A stretch of DNA of 52,046 nucleotides from Nemertoderma westbladi (lineage: Eukaryota; Animalia; Xenacoelomorpha): the NCBI GenBank assembly GCA_032718475.1, contig JAUCBJ010007922.1, forward strand, positions 1 to 52,046, read 5' to 3'. Of this stretch, positions 1 to 52,046 are shown piece after piece. Every line of letters begins with the position of its first letter. Within the stretch, counting starts at the first letter, position 1. Made by a program: the position numbers and the translations under genes. The notes under the pieces were generated by a model. It worked only from the letters and a program-made list of their open reading frames with translations. It made no database searches and had not been told where the DNA came from.

Positions 1-1
1 C

Positions 2-2188
2 CCAGTTGTCTGTCATAATTTTTTTTTTTATGATTCACATTTAATTTTACAAAAAGGGTTTGCCGGTAGTAAATATAAAAATTGGAACATTAAAACCATT
101 GCAAAAAATACTGAAAGATATATCTCACTCCGCATCGATATTCCAACGTCAGAAGCACTTAACGTGCTTGGTTATGCTATTCCAGAAAAGGACGTAAGAG
201 GGCTCCCAACCAGCAAATCAATAACTATACAGTTTATTGATTCATTCGCATTTATGGGATTTTCCCTTTCTGCTTTGGCTGGGTTTTTGACAAAAGATGT
301 GTCAGATTTAACAACCGTTATTCCGCACACCGTGAAGCAAATGAGAAAATTATATCCAAATGTTACCGACAAAATTTTACGTCGTAAGTCAGTTTTTCCT
401 TACGAATATGTCGATTCCTTAAGTAAATTGGAGGATACTAAATTACCACATCCAAAAGAGTTTTACAGCGAATTAACATTATCATCTATTAGCCCCGAAG
501 AATATACATTTGCACATCTTTCGTGGGGGCAATTTCAATGTAAGACACTTTTTGATTATTTGGAAGCTTACTTACATCTTGACGTTTTGCTGCTAGCCGA
601 TATTTTTGAAAATTTTCGTGCATATTGTACTAAACATTATTCGCTTGAGGTGTCGAACTATTACACGATGGCAGGGGTTAGTTGGGACGCGGCTTTGAGA
701 TTTTCCAAGTCACATATTCGTCTACTTGCAGACCATGAAATGTATTTAACATTCGAAAATTCCATTAGGGGTGGGGTTTCTTACACCAACCTTCATATGG
801 CAAATGCGAATATACCAGGCACAGAAACATACGACCCTAATAAACCTGAAGCTCATTTATATAATTTAGATTTCAACAGTTTATATAGCGGTTCTTTGTC
901 GGAGAAACTTCCTTATTCTGACTTTGAATGGTTGGATGTTGATAGTGTCGATATCATGAGTCTGGAAATTGACGATATATTTGGATACTTCGCAATTGTA
1001 GACCTTGAATACCCAATGTCTATTCATGATGCCACAGCTGAGCTTCCATTTGCACCGGAGCATATTAAACTCGATAGTAGGTATCTCAGCCCGCACATGA
1101 AAAGTCTTTGGCGACATTATAATGGTGATAAAATTTTCAATAGCCCAGCAAAAAAATTGATGTTAACCCAATTTGATAAGTATGAGTACGGCGTGCATCT
1201 AAAATTATTGCGCTTTTATATTCATCATGGTATGCGTTTGATTAAAGTTCATAAACTTATTAGATTTAAGCAAGGTTACATTTTTAAGGATTTTATTGAA
1301 TATAACACACACCAAAGAAAAATTGCGCGCAATGACTTTTATGATAAGTTTCACAAAGGAACAAATAACGCGCTTTTCGGGAAAAGCATGGAGAATATAC
1401 GGGACCGTGTCTCATTTCGCTTATGTAATTCAATCGAGAAATGTGACTTATTATTATCCAAGCCGAATCACGAAAATTTAATTATGTTCACTGATTCATT
1501 ATCAGGTCACGTCCTATCTAAGGCTGCGGTTTGCTTGCATAAACCTATTTTTTTAGGCCAAGCTGTGTTGGACTTGTCAAAGTTAGATTACTACACTTTT
1601 TTCTACGATAAATTAAAGCCCATGGAAGCCGAATTAAATTGTAGTATAAATTTGCTAGGTGGGGACACGGATTCTTTTTTTTTACAGTGTGTTGGTTTAT
1701 CCCAACACCAATTTTTATCTGCGTTACAATCAAAAAAAGTTTTAGACTGTTCAAATTACCCTATTACGCATCCGTTGTATACAGTAGAACAGAAAGGGAA
1801 ATATAGATATTTAAAGGATGAAGGGAAGTCTATCCCGTTTGACCAGGTTATTTTACTTAGACCAAAATGTTATAGCTTTCGTGGGGGGTCAGTTCCAAAA
1901 CGTGTCGCTAAAGGCGTAGGAAAAATGGTTATAAAAAAGAAACTCTCCCACGAATCATATTTAAAAGTATATAACGAGGTTAACGAGCATTACGAATACA
2001 GTCAAAGGTTTCAATCTAATTTACATAAAATATACACCGTTTCACAAAGAAAAAAATCGCTAACACTGTGGGAAGATAAAAGGTACTACACATCGACTAA
2101 TGAAAGTCTACCTTACGGTCATTATAAAACACATTTGGATCGTAAAGCGCCTGCCCCTAAGCTTTATATGCCGCCCATTATAGAATAG
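2..2188 (+). CDS. polB: Protein-primed family B DNA polymerase (5'-partial)
   Basis: Frame open from base 2 (PVVCHNFFFYDSHLILQKG = ExoII). ExoIII YLHLDV, motif A DFNSLYS, motif B KGTNNALFGK, motif C GGDTDS, LRPKCY, AKGV. Clearly homologous to 43940-46990. Confidence 0.96.
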   Translation, partial: PVVCHNFFFYDSHLILQKGFAGSKYKNWNIKTIAKNTERYISLRIDIPTSEALNVLGYAIPEKDVRGLPTSKSITIQFIDSFAFMGFSLSALAGFLTKDVSDLTTVIPHTVKQMRKLYPNVTDKILRRKSVFPYEYVDSLSKLEDTKLPHPKEFYSELTLSSISPEEYTFAHLSWGQFQCKTLFDYLEAYLHLDVLLLADIFENFRAYCTKHYSLEVSNYYTMAGVSWDAALRFSKSHIRLLADHEMYLTFENSIRGGVSYTNLHMANANIPGTETYDPNKPEAHLYNLDFNSLYSGSLSEKLPYSDFEWLDVDSVDIMSLEIDDIFGYFAIVDLEYPMSIHDATAELPFAPEHIKLDSRYLSPHMKSLWRHYNGDKIFNSPAKKLMLTQFDKYEYGVHLKLLRFYIHHGMRLIKVHKLIRFKQGYIFKDFIEYNTHQRKIARNDFYDKFHKGTNNALFGKSMENIRDRVSFRLCNSIEKCDLLLSKPNHENLIMFTDSLSGHVLSKAAVCLHKPIFLGQAVLDLSKLDYYTFFYDKLKPMEAELNCSINLLGGDTDSFFLQCVGLSQHQFLSALQSKKVLDCSNYPITHPLYTVEQKGKYRYLKDEGKSIPFDQVILLRPKCYSFRGGSVPKRVAKGVGKMVIKKKLSHESYLKVYNEVNEHYEYSQRFQSNLHKIYTVSQRKKSLTLWEDKRYYTSTNESLPYGHYKTHLDRKAPAPKLYMPPIIE

Positions 2189-2197
2189 TGGATTGCG

Positions 2198-2758
2198 ATG
2201 TCTTTTAGTATTGTCAACAGTAATATAAGTTTGAGGTTGGGTGATGGGTGCATATCATTCGATGTGCTGGCTAAACGAATTCGAAATGGAAAACTCATCT
2301 TAAAGCCTTACCAATATATCGCCAAAATTTGCGGATGGACGTGTCTCTTTTTCCCGAGCGGTAAGGTCACTGTACTCGGTAAATCACCTAAAATAAAAAA
2401 AATTATTAAGTATATATATAAGCATACTGATTATAAACTAACTTTTATTTCAATCAATAGCCAAACTTATATTATTAACAATCTAGACATAGACTATAGC
2501 AAATTAATGAAAACGGTTGGGTTTCATTTTTTAGATAATTATTATAATGTGGAGGTGAAATATGAGCCGGAGATATTTAATAATATTCTTGTGCAGTTTT
2601 ATCGTCGGGGTAAAACTAGTTCTAATATCATAACATTTTGCGTTTTTTACACACGAAATGTTGTGTGTATGGCAAGACCCGAGATATTTCGAGTATTTTT
2701 TCCAAAGTTTTTGAATTTTATCGGTAATTTAGATAGTCATTTAGGTAGAAATATTTAA
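2198..2758 (+). CDS. TATA-binding protein (TBP)-like protein
   Basis: 186 aa with TBP two-repeat signature: CLFFPSGKVTVLG (cf. TBP LIFxSGKxVxTG), KYEPEIF (cf. SYEPELF), FCVFYTRNVVC (second-repeat LIFxSGKIV). Positional homolog in P2. Confidence 0.75.
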   Translation: MSFSIVNSNISLRLGDGCISFDVLAKRIRNGKLILKPYQYIAKICGWTCLFFPSGKVTVLGKSPKIKKIIKYIYKHTDYKLTFISINSQTYIINNLDIDYSKLMKTVGFHFLDNYYNVEVKYEPEIFNNILVQFYRRGKTSSNIITFCVFYTRNVVCMARPEIFRVFFPKFLNFIGNLDSHLGRNI

Positions 2759-2797
2759 TTTTTTCATTTTTTGGTGTCAGTTTTAGGTTTGTCCGGT

Positions 2798-3490
2798 GGG
2801 ATCTCGTTAGGTTTTTAAATAAACGTGGATATTACCATTATTCACATTATATATATAACGTGTTTTATCGGTAGTCTTAGGTTGTCAAGGGTGCCGATTT
2901 CATTTCTGATGTCAGTTTTAAATTTACATAAATCTAGTCTATCTGTCTTCGGTTTGTCAGTCTTTCTGTCAGTCAGCCAGTCTGTCAAAACTTAAAAAAG
3001 TTTGAATTTTATTAGTAATTTGGGTAGTAATATTTAATTAGAAATTTCATAAAAATTTTTCGAAAAATTAAAATGTTCGTTTTTGAAAAATTTAAAAATT
3101 TTGAAAGTTTGCCCTTTAGGATCTCGTTTGGTTTTTAAATGCGGATATTATCATTGTTCCCTTGATATATATATATATATAATGTGTTTTATTGATGGTC
3201 TTGGGTTTTAGGGGGTGCCGATTTCATTTCCGATGTCAGTTTTTACATTTACATAAATCTAGTCTGTCTGTCTGTCGGTTTGTTAAAACTTAAAAAAGTT
3301 TGAATTTTATTAGTAATTTGGGTAGTAATATTTAATTAGAAATTTCATAAAATTTTCCGAAAAATTAAAAGTTTCATTTTTGAATAATTTCGAAATTTTG
3401 TAGGTTTGTCCTGTGGGATCTCGTTTGGTTTTTTAAACGTGGATTTGCGTTCTTAATTATTGATGTTAGGTTTTAAAGAGTGCCGGTTTC
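2798..3490. repeat. Imperfect tandem repeat, ~300-320 bp unit, ~2.3 copies
   Basis: GGATCTCGTT(A/T)GGTTTTT at ~2799, ~3119 and ~3416. The block AAAACTTAAAAAAGTTTGAATTTTATTAGTAATTTGGGTAGTAATATTTAATTAGAAATTTCATAAAA is identical at ~2987 and ~3285. Confidence 0.9.
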
Positions 3491-3617
3491 TATAATTGCT
3501 CGGTTTTATCGCGTGAAAAACCCCACCCACGCATATAATCGATACTATTTATAACGGTGGTGGTGTTTTATTACTTACTATTATTGTTCTCGTTTATATA
3601 AGTTATTAATATATGTA

Positions 3618-4079
3618 ATGAAATCACTCAAAGCTTTAATTAAACAATTTGACGGGGATTTAAAGTTCTTATCTAACGCCTCCCCCAACCGTAGAAAAAC
3701 CTTCTTACGTGTCGGCGGAACCGACGAACTTATAAGTTTTCTAATTAATATTATTCTAAATGTATTAAATGGTAACGTAAAAATTCCTGAGCAAACAATC
3801 GCGAGGTTAAAACGCCATAAAAAAACAATACGCGAGATCGCTAAAAAACCAAAAGCCAAGTATCCCATTCGAATTTATCGTAAACGATTGGTGCAAAGGG
3901 GCGGATTTATAAATCTACTAATCTCTGGTTTAATGAGTGGGCTTAACGCTTATCAGAAAATATCACCCATAATAACGGCTGTAAGAGGCAGAAAATTAGC
4001 CCAATCCCGCCGGGGGTATAGACCTACTACCTCTGGCACACGCGTCAACCGTCAAGTTTCTAGGTTTCCCATCTACTGA
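3618..4079 (+). CDS. Conserved Polinton basic protein with QxGG/F putative protease site and hydrophobic/amphipathic tail
   Basis: RKRLVQRGGFINLLISGL. Homolog in P2 (RKTLSQFGGFLPLLLPLL); shared ELI...N..LN.L.GN. Confidence 0.8.
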   Translation: MKSLKALIKQFDGDLKFLSNASPNRRKTFLRVGGTDELISFLINIILNVLNGNVKIPEQTIARLKRHKKTIREIAKKPKAKYPIRIYRKRLVQRGGFINLLISGLMSGLNAYQKISPIITAVRGRKLAQSRRGYRPTTSGTRVNRQVSRFPIY

Positions 4080-4096
4080 GTGGCTACCTATCAACA

Positions 4097-4807
4097 ATGT
4101 CCCGAGAGCCGACGATATCGCGGGAACCAATCACATCATACGACGCCTCTTTCAAGATGGGTTCGGCCATGATTATTGCGGGTCCAAGTTCTTCCGGAAA
4201 AACAGTGTTGGTATCAAAAATTGTAAAAAATAAAAATTTAGTTTTTGATATAACCCCGAAGCGTGTATTATTCTTTTATGGCGCCACCCCACCAGAATTC
4301 CCTGGTATAACACATCTATTCAAAGGTTTACCGCAAAAAATTAATTCTATTTTCCGCGAAAACGATCTAATTATTATAGACGACTTGTTAAGCGAAAGTA
4401 AGAGTGATGAGAGTTTGACAGAAAGCTTCACAAAAACCTGCCATCATACCTCCTGTTTCATTATCTATATAACACAAAATTTCTTCAGTAAAGGGGCGGA
4501 AACACGGACTAGAAGTCTAAATGCCCAATATTGTATTTTCACAAAAAATCCCCGCGACGCATGTCAAATAAGCTATATAGCGCGGCAAGTGTACCCAAAA
4601 AATAGCAATTTTATTGTTCAAGCATATAGTGACGCCACACAAAAACCATTCACACACCTTCTCTTAGACTTTCATCAAAAAACGGATGATAGTATAAGAG
4701 TTAGGGGTGATATTTTCAACCCATTAGGGCAAACTGTTTATCAACCCGCGAATATGAACTCTAACACACCTCACCAACGCCCCGAGGCCCAGTCTATACT
4801 GCAGTAG
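4097..4807 (+). CDS. A32/FtsK-HerA-family genome packaging ATPase
   Basis: Walker A GPSSSGKT, Walker B LIIIDD, ITQN, RTRSLNAQY, KNPRD. Confidence 0.95.
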   Translation: MSREPTISREPITSYDASFKMGSAMIIAGPSSSGKTVLVSKIVKNKNLVFDITPKRVLFFYGATPPEFPGITHLFKGLPQKINSIFRENDLIIIDDLLSESKSDESLTESFTKTCHHTSCFIIYITQNFFSKGAETRTRSLNAQYCIFTKNPRDACQISYIARQVYPKNSNFIVQAYSDATQKPFTHLLLDFHQKTDDSIRVRGDIFNPLGQTVYQPANMNSNTPHQRPEAQSILQ

Positions 4808-4927
4808 CGACGCCGTGCTAAAACCATTTTCACACATTTTTAGACTTTCACCGAAATTAGGTTATTATCGGTCCATGAACGTGAACTCTAGTATATAGTA
4901 TTAATATATTAATAATGATATATAACG

Positions 4928-5389
4928 ATGAAAAATAACGAGATTAGCCTCGGAAATTTTAAGAAGTTGTATCTAGTTTCTACTTTATTAACGGATACTT
5001 ATAATAATAATAATAAGAAAAGCAATAATATAATACAACCGCTAGATGGTGTGACAATTTCATCCCAGAAAGCCAAACGATTGTTGAGTTATTTGATGCG
5101 ATTCTCGCGAGACAGAGTGCGGTGGAACGATAATAATAAACTCTATATAGAAAATAAACTTATTCCCGGAGCAAATATTGATCATTTGATTGAATTGCTG
5201 ACTACAAAAAAAAATAAGAAAAACACCGAAATAATTCCAGGACAAGCAACATTTTTGGGGTTATTAAAACGATTAAGGATACCAAAACGATTAATTGGTC
5301 GCGGTTGGTTGAAACGGCAAAGGGTCCGCGTGACCCCTTCCAACACAAAACGCGCCGACGCGTGGAAACAATACGTAGGACTACAATAA
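4928..5389 (+). CDS. Conserved Polinton protein of unknown function
   Basis: N-terminal FKKLYLV shared with P2 ORF 49884. VRWNDNNKLYIENKLIPGANIDHLI resembles a motif recurrent in Maverick ORFs. Confidence 0.7.
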   Translation: MKNNEISLGNFKKLYLVSTLLTDTYNNNNKKSNNIIQPLDGVTISSQKAKRLLSYLMRFSRDRVRWNDNNKLYIENKLIPGANIDHLIELLTTKKNKKNTEIIPGQATFLGLLKRLRIPKRLIGRGWLKRQRVRVTPSNTKRADAWKQYVGLQ

Positions 5390-5440
5390 ATCGACGTGTG
5401 GAAACAAAGCGCAGGATAACATTAAAATAGTAGTAGTAGT

Positions 5441-5623
5441 ATGTTTTTTGAACGTTTCATATTAAGTATTAACTGTCATTGCAAGTGTTTTCTTCCACGA
5501 CACGACACAACCGATGGGGAGAATCGTAGAAAATCGAACAAACAAACGACTGGGAAGAATATATTACGATGTTTCAAATGCTGCCGGTTTCGCGAGCGTA
5601 ACCAAACTAGCGAAAGCCGCTAA
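5441..5623 (+). CDS. Small Cys-rich ORF overlapping integrase start
   Basis: MFFERFILSINCHCKC. Same position and similar N-terminus in P2 (MSWIKRLTVTCNLHCLC). Confidence 0.5.
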   Translation: MFFERFILSINCHCKCFLPRHDTTDGENRRKSNKQTTGKNILRCFKCCRFRERNQTSESR

Positions 5624-6599
5624 AGTTACGAGAAATCGCGCAAAAGAATGGTTGAGCTCCCAACGAACGTATTCCCTACACGCGCCGGCTAGGCGCCATT
5701 ACCCGACATCAAAAATCTTCACGAGCGGTATTGGTGATCTATACCAAGCGGATTTGTGCGATATGCAACCTTTTAGGGGTGAGAATAATGGCTACGGTTA
5801 CATACTTACTTGTATTGACTGTTTTAGTCGGAAGGCGTGGGCGTTGGGTCTAAAACGTAAAACAGGGGTCGAAATTAAAAGGGCCCTAGCCGCGATATTT
5901 AAAGATAGAAAACCTAAACGGCTAGCGGTTGATCAAGGAACTGAGTTTGTTAATAAATTGGTGAAAGATTTCTTACTGAACAATAATGTTCATTTTTATA
6001 CTTTAGTTAGCCAATTTAAAGCTAGTATCTGTGAAAGGCTGAATCGCACCCTCAAATCTCGCATGTACAGAATTTTCACGAGGAAACAGAATAGAGAATG
6101 GATGGGTATATTGCCAAAAATATTGGTTGCATATAATAATTCAATACATAGAACCATTGGTATGGCGCCAAACTCTGTCAATAAAAAGAATGAAACTGAC
6201 CTATTTTTAAAACTATATGGGAGTGTGGGTCATCCCAATAAAAGAAAACGCCGTGCGCAGCGTCGAGTTCATTTCAAGGTTGGTGATAAGGTGCGGCTGA
6301 GTTTAGCTAGAAAGCCATTTGACAAAGGTTATACACCTAATTATACTGTAGAAATTTTCAAAATCTACAGAATAAGATTGGATCGAGAGCCGTACCCTAT
6401 GTACGAAGTTGCGGACTCGAATGGGCGCGTTATAAAGGGGACATTTTATCGGCATGAAATCCAAAAGGTAATAGAACCATTTCAATTCCTACCAATTGAA
6501 AAAATAATTAAAGAAAAAGTAAATAAAAGCGGCAAAAAGCAATATTTGGTTAAATTTGTTGGTTTTGCGGCACATCGGTGGGTTGATCACGTACAATAA
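5514..6599 (+). CDS. int: Retroviral-like (rve) DDE integrase with C-terminal chromodomain-like region
   Basis: QADLCDM, CIDCFSRKAW, VDQGTEF, CERLNRTLK, YNNSIHRTIGMAP, FKVGDKVR; C-terminal IEKII...YLVKFVGF...W. Confidence 0.96.
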   Translation: MGRIVENRTNKRLGRIYYDVSNAAGFASVTKLAKAAKVTRNRAKEWLSSQRTYSLHAPARRHYPTSKIFTSGIGDLYQADLCDMQPFRGENNGYGYILTCIDCFSRKAWALGLKRKTGVEIKRALAAIFKDRKPKRLAVDQGTEFVNKLVKDFLLNNNVHFYTLVSQFKASICERLNRTLKSRMYRIFTRKQNREWMGILPKILVAYNNSIHRTIGMAPNSVNKKNETDLFLKLYGSVGHPNKRKRRAQRRVHFKVGDKVRLSLARKPFDKGYTPNYTVEIFKIYRIRLDREPYPMYEVADSNGRVIKGTFYRHEIQKVIEPFQFLPIEKIIKEKVNKSGKKQYLVKFVGFAAHRWVDHVQ

Positions 6600-6621
6600 T
6601 TAATTATATAATTATATTATT

Positions 6622-7506
6622 ATGGATTACTTACATTTAACGTTGACTTCCAACGCCAGTCTAGATAAATATCCTGATAACACTCCCAGCGATTTCACGA
6701 TTGAGTTGTCCAAACCTATCCCCGTCAGCACAGATTGGGTCGTGGGTCTAAAGGAAATACAGTATGTGTCGACCTATAGAAATATTGAACAAAGATCTGG
6801 AATTAGAATTGGTGAATATATGGTTGATGAGGATTTGGAATTTCATATAGCTCCATACAATCTTATAGAAATCGATTTTAATCTTGGTCTATATGCTTCT
6901 ATTGAGTCAATTTTAAACCATATTAGTGTTTATTTGAAAAATCCCGCAATATCCCACCACGGTTTCAAAGATGTTAAGTTTAACTACCAAAAACATACAT
7001 CAAAAATTCGTCTACATTGTGAGAAAGGCCGCTATTTCCAATTCTATGGAGATATAATAAATATTTTCGGGTTATCGAGTTTAAAAAATAATTTAATGGG
7101 CCTTGGGGCGCTTTGGGCAATACACTATAACAAAGATGATGATTTATTGAACTTAGGCTGTAAAGATACAAACAAAGCGGATGGAGTTGAATTCCCCGAA
7201 CCTTGCGATATAACGAGGGATAGACACACAATGTTTATATATACTGATATGATTGAATCTTCTCACGTAGGACATTCGATGGCGCCTCTTTTGCGGATAA
7301 TCCCTTTGAAATGGGAACCATACTCATTCATCAACCTGGAATTCAAAAACACACATTACAAACAATTAAGAAATAAAAAAGTGCTCGACACAATTAGTAT
7401 AACGCTTCGCGACCATAAAGGAAAGCATATAGTCTTTCATGGGGGTAAAACAATTTTAGTTCTAGAACTCAAAAAACAACAACGGCGACAAAAACTACAA
7501 GAATGA
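6622..7506 (+). CDS. Minor capsid (penton-like, single jelly-roll) protein 1
   Basis: LTSNASLDKYPDNTPSDFT..L, WVVGLKEI, MFIYTDMIE..VG....PLLRII, LRDHKG..I.F: typical Polinton minor capsid motifs. Confidence 0.88.
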   Translation: MDYLHLTLTSNASLDKYPDNTPSDFTIELSKPIPVSTDWVVGLKEIQYVSTYRNIEQRSGIRIGEYMVDEDLEFHIAPYNLIEIDFNLGLYASIESILNHISVYLKNPAISHHGFKDVKFNYQKHTSKIRLHCEKGRYFQFYGDIINIFGLSSLKNNLMGLGALWAIHYNKDDDLLNLGCKDTNKADGVEFPEPCDITRDRHTMFIYTDMIESSHVGHSMAPLLRIIPLKWEPYSFINLEFKNTHYKQLRNKKVLDTISITLRDHKGKHIVFHGGKTILVLELKKQQRRQKLQE

Positions 7507-8306
7507 ACAGTTATTACGTTGTACTACCCTCAAACGCAAACCCCATAGAATTCCCGCGTAATAGCGCCGCCGATTTCCAAACAAATTTGCAAATTCCTTT
7601 ACCTTTCGCTAAAGGGCAATGGTTAATAGGTTTAACCGGTATAACGTACGTATCTAGTATCAGGTATGACAATAGCGACATTTATATAAAGGCCATAAAA
7701 AATAAAAAAATGTTTACAAGAGATGTTACTCTCCCCGAAGGATCTTTCCTATCATTGGAAAGGATCATTGAGTACTTCAACAAAAGCCTTATTAAAGGCC
7801 AAATTAATATAATTGATAATACAGCACGCTCTGGTAATATAACCATACATTTTAAAGGTAAACAGTTGTCGATATTTGTCAGTAAACGTTTGGGTGGTTA
7901 CCTAGGATTAACAGAACACGAGGTTGATGGCAAAGGTTTTATGTGTGTGCAAAATGCTGCGGGGGATTATCACTTGCTAAGGATTGATTCGCGGAATAAT
8001 AAGTACGACTGCCATAAGCATCCTAATGCTGTCGAAATACTGGAACCCAACATAAATATACATATCAATTGCGTCGAACCTCAATTTGTAGACAATAGCG
8101 AATACCCTCTGTTGCGTAGCATACCCATAGAAGGGGAATATGGGCAAATTATTAGTCGTGAAGTTGAGGAAGTCTACTATAAAAAAGTTAATTCAACATC
8201 TAATTTACGTTATATACGAGTTCGATTGATTGGAGATTCCGGAAATTTGTTGCGCTTTCATTATGGAAATTCAATATTGACGCTTCATTTTATACGAATT
8301 GATTGA
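7503..8306 (+). CDS. Minor capsid (penton-like) protein 2, tandem paralog
   Basis: LPSNA..EFPRNSAADF.T.L, WLIGLTGI, CVEPQFV....PLLRSI, LTLHF; ATGA overlap with upstream paralog. Confidence 0.85.
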   Translation: MNSYYVVLPSNANPIEFPRNSAADFQTNLQIPLPFAKGQWLIGLTGITYVSSIRYDNSDIYIKAIKNKKMFTRDVTLPEGSFLSLERIIEYFNKSLIKGQINIIDNTARSGNITIHFKGKQLSIFVSKRLGGYLGLTEHEVDGKGFMCVQNAAGDYHLLRIDSRNNKYDCHKHPNAVEILEPNINIHINCVEPQFVDNSEYPLLRSIPIEGEYGQIISREVEEVYYKKVNSTSNLRYIRVRLIGDSGNLLRFHYGNSILTLHFIRID

Positions 8307-8380
8307 GATAGTCACAATTTAATCGATGTAAATTATTTATTATTTATTATTATCTGATTATCTGAAGTTATAGCGACTAT

Positions 8381-8977
8381 ATGGATAAATTTCTAAGTCG
8401 CAGCCGTGGGCGTGATTATTACCCGACGCTGGAAAACCCGGGAATAATAGTAGATTTCCAATATTATACGCATCTTCCGCAGATCGACCAACACCCCGTT
8501 GCAACCATTTATTTTAAAGAGTTTGCGGCTTATAATACTACCATCAAATCATTAGAAAACGTATGGTTTATTAATGGTCCACCTGCAAAAATTTTAAGTT
8601 TAAGCGAATACGACCGTCTCACACAACTCGCCAATATTACGCATCACATTAATTTTGACTACGGATTTATGGACCAAAGCGCATTTAAAATGTACATACA
8701 GGAATGGTTACAAGAAAAAAAACGGTTGGGGTTTCAAATATTAATACGCGGAATACCGAAATTATTTATTTTAAAAAATGAATTTAATGTGAATGGAACA
8801 CTTCTAGAAACGTACGGCATAAACGAAAAATATGTTGATTATGACACCAAATGCCTTTTTCACGATTTTTCGGCAATAACAAATTGTGCCTACCATTCTG
8901 ATAATAGTGATTTTTGTTTTAATTATTGTTCTGCGAAACTCGCGGTTGGTTATGGGAAATGGTTGTCGTCGAATTAA
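8381..8977 (+). CDS. Putative DEDD/RNase-H-fold protein with E-C-H-C zinc site (Maelstrom/arenavirus-NP-like pattern)
   Basis: IVDFQ...FKEFA, HHINFDYG, IRGIPK, C-terminal CAYH-x9-CS. The ORF is solid; the fold is inferred from motif pattern only. Confidence 0.5.
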   Translation: MDKFLSRSRGRDYYPTLENPGIIVDFQYYTHLPQIDQHPVATIYFKEFAAYNTTIKSLENVWFINGPPAKILSLSEYDRLTQLANITHHINFDYGFMDQSAFKMYIQEWLQEKKRLGFQILIRGIPKLFILKNEFNVNGTLLETYGINEKYVDYDTKCLFHDFSAITNCAYHSDNSDFCFNYCSAKLAVGYGKWLSSN

Positions 8978-9238
8978 TGTATATATAATTAATTATTGCG
9001 TTATTATATGCTACTTATATTTGTAGATTACACATATACGTATGTAGTAAAGAATTATTATTATATGTTATAATAAATACTCCAGCGAAACTCGCGGTTG
9101 GTTATGGAAAATGGTTGTCGTCGAATTAATGTATATATAATTAATTATTGTGTTATTATATGCTACTTATATTTGTAGATTACACATATACGTATGTAGT
9201 AAAGAATTATTATTATTATATGTTATAATAAATACTCA
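8933..9238. repeat. Direct tandem duplication, ~152 bp x2
   Basis: GCGAAACTCGCGGTTGGTTATGG...AATAAATACTC at 8933 and 9085, nearly identical. Duplicates the ORF 3' end and the AATAAA signal. Confidence 0.95.
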
Positions 9239-9243
9239 TAATA

Positions 9244-9771
9244 ATGTCAGATTCTGATTTGTTTAAATTATATAGCACCCCACAAATCCAACTGGGAAGC
9301 GGGAATTATAGCGATATACCCGTTTTTAAGGGTGGAAGCATTCTCCCGGGGTTTGGCCCATCTACTGGTATATGGAATAATAAGAATAATAAATTCGGGC
9401 GGCGATACACCCAAAATCGCCAGCGCGGACGCGGAATATTAACAACTGGTCTGGGTATATTAGCCCGCAAGTTAGGGAGAAAGGTGCTAACTAAGGCACT
9501 CCCCAAAGCAGCGAAAGTAGCACGGAAATACATAATACCGGAAGGAAAACGTATTTTACGCAGTAAAGCAGATGATTTGATAAATAAAGTGGCCGAGCGG
9601 TTAGAACCTCATCCAAAGACTCGCCAAATCGCCCAACGGGTATACAATGAATTTACAAACCCGAAAAGTAAAAAAAAGAGGAGCAGGAAACGACGACACC
9701 CAAGTGTGGGTATGAACGTTGGGCGCAAACGTAAAAAGCGAAATAATAAATGCCGCGATATTTTTATGTAA
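9244..9771 (+). CDS. Basic putative virion core precursor
   Basis: QLGSG, FKGGS, QRGRGILTTGLGILARK (QxGxG protease-site-like motifs), Arg/Lys-rich C-terminus, directly upstream of major capsid gene. Confidence 0.75.
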   Translation: MSDSDLFKLYSTPQIQLGSGNYSDIPVFKGGSILPGFGPSTGIWNNKNNKFGRRYTQNRQRGRGILTTGLGILARKLGRKVLTKALPKAAKVARKYIIPEGKRILRSKADDLINKVAERLEPHPKTRQIAQRVYNEFTNPKSKKKRSRKRRHPSVGMNVGRKRKKRNNKCRDIFM

Positions 9772-9780
9772 CTTAACAAA

Positions 9781-11031
9781 ATGAGTAAATTAGAATTATC
9801 ATTATTCTCAAGTAAAACAAATCAGCGAGAATATACATCTTCACATTTTTCGGATATCTACCCGATTTCTACTCTTGACGCGAATGCCCGACAAATCGAG
9901 TTCTTTATACCCCAGTCAAATGTTCTATATACTGATTTAAAGAATTCGAAATTTCACATTAAATATAAAATTACATGGGATGGTAATAGGGCTAACGACG
10001 ATACAACCCTCCACCATCTTAATTACCCGGGTGGGTCACTATTTGAAAATTGTTCGTTATATTTAAATGAAAAGCTAGTTGAAACCTCGAATGGGTTCTA
10101 CGCCTATAAGTCTACGTTTCAGACATTACTGTTGACAGATGCTAACGAAAAACGCAGTATTTTAAGAGCTGGTGGGTATGAAGATACTGATAATAATCTA
10201 GGTGGGGTACCTGTCGCTACTGAGAATGACGTTCGCGGGAATTATGTTAAATTCGTTGTGGCCCCAATTTTTTTAGACCTGGCAAGCCAGGACAAATTAC
10301 TGCCGCCGGGAATTAACATTCGACTTCGTATAGACCGAGTATCGAATAATTTTTTTTTGAAAGTTGAACCCCCCGCAGGATTGGTAAACCCGAGAGTTGA
10401 AATCATGAATATTAATTTAAAAATAAAACGCCACAAGATTGATGCCGAGGTTATGCGCGCGCATTTGTTGGGGTCACAAAAAAATGACTTTATTTATAAC
10501 TTGTTAAAACAAGAAGTGAAAACCTTCACTATTGGTGGCGGGCAGTCCAGTTATACAGAATCGAACATAATCCAAGGAAAATTACCTAAGTATATTTTGG
10601 TTGGAATGCTTACCAACGCCAGCTTCAACGGGGAATTAAGCAGTAATCCGCTACATTTTAACCATTTCGGTTTAAATTATGCCGAACTAAACATCGACTC
10701 CCGTATTATACACGGATATCCATATCGCCCTAATTTTCTGGAAAACAATTTTATGTTGGAATTCGAAAGTTTAATGAACGTGTTCAAGAGCTTGAGTGGC
10801 GTATTTTGCTCGCTAACACCTGAACGGTTTCGTACCCAATTTCCTTTGATCGTATTCGATCTTACTGCGGGAGGCGACCAAAGCCATGAGATTCAACCTA
10901 GTATTCATACAAGCGGGCATTTGATTCTGAAATTTAGTAATGCACTAGATAACACTATTAACGTTATATTAATGGCAAGCTATGACGCTCTTCTATCTAT
11001 TTCGGAAGCCAAGGAAATAATAACTGAATAA
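9781..11031 (+). CDS. Major capsid protein (double jelly-roll, Polinton PY/hexon-like)
   Basis: 416 aa; ELSLF, IEFFIP...YTDL, SLF....LYLN, YAYK, QDKLLPPG, LPKYILVG, F.G....NP..F.HF, FDLT. Confidence 0.92.
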   Translation: MSKLELSLFSSKTNQREYTSSHFSDIYPISTLDANARQIEFFIPQSNVLYTDLKNSKFHIKYKITWDGNRANDDTTLHHLNYPGGSLFENCSLYLNEKLVETSNGFYAYKSTFQTLLLTDANEKRSILRAGGYEDTDNNLGGVPVATENDVRGNYVKFVVAPIFLDLASQDKLLPPGINIRLRIDRVSNNFFLKVEPPAGLVNPRVEIMNINLKIKRHKIDAEVMRAHLLGSQKNDFIYNLLKQEVKTFTIGGGQSSYTESNIIQGKLPKYILVGMLTNASFNGELSSNPLHFNHFGLNYAELNIDSRIIHGYPYRPNFLENNFMLEFESLMNVFKSLSGVFCSLTPERFRTQFPLIVFDLTAGGDQSHEIQPSIHTSGHLILKFSNALDNTINVILMASYDALLSISEAKEIITE

Positions 11032-11095
11032 ATAAAGATCTCGCATAGTACAAAGTAAGCGAAGCCGCGCCGCCTGCGGATACGTGCACGCTAAG

Positions 11096-11539
11096 ATGTT
11101 GGACTCTATACAATTAGCGAAATTCCCGGTGGGGCCCGAATACATTGGTGTTTACGCAATCGACCAATTACACCTAATACATGCAAAAAAAAAAAATAAG
11201 CATAAACAAAATTATTCATTTATTATTAATAATCAACGTATAGGCCTACCAGGGCAACACTGGTCTTGCGTACGCGTGGTTAAGAGAATTGCTTATTATT
11301 TAGATTCGTTTGGTAAAGCTCCTCCGCCAAAAATATCATATTGGTTGCATAAATATACCCAAAGGCATACTTGGAATCGTAAAATATTTCAAGCGCCGCA
11401 ATCGACTCAGTGTGGTCTATTTTGTCTGTATTATTTAACCGAGGTGCCGAAAAATCCTGGAGCAATGAATATATTCACCTCTAATTTGCGGTACAATGAT
11501 TTATTGTTATTACTGTGGACACTTTCATTAATAAAATAA
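11096..11539 (+). CDS. Adenain-type (adenovirus-like) cysteine maturation protease
   Basis: GVYAID, IIN......GQHW, YLDSFG, Q...STQCGLFC catalytic H/D/Q/C. ATG at 11096 (ORF track starts at GTG 11084). Confidence 0.94.
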   Translation: MLDSIQLAKFPVGPEYIGVYAIDQLHLIHAKKKNKHKQNYSFIINNQRIGLPGQHWSCVRVVKRIAYYLDSFGKAPPPKISYWLHKYTQRHTWNRKIFQAPQSTQCGLFCLYYLTEVPKNPGAMNIFTSNLRYNDLLLLLWTLSLIK

Positions 11540-12073
11540 TTTATTTATTTCGGTTATGGGTATATTCAATTGCGGTGCGTGAACATATTATTAGCGCTAA
11601 TATTAATTAATAATAAATATTTATTTCTTGGGTATATAGTAATAGCAATATTTTTAATGAATATATGGGACACGACAAGTGACGCAGGTTGGGGTCTTCA
11701 CACCGTAATAATTGGTATAGAGCACATTGGGACCCAACTCTTTCCGTTATATAACAAGCATCTGCCGCCCAACCTACGCAGTTAACACAAAGGCCAGAAT
11801 CTCAATCCACGCTACGCACATTAGACAATAATTAAACGCTCTAACGACAATCAAAGGTCTGGGTTCAATTTACTCGCATATGTGGCTGGTTTCACAAAAG
11901 AAATAAACCATATATAGATACGAAGCTGAAGCGTAGATAATTAGCTAGTTCTGTTATAGTTTATTTACTATATTAACATCTGGAATAGCGATACCGAATT
12001 CACTTTATTATTAATTACATTATTAAATTATTATAAAGTTACATTATTAAATTATTATAAACAAAAACATATA

Positions 12074-12499
12074 ATGGCTACAGGCGGTGATAATAAATCA
12101 GTCTCGGAGGTTGCCACCGACAACAACCCCGTCCATCCAGCCGCCATCCAACAAATACCTGTTTCCGGTAGGGTGCCCCAAACTTACGGTGTGGGGAGTC
12201 GCGGGGGTACCATTGAACCCCTTAGAAGGCCTAATACGCCGATGGCAGCGTTGTATAGGCCTATCAATTTTTATCCGGCGATTGGTAGGCCTCTTAGGCC
12301 TATTGCCATGGTATTTCCAAATAAGCGGCCCCGAGGGCGTGGTCGTGGCTTATCGCCGTGGTTCCCCCCGGATCCGCCGCAAGAAGGGGTAGTCCCTGCA
12401 GAACCAGGTAGAATTGTTGGTGGGGTAGTCCGCCCAACTTGTGCCTGCCCCCCAAGAATGGTGGGGGAAACAAGGACGCCACCTACCACCCAACATTAA
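12074..12499 (+). CDS. Pro/Arg-rich hypothetical protein
   Basis: GC-rich island with good start context (ATAATGG) in AT-rich surroundings; RPRGRGRG. No recognised family. Confidence 0.5.
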   Translation: MATGGDNKSVSEVATDNNPVHPAAIQQIPVSGRVPQTYGVGSRGGTIEPLRRPNTPMAALYRPINFYPAIGRPLRPIAMVFPNKRPRGRGRGLSPWFPPDPPQEGVVPAEPGRIVGGVVRPTCACPPRMVGETRTPPTTQH

Positions 12500-12636
12500 T
12501 GTAAGTAATAATTTAATTTCAACAATTAATATAATAACAATAAATAATTACCAAAATTCAACAATAGTACCCGCACGCTAAAGGCTTTGCTCACTCCGCG
12601 CCGCGTAGGTACCCATATTCTAAGGCTTCGTTCGAT

Positions 12637-13211
12637 TCATGGCTCGACCTATTTTTTCATCAAATCACTGTATAACAGAATTATTGGCAATTAAAACTTA
12701 TGTTGGCATCGGACGGCGATAAGACAACTCACCGATAGCGCCTATATACCACCACCACCTACCGAAAATTAATGTAAGTAATAATTTCGAAAATTATTAT
12801 AATAACAATAATCACTTCACGGCTCGCCCCACAACTAGTTGCTTAGCAATAACTATAGAATTGTAATATTGGTGGCTGTCATTAGTTGAATACAATAACC
12901 TTACTTCGATGCTATCACTCACTTCATGGCTTGCCCCATAGGTAGAATAATCAAATTAAAATAATATTATAAATACTATAACCTTATACTCACTTCACGG
13001 CTCGCCCCATTTTTTCAATGTTGGAAAGGAATGAAGGGGACGTCGGGTGATGGTGGTAGTGGTAATGATGTTGTGGGTGAGGAAGAACTCACTTCACGGC
13101 TCGCCCCCATAAGTCTGTGTTTATTTACCTTTTTTAGTTGTTGCGTCATAACCTTACTTCGGCGCTATCACTCACACTTCGGCGCTATCACTCACTTCAT
13201 GGCTCGCCCCA
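12637..13211. repeat. Subterminal dispersed motif CACTTCA(C/T)GGCTCGCCCC, ~6 copies
   Basis: Copies at ~12637 (degenerate), 12813, 12920, 12991, 13090 and 13193, separated by mostly unrelated AT-rich sequence. Confidence 0.85.
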
Positions 13212-14021
13212 TAGGTAGAATAATCAAATCATGTTAAAGACTTTTATAATAACAAACGTCTGCAACCCACTTACTATATTGGGTTTTACCTATTGCGGTT
13301 CAAGGTCAAACGCCGACCGGTAGACACGAATTAATTAAATTACTTCCGCCTGCAAACTGGTCTTATACCGCGTATGTCACATATATACACAGCGGTGACA
13401 TATGTTACATATGCACAATGGTAACCATGGTAACCATAGTAAGTGGGTGGGGCAACAATAGTAATCATAGTAAGTAGGCGGGGCAAGAGCCGTTCGGCAA
13501 ATTCTTTAACATGGTAGACTATGGCAGACGCTGTCTCAATCACGTTGTTTAACGTACTACTTACAGGACATGTGTCATAAGCGAAAAATTTAAAAATGTT
13601 CTCTGCTCGCTTCACTCGCCATTCAATATACAGTATTATAATTTCACTATATCAAACTTGTGTATAATTATATTAATTCGATACACCCCCAGGCGGGGTA
13701 AATGGAAACCAGTAAAATTTATGTACATAAATAAATAGATAAGAAATTGAATACAATTATCAGTTATTGAGTAAACTGTTTTTTAGATGTTTTTTTTAAA
13801 TATTAAATATTCTGTTATATAATATTAAAAAAAACCGCAATAAATGATATATAATTAATAATAAATAATTATTGAAGGGGGGGGGGGGGGGGGGGGGGGC
13901 TATCTCGGTTTCATTTACCTGGGCGCCAGAAGGGCTCGCTACGCGCAGTTATTCAACTCAGATGTTTGGATGTACTTACAGCACATGCAGTGCAATACAG
14001 AGAGTGAGTACCGAGAGTGCA

Positions 14022-15166
14022 CCCTATAAGCATCAATCAACACGTCGAAAACACGTGGATACGACGTAATTATTTGACGTCAACGTGTTGAAAATGACGT
14101 CCTGGCCACGTGTATTTTGAAAGTGTCAATGTCAAACACGTGTTTGAGCACGTCAAACCATGACGTGCTACAGTTTACGTCAAATGACGTGCTAAACACG
14201 TACCAATAACAGACGCCAAATAACTACACCACAAGCACGTACACATCGCTTTTTACATCGCTTAAGCCCCGTTCACATTCAACGGTGCGTGAGCGGTAAA
14301 GTAGTCTGGCGGTATTGAAGCGGTAAGCCAGCCAGCCAGCGGTACACTACCCGGAGCCCGTTCACACCCAACGGTACCGTTGCGGTAACTGATTGTCTAT
14401 CTGTGGACACTGTGAATTCAACAGGAAATAACATTAATTGTTTTAACATTGTTTAAATGGGCTGTGGTGCTGTGGTAAACCTCGCGGTTTAGCGCACAAC
14501 TACCTGTTGGGTCGTTCCCAGTCAGCAGTGTACCGCTGGCCCTGCGGTACACCGCGCGGTGTCCCGTTCCATTGGGTGTGAACGGGCCCTGTGAACGGGA
14601 GTGATCCATGAGAGTTATGATTGAAATTGATTTTACTTTCTTGATGGTGTTTGTTGATACTATAATAAAGAAAAAACATCATTATACTGTATAATGTAAC
14701 CAACGGACGATAAATTTAATATCCGAATAAATTGTTAATTAACAACTAATACACACAAATTAAAATGGCACTGATATATTTAGCACAAGTTTGATTTGGA
14801 AATGAAAATAAATAGAAAAATTACAAGATAGAGGGGAAACAATTATTGGTAAAGATAATAGGGGCGTCTTACTATTTTCAACTATTTAATCTGAAAGTGG
14901 TTTCCGACTATTTTATACGCTAGAAATCGATTGTGCCGATTCATTTCATGCCGTCAAGACGTGTTCAAGACGTCATTGTAGGTAATTATTTCCACCATGT
15001 ATAAAAGTCTCATACAGGAACGTGTCAACAAGATGTGTTCAAGACGTAATTTTACGTAATTACGTCAACAATCAAAACTTTGAGTTCTTGCAACAAACAT
15101 AATTGACGTAAAATGACGTCCACATACTTGTTGAGGTGTAAAATTAGACGTCAAATGCTTATAAGG
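14022..15166. mobile_element. Probable non-autonomous DNA transposon (MITE) with ACGTC-rich subterminal repeats
   Basis: Ends CCCTATAAGCAT / ATGCTTATAAGG form an inverted repeat (1 mismatch); many GACGT/ACGTC/CACGTG motifs near both ends. Confidence 0.55.
14266..14599. mobile_element. Small nested MITE with doubled inverted repeats (PIF/Harbinger-like)
   Basis: GCCCGTTCACACCCAA (14356-14371) pairs with TTGGGTGTGAACGGGC (14572-14587). CCCGTTCACA (14268) pairs with TGTGAACGGG (14590). Preceded by TAA. Confidence 0.6.
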
Positions 15167-15845
15167 CAGGAGAGAGTACAAGAGATAATTTACTATAATC
15201 TGTAACACTCCAGCCGCTGATGGTCTTGGGCAGAAGTCAGAAAGAATGATTTTGTCGCACTGCGGCATATTCATACAGTATGTAAACAAAAGTCCTCAAG
15301 CAGTCAAGAAACCGTAAAGTGAAAATTGTGCTGATTGGCTGGGAAAATAACATGGAGGCTACGGGACAAAGAAAAATACTGGCCAATGGCTGGTGATTTC
15401 GTCACTATAGCTCTGTACCAAAATAAATACTGCCACACTGTCAGTTTTAGAGTAGTTCGCGTAATTGCACAAAAACGACACATTTTTGCTGGAAAAGATT
15501 TAACTCGTATTGACCAGTACCTGTTTGTAGGCTTCCAGTTGTATCGATAACATCACTGTAAACAACCGTCAGAGTGTAGTGTCATCAGAGTCTTCTTCCA
15601 CATCCGCAAAATCCAACATCACACTGCGGATCGACCGATTTCCGGTCCGATTATTCCGTTCGGTACGCTTCGGTACGTTAGGTTGCCGAATATGGCTTAT
15701 TCAGTTCCGGCCGAATTTTAAAATTTGAGTTGCCGAATATTCGGCACAAATTACTACGGTCAGACGGTAGAAGCAACATGGCTGTAAGAAATTAAATAAG
15801 ACAGTTTGCAACTGTGTGGTTTGGTATGCCTTATTTTTGGTCCAT

Positions 15846-16003
15846 AATAATTATTTATTACATTGGAAAAAGTATAACTTTTTTCACTTTTCTCGAGGAA
15901 TTTTATTTACCGATCGCTAGCGAGGTTGATAACAAGACGAGTGAATAGTGAAAAAATGTTCTACGTTTTTTTTTACCATGTAATACGTAATTTTATTCCT
16001 AAG
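15846..16003. repeat. Dispersed repeat; inverted homolog at 20725-20880
   Basis: TATTTATTACA..TTTTTTCAC..TCTCGAGG..TTTTATTTACCGA..AGCGAGGTT..GTAATACGTAATTTTATTC matches the reverse complement of 20725-20880. Confidence 0.8.
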
Positions 16004-17360
16004 TTGTTACTTTTCATGTGGATGTTATTTTTACTCGTTAATTATTTTATCAGCAGCGGCAGTCACACCATGTACTTATCTGGCTCAGGGTGTTTCAACT
16101 TTGCAGCAATATGACTTTCCAGCCCAATGCTGTACAGAATAATTCTTCCCCATTCCATGGGTTGATTGGTTTACCGTGATATACCTGTCCCCACTTGAAC
16201 TATCATTGAGTTGGGGTATGTTTTGTCAAGTGTTGAGCCATTGTAAAGGATTTCTTGTGCCTTCCGCACGATAAGATCCTAAACGGCTTTTAAAATTATC
16301 TCAAAATGTTTCCAAGTGCAAACACAATTCGTTTAATGTTTTGGTTTATCGGTTGAGATGACTGACTTGAACTAGCTCACATAAAACACGGTCCTACGAC
16401 CTGACGACGACTTTTATATTACGGACTTCCACAACCCTTTCAAGATAGTACAAAAACACAGTGATTTTTATTTTCCAGATGTTATTAAATGTCTTCCTTT
16501 GGATAAAAAATAGTGTACTATACGTAACACCATACAAAAATCCTCTGGGAAGAGGGAAAAAGAGAAACCGGATGAGGGGTGCTTTGGGTCCGTTATGAAC
16601 CAAAGTATTGCCTCGAAAAATAATAAAAAAAATTACAATCCAAATAATTGTAACCAAAATTATAATACACAAAATATAGTAAGTATTTTAGTCGTTTTTG
16701 GGCTAAAATACTTAACAGTCAAAAAAGGTCTAATATGTCGTATTCTAAGTCGTAATATACTTGGTGCGGCTTCACGCTATTGGACAACTTGGCAATAGTG
16801 CAAACACCAGGTAACTTACTGTGTCTGTGTCCAAACGGGGTGGGACCGATTGGAATCAGGAAGTTACTGTTAGCTGCTACTTGTCTTAGTGGCTACTTAA
16901 TAATATCGTATTTCGACCGTTGAAGCCTTCCAGCGTTCCAGCCTTCAGCTTTCTTACCTTATTTAAATAGTCAAAATATTGTAGAAAGCTTTCTTTAGTT
17001 GGTTGATCGTTAACAATAAACGTCACCAAACTGACAGACTGATACGCCTTCTCATACGTTTCTTTGCTACTAATGGTAATTGTTGACATTATTATAGTCT
17101 GACTGTCTGATAGTAGGCCCTCCTATCAGCCTATTTCAGTATTTCATCAACAACTAATCAATAGGCCTACTTCGTACAGTCGTACTCTGCTTCTGCTACT
17201 GTCCGAGCCCGACACTGGACACTGTGTCTGACAATCAGCAATGCCAATGACTGATCAGCAATGCAGCGATGTCCAGACCAGACAGCCAGATGTCTGACAG
17301 TTGAAAGTCTCATGCATATTATATTTTAAGTGTCTGAGTGTTGTACGGGGAGGTGCGATA

Positions 17361-19934
17361 ATGGAAAAAAGTAATTCGCATTGTGCTGGACAACTTTACA
17401 GTGGGTCTGGGGAGGTGGATTCGGCAATGGGAGACGCATTCGATAATTCTAACAACGTATTCCAAAACGAACCACCCACACATACCAGTACCGGTAACGG
17501 TAACACAGTAACAGCACCGGTTCCGCTACCGGTACATCATCATTATAAATTCAGCACTTTTGGAGACATAGGCCTAATGACCTATTCCAACACAGATTCT
17601 GTAGACGATATGGATACGGGTTCTTTTGATAACGAAGGCACTTTAATTGTGGGTAAAACTTTCTTTACAACAGTAACTAAAGACGCAGTGTTTACAGCGG
17701 GAACTAAAGACGCCGCGTTTACAACTGGAACTAAAGACACCGCGTTTACAGCGGGAACTAAAGACGCCGCGTTTACAACTGGAACTAAAGACGCCGCGTT
17801 TACAACGGGAACTAAAGACGCCGCGTTTACAGCGAGAACTAAAGACGCCGTGTTTACAGCGGGAACTAAAGACACCGCGTTTACAGCGGGAACTAAAGAC
17901 GCCGCGTTTACAACGGGAACTAAAGACGCCGCGTTTACAACGGGAACTAAAGACGCCGCGTTTACAACGGGAACTAAAGACGCCGCGTTTACAACGGGAA
18001 CTAAAGACGCCGCGTTTACAACAGGAACTAAAGACGCCGCGGTTACAGCGGGAACTAAAGACGCCGCGTTTACAACGGGGACTAATGAAGCCGCGTTTAC
18101 AACGGGAACTAAAGATGCCGCGTTTACAACAGGAACTAAAGACGCCGCGTTTACAACGGAAACTAAAGACGCCGCGTTTACAACGGGAACTAAAGATGCC
18201 GCGTTTACAACAGGAACTAAAGACGCCGCGTTTACAACGGAAACTAAAGACGCCACGTTTACAACGGAAACTAAAGACGCCGCGTTTACAACGGGAACTA
18301 AAGACGCCGCGTTTACAACAGGAACTAAAGACGATGATGTCTCATTGGAATCGCTACCCCTGACAATATACCTAAAGACTTCGCCCAGTCGGACAAAAAT
18401 ACTCAATAAATTCCGGGAAGAGAATGAATGCGGAACGTCTGGTGTGAAACCCGGAGTGTTGGGCCGGGATTGTTCCACCTGTAAACGGGGATTCACGCGA
18501 TACTCCTCGTTGAAACTCCACATCCGCAACGCGCACTTAAAGCGCAGAGTTTATCAGTGCGATAAATGCGAGAAACATTTTACATACCAGAGCAGTTTAA
18601 ACCATCACGAACAGAGCGCTCACGGTGATGGCAAGGTGCGATACAGTTGCGGTTATTGCGACAAACAATTCGCAACTAAATCCTACGCGAGGTTGCACAG
18701 CAGGTCCGTGCATGAGAACGCGGGATTCAGTTGTCGTCTTTGCGGTAAAGCTTTCACAACCTCGACGGCTCTCCGCAATCATACCGACTCGATCCACACC
18801 GGGTTGAAGTACAACTGCCCAGAATGCCCCAAAGTGTTTAACTTCAAGTTGAATCTCGTTACTCACGTGAAGACAACCCACGAGCACTCCGCGTTGAAAT
18901 GCACCGAGTGCGATAAATCCTATCCCATTTCTTCGAGACTTAAATTCCATGTGGACAGCGTCCATCGCGGTATCAGGTATCCCTGTTTGGTCTGCCCCAA
19001 AACGTTTCTACGGAAAGTAAATCTAAAACGCCATAACGCGTTTATCCACGAAAAATCCGGGTTCACATGCGAACAATGCGATAAGTTGCTGTCCAGTAGA
19101 TCCGCGCTCAAGAAGCACACTAAGGCGGTGCACACCGGCGGTGGCGATAAGAAGTGTTCGTGTCAGCAGTGCGGGAAGTGGTTCAAAGAGACGCGATACC
19201 TCCGTTCGCACGTCCGAACCACGCACAGCCGCGCAGTAGCGCATCCCTGCCCTCGCTGCGACGCGAAACTCGCCACTAAATTCCGATTGGCGCGACACAT
19301 TCGCGAGAAACACGAGGGCGCGCGATACGCCTGCGAGCATTGCGACAAGTCCTACCTGATGGCCTGGCAACTGACGCAACACGTGAAAGTCGCGCACGAG
19401 AACGCGAGACTCGAGTGCGCCGATTGCACTAAGTCGTTTCGTAATCGTTGGCAACTCAATCATCACACGAAGACTTCGCACGAAGGTCTGCGTTTCTGTT
19501 GCCCGCAGTGCAGTAAAGCGTTCACAATGAACGCCTATCTCAATAAACATATAAAATCAGCTCACGAAGGCTGCGGATTCAAGTGCACTCATTGCGATCG
19601 TTCGTTTATCTGTAAAGGCGACGTGAAGCGGCACATCGCCACTATCCACGAACAGTTCGTTAAGTTCGACTGCGAGTTGTGCGATAAAGCGTTCAACCGG
19701 AAAAGCAACCTTAAGAAGCACCGCGCCTCGGTGCACGAAGGGTTGCGGTACAACTGCCCCTCCTGCGCGAAAACCTTCAGCGAGAAGTCCAAACTCCGGC
19801 AGCACATTGGGGCGAGCCATCAGGGGCTGTCGCACGAGTGCGAGCATTGTAGTAAGTCGTACGGCACTAAGTGGCATCTTACTAGACACACCAGGACTCA
19901 TCACGCACAACTTGTAGGAGGCCTACTTCATTAG
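17361..19934 (+). CDS. Multi-C2H2 zinc-finger protein (17 fingers) with N-terminal 9-aa tandem repeat
   Basis: Seventeen Cx2C-x12-Hx3-4H units, mostly Hx4H with HE/HEG-type linkers. First ATG 17361; a possible splice acceptor TTTTAAG at 17330 means an upstream exon cannot be excluded. Confidence 0.92.
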   Translation: MEKSNSHCAGQLYSGSGEVDSAMGDAFDNSNNVFQNEPPTHTSTGNGNTVTAPVPLPVHHHYKFSTFGDIGLMTYSNTDSVDDMDTGSFDNEGTLIVGKTFFTTVTKDAVFTAGTKDAAFTTGTKDTAFTAGTKDAAFTTGTKDAAFTTGTKDAAFTARTKDAVFTAGTKDTAFTAGTKDAAFTTGTKDAAFTTGTKDAAFTTGTKDAAFTTGTKDAAFTTGTKDAAVTAGTKDAAFTTGTNEAAFTTGTKDAAFTTGTKDAAFTTETKDAAFTTGTKDAAFTTGTKDAAFTTETKDATFTTETKDAAFTTGTKDAAFTTGTKDDDVSLESLPLTIYLKTSPSRTKILNKFREENECGTSGVKPGVLGRDCSTCKRGFTRYSSLKLHIRNAHLKRRVYQCDKCEKHFTYQSSLNHHEQSAHGDGKVRYSCGYCDKQFATKSYARLHSRSVHENAGFSCRLCGKAFTTSTALRNHTDSIHTGLKYNCPECPKVFNFKLNLVTHVKTTHEHSALKCTECDKSYPISSRLKFHVDSVHRGIRYPCLVCPKTFLRKVNLKRHNAFIHEKSGFTCEQCDKLLSSRSALKKHTKAVHTGGGDKKCSCQQCGKWFKETRYLRSHVRTTHSRAVAHPCPRCDAKLATKFRLARHIREKHEGARYACEHCDKSYLMAWQLTQHVKVAHENARLECADCTKSFRNRWQLNHHTKTSHEGLRFCCPQCSKAFTMNAYLNKHIKSAHEGCGFKCTHCDRSFICKGDVKRHIATIHEQFVKFDCELCDKAFNRKSNLKKHRASVHEGLRYNCPSCAKTFSEKSKLRQHIGASHQGLSHECEHCSKSYGTKWHLTRHTRTHHAQLVGGLLH
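17676..18332 (+). repeat. 27-bp coding minisatellite, ~24 copies (TKDAAFTTG)
   Basis: Consensus ACTAAAGACGCCGCGTTTACAACGGGA, in frame within the zinc-finger ORF. Confidence 0.97.
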
Positions 19935-20006
19935 ATAATGTTCTAGAATAATTATATTTTGTTGTGGTAAACTATTTAAAATTGGTCAAATTTTATACCA
20001 GTTTGG

Positions 20007-20210
20007 GCGAGATGTACCGGAATTCCGGCCCTTTTTGACCGAATCCGGTTCCGGCCGGAACGACAGAGATTCAAACAATAAAATATAACCCCCCCATCCC
20101 CTATATATTTCCTGGATCCTTTGAGACCCACGCGTTATTTTACTGAAATTTCCGGCATTTGCAATTCCGGTTCCGGCCAGAACCAAAATCCCAATTCCGG
20201 TACATCCCTA
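20007..20210. mobile_element. Small MITE, hAT-like end (…CATCCCTA)
   Basis: GATGTACCGGAATT (20011-20024) / AATTCCGGTACATC (20193-20206) perfect inverted repeat; internal TTCCGG repeats. Confidence 0.65.
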
Positions 20211-20724
20211 ATTATAATTGAATCATCCCAAATACCAAGTTAATTTGTAAGTAACCAAGTTACCGGTACGTTTAATTATCGATAAACATTAATAGCTACC
20301 GGTACTAAATGTTCGTTGTAGTGTTTGGCAGCATTATAGCTGTATAGGCCTAGTTTAGTTAGTATTGCATCGCAGCATTTATTATTTGTCTAAGAAATAG
20401 AAAAGGTTTTCACGTTATTTGAGCAAAATACATTCAAACAAACAAAAGTTATTGCAACTTCAGTGTCTGCAAGGCGAACTCCAAAACGGAACTCAATATC
20501 CAATATTAGTTTATGTAGTTAAGCGGCTCTCTAGTTACGTAATAAATATTCGAGAACACTAAATTATTGCAACATTGAGTAAGGCAGCATCGGGGGTTGA
20601 AGAGTACAATAATTAGAATCACAGTAAATATGGAAGCAATATAGTAAAATACTATAGTTCAATTAATTTTGTAACACTATATCGTTCTATATTTTATTAA
20701 ATAGTTGAGCAAAAAAGTACCAAT

Positions 20725-20880
20725 TTAAGAATAAAATTACGTATTACTTGGGGAAAAAACGTTGAACATTCAATATTCTATCTACCCTTTATTAACCTCG
20801 CTGACGCTCGGTAAATAAAATACCTCGAGAATAGTGAAAAAAGGTTCTTATTTTTTCCCATGTAATAAATATTTATTATT
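20725..20880. repeat. Dispersed repeat; inverted homolog of 15846-16003
   Basis: Reverse-complement alignment by eye. Confidence 0.8.
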
Positions 20881-21651
20881 TAAAGTTGTACTTCTTATTA
20901 TTTATTAATTATTTATTTTCACGTGTGTCGTTTTAACATTATTTATCTATGTTATGATGTTGTTGGCTATATTTGAAATCTAACGAATATTTGTTTGAGT
21001 GAATTAATTTCATATCACTATTATTCAAATAAAGGTTAAAATAAAATCTAGAAATTATCAAATTTGTACGTAATTGTATCTGGTTGTGCTGGTTTATTGG
21101 CGTGCATACATAGTAAAAACGTTGTGTCAGTGGATTGATTTTACTCTGATTGTGTGCCATCATTTTGTTCTTTTTTAGATGTTGTTTCAAAACAATGAAA
21201 TTTAAGAAATTCCACCGAAAATGTTTTCCTATTTTCTTTATTTTACGTTTTTCGCCGGAATTTAAGAATAATTGGTTATTTTAAAGAAAATAATGAATTT
21301 TGTTATTTTACGTCAACCATAATGTATGTCCAACCACCCTCGTCGTAACACAACAAGCAGACTACGTAGTACATACACACTTACTGTACTTCTTGAACAC
21401 GTCTTGAAATCACAGCATAAAAGTGTAATCGGGTGTTGCACACAGCGTGAGTCGCAGTTGGCATAAGGGAACCGGTACCATTTTATATATATGTGTGAAA
21501 CTGAAAATTATTTTAGATAGTTCCGAAATAGTTGTTCTAGAACATTCATTGTTTGTTTTTGTCATTGTTTTTGCATTTTTAACCAAAAAATTTATAATAA
21601 CAAGTTAAAGTCCGTGAAAGGAGAGGAGAACAGCAGACTTTACATGTCCCA

Positions 21652-22169
21652 TGTAAAAGCTTTTGCGGAATTAGCTGGTTATTTTCCCCGCAAAGTACTC
21701 TGTAGTTGGTTTAACGGACATAAAAAGCCGTTTCCTTACTGTACCGGTGTTTTAGTGGACATAAAAAGCCATTTCTTCTGTATGTGTACTTTAGCGGACA
21801 TAACTAGCAATTTTATGTCGCAATACGCTAAAATCCTCTTGACACAGTGTAGTTACTATGACGACAGCTAACAGCTGATATGTACACGTGTAGCTTTTTC
21901 TTTGTTCCTTTGTTCGGTTAACCAATCAGAGCGATTCTCCTGTTATTTGTACAGAAACCTCCGGGAAATCGCGCAATGCATTATGGATCAATGTTTACCT
22001 TTTTTCCTGATGCCAGAAGACCGGCTTTGGAATTTCTGTGTTTTCAGGCTTTAGCCAAACATTAGTAGGCTTGATCATAGAAACGTATATCTGTTATCAA
22101 ACTAATCAAACTCTTCACAATCGAGTCCAGTCAGTGTGTCAAATCATATTGTCAACTACAAACACCGCA
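21652..22169 (+). repeat. 5' LTR of L1 (3' boundary approximate)
   Basis: Starts TG; matches 34596-35089 up to ...ATTGTCAA; CCAAT box at ~21922. End inferred at ...CCGCA, where similarity to the L2 internal region begins. Confidence 0.8.
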
Positions 22170-23162
22170 TTTTTACTGCTATTTACTGTCAGTCATTAAT
22201 TATATCAGTTGATGGAATATTATTATATTGGATAATATTGCTAAATAATCATAAAACCCCCAATCTTCTTGATATACTGAAGGTAAGAGACCGGTTACAT
22301 ATAACAATTGCGACTTACATTAAAGTGGTTTTGGAGTGAATCTAATGCTATTTCATAGGCACTACATGAGTCGGTTGCTGTTCTCCTTATATGTGACTAA
22401 AATTAGTGAAGGTCGGCAGATCGGTGTGCAGCATTGTGCAGTAGTGTGCATGATTGTGACTGATAACAAAGCATCTCCTAAAGAATGCGCTTTTTACGTG
22501 AATCCATAGCCATCCCGTTGTGTCTAGTATAAGTCATAACTCTGTTTACATATTTAGAACGCCACATCCTAAAGGAACTGTTAATAATATTGGTCAGAAA
22601 TTATATATTAACGATCAGTCGAATAATACAGTAGGCCTACACCGCAATAAGGTCAAGCTTCCGAATCCAGTCTCCCGGGTATATCCAGCGGGTGAATGGT
22701 CGCGCATAGACTGGCTTCGGCTAATGTAGTGTATCAAATACTCGTCATAGGCTAAAGTCGATTTATAATCTAGAAGACATCTAAATTTGGCAGGTTAAAC
22801 TGCTAAAGGTCTGAAAGCGCGAACAATAACAGATATAACTTCAGAAATATAGTTGTCTATTGTTCTGGTAAGAACAATAACAGTTATTGAGTTCTGATTG
22901 CAGTGTAGGCAATAAATACAGTCTAAAGTACCGGTCGACCGGTAACTAGTAGGCCTGACTGCCTAACTACCCGAACCGGTACTTACAGCAGTACAGGTAC
23001 AGCAGTATTATTCGATTTTGATAATTATATACCGGTAGGTCTTAATAAGTAATCGGGGACGCCTGGTTTTTATTGGGATTTTACTTAGGCCTATTTCTGT
23101 CAGTTTTATTTATTTGAAAGTTAATATTGAACAGAAGACGTGTAAGCCTGCTCAGATTGTAC

Positions 23163-23742
23163 AGATAATTTGTAGGCTGGACTGTTGTCTGACTGTTGTT
23201 AAGTCTGAAGAGATTGCGGTGTGTGTAGAGTGTATGTCCGATAAAGTACTAGTTAGGAACGTAGGGGCTTCCAGTGCTGTGAGGTAAATCCCCCTGAAAG
23301 AATAAGTCGTACTACTCGGTTAGAACCCATACTAACTAACCATTTCGGAGTCTGCATATACTGTAGTTTGTTTAGGCTTGATAGTAGTCTTCCAGCATTT
23401 GGTCTGTATTTTGTTTGTGTAGTCTGTACGGGTAGCGTAATATTTCTTATTTAGATAATTTGTAGGCTGGATTGTTGCCTAGCTGTTGTTAGGTCTGAAG
23501 AGATTGCGGTGTGTGTAGAGTGTATGTCCGATAAAGTACTAGTTAGGAACGTAGGGGCTTCCAGTGTTGTGAGGTCAATCCCCCTGAAAGAATAAGTCGT
23601 ACTACTCGGTTAGAACGCATACTAACTAACCATTTCGGAGTCTGCATATACCGTAGTTTGTTTGGGCTTGATAGTAGTCTGTCAGCGTTTGGTCTGTATT
23701 TTGTTTGAGTAGTCTGTACGCGTAGCGTAATATTTATTATTC
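23163..23742. repeat. ~290-bp tandem duplication in LTR-element leader (also at 36608-37184)
   Basis: AGATAATTTGTAGGCTGG...GTAGCGTAATATTT at 23163 and 23453; same pair at 36608 and 36894. Confidence 0.93.
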
Positions 23743-25079
23743 AGAGTTTATGCGATTATTCGCAACATTCATATCCCCAAGTTTATTCCTACAGTAATTG
23801 TGCTTGTTATATATACCGTTATAGTTAAATTAACCCCGGTACTACATCAGGGCTGCTTGGCGTAGGTAAAGACTGGTGATTTTGTGCCCTGGTCACTCCA
23901 GCAGATACCGTGGTTCTTTTAGCTGTACAAGTATTTCTAACTGCTGATTATTTGTTGTATAAGTACTTGTACCTAATTTAGGGTTTAGTGTACAGTGCTT
24001 TCCGAAGGTAATTAGTGTGTAGGCAGTATATTTGTGTTGTAAAGTGGTTAATAGGCACGTTGGTTCTGGTAGACCGCGGTAATTAACTTCCAGGTAGGAA
24101 CACTCCGTGATACATAACGTAGTACTTATAGCGATACGGCTATAAGTCGTCAGACGGTGGTATTTTTCCTATCTGGACAACGCAGTATATATTACTACTG
24201 CTTTGTTATTTTCAAATACCGTAGTATCCTGTCTGTTTGTAATAACCAGATATTCTAACCCTTTGTTAGGCTGGTTAGTAGACTTCTTGTAAAATTACCC
24301 TAAAAATTCGTACGTGTAATTTTTTGTGTTTATTTAGAGATTGTAATCTCACCCCGAATTGTATGTAATTTGTAGTATTAAGTAACTTAGGTAAATTAGA
24401 ATTATTTGTTTTAGTGTCCAACAAGTAGCACTTCGCTGAGAGCGTACAGCTTCTGTGCGGTGACTCCTTCCCAGAAATAATAACATTTATTTCAAATATT
24501 GACAAAACCCATTATAGGGGTATATATATATTATAAATCAACTCAAACCGATTTATAAAATAGTAGGCCTGTCTTACAATAATTAGGTCTTAATGTCAGT
24601 TGGACTACTGCTTAAATAACGGCAATCAAGTAAAGTAAAGTAACCAAGTAACCCCTAAAATTCAGAAATTCAATTATTCTAAAATAATTGACATACCGGT
24701 ATTTACGATAGGCTTATTATATTTATTCCTATAAATTTAGGCTGAAATTATATACCGGTATTCTGTAATTAATTCTAGTCCATAATTATACTTATATATA
24801 CTATAAGTGTAAGCTGTATACCGGTATTCACGATAGGCCTATTATATATTTATATATATTTGTGCTGAAATTACATACCGGTATTCTGTGACAAATCTAG
24901 TCTGTAATAATACTTATATATATACTATAAGCATACCGGTATTCTAATATATTATATATATATCACGTTACACTGAGTAACAGTATCGGTAATTAATTAC
25001 TAGGCTAACAGTTGATACTGAATTACTAGACTTGCTTACACTGTAATATAGCAGTAGGCATTCAACTGTACAAACAAAC

Positions 25080-28000
25080 ATGTCTGACACAAAGCAAAAC
25101 CTGTCAGACAGTCTCTTAGATACAACCATCTGTGACCCAGACAGGAGTGTGGAACGTGTGAGACCGAAGTTCAATTCACCTCCTACTGTAAGAAAGATCA
25201 TCCCTCCAGTAGTAGTATCAGACCCTAGGCTAGTCCAACACCGTAGGTCTATCATAGGCACTCGAGCTCAGGTCAAGCGGGACTAAGAAGCAGAGGAACA
25301 GCAGCAACACTCGAGCCGAGAACTTATTTCTCAGCGGCCCGACAGCTCCAGTAGTGCGGATACTGTAGAGCTGACACCAGAGTGCAGAGCAAAGATGGCA
25401 GATGCGGTTTATTCGGACCCCCTTCTCATCCTTCCTGCAGCCGTACTCACTAGGGTATTGATTGCGGTGGAGGAACACCAGATTGATTGGGCGAGAAGTA
25501 AGCGATCGACCAAGGATAGTTATGCGGGATATACAAGGGAAGAACTGAAGTCTATTGTCGAGTCGCAATGGAACTTCCCCGGACCCGGACTACCGTTTGA
25601 CTTATCGGAAGCTGCCTGGGAAGACATACACAGGATGGGAGTAACAAAAGAAACCAGTGATCCAGCTGTGTGGAAGATGTCTGCAGCAGGATACGTACAG
25701 GGATTCTTCAGCTCTATGGAGCGATTAGAGGAACAACTGTTTAGACAACCCCAAGGACCTCAAGAGCAGGGAGAGCTGCTTTATCAAGTTAGAGAAAGAA
25801 TTCTAAGAATCAGACTAATCTTATCGGCCTTTGAGGAAGCTTCAAAAAGAAGACAAGACATGTCGTTGCAAGTTGCTGTAAAGACTTGGTTCCAGCGGGT
25901 GAGTCTCCAGGTTCAAGGAGTTCAAGGAACGGCCCAGTGGACAGCTCGGCTGGCTGAGCGCTCAACCCATGGAGAATCAACAGACGCTACCTTTTCCCAA
26001 GTGGAAAGTGAAGCGACAGCTGAGAAACCGCATAAGAGGGATGCTATTGACATCTATCTGTCAGACTATCAACGATTTGTAGGTGACGAAGAGTTGAGGA
26101 GACGGCTGTCTGGACTTCGCCCTAATAGTGAAGGAGCCAAGCTTGTGTTGGACGCAATCGATGCGGATATGATAGCTGCGAACCAAGCTAAATTTGATGA
26201 ACGCCTCCGCATCGCTAGAGTCCAAGAAGAACAAGTCAAGAAAAAACGTATAGAAGACAGAAAGACAGCGGCAGTGGCAGCAGCAGTGGCAGAAGCGGAA
26301 AGAAAGGCGGTAGAAGTGGAAAGAAAAGCGGCAGCGGCAGAGGCAGAAGCGGAAAGAAAAGCAGCCGAAGTGGAAAGAAAAGCGGCAGTGGCAGCGACAG
26401 AAGCAGAACGGAGAGCATCTGAAGAGATCGCCCAACTAGAGTTGGAAAATATTCAAGAGAATCAAGACTGCATAAATAAACAGTTAACAGCTAGTCAAAT
26501 GCAGATGATGAGTCGATCTACTCCCAAAAGACAGGGATATACATCATCTGATGAAGGCGATACCACCGATCTTGAAGGCGGAGGAAATAGATCTCGTCTA
26601 AGTAGACGTAGAAGAATGTCCCACCGTCAGAAATTGCCTGATTTGCCCCCAGCTGTTAGAAAGCAACTAACTAACACAGACTTAGGTAGTACAGAACCCA
26701 CAGACCAAATAATTAAAATAGAAAGACTCCCTACTACAGTAGATGAGCCTGAAATAATTAGGCCTGTTCTCGAAACCACCCCTTCGGTGATAGAGATACC
26801 TGTACTCCCAGAGCCTACCTCTAAATTCCCTCTGCACAGCACTAAGCTACCTGTGCCCCACAGAGCCACCCCTGAAAATGTTCATGTCCTGGACTCCGAG
26901 CGAAATATTAATGATTTGTCGCCCGTTGTCCCTCGTCCGCCCGCTACAACGTTGGCGGCTCCTGCTTCGGCGGTCGAGTGGGTGGATGAGAGACGGCGGG
27001 GGATGGATCTCCTGCTCGGGCAGATGCAGGAGACTGTTCAGCAGTTCAAGGGCACAGTAAGGGAAAGTAGGTTAGAGTTACAAGAAGTGCAGCAAAGTAT
27101 CGCGTTAGAACGCGATAAATTAGTAAATACCCAAAGAGGTATACCACCACCCCCGGTAACAATGTGTCAACCTGTTAGGTCTGAAGTATTTCATGCGCAA
27201 GGTGTGGAGCCTACACGCATCTATACTGCTAGTGAAGTGGAAACTCCTATAGTAAACCCTATTAAGGGTAATTATAAACCTGTTGACAATGATATTCCAT
27301 ATAGACCTGATCCTAATCCGAGAAATTTATATACCGATAACTCGATATTAAATAATATGATGGCCCAAGAAAGTTTTACGCGTCAAATGGCTAGAACCGA
27401 AGCCCGACAAGCGGTAAAAGTGGGAGAGATCGTCAAGTTCAATGGAGATGAGATGAAATGGTTACCTTTTAATGAATATTACAAAGATAACATACAGAAC
27501 TCTGTACTATCTAACGGAGAGAAACTTAGATTCCTCATCGAGTGCTTGGAAGGACCTCCCAAGTTAATGGCGTTAAGGTTTATTGGACATCCAGATGGAT
27601 TAAGACAAGTTTGGGATACACTAAACATCAGGTATGGTAATAGGACTAACATAGCTAGGTATTTTTATGCGAAATTAATGACGCCCCGAAAGTTTCTTAG
27701 CAGCGGGATTATAGAGTTTTCCAACGAGATTCAGGAGATCTGTAGACAACTAGATTGGTTAGGTAAGTCTCATGAATACCAGAATTCTATGGTTGTAGGA
27801 GCCTTAGCATCTACTTTGCCCAAGGGTGGAGTAGGTACACGCTGGGACAAGAAAGTGTTATATATGATGGAACAACAACAAAGAGATCCTACCATGGCTG
27901 ATCTCATGTCATTTTTAGATGGAGAGGTAAAATTACAGCTCCTAAAGCAGTCCAGAGAGAAGACACCGGAAAATAAAGTAAGTGAGAAACCCATTTCTAG

Positions 28001-29726
28001 GAGAAAGGTAATACCAGTGTGTTATACAGACGACAGCGAAAGCCAGGCTTCTCAAGAGGAAGACAGCGGGAAAGACACTGAAAGATCTTACTATGACAAC
28101 AAAGCGCCTAAGGACGTAAGTAAATTCAAGTCTCGAACCAATGACAGGAGAGAACAGGTAAGAAAAACTCCTCCTACGTCTCCTAAGAGAATTCATGTAA
28201 GAAAGCCCGAGGAAAGAACGAGTGTACACAATGTTACCCAAAGTAAGGTAAGTAACATCAAACCAATATGTGTGATGTGCGACGGGCCCAACTGTTTAAG
28301 TGCGTGTGATGAATTCCTAAAGAAATCATTAAAGGATAGACGGGAAGTCATGTGGGATAAGCGGTTGTGTTATAATTGCCTCAGACAAGGACACCAACGG
28401 CGAACCTGTTACTCCGACGCAAGGTGTGCGAAGTGCGGCGCAAAACATCATATCTTGTTGCACACTGAATTCGAACGAAACAGCCCGAGTCAGGTAAGTG
28501 AGACCGAACTACATGTCCAATTCAGTGATGTGAACGACACTGACCAAAGTTCTGAGATGGAAGGATTCTATACCGACGAATTCTCCGACAAAAACGAATC
28601 CTGTTACCTGATAAATACCGCAGTGTATCGAGCACTTACGTATGAAAAGGACACCAACAGCGAGCTCCCCCTAACTACTTCTGACCGACAACCATCTTGG
28701 AAAGCACCAACTTCCAATGTAGGAATCCGAGAATTTCCCGTAGTGCAGTTGAGGGTCCACGGACCTGAAAGGAGTTATATAGTGAACGCCCTCCTTGACT
28801 CTGGTAGCACAGGAACATTCATCGACAAAGAACTAGCCGAAGACATCTTTGCTGGACAACCCAAGTTCCGAACTAAGTTAAACATGTCAGGAATTATGCA
28901 GGTTTGGAAATCTACAGTAATAGCAGATTATTATGTAGGTGCGTTGTCCACCCCCCAGGATGAACTAGGAGAACACAGTATAAGGTCAGTAAAAATGGTG
29001 GCGATAAAGAACTTCGCTACCAGCCAAGTAGAACCTTATAACTGGGATGAGGACGATTTCACCCAGCAGCTTAAGATACATAGATTCAACACAGACTACC
29101 CTGGAGTGCAAATACTCATCGGCCAAAATGCGCATGAGGCGCTTGAGACATTGGAGAAACAGCCTGCTCAACCGCAACCACTACAAGCCTATGCGGGAAG
29201 AACTAGAGTAGGTTGGTACTTTACTGGCCCTTCCCGTAGAACTCTCATGGAAAGGTTACCAAAAGAACGGGTATACCAAGTAAGTGAATGGGAAGCGAAG
29301 AGCAGTGAGGTAGACGACCCAACTGAGGGAACACCATACTCCTCAGATAATGACGATATTAACTCCAATGTAGATCAATGGAGACATTGCCCCGAGACGA
29401 TTAATCTAGCCGACATCGCTTCCAGAGGAGCAACTCCTCAAGAACTGACAGATACTCCAGACTGGTTAGGTGGACCCGACTTCCTAAGTAAAGAAGATGA
29501 ATGGCCTCCCCATCTTACCACGGCTGAGATTAGACAAGCCAAGGGAGCGGAGAAAGTCAAACCTAAAACCCGGACGAGTAAATCAAGGTTATTTAAACCC
29601 GTGATAGATCAGTCTGTACTACACATTGCCAGGGACGATGCTGTGGATCTAAACTCCCCCACCGCGAACCGATCTGTTGTGGAGATCAGAGAGAGAGACT
29701 GGAGATCTGGAACACCAGACGTCTAG
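25080..29726 (+). CDS. gag: BEL/Pao Gag-aspartic protease fused to RNase H C-terminal remnant; one in-frame TAA at 25284-25286 (uninterrupted ORF 25395-29726)
   Basis: Coiled-coil; KFNGDEMKWLPF...EKLRFL..L.G (DUF1759-like); three Cys/His knuckles (CVMC, CYNCLRQGH....C, CAKCGAKHHILLH); ALLDSGS protease; RTRVGW, then directly QWRHCP...NLADIASRG...WLGGPDFL...WP. Confidence 0.9.
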
Positions 29727-29756
29727 CCGGGACTCTCACCTCTCCTGCCGGGAGCG

Positions 29757-29915
29757 ATGGACCACTATAGATCCTGGAATCGGCTTAGTAAGGCCGTCGT
29801 GTATTTGAAGCGATGTTTCTATCGTCACTATTCCAGGATGAAGAGGAAGCCTGGAATTGTATTCGAAACACAACAACTCAATCTCCCAGTTGGTCGTTTA
29901 TGTTTACTGGAGAGA
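29757..29915 (+). pseudogene. Pol remnant (post-RNase H segment joined to extreme C-terminus of Pol)
   Basis: YRSWNRLSKAVVYLKR resembles the Pao post-RNaseH helix; PVGRLCLLE resembles the Pao Pol terminal RPxxKLCxL. No integrase core between them. Confidence 0.65.
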
Positions 29916-31644
29916 GACAGAGAACTCTCCGGAAACTATGGAAGGCAAGATACTCTTCCCACGACCACCTCCCTAATCCAACAAACATCTAGGGACTCCC
30001 CAACGTAACAGCGTCTGGAGTGGGTGTGTGACTATATTATTTTATATTTGTTTTTATTATTTTATATTTATGTATGTATTATTATGTAATTTTATTATAA
30101 TCGTTTTCTTTAATTTTATTTAGTAGAATGTTATTTTAGCGATTATCTAGTAGATTAGTGCAATATATATTCGCGTTTATTACTTAATTACTTATATATT
30201 ATATATTTAGTGCGACGGCGAGAAATAATTCTTTTTCTCTTTCCTTACTGTCCGTATCATATTATAAATACGTGACTACAGTAAGATGAAATGTCCGTAC
30301 TTATTAAAGTACAATAAAGCTCCTACTATATTTAAGTATTATTGGTAAGTAGAGTATTAGGAATGCAAAATTCAGATCCTCGTGTCTCGGCTAAACCAAG
30401 CTCTGGGTAGACCTTGGAAACGACTTGCCTCTTCTCACTGACATTGCTTCTTGCGATATTGCTCTCATACCGTATATTAAATAATACATATAGTAGCGTG
30501 ATGTCCCTTTAACAGTAGCGTAAAACGCAAAATAAATCTGTTAAACCCTTTGACCATCTGTAATTCTAGTCGATTAAGATATCGCGGCACCCACCGATAT
30601 ACATAAAAGACAAAATTCTAGAATCAGTGGTTAACGTCCCCAGACAAGTTCTGGAATAAACCAGTGCCCATCTTAAATATTAATTATTAATATTTATAAA
30701 GTCTGTCAAATTCAGATCCTTTAAAATTCTAGTCAATTAAGATATCGTAGCACTTACCGATACTCTTAAAAAGACAAATTTCCTAGAATCAAGGATCCCA
30801 GTCCCCAGACATGCTCTGGAATAAAATTGTGTCTATTTAATGTTAAATAATAAAATTTACGGGAATAAATTTAAATTCATCTTTTAATGAATTTGATAAA
30901 TTGTCATTTTTATACAATTTATAACATTCCCAAAATTCCCTAAATTAATAGACCATGGGAGCGGAGATTCACCCTATTAAGTGTATTAGTGTGCGAGAAT
31001 CTCCAATATATAGTCAATAGCCGATAAAATTCATAAAATCATGTATAAAGGGGATATTGACAATTAAAGAATTACTATTAAATAGCATCCCAGATCTGTA
31101 TGCATGAGAATTACCCTAATTCTACCGCTAGCTTTCCATAATGTCACCATAGCAACAACCACGCTAGAATTAGAAGTGAGTTAAAAGAACAATAGAAAGC
31201 TTGCCCCATTGAATAGCATAGGGAACAAATAGCACACTGCTAGTATCCAAGGATACATAATAATAACGTGACATTCTGGAAGGCACTTGACTAACGGACA
31301 AATGGCCCGAATGTGTATAATTTGTGACAGTTGTGTGGAATTTGTGCGTTTATAGGTGAATGTTACTACTAAGGTGTGTTTACAGTAGCGAGTCGCAATT
31401 GTGAAAGTAGCCCTAACTCTGCAGCAAGAACCTGAAGTAAATCTAAGCCTTTGGGACGGACAGTGGAGTGACTTGTGCCGGTTATCGTTGTCGTTGTGTA
31501 GCTACGACGTTGGCGAAAACACAGCGACGACGGTACATCGGCGCTGAGGATCTTGCACTGTCCGGGGGCAGAGAGGGGTAGGCAGCGACGCCCGCTAGCC
31601 TAAATATAAACTCATTATAATATTGATAAACTCATATAGCAGAT

Positions 31645-32043
31645 ATGACTGAGTTGATAGAAGATGATCTTGGTATCAGGGAGCGATATACTCTACCTTT
31701 ACAAGCGTTTGTTGATAGCTTGATACGCGGCGACGCTGGTCCAACTACTACGGAGGACGATGGTCGTTATATCGAACCGCCAATGTCCCAGGAGCAACTT
31801 ACGCGTGAATTGGACTATAGAAAATTCACCGCTCGCTATACGCATCGTAATGGTACGTATATGGACTTCTTAACTACCGGCCATCCTATCGATTTACACG
31901 ATACGGACGATGTAGACACCGAAAGGGAAATGGTTTTATTTAAATATCATACCCAGCGGAGTCGGAACGATAAACCGAGAATAGAACACGAGAATTCTAT
32001 TCGAAACCGACTCGAAAGATGGAATGTGGAAGAAGGTTTGTAA
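31645..32043 (+). CDS. Hypothetical acidic protein/exon inside L1
   Basis: 132-aa ORF with coding-like composition; TATAAA at ~31605 upstream; function unknown. Confidence 0.45.
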   Translation: MTELIEDDLGIRERYTLPLQAFVDSLIRGDAGPTTTEDDGRYIEPPMSQEQLTRELDYRKFTARYTHRNGTYMDFLTTGHPIDLHDTDDVDTEREMVLFKYHTQRSRNDKPRIEHENSIRNRLERWNVEEGL

Positions 32044-32870
32044 AGACAAGTAGAGGAGGACCACTGGAGAAAAGACATACGTTGATGTCCAGGGTCCATA
32101 ATGTGAATAATTTTCCCCGGGGCACGGGTGCTCGCGGGCGGTCTCCTTCGGGAGGCTGTAATTTTCTCTTATTTCATCGTCTTCCTGTAATTATTGTGAT
32201 CAGTGTCGCAATTAAAGAGCAAGAATAAATGGTGACATAACGGAAAACAAGTCCATCGTGGTATCTTACAGATACTACCATATATCCTTCCTCCTCTTTA
32301 CTACCATTATCCCTCTATACATCGCTATTGAAAATACAACATATTTCGTCCCACCTTCTCTTCCCAACGCGCTCGGAGCTTTGGGAGACGATCGACCAAT
32401 CCTAGTGGTATCGTGGTATGGAACATACCACTTACTACTAAACCTCCTCATCCCTTACTATTGATCTGGATGCTCATATTGGTGTCCGCACCTCCTGTCC
32501 ATGTCACATTCTGTTGATATTTATGATATCAACTTCCACCCTCTCGTTGTTGATTAGAAAATCAACCATCAATAATTTCCTTAAGTCCACAACCGTGATA
32601 CAAGGACTGAAAGGACACGCGGATAGTTTGTGAACAACTGGTACCATTATGTGTCATAAATCTGGTTGTTCACCTCCCTTAATAATTGGGGATAAATTCA
32701 TTTGGAGATAGTCATCGAATGATACAATCCTCCTACTGAGATCGTATTTCGGAATATTTCAGAATGCGATATAGGTTTTCCTCTGCTCTACCATCACTAT
32801 CGGAAAACATGTTAGGCATACAACGGGAACATGGAGAACATTCCATACCCTTTCGTCGATACTCAGCTGA

Positions 32871-34517
32871 TTGCTCCCTGGGCAGAAAGCCGAGGTTTCT
32901 TCCGCACTATGTATGCCAATACACCCAGCGGCATTACTATATGGAGATCATTATTCTCGATTATACTTTGACGGACCATTGACCGCACCTGGCGCCGTGT
33001 ATAGCTTTATGAGTGTTCCACTTCGTCCCTCCTTAGCTATATACACGATCTTTGAAAACGCCGCACTTGCCGGTTGGCTAGCCGATGTGTGCAGTCGTAC
33101 CATACGCGCCCATCCCTTAATACTTGGAACCAAACTCGCCAAGCTAGATGAACACAATAAATTCATCCGCTTCGAATGTTTCAGGCGCTTTCTGACTCCG
33201 TTCCGTAACGTTGATAGTCAGTTCAAGGACCGCGCTCTGACCAAACTCAGCCTAAGAGACTCAGCTGCGGAGAAGTTAAACAGCGCGGGATTCGCCCTTT
33301 TCAAGGACGTTTGTATACAGAACTTACATTCATCTGTTATACAAAGACCTCGAATACCCACGGGTTATTCTGTCGTGGAAGTTCAGACAGTGGGTTCGCT
33401 TGCGGAGACAGCCGCACCTATCTCAGCTATGCAATTGGAGGACGAACCAATATGCTTAGAATCTGAGGAGATTCAGCCTACAGCGCCCCGGAGCAGCGAT
33501 AACGACTACGTTTTGGAATGGTATCAAGGTCCACAATGTCTCACCGCATACGATTATCGGCACGCCAACTATGTTTCTCGAAAACGTTGCCGATTATGCG
33601 CATCGAGAGATCATTTCACCCCTATGGACTCAGACGTACCCTGCTCCTATTTCCACGAACAACCGATGATGGAGATCTATTGTGCGTATTGCAGACTTAA
33701 TAACTCGCACATTTTTGCAGTCTGCCCCCAATTTATGACTCAATGCCACCACTGTCAACTTAAAGGACATGCCAGTTTTAATTGCCCTTTTAACCGCGAT
33801 TTGGAAAGCGTAGATGAGATGATTACCCTGCGCTACATCCGAGCTTGGGAAGCGAACGCGGATTTACATTGTGAGTCACGCCATCGCTATTACCCTGGAC
33901 GCGCCTACGAGGGAGTTTACGCGTTCCATCCTTATCTATTCGCGTCTGTTGAACAAAAAACACGCACACCGAGTTACGAACTAATGAAGCCTGTTGGTGA
34001 GTGTATTTCCACCAAATTTGTTCGAAAATATCTCAGGAACGTCAATCCTAACGATATTAATTCATACCATTTGATCAATTTCATCCATCAAGACCCTGAG
34101 TATGGCGATTTATTTATCAACTCGCACCCTGAGTTACAGGAAGTATCTCGATGACCCTACGAATATCGAGCCAGAGAACTCGAGCTGGAAAGAACCATTA
34201 AACCGAGGAAGTTTCTCACCACTCACGGACCACCTACCGCTATTGTCCAGACGACCCGTCAGGGACCAGTAGGAGCTGCTGTCCTAAGACGCGCCCTAAA
34301 GGCCGTTAGACCTCGCTCCACTGAAGTTGATATCGATCAACCAGGTACCTCGACTGGCGGATACACCGATCGTAATCCTAAACCTTCTGATGCATTGTAT
34401 TGCACCCTTCACCCAGGAGTTACAGCCCTCCTAGTAAAGTGGCTCGCCCCAAAGAGAAAAGGACTCTTGCTAGCCTCAAAAAAACTGCGTAAACGCCGTC
34501 CGCGTAAGAAAGACTAA
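32871..34517 (+). CDS. Extra 3' Cys/His-rich (zinc-knuckle-like) ORF of L1, with an internal in-frame TGA at 34152
   Basis: CRLCASRDH..C, CAYCRLNNSHIFAVC, CHHCQLKGHASFNC. Frame stays open 120 codons past the TGA and ends KKLRKRRPRKKD* at 34517. True start unclear. Confidence 0.65.
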
Positions 34518-34595
34518 CTGTTTAGAGTATTTTTATATTTTAGAAACTGTGATTTTTTATATTTTATAGAATTAAATCCCATTTTCTGGGAGCGG

Positions 34596-35089
34596 TGTAA
34601 AAGCTTTTGCGGAATTAGCTGGTTATTTTCCCCGCAAAGTACTCTGTAGTTGGTTTAACGGACATAAAAAGCCGTTTCCTTACTGTACCGGTGTTTTAGT
34701 GGACATAAAAAGCCATTTCTTCTGTATGTGTACTTAGCGGACATAACTAGCAATTTTATGTCGCAATACGCTAAAATCCTCTTGACACAGTGTAGTTACT
34801 ATGACGACAGCTAACAGCTGATATGTACACGTGTAGCTTTTTCTTTGTTCCTTTGTTCGGTTAACCAATCAGAGCGATTCTCCTGTTATTTGTACAGAAA
34901 CCTCCGGGAAATCGCGCAATGCATTATGGGTCAATGTTTACCTTTTTTCCTGATGCCAGAAGACCGGCTTTGGAATTTCTGTGTTTTCAGGCTTTAGCCA
35001 AACATTAGTAGGCTTGATCATAGAAACGTATATCTGTTATCAAACTAATCACAATCGAGTCCAGTCAGTGTGTCAAATCATATTGTCAA
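34596..35089 (+). repeat. 3' LTR of L1 (cut off by L2)
   Basis: Differs from the 5' LTR by only ~1 substitution and ~2 small indels seen by eye. Confidence 0.92.
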
Positions 35090-37374
35090 TTTAAAAGCTT
35101 TTGCGGGATATAACTGGCCCTTTTCTCCGCAATGTACTGTGTAAGGTGTTTTTAGTGGACATAACTAGCGATTTACCCGCTGTGTCTGCATGTGTGCTTT
35201 AGCGGACATAAAAAGCCAGTTTTCCCACAATGCGCTCAAATACTCTAAACTACCTAACTCAAATGACGCAATCTACCAACCGATTTGCTGTACGCCTATA
35301 GGCTCTTTGTTCTGTTCGATCAACCAATCAGAACAATGATCCACCAATCAGAGCGATTTCGCCTTGTGTTGAATATGGGCTGCAAAAACCCGAATAGTTC
35401 GGCATTTAGACATTCGTGGAACCTACAGAATCTGGAACTCGGCCAATGAGAGCTGTTTCTCTTTGTGTTGAAAGATACCTACAACAGCCCAGAGGGATCA
35501 GTTGTGTTGGTTTTCCCGAGCCTAGAAGACCGGCTTTGGAATCTCTGTGTTTTCAGGCTTTAGCCCTACATTAGTAGAATTAATTATAGAACGTATATCT
35601 GTTATCTTAACTTATCATACCATAACATAACATATCATAACCATTCATACCTTAACATTTGTACTGCTATTTACTGTCGGTTATTCATTATATCAGTTGA
35701 TGGAATATTATTATATTGGATAATATCGATAAATTAATCATAAAACCCTCAATCTTCTTGATATACTGAAGGTAAGAGAGACCGGTTACATATAACGATT
35801 GCGACTTACATTAAAGTGGTTCTGAAGTGAATCTAATGCTATTTCATAGGCACTACATGTATTGGTTGTTGTTCTCTTTATATGTGACTAAAATTAGTGA
35901 AGGTCGGCAGATCGGTGTGCAGCATTGTGCAGTATTGTGTATGATTCTGACTGATAACAAAGCATCTCCTAAAGAATGTGCCATATACGTGAATCCATAG
36001 CCATCCCGTTGTGTCTAGTTTAAGTCATAACTCTGTTTACATATTTAGAGCGCCACGTCCTAAAGGAACTGTTAATATTTCCCGAAAGTGAATAATATTT
36101 GTCAGAGATTATATATTACGATCAGTCGAATAATACAGTAGGCCTACACCGCAAGAAGGTTAGGCTTCCGAATCCAGTCTCCCGGGTATATCCAGCGGGT
36201 GAATGGTCGCGCATAGACTGGCTTCGGCTAATGTAGTGTATCAAATACTCGTCATAGGCTAAAGTCGATTTATTATCTAGAAGACATCCAAATTTGGCAG
36301 GTTAAACTGCTAAAGGTCTAAAAGCGCGAACAATAACAGATATTGCTTCTGTATTGCAGTAGGCAATAAAGCTGAAGTACCGGTCAGCCGGTACCTAGTA
36401 GGCCTGACTACCTAACTACCTGGTACTTATAGCAGTACAGGTACAGCAGTATTATTCGATTTTGATAATTATATACCGGTAGGCCTTAATAATTAATCAG
36501 GGACTGCAGCCCTGGTTTTTTATTGAGATTTTACTTATTTCTGTCAGGTTTTATTTATTTGTAGGTTAATATTGAGCAGAAGACGTGTAAGCCTGCTCAG
36601 ATTGTACAGATAATTTGTAGGCTGGACTGTTGTCTGACTGTTGTTAAGTCTGAAGGGACTGTAGTGTGTGTAGAGCGTATGTCCGAAAAAGTACTAGTTA
36701 GGAAAGTAGGGGCTTCCAGTGCTGTGAGGTAAACCCCCTCGAAAGAATAAGTCGTACTACTCGGTTAGAACGCATACTAACTAACCATTTCGGAGTCTGC
36801 ATATACTGTAGTTTATTTAGGCTTGATAGTAGTCTGCACTTGGTCTGTACTTTGTTTGTGTAGTCTGTACGGGTAGCGTAATATTTCTTATTTAGATAAT
36901 TTGTAGGCTGGATTGTTGTCTGGCTGTTGTTAGGTCTGAAGAGATTGTGGTGTGTGTAGAGTGTATGTCCGATAAAGTGCCAGTTGGGAACGTAGGGGCT
37001 TCCAGTGCTGTGAGGTAAACCCCCTCGAAAGAATAAGTCGTCCTACTCGGTTAGAACGCATACTAACTAACCATTTTGGAGTCTGCATATACCGTAGTTT
37101 GTTTGGGCTTGATAGTAGTCTGTCAGTATTTGGTCTGCATTTTGTTTGAGTAGTCTGTACGCGTAGCGTAATATTTATTATTCAGAGTTTATGCGATTAT
37201 TCGCAACATTCATATCCCCAAGTTTATTCCTACAGTAATTGTGCTTGTTATATATACCGTTATAGTTAAATTAACCCCGGTACTACATCAGGGCTGCTAG
37301 GCGTAGGTAAAGACTGGTGATTTTGTGCCCCGGTCACTCCAGCAGATACCGTGGTTCTTTTAGCTGTTCAAGTA

Positions 37375-38070
37375 CAGTACAGGCCACCAGAAAAAGCAGA
37401 TTTCATCCAATGTTATCACATGTGAACACATTTGTTCAAGTCATCTGATTGGCAGGTTATGGCGAGTTATCTAGCTAACTTGCTGGGACCGACAAAGGCT
37501 TAGTGTGCAGTGCGCCTGTATGTCTGATATCAGGTAGATGAGAGAGCCCACAGGGCGTAACATTGCAGACATGGGCTGTATTCCTGTATTGGTAGAGAGA
37601 GAACTACATACAAGACCACATGGAGGTTCATGGAGTGTATGGGAGTGGATGGGTATATGGATGAACGAGCCTAGACATTGAATAATTAATTTAGTGCAGG
37701 GAGATGTCGCGCCATTAGTCTGACACCGAGAGGGCACAGAGAAACACCAGAAGATGGCTTAACATCACTAACTATAGGCCTGCCTACTAGACACTATTAA
37801 CCGCACACTATAAAGGTAAACAAAATCCTTATCGCATTTCCAGCTGCAGTGAGTGACAGTTTGCGGCAAACTACAGAGAGTATCCAGATTACTAAGCGTT
37901 TCAAAAGTATTCAATTGTATCCTTTGGCGAAAAAATTTTGGTTGTTGCCAATTCAATTATGTTCAATTATGTTCAATTGTCCCGTTCAACAACATTAAAT
38001 TACACTGGTACACATTTGATAAAATGTGTTCACAATTGTACAAATCTGCGTTTTCTGGTGGCCTGTACTG
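37375..38070. mobile_element. 696-bp MITE, Tc1/mariner-type (TA target duplication)
   Basis: 29-bp TIR CAGTACAGGCCACCAGAAAA(A/C)GCAGATTT flanked by TA on both sides; absent at the homologous site in L1 (~23932). Confidence 0.93.
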
Positions 38071-39223
38071 TATTTTAACTACTGATTATTGGTTATATGA
38101 GTACTTGTACCTAATTTAGGGTTTAGTGTACAGTGCTTTCCGAAGGTAATTAGTGTGTAGGCAGTATATTTGTGTTGTAAAGTGGTTAATAGGCACGTTG
38201 GTTCTGGTAGACCGCGGTAATTAACTTCTAGGTAGGAACACTCTGTGATACATAATGTAGTACTTATAGCGATACGGCTATAAGTCGTCGGACGGTGGTA
38301 TTTTTCCTATCTGGACAACGCAGTATATTTACTACTACTTATTATTTTCAAATACCGTAGTACCCTGTCCGTTGTAATAACCAGATAATCTAACCCTTTG
38401 TTAGGCTGGTTTGTAGACTTCTTGTAAAATTACCCTAAAAAATTCGTACGTGTAATTTTTGTGTTTATTTAGAGATTGTAATCTCACCCCGAATTGTACG
38501 TAATTTGTAGTATTAAGTAACTTAGGTAAATTAGAATTATTTGTTTTAGTGTCCAACAAGTAGCACTTCACTGAGAGCGCACAGCTTCTGTGTAGTGACT
38601 CTTTCCCAGAAATAATAACATTTATTTCAAATATTGACAAAACCCATTAAAATGGGTATATATATTATAAATCAACTCAAACCGATTTATAAAATAGTAG
38701 GCCTGCCATACAACAATTAGGTCTCAATATCAGTTGGACTACTGCTTAAATAACGGTAATAAAGTAAGTTAAAGTAACCAAGTAACCCTTAAAAATTCAG
38801 AAATTCAATTATTCTAAAATTAATTGACATACCGGTATTTACAATAGGCTTATTATATTTATTTTTATAAATTTAGGCTGAAATTATACCGGTATTCTGT
38901 AATTAATTATAGTCCATAATTATACTTATATATACTATAAGTGTAAGCTGTATACAGGTATTCATGATAGGCCTATTATATATTTATATATATTTGTGCT
39001 GAAATTACATACCGGTATTCTGTGACAAATCTAGTATGTAATAATACTTATATATATACTATAAGCATACCGGTATTCTAATATATTATATATATATATC
39101 ACGTTACACTGAGTAACAGTATCGGTAATTAATTATTAGAATTACTAGGCTAACGGTGACACTGAATTACTAGACTTGCTTAAACTGTAATATAGCAGTA
39201 GGCATTCAACTGTACAAACAAAC

Positions 39224-40325
39224 ATGTCTGACACAAAGCAAAACCTGTCAGACAGTCTCCTAGATACAACCATCTGTGACCCAGACAGGAGTGTGGAACG
39301 TGTGAGACCGAAGTTCAACTCACCTCCTACTGTAAGAAAGATCATCCCTCCAGTAGTAGTATCAGACCCTAGGCTAGTCCAACACCGTAGGTCTATCATA
39401 GGCACTCGAGCTCAAGAAGCAGCGGAACAGCAGCAACACTCGAGCCGAGAACTTATTTCTCAGCGGCCCGACAGCTCCAGTAGTGAGGATACTGTAGAGC
39501 TGACACCCGAGCACGGAGCAAAGATGACAGATGCGGTTTATTCGGATCCCCTTCTCATCCTTCCTGCAGCCGTACTCACTAGGGTATTGATTGCAGTGGA
39601 GGAACACCAGATTGATTGGGTGAGAAGTAAGCGATCGACTAAGGATAGTTATGTGGGATACACAAGGGAAGAACTGAAGTCTATTGTTGAGTCGCAATGG
39701 AACTTCCCCGGACCCGGACTCCCGTTTGACTTATTGGAAGCTGCCTGGGAAGACATTCACATGATGGGAGTAACAAAGGAAACCATCGATCCAGCTGTGT
39801 GGAAGAGGTCCGCAGCAGGATACGTACAGGGATTCTTCAGCTCTTTGGAGAGATTAGAGGAACAACTGTTTCGACAACCCCAAGGACCTCAAGAGCAGGG
39901 AGAGCCGCTTTATCAAGTTCGAGAATGAATTCTAAGAATCAGACTAATCTTATCGGCCTTTGAGGAGGCTTCGAAAAGAAGACAAGACACGTCGTTGCAA
40001 GTTGCCGTAAAGACTTGGTTTCAGCGAGTGAGTCTCAAAGTTCAAGGAACTGCCCAGTGGAAATCTCAGCTGGTTGAGCGCTCAACCCATGGAGAATCAA
40101 CAGACGCTACCTTTTCCCAAGTGGAAAGCAAAGCGACAGCAGAGAAACCGCATAAGAGGGATGCTATTGACATCTATCTGTCAGACTATCAACGCTTTGT
40201 AGGTGATGAAGAGTTGAGGAGAAGGCTAGATGGACTTAGCCCTAATAGTGAAGGAGCCAAGCTTGTGTTGGATGCAATCGATGCGGATATGAGAGCTGCG
40301 AACCAAGCTAAATTTGATGAACGCC
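39224..40325 (+). pseudogene. gag: Disrupted gag of L2
   Basis: Homologous to 25080-26205; AGA>TGA nonsense at 39926-39928; truncated by P2 after ...AAATTTGATGAACGCC. Confidence 0.9.
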
Positions 40326-41358
40326 AGTAGTAGGGTCTTCCTCCTCTCTGTGACAGTTAGACCTAACTGACACCCATTGGGTGTCATATGACACCCAATT
40401 ATCACCCTATGGGTGTCATTGGGTGTCATTGGCGCCAGACTGTCTGGGTGACACCTCCCAATTAGGCTAATTAGACCCTAATTGACAGGTGTCATCAATT
40501 AATTAGTATAATTAAACCCTAACAGGTGTCATATGACTCCTAATTAGGGTTTAATTGATTATCCTAATTAATCAGACTGATTAGCGCCCTGACACACAAT
40601 GGGTCATCAGTGATGTCTAACTGTCGCAGAGAAGGGGGAAGAGGGTGTCATAAGTGACACCGCAGCTCTTTTATTCATTAATACTTATTTATTTATATTT
40701 AATTTTAATTAATTATTTGCATTTTATTTTATTCGTATTTATTCATTTGTACTTTATTTTAAATTAATTAATTGTATATATTACTTTTACTTTATACATT
40801 GATTTCTATTTTTAGATTAATTAGTTTTTATATTACCAACGAGATCACTATGACATAATGTCTATTTTTAACTTTATAATGGCTACGGTATACGGCTCCC
40901 TACTGGCAACTATCAACTGCGTTCATCGGCGGGGGCCCCTCCTCTGCCATCATTATTCATTAACTAGATACGACAGGCAGTGAATCTATACGTATACCCC
41001 CAAGGCAAATATAAATCAGCGGTCCCGTCTGTTAGCAGCCCCCTCGATGACTCACTAATAATCCCAATGCGGCCTTGACTACAGCAAATCCGTATATCGC
41101 CCAAGGCTAATGGTCCAGCGGCCCTCCATTGTTCTCATTATAGCCGGCATCGCTTTATCCCTTTCCTATATCCAGGCAGCCCGTATCATAACAATGAAGC
41201 GCCTCTAATCACACATTCCTCTCTACTAATCCCTTTCCTTTGCACCAGACCTGCTTCTGTTATACAGCCAACTCAACATAATTAGTCAAGATGCCTACAG
41301 GGGTTTCTAATATAGAATCAACACGAGAAGTTGCCCTGGTTACCGCTTATGCATGAAC

Positions 41359-41450
41359 AGCCAATCAGCGGGCTTCATTTCTACTGCTGCGTTCTGATTG
41401 GCTCATTTAAGAGACAAGGGCCTCCCCTACTAACCGAATTGCTATTTAAT
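41359..41450 (+). promoter_or_regulatory. Probable Pol II promoter for PolB transcript
   Basis: Inverted pair of CCAAT boxes (AGCCAATCAG 41359 / CTGATTGGCT 41394) and TATTTAA at ~41443. Confidence 0.5.
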
Positions 41451-41600
41451 ACGTCCCCACCAATATATTAGGTCATTATTTCAATTGCAAGTTACGATTA
41501 ACATCATTTACCATTATTTTGTTTTCGAATTTAATATTATTTATTTAAGAATATTTATTTGTTATCGTCAGTCAACTATCCAGTTGTATAGTTGTATTAT

Positions 41601-42413
41601 TGTCATTTCGCCGCGTTATCGCTCATCGTCGACAACAAACTTTCCGCGTATCCACCGCGTAATATTTCAATATTTCTAATTTCCGATACCATTCTGTTCT
41701 ATCGGTTGATAAACTCTCTCGTCGTCCACGTCAACCAACTTCCTTGTCACCAACGAACTTCCAAACTTCTTCTTTCTGTGAATATTTACTAACACCGTAA
41801 GTAAAAACTGCCTTCCATCTAGCTATACTTTCGACGCCGCTAGCAAACAATTTACATTTAATGTCTACCGGTACAACAGTATTGCAGTAGGCTCATTATT
41901 AATTACTGTCAGACTGCGGTGGTACCGATAGCCTAAACCGTGATCGAAGCATTCGATCAATAGGCCTACATCCGCCTATTTGCTTACAGTATTTTTTATC
42001 TTTTTACAAATAATCAACTTATTTTTCTAGTGTCATTTCGCCGCGTTAACGCTCATCGTCGACAACAAACTTTCCGCATATCCGCCGCGTAATATTCCAA
42101 TATTTCTAATTTCCGATACCATTCCGTTCTATCGCATTAATAAACTCTCTCGTCGTCCACGTCAACCAACTTCCTCATCGCCACCGAACTTCCAAACTTC
42201 TTCTTTCCGTGAATATTTACTAACACCGTAAGTAAAATCTGCCTTCCACCATCTCCATCGACGCCGCTAGCAAACAATTTACATTTAGGCCTAATGTCTA
42301 CCGATACAACAGTATTGCAGTAGGCTCATTATTAATTACTGTCAGACTACGGTGGTACCGATAGCCTAAACCGGGATCGAAGCATTCGATCAATAGGCCT
42401 ACATCTGTCTATC
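41601..42413. repeat. ~430-bp tandem duplication with splice signals (putative non-coding leader exons)
   Basis: TGTCATTTCGCCGCGTT... at 41601 and 42031; each has ACC|GTAAGT; acceptor-like TTTTTCTAG at 42030 and 42935. Confidence 0.85.
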
Positions 42414-42942
42414 TGCTTGTCTACCTGACTACCGGTACCCCATCATTCGAGTTAGTCTAATGCCATCATAGTAACGATATAGACCCTACTGAACAACACT
42501 GAATACTGCAGTTTTCACTATATATCCTACTGACTAACTGAGTTCTCACACAGCGATTAGCTAGGCCTATCGTTGATTTGTATTGGTTAACGCTACCGGT
42601 ACGTCTGACTTCTGGCAGACTTTTCACTAGCACTACTGCTCTGACTGACTGACTGTTGTTTATAGACCCTCTTTCCACGAATAATAACTGGCATCGCTTT
42701 TGTGTCTTGGTTATCGCCACTATCTAACCGCTGGTACACTAACACTTCCACACTAGATACTGCCGACTGCCTGCTTTATGTTTCACTGACTGATTGCTAC
42801 AATACAGCAATAGGCCTAACTATATAAACACAGTATTGTTGCCTAGTAACCGATTAATACCTACTGTTTTACTTTATTTTTAGCAAGTATACAGTATTTT
42901 TTATCTTTTTATAAATAATCAACGTATTTTTCTAGATTCAAG

Positions 42943-43878
42943 ATGCCTATGTCTAGCAATAAAGTTAGCTGCCCCATCTGCGACAAAGAGATGCGGAGTG
43001 ATAATCTAAAATCACATATTAAAATTCATTTCGCGCAATATAGATGCGACTGTTGCCCGACTTGGTCTTCGGAAAAGAAGACGCTGGTTGGCCATCTTGT
43101 TTCGTGTCCTCAGGGGGGAACAGGATTTAGTTACGTAAACGAGCCAGCCGATTGCCGCTGCGGGGATTCGCTCACCCTGTCATCCTTTTCTGAGCATGAA
43201 TGCTATACTCGACTTTTTTCGCGGAAACGCAAAACTCCGACTACCTCCCACTCATCCCCCATCAACTCTACTCCAGAACAAGTCGGCGGCGGCGGCTCCA
43301 ATAATGAACCTTCAACTTCACGAGATTCTATTTCCCCAAACAATCCATTTCAACCCCCCTCCAACGGAAGCGCACACGGACGACTGTTTACCTATAACAA
43401 CGACCTCGCAGAAACAAGACTCGATGCTGAATTAACATTAAACGAAAATTTTCCACACATTCAAGAACACGTTAGTAGCCATTTACGTAGTGCCATGGGA
43501 ACTTTTTTAAGAGTCTGGCTTACAATCAACATCGTAATGGAGCGTGAAACGAGCGAGGGATTTCAAATTGAATCTTTCTGTTTTAAATCTAGCGGTAACA
43601 ATAATCAAATTCTAAATAATAGCGACTTTAATAACTGGTTTTCTAGCGCCGTCAATCGTATCGATCAACTGTTAAGCATGTTTCTCTGCCTCGGCTCGGG
43701 TTGGCGCATAATAGCCATCGAGCGAATAACTATTGAGATTGCGCGGTCCCAACGCAACCCCTATTTAAAGGGTCAAGGCTTCAATAATTCTAAATTATTA
43801 TTAAATAAAAAATGTACCGTAAGCGTAGACTGCCCGCTGGGGGAATGCTTTAAATACGCAGTAAGCCGCAAATTATAA
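42943..43878 (+). CDS. N-terminal part of pPolB polyprotein (C2H2 finger, terminal-protein-like region, start of OTU-like protease domain), frameshifted from downstream ORF
   Basis: CPICDKEMRSDNLKSHIKIH; GSGW; ECFKYAV. Continues in another frame from 43865 as AANYKK...RISTY...FDFSNLSFPV. Confidence 0.8.
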   Translation: MPMSSNKVSCPICDKEMRSDNLKSHIKIHFAQYRCDCCPTWSSEKKTLVGHLVSCPQGGTGFSYVNEPADCRCGDSLTLSSFSEHECYTRLFSRKRKTPTTSHSSPINSTPEQVGGGGSNNEPSTSRDSISPNNPFQPPSNGSAHGRLFTYNNDLAETRLDAELTLNENFPHIQEHVSSHLRSAMGTFLRVWLTINIVMERETSEGFQIESFCFKSSGNNNQILNNSDFNNWFSSAVNRIDQLLSMFLCLGSGWRIIAIERITIEIARSQRNPYLKGQGFNNSKLLLNKKCTVSVDCPLGECFKYAVSRKL

Positions 43879-43939
43879 GAAAATTGATAGAAAACAAAAT
43901 AATATCAAAAGAATTTCAACGTATACCCCTTTTCTAAAC

Positions 43940-46900
43940 ATGTTTGATTTTTCCAATTTAAGTTTCCCGGTGGACAGAGTAACTGGTATTCCCCAGTTTC
44001 TGAAAGCCAACCCTATATACTGTATAAACCTTCTTTATTGGAGTAATACGGAAGAACTCTCCATTCTAAGTCAACCAGATAGCGCGCACTGTTCCGGTAA
44101 AACTGTACTAAACTTATTATTTATCGAAGCCATAAGCAAAAACCCTGCCCACTACGTAGCTATTACTAACATAGATAGACTAATAAATTCAAAAGATTCA
44201 GACGGTAACAAGACGCACTGCGAACGCTGTCTCAGAGGCTTTTACACTGACAAATCACTGGGAGAACATCGAGAGCGCTGCTATACGGGTAAACGCCAAC
44301 TCGAGTATATGCCCGAAAATCTCTTGGTTAAATTTGACAGGTACGATAAGACTCTATCCCCGCCTTTCTGTATATACGCCGACATTGAAACTATTCTAGA
44401 ACCTACAAACAATATTAAACTCCCACAGAAACATATAGCTAGCGCGGCAGCCTTTTATACAGTACCAAATCAGAAATTAATTAACCCTCCTAAAACAGAT
44501 GTTCAAATTTTCCGCGACGATGGCAGTAACCACGTAATGCGCGACTTTCTAACCGCTATGGAAAGTCATTGTAGGGAGTTATACGATTGGTCCATTTCTA
44601 GTACAAACACACGCGCCCCCATGCAACTCACTACTAGCCAACAAACTGACTTTAATAACGCTACACAATGCTACGTCTGCAACTGTAATTTAACCCCCGA
44701 TTCTCATAATTTAAACCTCAATGACAATCTCAGCACCAAAGTCCGCGATCACGATCATTATAGCGGGGAGTATCGAGGAGCTGCTTGCGTCAGCTGCAAC
44801 AGGAAACTTTCCCTAAAACGGAATAATTTTTATATTATATTTCATAACTTGAGGAAATTCGATATGCATTTACTACTAAAAGAAGGAATGACCGATAGTT
44901 CTAGAACACACTGGAAAATGACTGTAATACCAAAAAACACCGAAACTTATATTCACCTTAAAGTTAGCTTTCCAATCGATCCGAGTACCCCAACAGCCAA
45001 CGCTAAAGAAAGTATCTCCATTAATTTTCTAGATTCCTATCAGTTTATGACTGCCAGCCTAGATAATCTTAGTAGCTATCTCACTAAAAATAACAGTAAC
45101 CTAGCAACAGCCATACCCCATACACTAGCTCAAATGACCCAACTCTATCCCAACATTAGCGATAACACAATAAAAAACAAGGGCATATTCCCATATTCCT
45201 ACATTCAAAATATTTCAAACCTACACGAAACTACACTCCCCCCAATAGAAAGCTTCTATAATGATCTCAAATTGGAACAATGTAGCGCAGAAAACTATCA
45301 GCGCGCGCTTACTACTTGGGATGAATTAAACTGCCTAACAATCTTCGACTATATGATTGGCTATTTGGTTCTAGACGTTACCCTATTGGCTGATACTTTC
45401 GAGCAGTTCCGATCCCTCTGTCTTACTAATTATGGACTCGAGCCCATAATGTACTTCACTGCCCCTGGATTAACTTACGACGCGGCATTGAAATTCACGC
45501 AATCAGAAATTCAATTACTATCAAACGCTTCCATCTACTCGGACTTTGAAACAAATATTAGGGGTGGTCTAGTTTTCTTGAATACACATTCCGTAGACGC
45601 AAATATTCCCGATAAACCCGACTACGACTCCAGTCTCCCCGAGAAATATCTAATTCCCATCGATGCGAATAACCTTTACGGCTGCGCCCTGAGCCAGAAA
45701 CTTCCCTACGCTAATATTAAACTCGTAACTACCCCCATAGACCTAGCTACAGTAGACGCGAGTGGGGCCACTGGTTATTATTGCATAGTTGATCTACATT
45801 ATCCGAAAGAAATTCATGATTTGACCGCCGATCTGCCTCTAGGAGCGGAGAAGATGTCAGTCCCTAAATCCTTTCTTAGCGAATACATGGAAGATCTTTG
45901 GGAGCATTACAATCTCACCGATACGGCTACCTGTAGACCATACAACGATACCTGTACTAAGCTACTACTACATCAGTTTAATAAGGTTGAATACGGTATC
46001 CATATTAAGCTACTTCAGCTCTATTTGAAGCTCGGTCTTAAACTTACACAAGTACATAGGGTCTACTCTTTCTCACAAAAATATATTTTCAAGGACTACA
46101 TTAGTTTTAATACGAATAAAAGACAGTCGGCAAATAACCCATTCGAGATCCTATTTTATAAGTTGATGAACAATGCCTTGTATGGGAAATGCCTCCAAAA
46201 GGTTAGAGACCGCGTTTCTTTCAGGTTATGCAATAGCGACGAACAATGCGATTTGCTCTTAGCCAAGCCCAACCACGAATCGTTTGTTGTCTTTACCCCC
46301 AACTTGAGTGGACATACTTTCACTAAAGAGGCTGTTTGCCTAAATCAGGGCGTGTTCATCGGTTGCACTATACTAGATCTATCTAAGCTACAGATGTACG
46401 ACCTATTTTACAACAAACTGAAGCCTCTAGAACAAAAACTGGATTGCCAGATTCGCTGTCTAGCCGGTGACACGGATTCTCTAATGCTAAGCGTAACTAA
46501 TGCACCACAGCTAACCTTTCTACGGGCAATGTTTGAGGGTGGTTTCCTAGATACTTCCAACTACAGTACAACACATCCACTCTATACCATTAAACACAAA
46601 GCGGCTCTCGGCTTCGTAAAAGATGAGAGCTGCGGTTTGCAGTATAAACAGTGGGTTTTCCTTAAACCAAAGGTCTACAGTTTTCAATCCTATGATGCCC
46701 CAATCAAGAAAACCGCCAAAGGTGTATCTAGATCGGTTGTCGCTAAGCAACTAACACACGAGGATTATGCAGACTGTTTTGAAAACGAGGCAATGCTCTT
46801 CCGCTATAACTCTACCTTCACTTCTAGAAAGCATCAAATTTTTACTGGTCATGTCTATAAGAAGGCACTAACGCTCTGGGATACGAAATCATATTGGAGT

Positions 46901-46990
46901 AGTAAATATAGCAGCAAACCATACGGGCACTATAGCACTAAGCTTGTTAGACCGGCGAAACGAGTAGTAATCCCCCCTACTAGAATTTAA
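43940..46990 (+). CDS. polB: Protein-primed family B DNA polymerase with EndoVII-like zinc insert
   Basis: CERC..H..C finger, YADIE, CYVC...VRDHDH.SGEYRGAAC..CN, FHNLRKFD, FLDSY, DANNLYG, KLMNNALYGK, AGDTDS, AKGV. Frame open from 43865. Confidence 0.96.
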   Translation: MFDFSNLSFPVDRVTGIPQFLKANPIYCINLLYWSNTEELSILSQPDSAHCSGKTVLNLLFIEAISKNPAHYVAITNIDRLINSKDSDGNKTHCERCLRGFYTDKSLGEHRERCYTGKRQLEYMPENLLVKFDRYDKTLSPPFCIYADIETILEPTNNIKLPQKHIASAAAFYTVPNQKLINPPKTDVQIFRDDGSNHVMRDFLTAMESHCRELYDWSISSTNTRAPMQLTTSQQTDFNNATQCYVCNCNLTPDSHNLNLNDNLSTKVRDHDHYSGEYRGAACVSCNRKLSLKRNNFYIIFHNLRKFDMHLLLKEGMTDSSRTHWKMTVIPKNTETYIHLKVSFPIDPSTPTANAKESISINFLDSYQFMTASLDNLSSYLTKNNSNLATAIPHTLAQMTQLYPNISDNTIKNKGIFPYSYIQNISNLHETTLPPIESFYNDLKLEQCSAENYQRALTTWDELNCLTIFDYMIGYLVLDVTLLADTFEQFRSLCLTNYGLEPIMYFTAPGLTYDAALKFTQSEIQLLSNASIYSDFETNIRGGLVFLNTHSVDANIPDKPDYDSSLPEKYLIPIDANNLYGCALSQKLPYANIKLVTTPIDLATVDASGATGYYCIVDLHYPKEIHDLTADLPLGAEKMSVPKSFLSEYMEDLWEHYNLTDTATCRPYNDTCTKLLLHQFNKVEYGIHIKLLQLYLKLGLKLTQVHRVYSFSQKYIFKDYISFNTNKRQSANNPFEILFYKLMNNALYGKCLQKVRDRVSFRLCNSDEQCDLLLAKPNHESFVVFTPNLSGHTFTKEAVCLNQGVFIGCTILDLSKLQMYDLFYNKLKPLEQKLDCQIRCLAGDTDSLMLSVTNAPQLTFLRAMFEGGFLDTSNYSTTHPLYTIKHKAALGFVKDESCGLQYKQWVFLKPKVYSFQSYDAPIKKTAKGVSRSVVAKQLTHEDYADCFENEAMLFRYNSTFTSRKHQIFTGHVYKKALTLWDTKSYWSSKYSSKPYGHYSTKLVRPAKRVVIPPTRI

Positions 46991-47013
46991 TTTAATTTTT
47001 CTAGAATAAGAAA

Positions 47014-47520
47014 TTGAACAACAAAATAGAAATAACCAATAAACAGTTTACCGGAAAAAACATTGCCAAATTTGAACTAGATAAAATTTCACAGCAAATT
47101 ATAGGTCAAAGTAGCTTAAAACCAAACATGTTTATCTACAAAGGTGACGATTCAACTATAATGCTATTTCCCAGCGGCGCAGTAACAATTGTAGGCCTGT
47201 GCAATAATTTAGCTAGTGAATTGCTTTATTTAAAACAAACTATCGATATGCAATTACAAAATTTGAAACTTAATACCGAAACACGAACTATTATTTTTCC
47301 AAGTGTTAATTTTAAATTATTAATGAAAAAATGTGGACATCATACAATTAATAATAAAGCAATATTTATTAGCTATACCCCCGAATTATTTTGCGCGATT
47401 AGAATATATATAGGACGTGCATATTTCAGTGTATTTCATAGTAATAAAATCGTTTCCATGTGTCCTGCCGGTGAATTCCCCGGATCATTATCTATTTTAC
47501 AAACTTTATTATTAAATTAG
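47014..47520 (+). CDS. TBP-like protein (no ATG at the N-terminus; possibly spliced)
   Basis: IMLFPSGAVTIVG, SYTPELF, FSVFHSNKIV; homolog of 2198-2758. Frame opens right after TTTTCTAG at 47004. Confidence 0.72.
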   Translation: MNNKIEITNKQFTGKNIAKFELDKISQQIIGQSSLKPNMFIYKGDDSTIMLFPSGAVTIVGLCNNLASELLYLKQTIDMQLQNLKLNTETRTIIFPSVNFKLLMKKCGHHTINNKAIFISYTPELFCAIRIYIGRAYFSVFHSNKIVSMCPAGEFPGSLSILQTLLLN

Positions 47521-47559
47521 TTTATTTACTATGGTATACATGAAAGTTTACTATATTAT

Positions 47560-48620
47560 TTATTTTGTGTTGGTTTTTATTTTTCCGTGAGTAGGGTTTG
47601 AATCCGTGACCATCCGTGTTACCCACTTTTTATAATTGCATTAGTAGGACTCGAACCCTGGTTTAACTTATTTTGTGTTGGTTTTATAATGGTCGCGAGT
47701 AGGGCTTGAACCCGTGACCTTCTGTTTATTTTCCATAAAACGGGATACGAGAAGGGGTCGAACCTGCGAGCATATATTTTTCCTATTTTGTGTTTAGTTT
47801 AGTTACTCTAGTTATTCTATGTTTACTTTTTATATTTTCATGATTAGGATTCGAACCCTGGTTTATCTTATTTTGTGTTGGTTTTATAATGGTCGCGAGT
47901 AGGGATTGAACCTATGACCTCCTGTTTATTTTCCATAAAACGGGATATGAGTAGGGATTGAGCCCGTGACCTTCTGTTTTTCCTATTTTATGTTTAGTTT
48001 AGTTACTCTAGTTATTCTATGTTTACTTTATTTTGTGTTGGTTTTATATTGGTCGCGAGTAGGGATTGAACCCGTGACCATCTGTTTATCCTATTTTGTG
48101 TTTACTTTTTATATTTTTCCATAAAACGGGATACGAGAAGGGGTCGAACCTATGACCATCTGTTTATCCTATTTTGTGTTTAGTTTAGTTACTCTATGTT
48201 AAAGTGAATTTTCACATTATATTTTCATGATTAGGATTCGAACCCTGGTTTAACTTATTTTGTGTTGGATTTATAATGGTCGCGAGTAGGGATTGAACCT
48301 ATGACCTCCTGTTTATTTTCCATAAAACGGGATACGAGTAGGGATTGAGCCCGTGACCTTCTGTTTTTCCTATTTTGTGTTTAGTTTAGTTACTCTAGTT
48401 ATTCTATGTTTACTTTTTATATTTTCATGATTAGGATTCGAACCCTGGTTTAACTTATTTTGTGTTGGATTTATAATGGTCGCGAGTAGGGATTGAACCT
48501 ATGACCTCCTGTTTATTTTCCATAAAACGGGATACGAGTAGGGATTGAGCCCGTGACCTTCTGTTTTTCCTATTTTGTGTTTAGTTTAGTTACTCTATGT
48601 TAAAGTGAATTTTCACATTA
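47560..48620 (-). repeat. Array of ~15 tRNA-3'-half / Pol III B-box motifs with ~200-bp higher-order repeat
   Basis: Minus strand reads GGTTCGAATCC, GGTTCGAGTCC, GGTTCGACCCC, GGTTCAATCCC every ~50-100 bp; 48221-48420 is repeated at 48421-48600. Confidence 0.85.
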
Positions 48621-48803
48621 TATTTGTGTTAAATTATAAATTTATGTTACAATTATTATCTATAATATAAAAAACAGAAATATTCGAGTTATATTGCATA
48701 TGAGCAATAAATTACAATATACGAGCTGTTAATTTTTCTTATTCTTACTAAACAAATGTTAATCTTCAAGTCAGTCCTTATTGGATCGAACTACAGTATA
48801 ATA

Positions 48804-49430
48804 ATGAGTGGGCCTATAGATGTACGGTTTAGGTTTGGTGCCACAATGTTAATGGCTGGCCCTTCTGGCAGTGGTAAAACTACATATTTGGAGCAAATAT
48901 TACAAAATAGCAAGCAAATTTTTGACGCGCAACCATCAGAGATTATTTGGATATATGGGCAAACTAAACCGATTGTGAAAGGTGTCAATATTACTACCTT
49001 AAATGAAATTCCGGAACACTTTAATCAAAATGTAAAAAGACAGAGTGTGATTATATTCGATGATTTAATGTCTGAGCTAGAGAATTCAAAGCAAACAACA
49101 ATTTTATTTACCAAAGTCGCGCGCCATTCGCATTCTTTTGTTATTTTTTTAACGCAAAACCTATTTCAGAAAGGAGGGGAAGCACGTACTCGATCTATTA
49201 ACTCTACCTATTTTTTACTATTTAAGAATCCGCGTGATTTAACGCAGATCAGAACCTTAGCCTATCAGATGAACCCAAATAATCCAAAATTTTTAATTAG
49301 CGCTTACCACGACGTTACACAGCAAGCATTCAATCCGCTTTTAATCGACTTTCATCAACAGACTCCAGAAAATCTGCGGATAAGGGCTAATCTATTCACG
49401 ATGGAACATTGTGTTTATCAGCCTTTGTAA
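48804..49430 (+). CDS. A32/FtsK-HerA-family packaging ATPase
   Basis: GPSGSGKT, IIFDD, LTQN, RTRSINSTY, KNPRD. Start at 48804 by alignment with P1 (48756 also possible). Confidence 0.95.
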   Translation: MSGPIDVRFRFGATMLMAGPSGSGKTTYLEQILQNSKQIFDAQPSEIIWIYGQTKPIVKGVNITTLNEIPEHFNQNVKRQSVIIFDDLMSELENSKQTTILFTKVARHSHSFVIFLTQNLFQKGGEARTRSINSTYFLLFKNPRDLTQIRTLAYQMNPNNPKFLISAYHDVTQQAFNPLLIDFHQQTPENLRIRANLFTMEHCVYQPL

Positions 49431-49542
49431 TATTCGTAAAAATGTTATTGTTGCCAATTGTCTGCTATTTTATAATAGTTTATCTTTATTTGTTATACTA
49501 TACCAAAAAAATTCTTCTTGTTATGCGTATTCTAGAGCAGTT

Positions 49543-49884
49543 ATGGATCTCAATATACGAAAACATAGGAAAGAATTAACATTCCTGAGAAATAGTAGCG
49601 CGGTTGCAAGAGGCTTTTTTATACGACATAAAGCAAGCAACGAGTTGATTCGCCTTCTTGTTAATGTGACTCTAAATACTCTATTCGGAAATTTGCATAT
49701 CAATAATCGAATTTTAAAGAAATTAGCACCCTTTAAAAAGAATATGCGTAAACTGAAAGCAAAAAAATCATTAACCTTTCAACGTAAAACACTATCTCAA
49801 TTTGGCGGATTTTTGCCACTTTTATTGCCCCTGTTGCTTGGTGCCACAGAAATCGCAACAACCGTAGCTACCGCGCTTACGTGA
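49543..49884 (+). CDS. Conserved basic protein with QxGG/F site (homolog of 3618-4079)
   Basis: ELIRLLVNVTLNTLFGN; RKTLSQFGGFLPLLLPLLLG; ATG at 49543. Confidence 0.8.
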   Translation: MDLNIRKHRKELTFLRNSSAVARGFFIRHKASNELIRLLVNVTLNTLFGNLHINNRILKKLAPFKKNMRKLKAKKSLTFQRKTLSQFGGFLPLLLPLLLGATEIATTVATALT

Positions 49885-50081
49885 TGTCTTTTAAAAAATT
49901 ATATTTAGTAACACCCGAACAATATAATATAATAAAGTCAAAAACAACTCCATTTTCCCAAAAAATAAAAACAACCAAAAAAAGAACGGTCATAAAAAGT
50001 CGAAATAGGCAAACAATAAACGAAAGAAAAGGAAGGGTGTTGAGGTTATTCGATTACACCCGAAAGAGTAGATATATATAA
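49884..50081 (+). CDS. Short homolog of 4928-5389
   Basis: MSFKKLYLV; TGATG overlap with the upstream stop. Confidence 0.6.
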   Translation: MSFKKLYLVTPEQYNIIKSKTTPFSQKIKTTKKRTVIKSRNRQTINERKGRVLRLFDYTRKSRYI

Positions 50082-50296
50082 TGTCATGGATAAAAAGATT
50101 AACGGTAACCTGTAACCTTCATTGTCTATGTAATTCTAGAACAGTTAGTAATAGCTATGACGAGCAAGATTGTGGACCGCAAGTTACGCAAAATTTACTA
50201 CAGCGTTTCAAATGTTGCGGGATTTTCAAGTCAAAAAAAACTAAGTACTGCAACAAAAATCAAACCAGCTATAGTCAAAAAATGGTTGCAAGGTGA
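50081..50296 (+). CDS. Small Cys-rich ORF overlapping integrase start
   Basis: TAATG stop/start overlap; CNLHCLC; positional homolog of 5441-5623. Confidence 0.5.
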   Translation: MSWIKRLTVTCNLHCLCNSRTVSNSYDEQDCGPQVTQNLLQRFKCCGIFKSKKTKYCNKNQTSYSQKMVAR

Positions 50297-51221
50297 ATCT
50301 AATTACACTCTACATGCACCGGCGCGAAAACATTTCCCTACGAGTCGCATGTATTTTTATGGTATAAGCGACACAATTCAAGCGGATCTGATTGATATGC
50401 AACAACATCGGGAAACAAATTCTGATTATGGATATATTTTGACCGCAATAAACTGCTTTAGTAAGCGTGGATGGGCTTTACCCCTGAAACGAAAAACGGG
50501 AAAAGAAATTAAGCGTGTTCTAGAAACAATATTTAATGATGAAACACCTAGAAATTTGTGTACAGATCAAGGCTTGGAATTTGATAATAAACTGGTTTTG
50601 GATTATTTGAAACTAAAAAAGGTGAGGTACTATACAACCCGGTCTCAATTTAAGGCTGCAATCTGCGAAAGATTTAATAGAACTCTGAAAACGAAAATGT
50701 TCAAAATATTTAATCGACGCAAAAATTTTAAATGGCTTAAAATATTGCCGGAAATACTAGTAGCCTATAATAAATCGAAACATCGTTCAATTGGTATGGC
50801 ACCGTTACATGTAAATAAAACAAATGAGGATAAAGTACGTAAAAAACTATATGGAGACCTCTCTAAAATTAAAGTTTCCCCTCCAGTCTTTAAAATAGGA
50901 GACAGTGTGAGGTTAAATATTTCTAAAAATAAATTTGAGAAAGGTTATATTCAAGGTTGGACAACGGAAATTTTCACAATCGCGAGGATAAGAATGGATA
51001 GATTCCCGATCGCAATGTATCATGTAAAAGACGCCGTGGGCCGTGAGATTGAGGGAAGCTTCTACCCAGAAGAAATTCAGAGAGTTCAGCAAAAGAGCAA
51101 CATATTAGCAATCGATAACATAGTAAAATCGAGAAACAGAGGAGCCGAGCTGGAATATCTTGTTAAATTTAAAGGTTATAAGCGCGCAACCTGGATAAAA
51201 CAGTCTCAACTACGGAAATAG
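50157..51221 (+). CDS. int: rve DDE integrase with chromodomain-like C-terminus
   Basis: QADLIDM, TDQGLEF, CERFNRTLK, YNKSKHRSIGMAP, YLVKFKGY...TWI. Confidence 0.96.
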   Translation: MTSKIVDRKLRKIYYSVSNVAGFSSQKKLSTATKIKPAIVKKWLQGESNYTLHAPARKHFPTSRMYFYGISDTIQADLIDMQQHRETNSDYGYILTAINCFSKRGWALPLKRKTGKEIKRVLETIFNDETPRNLCTDQGLEFDNKLVLDYLKLKKVRYYTTRSQFKAAICERFNRTLKTKMFKIFNRRKNFKWLKILPEILVAYNKSKHRSIGMAPLHVNKTNEDKVRKKLYGDLSKIKVSPPVFKIGDSVRLNISKNKFEKGYIQGWTTEIFTIARIRMDRFPIAMYHVKDAVGREIEGSFYPEEIQRVQQKSNILAIDNIVKSRNRGAELEYLVKFKGYKRATWIKQSQLRK

Positions 51222-51224
51222 ATA

Positions 51225-52046
51225 ATGATGGATACTTATATAAGCCTATTCTGTAATGGGCCAACTGAAAAGTTTCCAGGGAATACATTGGCCAAATTTA
51301 CAAATGACTTACCATATACGTTAATTCTGAGTGAAAACATGGAAGTGGGACTGAGTGAGATACAGTATTCTAGTTCTTTCTATAATTTAGTCGAAGAATC
51401 TCAATTTATTGTTTATCGAGATATTCATCAGTCAACTATAATAAATTTCATGCCGGGTTTATATGGGAGCATAGAAGCTATAGTGGATCGAATAAATAGA
51501 GAAAATGATCACCCCTCCCTACCAGAATTAATTTATTTAAAGTGTTCAAATCAAGTGATACTAAGATTGCCGCCACGCTTTTCATTCGAAATAAGTGGTG
51601 ACCTAAAGATAATATTAGGCTTGGATCGATTGGTTAACGTGGATGAAAACAGAGAAAAGTTAGATTTATGGTATAGAAATTTTGATATTTCATTATCGCC
51701 TCTAGGGATTCTTTCGCTCAAGCAAAAACATGAAAGACGTAGAGGGTTCATAAACTTGATTTGTCCTTTTCCCTGCAATTTAACCAGAGGTAGAGAAAAT
51801 CTGTTTATTTATAGCGATATAGTTACTTATGGCATAATTGGTAATACAACCGCTCCTTTACTAAGAACCCTACCTATTACATTGGAGCAATCGCGTCATA
51901 TTACTAGAGAATTTAAGAAAATATATTATAAGAAAGTAGCGAAAACTTATATCAATCAGATACATATTGAAATACGTAATGAAAAGGGAGAATTATTATT
52001 ATTTAATGGTGGAACAACTTTAATTACCCTTCATTTACGAAGTAAA
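51225..52046 (+). CDS. Minor capsid (penton-like) protein, stop just outside window (absent from ORF track)
   Basis: MMDTYISLFCN...FPGNTLAKFTNDLP...EVGLSEIQY; FPCNLTRGRENLFIYSDIV; APLLRTL; FNGGTTLITLHLRSK. Confidence 0.88.
   Translation, partial: MMDTYISLFCNGPTEKFPGNTLAKFTNDLPYTLILSENMEVGLSEIQYSSSFYNLVEESQFIVYRDIHQSTIINFMPGLYGSIEAIVDRINRENDHPSLPELIYLKCSNQVILRLPPRFSFEISGDLKIILGLDRLVNVDENREKLDLWYRNFDISLSPLGILSLKQKHERRRGFINLICPFPCNLTRGRENLFIYSDIVTYGIIGNTTAPLLRTLPITLEQSRHITREFKKIYYKKVAKTYINQIHIEIRNEKGELLLFNGGTTLITLHLRSK

Follow-up and report, generated by a model that had tools for sequence, protein, structure and literature searches.

Viral TATA-binding proteins (TBPs) are well described in nucleocytoplasmic large DNA viruses (NCLDVs) and in the beta- and gammaherpesviruses (PMC12529657, PMC7221094). 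According to Ravarani et al. 2020 (PMC7221094), a TFIIB-like protein is encoded by almost all of the TBP-bearing viruses studied, and conservation of the Glu that contacts TFIIB is about 40%; Polintons are not mentioned in the available text. KSHV ORF24 mimics TBP, differs from it by polar changes at L114, V122, T124 and L205, and recognises a TATT box, which is non-canonical, on late genes (PMC12529657).

A Polinton TBP is barely described in print. In Starrett et al. 2021 (PMC8502044), TBP is an abbreviation in the legend of Fig. 5, which concerns MELD viruses with an adintovirus-like PolB, in the section on datasets from non-animal eukaryotes. The part of the supplement that was searched holds no TBP, and it is possible that the label also stands in the animal maps of that paper. 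No published study of a Polinton TBP or of its box was found in the literature searched, which covered few subscription papers. An earlier reading of the DNA studied here, made from the letters alone and called below the sequence-only reading, had noted TBP homologs in large DNA viruses and placed TBP outside the classical Polinton core genes. The gene is less new than that reading took it to be, given the label in the legend of Starrett et al. and the viral TBPs already described. In the literature surveyed, the timing of capsid and packaging genes in Polintons, which carry no RNA polymerase, is not settled.

Two Polinton-like elements in the window

The window, by which we mean the whole stretch of 52,046 nt that was analysed, contains two Polinton-like elements, each cut by a window end: P1, at about 1-13,000, and P2, at about 41,000-52,046. 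The sequence between them is host-like; it includes one ORF with C2H2 zinc fingers and one retroelement ORF with DUF1759, which would point to an animal host. The features of P1 and P2 are as follows.

2..2188, forward: P1 protein-primed PolB, 3' part, with the 5' end beyond the window; 44% identical to P2 PolB over 730 aa
2198..2758, forward: P1 TBP-like ORF, 186 aa, intact, ATG start; Phe equivalents, YEPEIF loop, basic N-lobe helix
2759..3617, no strand: AT-rich non-coding stretch with imperfect repeats, between P1 TBP and orfA, read from the sequence
3618..4079, forward: P1 orfA, a small conserved ORF; 36% identical to P2 orfA
4097..4807, forward: P1 packaging ATPase (A32/FtsK-like); P-loop GPSSSGKT; 41% identical to P2 ATPase
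4928..5389, forward: P1 ORF between ATPase and integrase; no family match (Pfam, PHROG)
5514..6599, forward: P1 rve integrase with a chromo-like C-terminal part; PF00665, E 1e-10
6622..8306, forward: two paralogous P1 ORFs (6622-7506 and 7503-8306), 25% identical to each other and 30% to P2 51225-52046; likely minor capsid (penton-like) proteins, a label taken from position
9781..11031, forward: P1 putative major capsid protein (MCP); 24-27% identical to the ORFs in the same position of relatives L005, L024, L030, L053 and L054
11096..11539, forward: P1 putative maturation cysteine protease (adenain-like); weak match to the ASFV S273R protease, E 0.016; Josephin, E 2.6e-4
42943..46990, forward: P2 PolB in two overlapping frames (42943-43878 and 43865-46990); PF03175, E 5.6e-18
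46999..47005, forward: TTCTAGA, preceded by a pyrimidine run and resembling a splice acceptor; it recurs 13-23 nt 5' of the P2 polB, orfA and integrase starts
47014..47520, forward: P2 TBP-like ORF of 168 aa, its first codon TTG; YTPELF loop
47625..48602, no strand: tandem repeat of about 200 nt, 4.9 copies, between P2 TBP and ATPase
48756..49430, forward: P2 packaging ATPase; Pox_A32, E 2.5e-6
49543..49884, forward: P2 orfA homolog; 36% identical to P1 orfA
50157..51221, forward: P2 rve integrase; PF00665, E 3.3e-6; 51% identical to P1 integrase
51225..52046, forward: P2 minor-capsid-like ORF, running off the window; 30% identical to P1 6622-7506

The Polinton context proposed in the sequence-only reading was borne out, with PolB, integrase and ATPase in the window and core genes in 52 of the 78 loci of relatives described below. 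Every P1 core ORF within the window is open. In P2 the polB frame is split near 43865-43878, such that residues 265-390 of the L024 PolB correspond to one frame and residues 391-1378 to the next. Several parts gave no family match: the P1 PolB fragment by itself in the Pfam scan, and P1 orfA and the ORFs of 6622-8306 against Pfam and PHROG. A PHROG scan of 12 proteins returned no match and an Rfam scan of the window no family, and the list of ORFs has none of at least 80 aa inside 2759..3617. Going by Polinton anatomy, orfA may be a virion core or membrane-active protein. For hexon, penton and adenain, the scans gave weak matches only: the S273R match at E 0.016 and, in a relative, a Capsid_N match at E 0.007 to the L005 ORF equivalent to the putative P1 MCP.

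Some further features were seen in and around the two elements. ACTACT at 13556-13561, after short GC-rich repeats, could be the right terminus of P1, whose left end lies beyond the window; Polinton termini are AGT-type ends. A 152-nt tandem duplication (8933-9237, 96% match) overlaps the 3' end of the ORF at 8381-8977 and the region upstream of the ORF at 9244. That first ORF and those at L024:6594-7058, L030:2078-3037 and L056:9591-10055 begin D-F/Y-x-G/Y...KE, without a Pfam match, a start which we take to resemble a DEDD exonuclease-like fold. Before P2 polB there is a tandem array at 41601-42418 (433-nt unit, 1.9 copies). In the intervening DNA, an 857-aa ORF (17361-19934) encodes many C2H2 zinc fingers and includes a 27-nt tandem repeat (24.8 copies, 17664-18333). 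Inverted repeats lie on either side of it, at 15844-16014 and at 20713-20879, and the whole may be a non-autonomous element with a zinc-finger gene. The 1443-aa ORF at 25395-29726 contains DUF1759, presumably the gag region of a BEL/Pao-type element, and two-copy arrays of 286-290 nt at 23162-23745 and 36607-37186 are possibly LTR parts.

TBP-like ORFs behind polB

TBP-like ORFs with named repeat motifs had been claimed directly after polB in both elements, and they are present there. In P1 the ORF begins 9 nt after the polB stop (2188) and has the motifs LFFPSGKVTVLG, YEPEIF and VFYTRNVV; in P2 it begins 23 nt after the polB stop (46990) and has MLFPSGAVTIVG, YTPELF and VFHSNKIV. The P2 ORF had been given a start at 47014, which must be corrected: the codon there is TTG, and the first in-frame ATG is codon 39, at 47128. 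Since it has no 5' ATG, the P2 ORF either begins at a non-AUG codon, receives a start through splicing from another exon, or has decayed. With the split polB also in view, P2 may be a partly decayed copy.

The P1 and P2 TBP proteins are 28% identical over 139 aa (E 3e-14). This is the lowest value among six shared genes, the others being minor-capsid-like (30%), orfA (36%), ATPase (41%), PolB (44%) and integrase (51%). At the DNA level the sole stretch shared by P1 and P2 is 211 nt of integrase, at 67%.

Evidence for the TBP fold

The TBP fold claimed from the motifs was upheld by several lines of evidence. Pfam TBP (PF00352) was the top family for both ORFs, with scores of 19.0 bits for P1 and 20.4 bits for P2, which are under the 22.9-bit gathering cutoff. 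In the ESM Atlas both proteins fell to TBP clusters at 0.95, with 29 of 30 matches; the recognition scores of 1849 and 1813 are under the guide value of 2300 and are weak if taken alone. A HMMER profile of P1 and P2, run unindexed against 1.84 billion proteins, gave six matches, all six of them above the Pfam TBP cutoff, and a profile of these eight sequences run against the PDB gave 35 sequences, all TBP chains or TBP fusions. A single-sequence search of the PDB and the two-sequence profile found no TBP there, and word-indexed homolog searches with P1 and with P1 plus P2 found nothing.

AlphaFold2 was used on P1. With an alignment of 64 rows the model reached pLDDT 91.3 and pTM 0.82, and residues 1-181 of 186 were modelled as TBP core; the alignment is composed of TBP homologs, which biases the model to the TBP fold. 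From the single sequence, pLDDT was 37 and there was no fold match. Foldseek with the P1 model placed TBPs in the top rows (best E 6.5e-10, TM 0.62-0.71), and VIA-align against TBP gave Z 15.4 and rmsd 2.5-2.8 A over 164-165 residues, the best non-TBP Z being 7.9. The viral structure library BFVD returned NCLDV TBP-like proteins. The model also has an additional predicted strand in the C-lobe. P1 is predicted from this model to adopt a two-lobed TBP saddle, and P2, by homology to P1, would be assigned the same fold. The alignment is TBP-biased, but the evidence obtained without a model agrees with the fold assignment, and we regard the TBP fold as close to certain.

A TBP family in related Polintons

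From JGI metagenomes, 78 loci were obtained by scanning with 32 aligned relatives. A match to a Polinton core gene of the window elements (PolB, ATPase, integrase, capsid or protease) was found in 52 of them, and the other 26 loci are 1-5 kb long. The ATPase gene lay on the TBP strand at most 2 kb downstream in 43 of 47 loci, and at most 300 nt downstream in 32. PolB was found in eight loci, in four of them upstream on the same strand at 1.5-5.6 kb and in the other four downstream on the opposite strand. Conserved polB adjacency had been a main point of the sequence-only reading; it is true of P1 and P2 and was not seen in the family, where, of 50 related loci whose upstream sequence exceeds 400 nt, none had the end of polB within 400 nt of TBP. 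Direct polB adjacency is a trait of P1 and P2 only, and the rule in the family is TBP-ATPase linkage.

The family is under purifying selection. Among the TBPs of the relatives the median dN/dS was 0.19 for the 48 of 61 pairs kept; the pairs are non-independent, and 13 were dropped, four as saturated and nine with dS below 0.05 (these including values of 1.11, 0.52 and 0.38). Between P1 and P2, identities are enriched in family-conserved columns (16/30, vs 22/122 elsewhere; Fisher p 2e-4). Both results agree with the long-term selection that had been proposed from the divergence of the two ORFs. A tree built from 63 proteins, with no host or NCLDV TBP among them, groups P1 with P2 (96/90) on long branches of 2.06 and 1.69, a grouping that may be long-branch attraction. 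The pair lies on the Polinton TBP side and is separated (100/97) from P0007, L078 and the six archaeal TBPs. The window proteins are a more diverged branch of the Polinton TBP family.

IMG/VR scans with P0008, P1 PolB, A4, P0007 and an ATPase alignment gave no confirmed locus, and a TBP match was absent from all 13 of the partial Polinton contigs taken from IMG/VR. No Pfam match to TFIIB or to RNA polymerase was obtained among 23 window ORFs and 36 further ORFs, 35 of the latter from six relatives; the window elements are incomplete and many of the ORFs have no family match.

The relatives vary in ways of their own. L078:1300-1815 is a Polinton-like locus with a near-canonical TBP (NIV motifs, V71, V122, N159) and no ATAAAC, and is maybe an independent or more recent capture. 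A subgroup in L042-L072 (e.g., L053:2175-2621 and L056:2420-2869) encodes mini-TBPs of 144-165 aa that are missing most of the second helix of the N-lobe. Beside the TBP gene in L005, L006, L024, L030 and L056 are phospholipase A2-like, KilA-N/DUF3627, RING finger, ubiquitin-conjugating enzyme and C2H2 genes.

Residue anatomy

Residues are given in yeast numbering, taken from Table 1 of PMC12529657 and mapped through archaeal TBP. Counts are for 64 relatives, 12 of 76 locus proteins having been dropped as partial, frameshifted or duplicate; L076 and L077 had no profile match. N69, F116, G125, E188, F190 and F207 are retained in P1, P2 and 63-64 of the 64 relatives, and the P1 equivalents of F116, F190 and F207 are F52, F127 and F150. 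The DNA-intercalating Phe positions, which the sequence-only reading had singled out, are kept in three cases of four, in P1 and P2 as in all 64 relatives. The fourth, F99, is lost: no Phe is at this position in either register, and in the P1 model a tight KP turn, with a predicted strand on either side, takes the place of the F99 stirrup.

Of the minor-groove set N69, T124, N159 and T215, N69 alone is retained. The substitutions are V71 to N/Q, T124 to L/V (M in the relatives), N159 to S/T, V161 to T and T215 to M, and P191 is also changed vs cellular TBP. Two positions of the DNA face separate the window proteins from the family. V122 is Arg in 63/64 relatives and Thr in both window proteins (T58 in P1, T58 in P2), and L205 is Asn in 62/64 relatives, C148 in P1 and S139 in P2. 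The Gly210 and Gly216 equivalents, present in 64/64 relatives, are lost in P1 and P2 as well. Both ORFs are divergent TBPs that fail several defining features of cellular TBP.

The acidic loop that contacts TFIIB (human E284/E286) has both residues in P1 (E123, E125) and one in P2 (T122, E124). Among the relatives it is kept in 59/64 (E186) and 64/64, figures that are partly circular, since one of three search patterns contained YEPELF. The N-lobe helix of P1 is basic, with 7 Lys/Arg per 20 residues, in the register of yeast R137/K138/R141/K145 as judged by eye from the alignment; P2 and five other non-archaeal relatives that were compared are without this basic helix. It may echo the TFIIA, Mot1 and TAF1 patch of PMC7221094, or it may reflect AT-rich codons (GC 0.31).

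A putative promoter box in the relatives

In four long relatives, ATAAAC was the top 6-mer or the core of the top 7-mer upstream of ORFs (family-wise p 0.003-0.007, 300 shuffles). It was found upstream of the ATPase in 45/47 relatives, of the integrase in 17/21, of the MCP in 5/5 and of the TBP in 3/62, compared with a background of 8/89 windows within integrase genes. It lies on the coding strand, 10-83 nt (mostly 35-75) 5' of the start codons. Over the 78 TBP loci there were 357 copies on the TBP strand vs 87 on the other, where 179 and 152 were expected. Thirteen IMG/VR Polinton contigs without a TBP match, which are partial and from another Polinton lineage, had 50 vs 63 copies (63 and 48 expected), that is, no bias.

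Neither window element has such a box. ATAAAC was upstream of none of the five window ATPase, integrase and MCP genes, and its strand counts were without bias, 11/9 in P1 and 11/16 in P2. ATAAAC was not enriched in the window, nor were YATAAAC with one mismatch, TATAWAW and TATTAA (p 0.12-0.94 for TATA-like and one-mismatch patterns). No upstream word was significant in P1, the best being TGAACGT, before 3/12 starts, with a family-wise p of 0.078. The sequence-only reading had suggested a switch for AT-rich late promoters. The strand-biased ATAAAC before the ATPase, integrase and capsid genes of the relatives speaks, if indirectly, for that suggestion, and the absence of the box from the window, along with the lack of a significant P1 motif, speaks against it. 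The ATAAAC box and the DNA-face Arg and Asn (122/205) are missing together in P1, P2 and L078, a co-loss that represents at most two independent lineages, on long branches.

As a separate observation, TRAACGT, a word picked post hoc, occurs in P1 seven times on the forward strand (2820, 3434, 4876, 5449, 7883, 9713, 10775) and not at all on the reverse. It stands at -52 to -68 before P1 orfB, integrase and MCP; it is a possible variant of the family box and is not significant after correction.

The sole enriched word in P2 was TTCTAGA, 13-23 nt before 4/6 starts, including that of TBP, and after pyrimidine-rich runs (family-wise p 0.002, 500 shuffles). TTCTAG(A) sites are at 42930, 46999, 49530 and 50134 in P2 and at 4058, 4886 and 7460 in P1, and TCTAG is found before 3/12 P1 starts. 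In its letters the P2 word looks like a splice acceptor and not like a TATA box, and the sites could serve an adenovirus-like late transcript as alternative 3' splice acceptors, or be used in trans-splicing. A heat-shock element was considered and rejected, as there are two units only and these are 13-23 nt from start codons. Among the relatives an acceptor-like motif was found before TBP in 2/64, vs 3.3 expected, and is not a family trait. A sequencing run of uncertain type (X1) had low-depth pieces near-identical to P1, non-coding parts included, and these did not cover the TBP gene.

Proposed function

Our preferred reading, to which we give about an even chance, is that the TBP is an element-specific late-promoter factor that uses host Pol II. 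This late-promoter function is drawn from the relatives and from the analogy with KSHV ORF24 (PMC12529657). The TBP core gene, directly behind polB, would be expressed early along with PolB. Its product would bind a non-canonical AT-rich site by means of the three Phe and a more polar DNA face, presumably with altered preference, and would recruit host TFIIB through the YEPE loop, of which P1 has both Glu and P2 one. Host TFIIB and RNA polymerase II would then be loaded on the packaging, integrase and capsid genes. P1 and P2 lack the R122/N205 residues and ATAAAC, and they would therefore read another, less uniform site. By this analogy, the Polinton TBP would most likely work like a late TBP mimic of the herpesvirus type, without being a member of that family.

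A bolder form of this reading is possible, and we consider it rather doubtful. A widespread group of animal Polintons would run the smallest known viral late-gene switch, in which a bare TBP of 145-186 aa, as the sole viral factor, reads a private box and brings in host TFIIB and Pol II. Box and DNA face would co-evolve, and the window elements would be a branch in which both were rewired, R122/N205 and ATAAAC having been lost, with a TRAACGT-like site in P1 and a splice-based output in P2. If true, a one-protein TBP switch with its own box, that is, one small protein and a six-base site, would answer the question of timing for a large group. It would also be a third route to a viral TBP, besides those of the NCLDVs, with their own TFIIB, and the herpesviruses, with a large multi-protein complex. 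What the window itself adds is a diverged branch that is missing the family box together with two DNA-face residues. P1 and P2 are natural variants in both respects, and a comparison of their specificity with that of a relative would bear on whether the protein reads the box. A compact TBP with altered specificity could also be an orthogonal transcription tool.

Four other readings were weighed against the late-promoter factor. The gene might be a remnant under relaxed selection, in which case an ancestral TBP-box switch would have been lost, the late genes would be spliced from a single promoter, or a few, driven by the host, and the protein would be drifting. The long branches of both proteins, the loss of the two Gly equivalents that all 64 relatives have, the absence of ATAAAC from the window, the acceptor-like TTCTAG before 4/6 P2 starts and TCTAG before 3/12 P1 starts, and the state of P2, with no 5' ATG and a split polB, all fit a remnant. 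We nevertheless hold a remnant to be unlikely, given that both frames are open for 168-186 codons while the DNA of the two elements cannot be aligned with each other, that P1/P2 identities cluster in family-conserved columns and that the P1 core ORFs in the window are all open.

It is quite unlikely, in our judgement, that the protein serves as a decoy or competitor, binding up host TFIIB, Mot1, NC2, TFIIA or TAF1 and thereby damping host transcription or shielding host TBP on element promoters. P1 does have both acidic stirrup residues and the basic N-lobe helix, which are partner surfaces in PMC7221094. However, that helix is missing in P2 and the five other non-archaeal relatives and could come from AT-rich codon use, the DNA face carries the best-retained residues (three Phe and N69), and the family box points to the reading of DNA.

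The saddle could instead bend DNA for replication, integration or packaging, at terminal repeats or adjoining repeat arrays, and have no part in transcription. The adjoining polB, the repeat-rich non-coding stretches after the gene in both elements and the linkage to the packaging ATPase in relatives would be in keeping with such a role. We judge it decidedly unlikely, as the box of the relatives is in promoter position, before start codons and on the coding strand, and the TFIIB loop is retained. Redirection of Pol III or Pol I (via Brf1/Brf2, which the same C-lobe Glu residues contact; PMC7221094) or of host genes, instead of Pol II on element genes, is very improbable, since the boxed genes are long protein-coding ORFs and no Rfam family was found in the window.

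Comparison with known systems

The late-promoter reading can be set beside five kinds of described system. The alpha adintoviruses/Polintons share with the window elements the PF03175 PolB, the rve integrase, the A32/FtsK-like ATPase and putative protease and capsid genes. TBP is missing from the shared adintovirus genes named in section 3.1 of PMC8502044, whereas the window elements carry it. The MELD viruses of the same paper resemble P1 and P2 in that a Polinton-type element with PolB carries a TBP-like gene. Their TBP is a label without analysis in the available text, whereas the gene described here belongs to a family in alpha-type elements, with its residue anatomy, selection, and a box in relatives.

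Cellular TBPs, both eukaryotic and archaeal, have the same predicted fold, and the equivalents of N69, F116, F190, F207 and E188 are retained in the window TBPs. Identity to cellular TBP is about 20%, however, V71, V122, T124, N159, V161, P191, L205 and T215 are changed, and the F99 stirrup is lost. The NCLDV TBPs are likewise a divergent viral form of the fold, and the Atlas and Foldseek neighbours of the window proteins include TBPs of Nucleocytoviricota. They come with a viral TFIIB (PMC7221094), whereas the ORFs scanned here gave no TFIIB match.

The beta- and gammaherpesvirus vTBPs, with KSHV ORF24 as the example, are like the Polinton protein in being a viral TBP fold whose DNA face is more polar, and ORF24 works with host Pol II on late genes behind the box TATTWAA (PMC12529657). 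ORF24 is large, has five viral partners and binds Pol II through its N-terminal domain, whereas the Polinton protein is a bare core of 145-186 aa. ORF24 retains all four Phe and is without the acidic residues that bind TFIIB; the Polinton protein, in contrast, is without F99 and has mostly kept the acidic loop. A dedicated late-gene box, which is a feature of the herpesvirus vTBPs, has a possible counterpart in the ATAAAC of the Polinton relatives; no such box was found in the two window elements.

What the first reader, a model, noticed from the sequence alone, without database searches (positions are those of the whole stretch)
47560..48620. Array of ~15 tRNA-half/B-box motifs directly beside the TBP-like gene
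Seen: on the minus strand a unit reads TAAACAGG-AGGTC-ATAGG-TTCAATC-CCTAC-TCGCGACCA. This matches the anticodon-stem 3' strand, 5-nt variable loop, T-arm hairpin and acceptor-like tail of a tRNA (tRNA-Thr-like by recall). Other units give perfect B-boxes GGTTCGAATCC (plus strand ~47847, 48234, 48434), GGTTCGAGTCC (~47647) and GGTTCGACCCC (~47754, 48140). All point the same way, with A-rich spacers and no tRNA 5' half or obvious A-box; one unit type is followed by TTTT. Known: B-boxes bind TFIIIC, which loads TBP-containing TFIIIB; isolated B-boxes act as chromatin barriers; adenoviruses make Pol III VA RNAs. Inference: a cis+trans module (viral TBP plus TFIIIC platform) acting as insulator between replication and virion genes, anti-silencing barrier, TFIIIC sponge, or source of VA-like small RNAs.
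Basis: partly seen in the sequence, partly recalled or inferred. Interest (0 to 1): 0.88.

Follow-up and report, generated by a model that had tools for sequence, protein, structure and literature searches.

The report
Polinton's tRNA-derived B-box cluster
A virus-like jumping element in an animal genome carries 15 tandem scraps of a tRNA gene that have lost the tRNA fold but mostly kept the short DNA signal read by the host factor TFIIIC, so they likely serve as a landing strip for that factor, a use known from yeast chromosome boundaries but not found in print for such elements.

Summary
Fifteen tRNA-3'-half-derived units lie on the minus strand (47560-48640) between a TBP-fold gene and the packaging ATPase of a Polinton. 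Eleven score 14.6-17.3 of 17.3 on a published B-box matrix, above all 101,670 background sites. They are not tRNAs or folded RNAs: ARAGORN and Rfam find nothing, there is no A-box, the outer T-stem pairs are broken, and nothing folds clearly better than shuffles. Changes between units fall on the tolerant B-box positions (7 changes at 3 free sites, 2 at 8 fixed; P about 0.002), which suggests selection on the DNA motif. The array occurs in three studies of the same organism and is not a dispersed SINE. None of 4 other TBP-bearing elements has an array, so there is no general TBP-plus-array module. One cDNA-like library shows a polyadenylated plus-strand RNA running through the array, so it lies antisense in the TBP-like gene's 3' UTR. 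Best reading (0.5): a cluster of TFIIIC-binding sites like the fission-yeast IR boundary; binding and function are untested.

The parts
47560..48640 (-). Tandem array of 15 tRNA-3'-half-derived units; about 200-bp higher-order repeat of three unit types (A, B, C) plus one degenerate end unit; box-to-box spacing mostly 52, 55, 93
48541..48551 (-). Type A box GGCTCAATCCC (weak, matrix score 8.6); TTTT at 48527-48524
48489..48499 (-). Type B box GGTTCAATCCC (15.7), the most tRNA-Thr-like unit type
48434..48444 (-). Type C box GGTTCGAATCC (16.6)
48341..48351 (-). Type A box GGCTCAATCCC (8.6); TTTT at 48327
48289..48299 (-). Type B box GGTTCAATCCC (15.7)
48234..48244 (-). Type C box GGTTCGAATCC (16.6)
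48140..48150 (-). Type A box GGTTCGACCCC (14.6); TTTT at 48126
48062..48072 (-). Type B box GGTTCAATCCC (15.7)
47954..47964 (-). Type A box GGCTCAATCCC (8.6); TTTT at 47940
47902..47912 (-). Type B box GGTTCAATCCC (15.7)
47847..47857 (-). Type C box GGTTCGAATCC (16.6)
47754..47764 (-). Type A box GGTTCGACCCC (14.6); TTTT at 47740
47702..47712 (-). Type B box GGTTCAAGCCC (16.3)
47647..47657 (-). Type C box GGTTCGAGTCC (17.3, the matrix maximum)
47594..47604 (-). Degenerate end unit GATTCAAACCC (8.0)
47005..47520 (+). TBP-like gene: open stretch of 171 codons whose first ATG (47128) lies about 41 codons into the predicted fold; full two-repeat TBP saddle
46328..48696 (+). Span covered by run X4, with a template-switch-adaptor-like loose end at 46328 and an untemplated poly(A) at 48696; read as one mRNA whose 3' UTR holds the array antisense (inferred from adjoining contigs; none spans it whole)
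48666..48673 (+). TATAAAAA, 90 nt before the ATPase ATG and 30 nt before the poly(A) site; possible ATPase TATA box and/or poly(A) signal (inference)
43940..46990 (+). Protein-primed DNA polymerase B of the Polinton
   Evidence: PF03175, E 5.7e-18
48756..49430 (+). A32-like packaging ATPase, first gene of the virion/integrase block
   Evidence: PF04665, E 2.5e-6
50157..51221 (+). Retrovirus-like integrase with chromodomain-like tail
   Evidence: PF00665, E 3.3e-6, below Pfam cut-off
40326..40335 (+). Probable left end of this element (AGTAGT start; terminus motif recalled), following sequence that resembles the DUF1759 ORF at 25395

Best explanation
The array is a tandem amplification of a tRNA-Thr-like 3' half inside a Polinton that has lost the A-box and the tRNA fold but kept the B-box, and it likely works as DNA, as a cluster of binding sites for host TFIIIC that would help keep the chromatin at the junction of the TBP-like gene and the virion-gene block open or bounded. 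Shown: the units, their tRNA origin, B-box scores, loss of A-box and fold, the substitution pattern, presence across the family. Inferred: that the pattern reflects selection; that TFIIIC binds (the B-box alone is the high-affinity site, PMC12409998); that bound TFIIIC acts as a barrier or anti-silencing element here as at ETC sites and the fission-yeast IR elements. It is probably not a hard transcription block, since a plus-strand RNA crosses it.
For: 11 of 15 boxes outscore all 101,670 background sites on a published matrix (PMC12498455 Table 3). Across 11 distinct units, parsimony gives 7 changes at positions 57/59/60 and 2 at the 8 fixed positions (binomial P 0.002; without the CpG pair 5 vs 2, P 0.008). 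The 8 fixed positions change less than random sets of sites (P 0.0003 in 36-76, 0.002 in 48-73). Changes fall as matrix information rises (rho -0.62, permutation P 0.025). Position 59 shows all four bases while C56, A58 and C61 never vary. CpG is not depleted here (o/e 1.0-1.3), so methyl-CpG decay does not explain position 57. Units were recovered without the box pattern, which argues against ascertainment. Outer T-stem pairs are broken, folds are no better than shuffles (z -2.2 to +1.4), and there is no A-box. Seven of the 40 variant rows shown (of 44) in other copies fall inside boxes: at 57, 59, 59, 60, 52, 52, and 54 towards consensus; none at 53, 55, 56, 58, 61, 62 (mapped by hand).
Against: No binding or chromatin data. 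Few independent events: with type C units left out, the excess at free sites is not significant (P 0.22) and the fixed-site deficit weakens to P 0.02. Flanking 48, 63 and 66 are invariant too, so part of the conservation may be recent common ancestry. Four of 15 boxes are weak (T54C in three, G53A in one; 8.0-8.6) and were amplified anyway. Of 4 box-bearing diverged low-depth variants printed (table 5c), 1 has a perfect box and 3 have C56 and/or C61 changed. Many copy variants equal another unit's letters and may be mis-laid. No array in 34 distant loci, so it is lineage-specific. A plus-strand RNA reads through it. In fission yeast, deleting the five IR B-boxes alone gives only a mild defect (PMC4502379).
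Confidence: 0.5

Rival explanations
1. Functionless relic: a captured tRNA (or tRNA-derived SINE) fragment that expanded as a minisatellite in a tolerant 3' UTR. The B-box pattern is inherited from one or several tRNA donors rather than maintained.
For: Unit number varies between copies (joints skipping 402-902 nt). Weak boxes were amplified. 3 of 4 diverged variants have broken boxes. Absent from 34 related loci and from the window's other Polinton. Type C may come from a separate donor, which would inflate the changes at free sites.
Against: Changes concentrate at tolerant positions while T-stem partners decayed. Seven different box sequences mostly stay within the matrix. Diverged copies (about 88-89% alike) keep a unit at the same place, one with a perfect box.
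Confidence: 0.2
2. Pol III mini-genes: type A units are worn-down tRNA genes (TATA-like element upstream, B-box, TTTT three bases after position 73) that make short unstructured minus-strand RNAs. These would be antisense to the TBP-like 3' UTR and could act as decoys or by transcriptional interference.
For: TTTT sits where a tRNA gene's terminator would in 5 of 5 type A units. TATAAAAA occurs 4 times on the minus strand, 70 nt before a type A box in 2 cases. A faint TAG-start 11-mer lies 46-55 nt upstream. BLV runs a Pol III cluster on degenerate A-boxes (PMC12498455 abstract).
Against: A-box scores are at chance (P 0.4-0.9). 3 of 5 type A boxes are the weak ones. The best boxes (type C) have no terminator of their own. 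A TATAWAWR per 200-bp monomer has chance 0.15. No fold.
Confidence: 0.15
3. RNA-level element: the constraint is on a minimal T-loop hairpin (3 bp) in a minus-strand RNA, or on plus-strand 3' UTR sites complementary to tRNA 3' fragments.
For: Pairs 51-63, 52-62, 53-61 hold in 15, 15 and 14 of 15 units. One diverged variant changes C61 to T opposite A53, which would restore that pair. The array is inside a plus-strand mRNA.
Against: Pairs 49-65 and 50-64 are mostly broken. One transition is weak evidence of covariation. No stable fold on either strand. No 5' acceptor partner.
Confidence: 0.08
4. Coupled module: TFIIIC on the array loads the element's own TBP-like protein on the TATAAAAA at 48666 to switch on the ATPase and virion genes.
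For: The gene has a true TBP fold. The boxes point so that TFIIIB would be placed on the ATPase side (established geometry of type II promoters), and a TATA match lies 115 nt from the first box and 90 nt before the ATPase ATG.
Against: 0 of 4 other TBP-bearing elements have an array, including L056 where the TBP-like frame ends 40 nt before the ATPase frame. No shared late-promoter motif was found in either window element. The protein is only 17-20% identical to cellular TBP, so Brf1/TFIIIC contacts are doubtful.
Confidence: 0.07

Closest known systems
Fission-yeast IR-L/IR-R boundary elements and ETC (extra-TFIIIC) sites (PMC4502379 passages; PMC12409998 passages)
   Same: Clustered B-boxes without a tRNA gene: five in a 327-bp deletion span in IR-L, 15 (11 strong) in about 960 bp here. 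No Pol III product needed.
   Different: Those are host chromosomal sites with measured TFIIIC binding and barrier activity. This one is carried by a mobile virus-like element, visibly descends from a tRNA 3' half by tandem amplification, lies in a transcribed 3' UTR, and is untested.
TFIIIC-bound Alu/SINE elements (PMC7014570 abstract)
   Same: A mobile element carrying a Pol III promoter box that can recruit TFIIIC and alter nearby chromatin.
   Different: SINEs are dispersed, carry A and B boxes and move through their Pol III RNA. These units are tandem, lack an A-box and are not dispersed.
Viral Pol III RNA clusters: adenovirus VA RNAs, MHV68 TMERs (both recalled), BLV miRNA cluster (PMC12498455 abstract and section 10)
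   Same: Repeated Pol III-type signals and T-runs in a viral non-coding region; position between replication and virion genes resembles the VA locus (recalled).
   Different: Those make folded RNAs from A+B-box promoters. Here there is no A-box, no fold and no Rfam match.
Intact tRNA genes of polinton-like viruses (PMC12220804 passages: 558 tRNAs in a PLV/virophage collection)
   Same: tRNA-derived sequence on a Polinton-type genome; a likely source of the unit. Loci L057 and L058 carry an intact tRNA-Met about 1 kb after the polymerase.
   Different: Those are whole cloverleaf genes; these are amplified 3' halves.
TBP-like genes of MELD viruses/Polintons (10.1101/697771 passages) and herpesvirus TBP mimics (PMC12529657, PMC7498053, search listing only)
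   Same: A virus-encoded TBP-fold protein.
   Different: No link to B-box arrays appeared in what I read; the link is not general in the loci checked here.

Membership tests
tRNA gene | Cloverleaf with D-arm, anticodon arm and paired acceptor stem | tested here: not met
   ARAGORN 0 genes in the window; Rfam 0 matches to E 5 on 47000-49000, only chance-level non-tRNA matches on one unit
tRNA gene | Five-pair T-stem | tested here: not met
   Pair 49-65 in 1 of 15 units, 50-64 in 3 of 15; inner three pairs in 14-15 of 15
Type II Pol III gene (tRNA, VA RNA, SINE head) | B-box | tested here: met
   11 of 15 score 14.6-17.3 of 17.3; 4 of 15 score 8.0-8.6
Type II Pol III gene (tRNA, VA RNA, SINE head) | A-box 30-95 nt upstream | tested here: not met
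   Best score 1.5 of 13.0, chance 0.5-0.8; same result with a matrix from 28 fetched tRNAs
Type II Pol III gene (tRNA, VA RNA, SINE head) | T-run terminator after the unit | tested here: inconclusive
   TTTT after 5 of 5 type A units, none directly after types B and C
Type II Pol III gene (tRNA, VA RNA, SINE head) | Pol III transcript | not testable with these tools
   Only assembled contigs were available; no small-RNA reads
VA RNA / TMER / BLV pre-miRNA type | Stable folded RNA | tested here: not met
   80-nt units z -2.2 to +1.4 on either strand (1 of 30 below -2); 200-bp monomer z +0.9 and +0.5
tRNA-derived SINE or host satellite | Dispersed copies with unrelated flanks | tested here: not met
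   Share of laid contigs running on into unlike sequence 0.01 in X1, X2, X3 at 80% likeness (0.16 in X4, at AT-rich flank places); 0 boxes elsewhere in the window
ETC site / IR-type TFIIIC boundary | B-box(es) without an associated Pol III gene | tested here: met
ETC site / IR-type TFIIIC boundary | TFIIIC occupancy without TFIIIB/Pol III | not testable with these tools
   needs ChIP
ETC site / IR-type TFIIIC boundary | Barrier or enhancer-blocking activity | not testable with these tools
   needs reporter assay
Polinton/Maverick (host element) | Protein-primed PolB, retrovirus-like integrase, packaging ATPase | tested here: met
   PF03175 E 6e-18; PF04665 E 2.5e-6; PF00665 E 3e-6 (below Pfam cut-off; 51% identical to the integrase of the window's other element)
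Polinton/Maverick (host element) | Major capsid protein, protease, matching terminal repeats | not testable with these tools
   This element runs off the window end; no genome held
TBP family (neighbouring gene) | Two-repeat saddle fold | tested here: met
   AlphaFold pLDDT 87; top Foldseek hits are TBP chains, TM 0.62-0.75, E 1e-8; profile hits 35 PDB TBP sequences. Pfam score alone is below cut-off
TBP family (neighbouring gene) | Binds TATA DNA and TFIIB-family factors | not tested
   No complex prediction was run

The most novel reading that the evidence does not exclude
A Polinton lineage has built, from one tRNA half, a multimeric TFIIIC platform that both shields it from host silencing and hands its own TBP-like protein to the TATA box of the virion-gene block: a Pol III assembly factor repurposed as the late-gene switch of an integrating animal virus.
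Probability: 0.1. Interest if true: 0.85.

Novelty: new variant of a known kind. Interest (0 to 1): 0.55.

Why it matters
How Polintons stay expressible inside host chromatin is an open question, and TFIIIC barriers are known mainly from host chromosomes and SINEs. A multi-copy element family carrying a natural B-box multimer gives a directly testable case of a virus-like element using that machinery, with natural strong and weak box variants as built-in controls. If no binding is found, it is an ordinary tRNA-derived minisatellite.

Tried and rejected
No host genome is held. ARAGORN and Rfam found no tRNA. A single-sequence homologue search with the TBP-like protein found nothing; the two-sequence profile found 7 proteins. 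An ATPase scan of viral contigs found no relative. Alignments A2 and A3 were too diverse for the locus search; smaller ones gave 34 distant loci (two contigs are fetched twice), many short, so their lack of arrays says only that the array is lineage-specific. A generic matrix from 28 unselected tRNAs scores positions 36-51 of the units only weakly (top 4-49% of background): tRNA likeness outside the box is isotype-specific. No RNA holder was listed; X4 is listed as a DNA guess and I read it as cDNA from its loose ends. X4 shows no cover of the ATPase or integrase, which is no evidence of silence. The X4 joint 46821-46999 has no GT/GC donor in any of 9 registers and an 8-nt direct repeat: not called an intron. 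A 107-letter X4 loose end before 46998 has no source in the window (15-letter probe). No shared late-promoter motif was found. Rejected: attP-like tRNA half (no tyrosine recombinase among the proteins scanned); CRISPR-like array (no unique spacers); coding repeat (stops in all six frames). The 4 weak boxes score 12-13 on the opposite strand but lack the key C there: not pursued. No complex prediction was run.

Full report
Setting. The window holds two Polinton/Maverick elements amid other repeats. The first (1 to about 11,600) has polymerase, a TBP-like gene, ATPase, integrase and protease-like genes. The second starts probably at 40326 and runs off the end: zinc-finger ORF, protein-primed polymerase (43940-46990), TBP-like gene, the array, A32-like ATPase (48756), integrase (50157). 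A DUF1759 ORF (Bel/Pao-type by recall) and a named abalone hit among the polymerase relatives point to an animal host. No genome is held.

Observation. Fifteen units lie on the minus strand, with G52 at 48551, 48499, 48444, 48351, 48299, 48244, 48150, 48072, 47964, 47912, 47857, 47764, 47712, 47657 and 47604. All 6 strict GGTTCGANNCC matches of the window are among them. GGTTCRANYCC occurs 11 times in the array, 0 times elsewhere, and at most once in 2000 shuffles. Flank motifs alone recover all 15; upstream flanks give no extra unit, and two extra hits of a loose AT-rich downstream motif have no matching upstream flank. The array is an A-B-C higher-order repeat of about 200 bp, so the independent content is 11 distinct units and 7 distinct boxes.

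Origin. A pattern taken from the unit matched 44 viral loci; 43 are tRNA genes, 34 of them Thr(TGT). The pattern contained the B-box, so this shows that the 13 letters before the T-arm are a natural tRNA-Thr-type sequence, not that the pattern is specific to tRNAs. A generic matrix from 28 other tRNAs scores that stretch only weakly. The units are not tRNAs: ARAGORN 0, Rfam 0. T-stem pair 49-65 holds in 1 of 15 units and 50-64 in 3 of 15, while the inner three pairs hold in 14-15. Folding z-scores of 80-nt units run from -2.2 to +1.4 on both strands. No A-box scores above chance with either matrix.

What is conserved. On the B-box matrix of PMC12498455 (Table 3), 11 boxes score 14.6-17.3 of 17.3, above all 101,670 background sites (max 11.8); 4 score 8.0-8.6. 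On a tree of the 11 distinct units there are 7 changes at positions 57, 59 and 60 and 2 at the other 8 box positions (binomial P 0.002; 5 vs 2 without the CpG pair, P 0.008). The 8 fixed sites change less than random site sets (P 0.0003 and 0.002 for two pools). Without the type C units the deficit is P 0.02 and the excess at free sites is not significant (P 0.22). Changes fall with matrix information (rho -0.62, permutation P 0.025). CpG is not depleted. C56, the base whose mutation severely lowers TFIIIC binding in yeast (PMC4228148), never varies in the window. Against this: few events, invariant flank positions 48, 63 and 66, three amplified T54C boxes, and a possible second donor for type C.

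Other copies. Runs X1, X2/X3 (one sample) and X4, from three studies of the same organism, hold the array; one may be the window's source. Contigs bridge the TBP-like gene into the array (X1 record 47353-47577; X2 record 47408-47658 with 28 other letters). Only 1% of laid contigs in X1-X3 run on into unlike DNA, so it is not a dispersed SINE or a one-copy insertion. Joints skipping 402-902 nt show that unit number varies. Of 40 variant rows shown (44 in all), 7 fall in boxes: at 57, 59, 59, 60, 52, 52 and 54 (towards consensus); none at 53, 55, 56, 58, 61, 62 (my mapping; many may be other units laid at the wrong place). Of 4 box-bearing diverged low-depth variants printed, 1 has a perfect box and 3 have C56 and/or C61 changed. 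These may be decayed old copies, or a sign of weak constraint. One of them pairs A53 with T61.

Transcription. X4 is listed as a DNA guess, but its cover starts at 46328 with a loose end equal to the last 21 letters of a template-switch adaptor (adaptor recalled; that 30-mer occurs with 'template switching' in 19 papers, listing only). It ends at 48696 with 19 A that are not in the DNA. I read this as a plus-strand mRNA that starts inside the polymerase gene, carries the TBP-like frame, and has the array antisense in a 1.2-kb 3' UTR ending 60 nt before the ATPase ATG. It rests on one library and adjoining contigs, none spanning the whole. It argues against a hard roadblock of the kind reported for yeast tDNAs (PMC4228148). 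It says nothing about minus-strand Pol III RNAs.

The TBP-like gene. The 171-codon open stretch folds as a complete TBP saddle (pLDDT 87; Foldseek TM 0.62-0.75 to TBP chains at 13-20% identity; 35 PDB TBP sequences by profile). Its first ATG lies about 41 codons into the fold, and how it is initiated is open. TBP-like genes in MELD viruses are already noted in print (10.1101/697771). The window's first element and 3 of 34 fetched related loci (L048, L056, L067) carry TBP-like genes. None has more than 2 loose same-strand B-boxes per kb, and in L056 the gene sits 40 nt before the ATPase frame with no array. So the TBP gene does not need the array. I found no shared late-promoter motif, unlike earlier unchecked notes on other genomes.

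Mechanism. Most likely (0.5) the units are kept as DNA for TFIIIC, whose tauB module binds the B-box alone with nanomolar affinity and occupies ETC sites without TFIIIB or Pol III (PMC12409998). The nearest analogue is the five-B-box IR element of fission yeast (PMC4502379); TFIIIC can also acetylate chromatin at Alu elements (PMC7014570). For an integrated element the plausible pay-off is keeping the TBP-gene/virion-gene junction open or bounded; that step is inference. Rivals: neutral tRNA-derived minisatellite (0.2); Pol III mini-genes from the five TTTT-ended units (0.15); RNA-level element (0.08); coupled loading of the element's TBP on the TATAAAAA at 48666 (0.07).

Novelty. Six full-text searches listed no paper whose title or abstract start describes B-box arrays in Polintons. 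The library lacks most subscription papers, I did not open supplements, and I saw only part of the longer listings (15 of 43, 15 of 52). An earlier unchecked note of this scan reports 1-4 degenerate tRNA-like Pol III units in a Polinton of another genome (e1-8072167), so this may be one case of a recurring theme; that is a lead, not support. It works like an ETC/IR-type cluster; membership cannot be claimed without binding data. Verdict: new variant of a known kind, interest 0.55.

Papers seen: 10.1101/697771, PMC4502379, PMC12220804, PMC12409998, PMC4228148 (passages); PMC12498455 (abstract, section 10); PMC7014570 (abstract and outline); PMC12529657, PMC7498053 (search listing). VA RNA, TMER, Bel/Pao and Polinton-terminus facts are recalled.

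Noticed in passing
L057:6343-6414 and L058:4157-4228: Two near-identical Polinton-like loci carry an intact tRNA-Met gene (T-loop starting GA, initiator-like by recall) about 1 kb after the polymerase.
   Followed up: partly
window 46328: cDNA 5' end inside the polymerase ORF in run X4, suggesting an internal promoter for the TBP-like gene; the expressed copy has a 1-nt gap at 46370.
   Followed up: partly
window 46821-46999: 177-nt skip in X4 between 8-nt direct repeats with no canonical donor; reverse-transcription artefact or deletion in the expressed copy.
   Followed up: partly
window 47003-47128: The TBP-like fold begins about 41 codons before the first ATG, just after a pyrimidine tract and AG that resemble a splice acceptor.
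   Followed up: no
window 2198-2758 and 2758-3618: The window's other Polinton has its own TBP-like gene (28% identical) followed by a duplicated AT-rich segment without B-boxes.
   Followed up: partly
window 8381-8977: 198-aa ORF in the first Polinton with a faint Maelstrom match (E 0.06); possibly a nuclease-fold protein.
   Followed up: no
window 40326-40640: Probable left end of the second element, rich in short TGACAC/GTGTCA repeats and inverted repeats.
   Followed up: no
window 41598-42420: About 430-bp direct duplication upstream of the zinc-finger ORF, containing a palindrome around 41941 and 42374.
   Followed up: no
window 17361-19934: C2H2 zinc-finger array ORF preceded by about 25 copies of a 27-bp (9-residue) repeat.
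   Followed up: no
window 25395-29726 and 39224-40325: DUF1759 gag-like ORF and a second partial copy, after which the second Polinton begins.
   Followed up: partly
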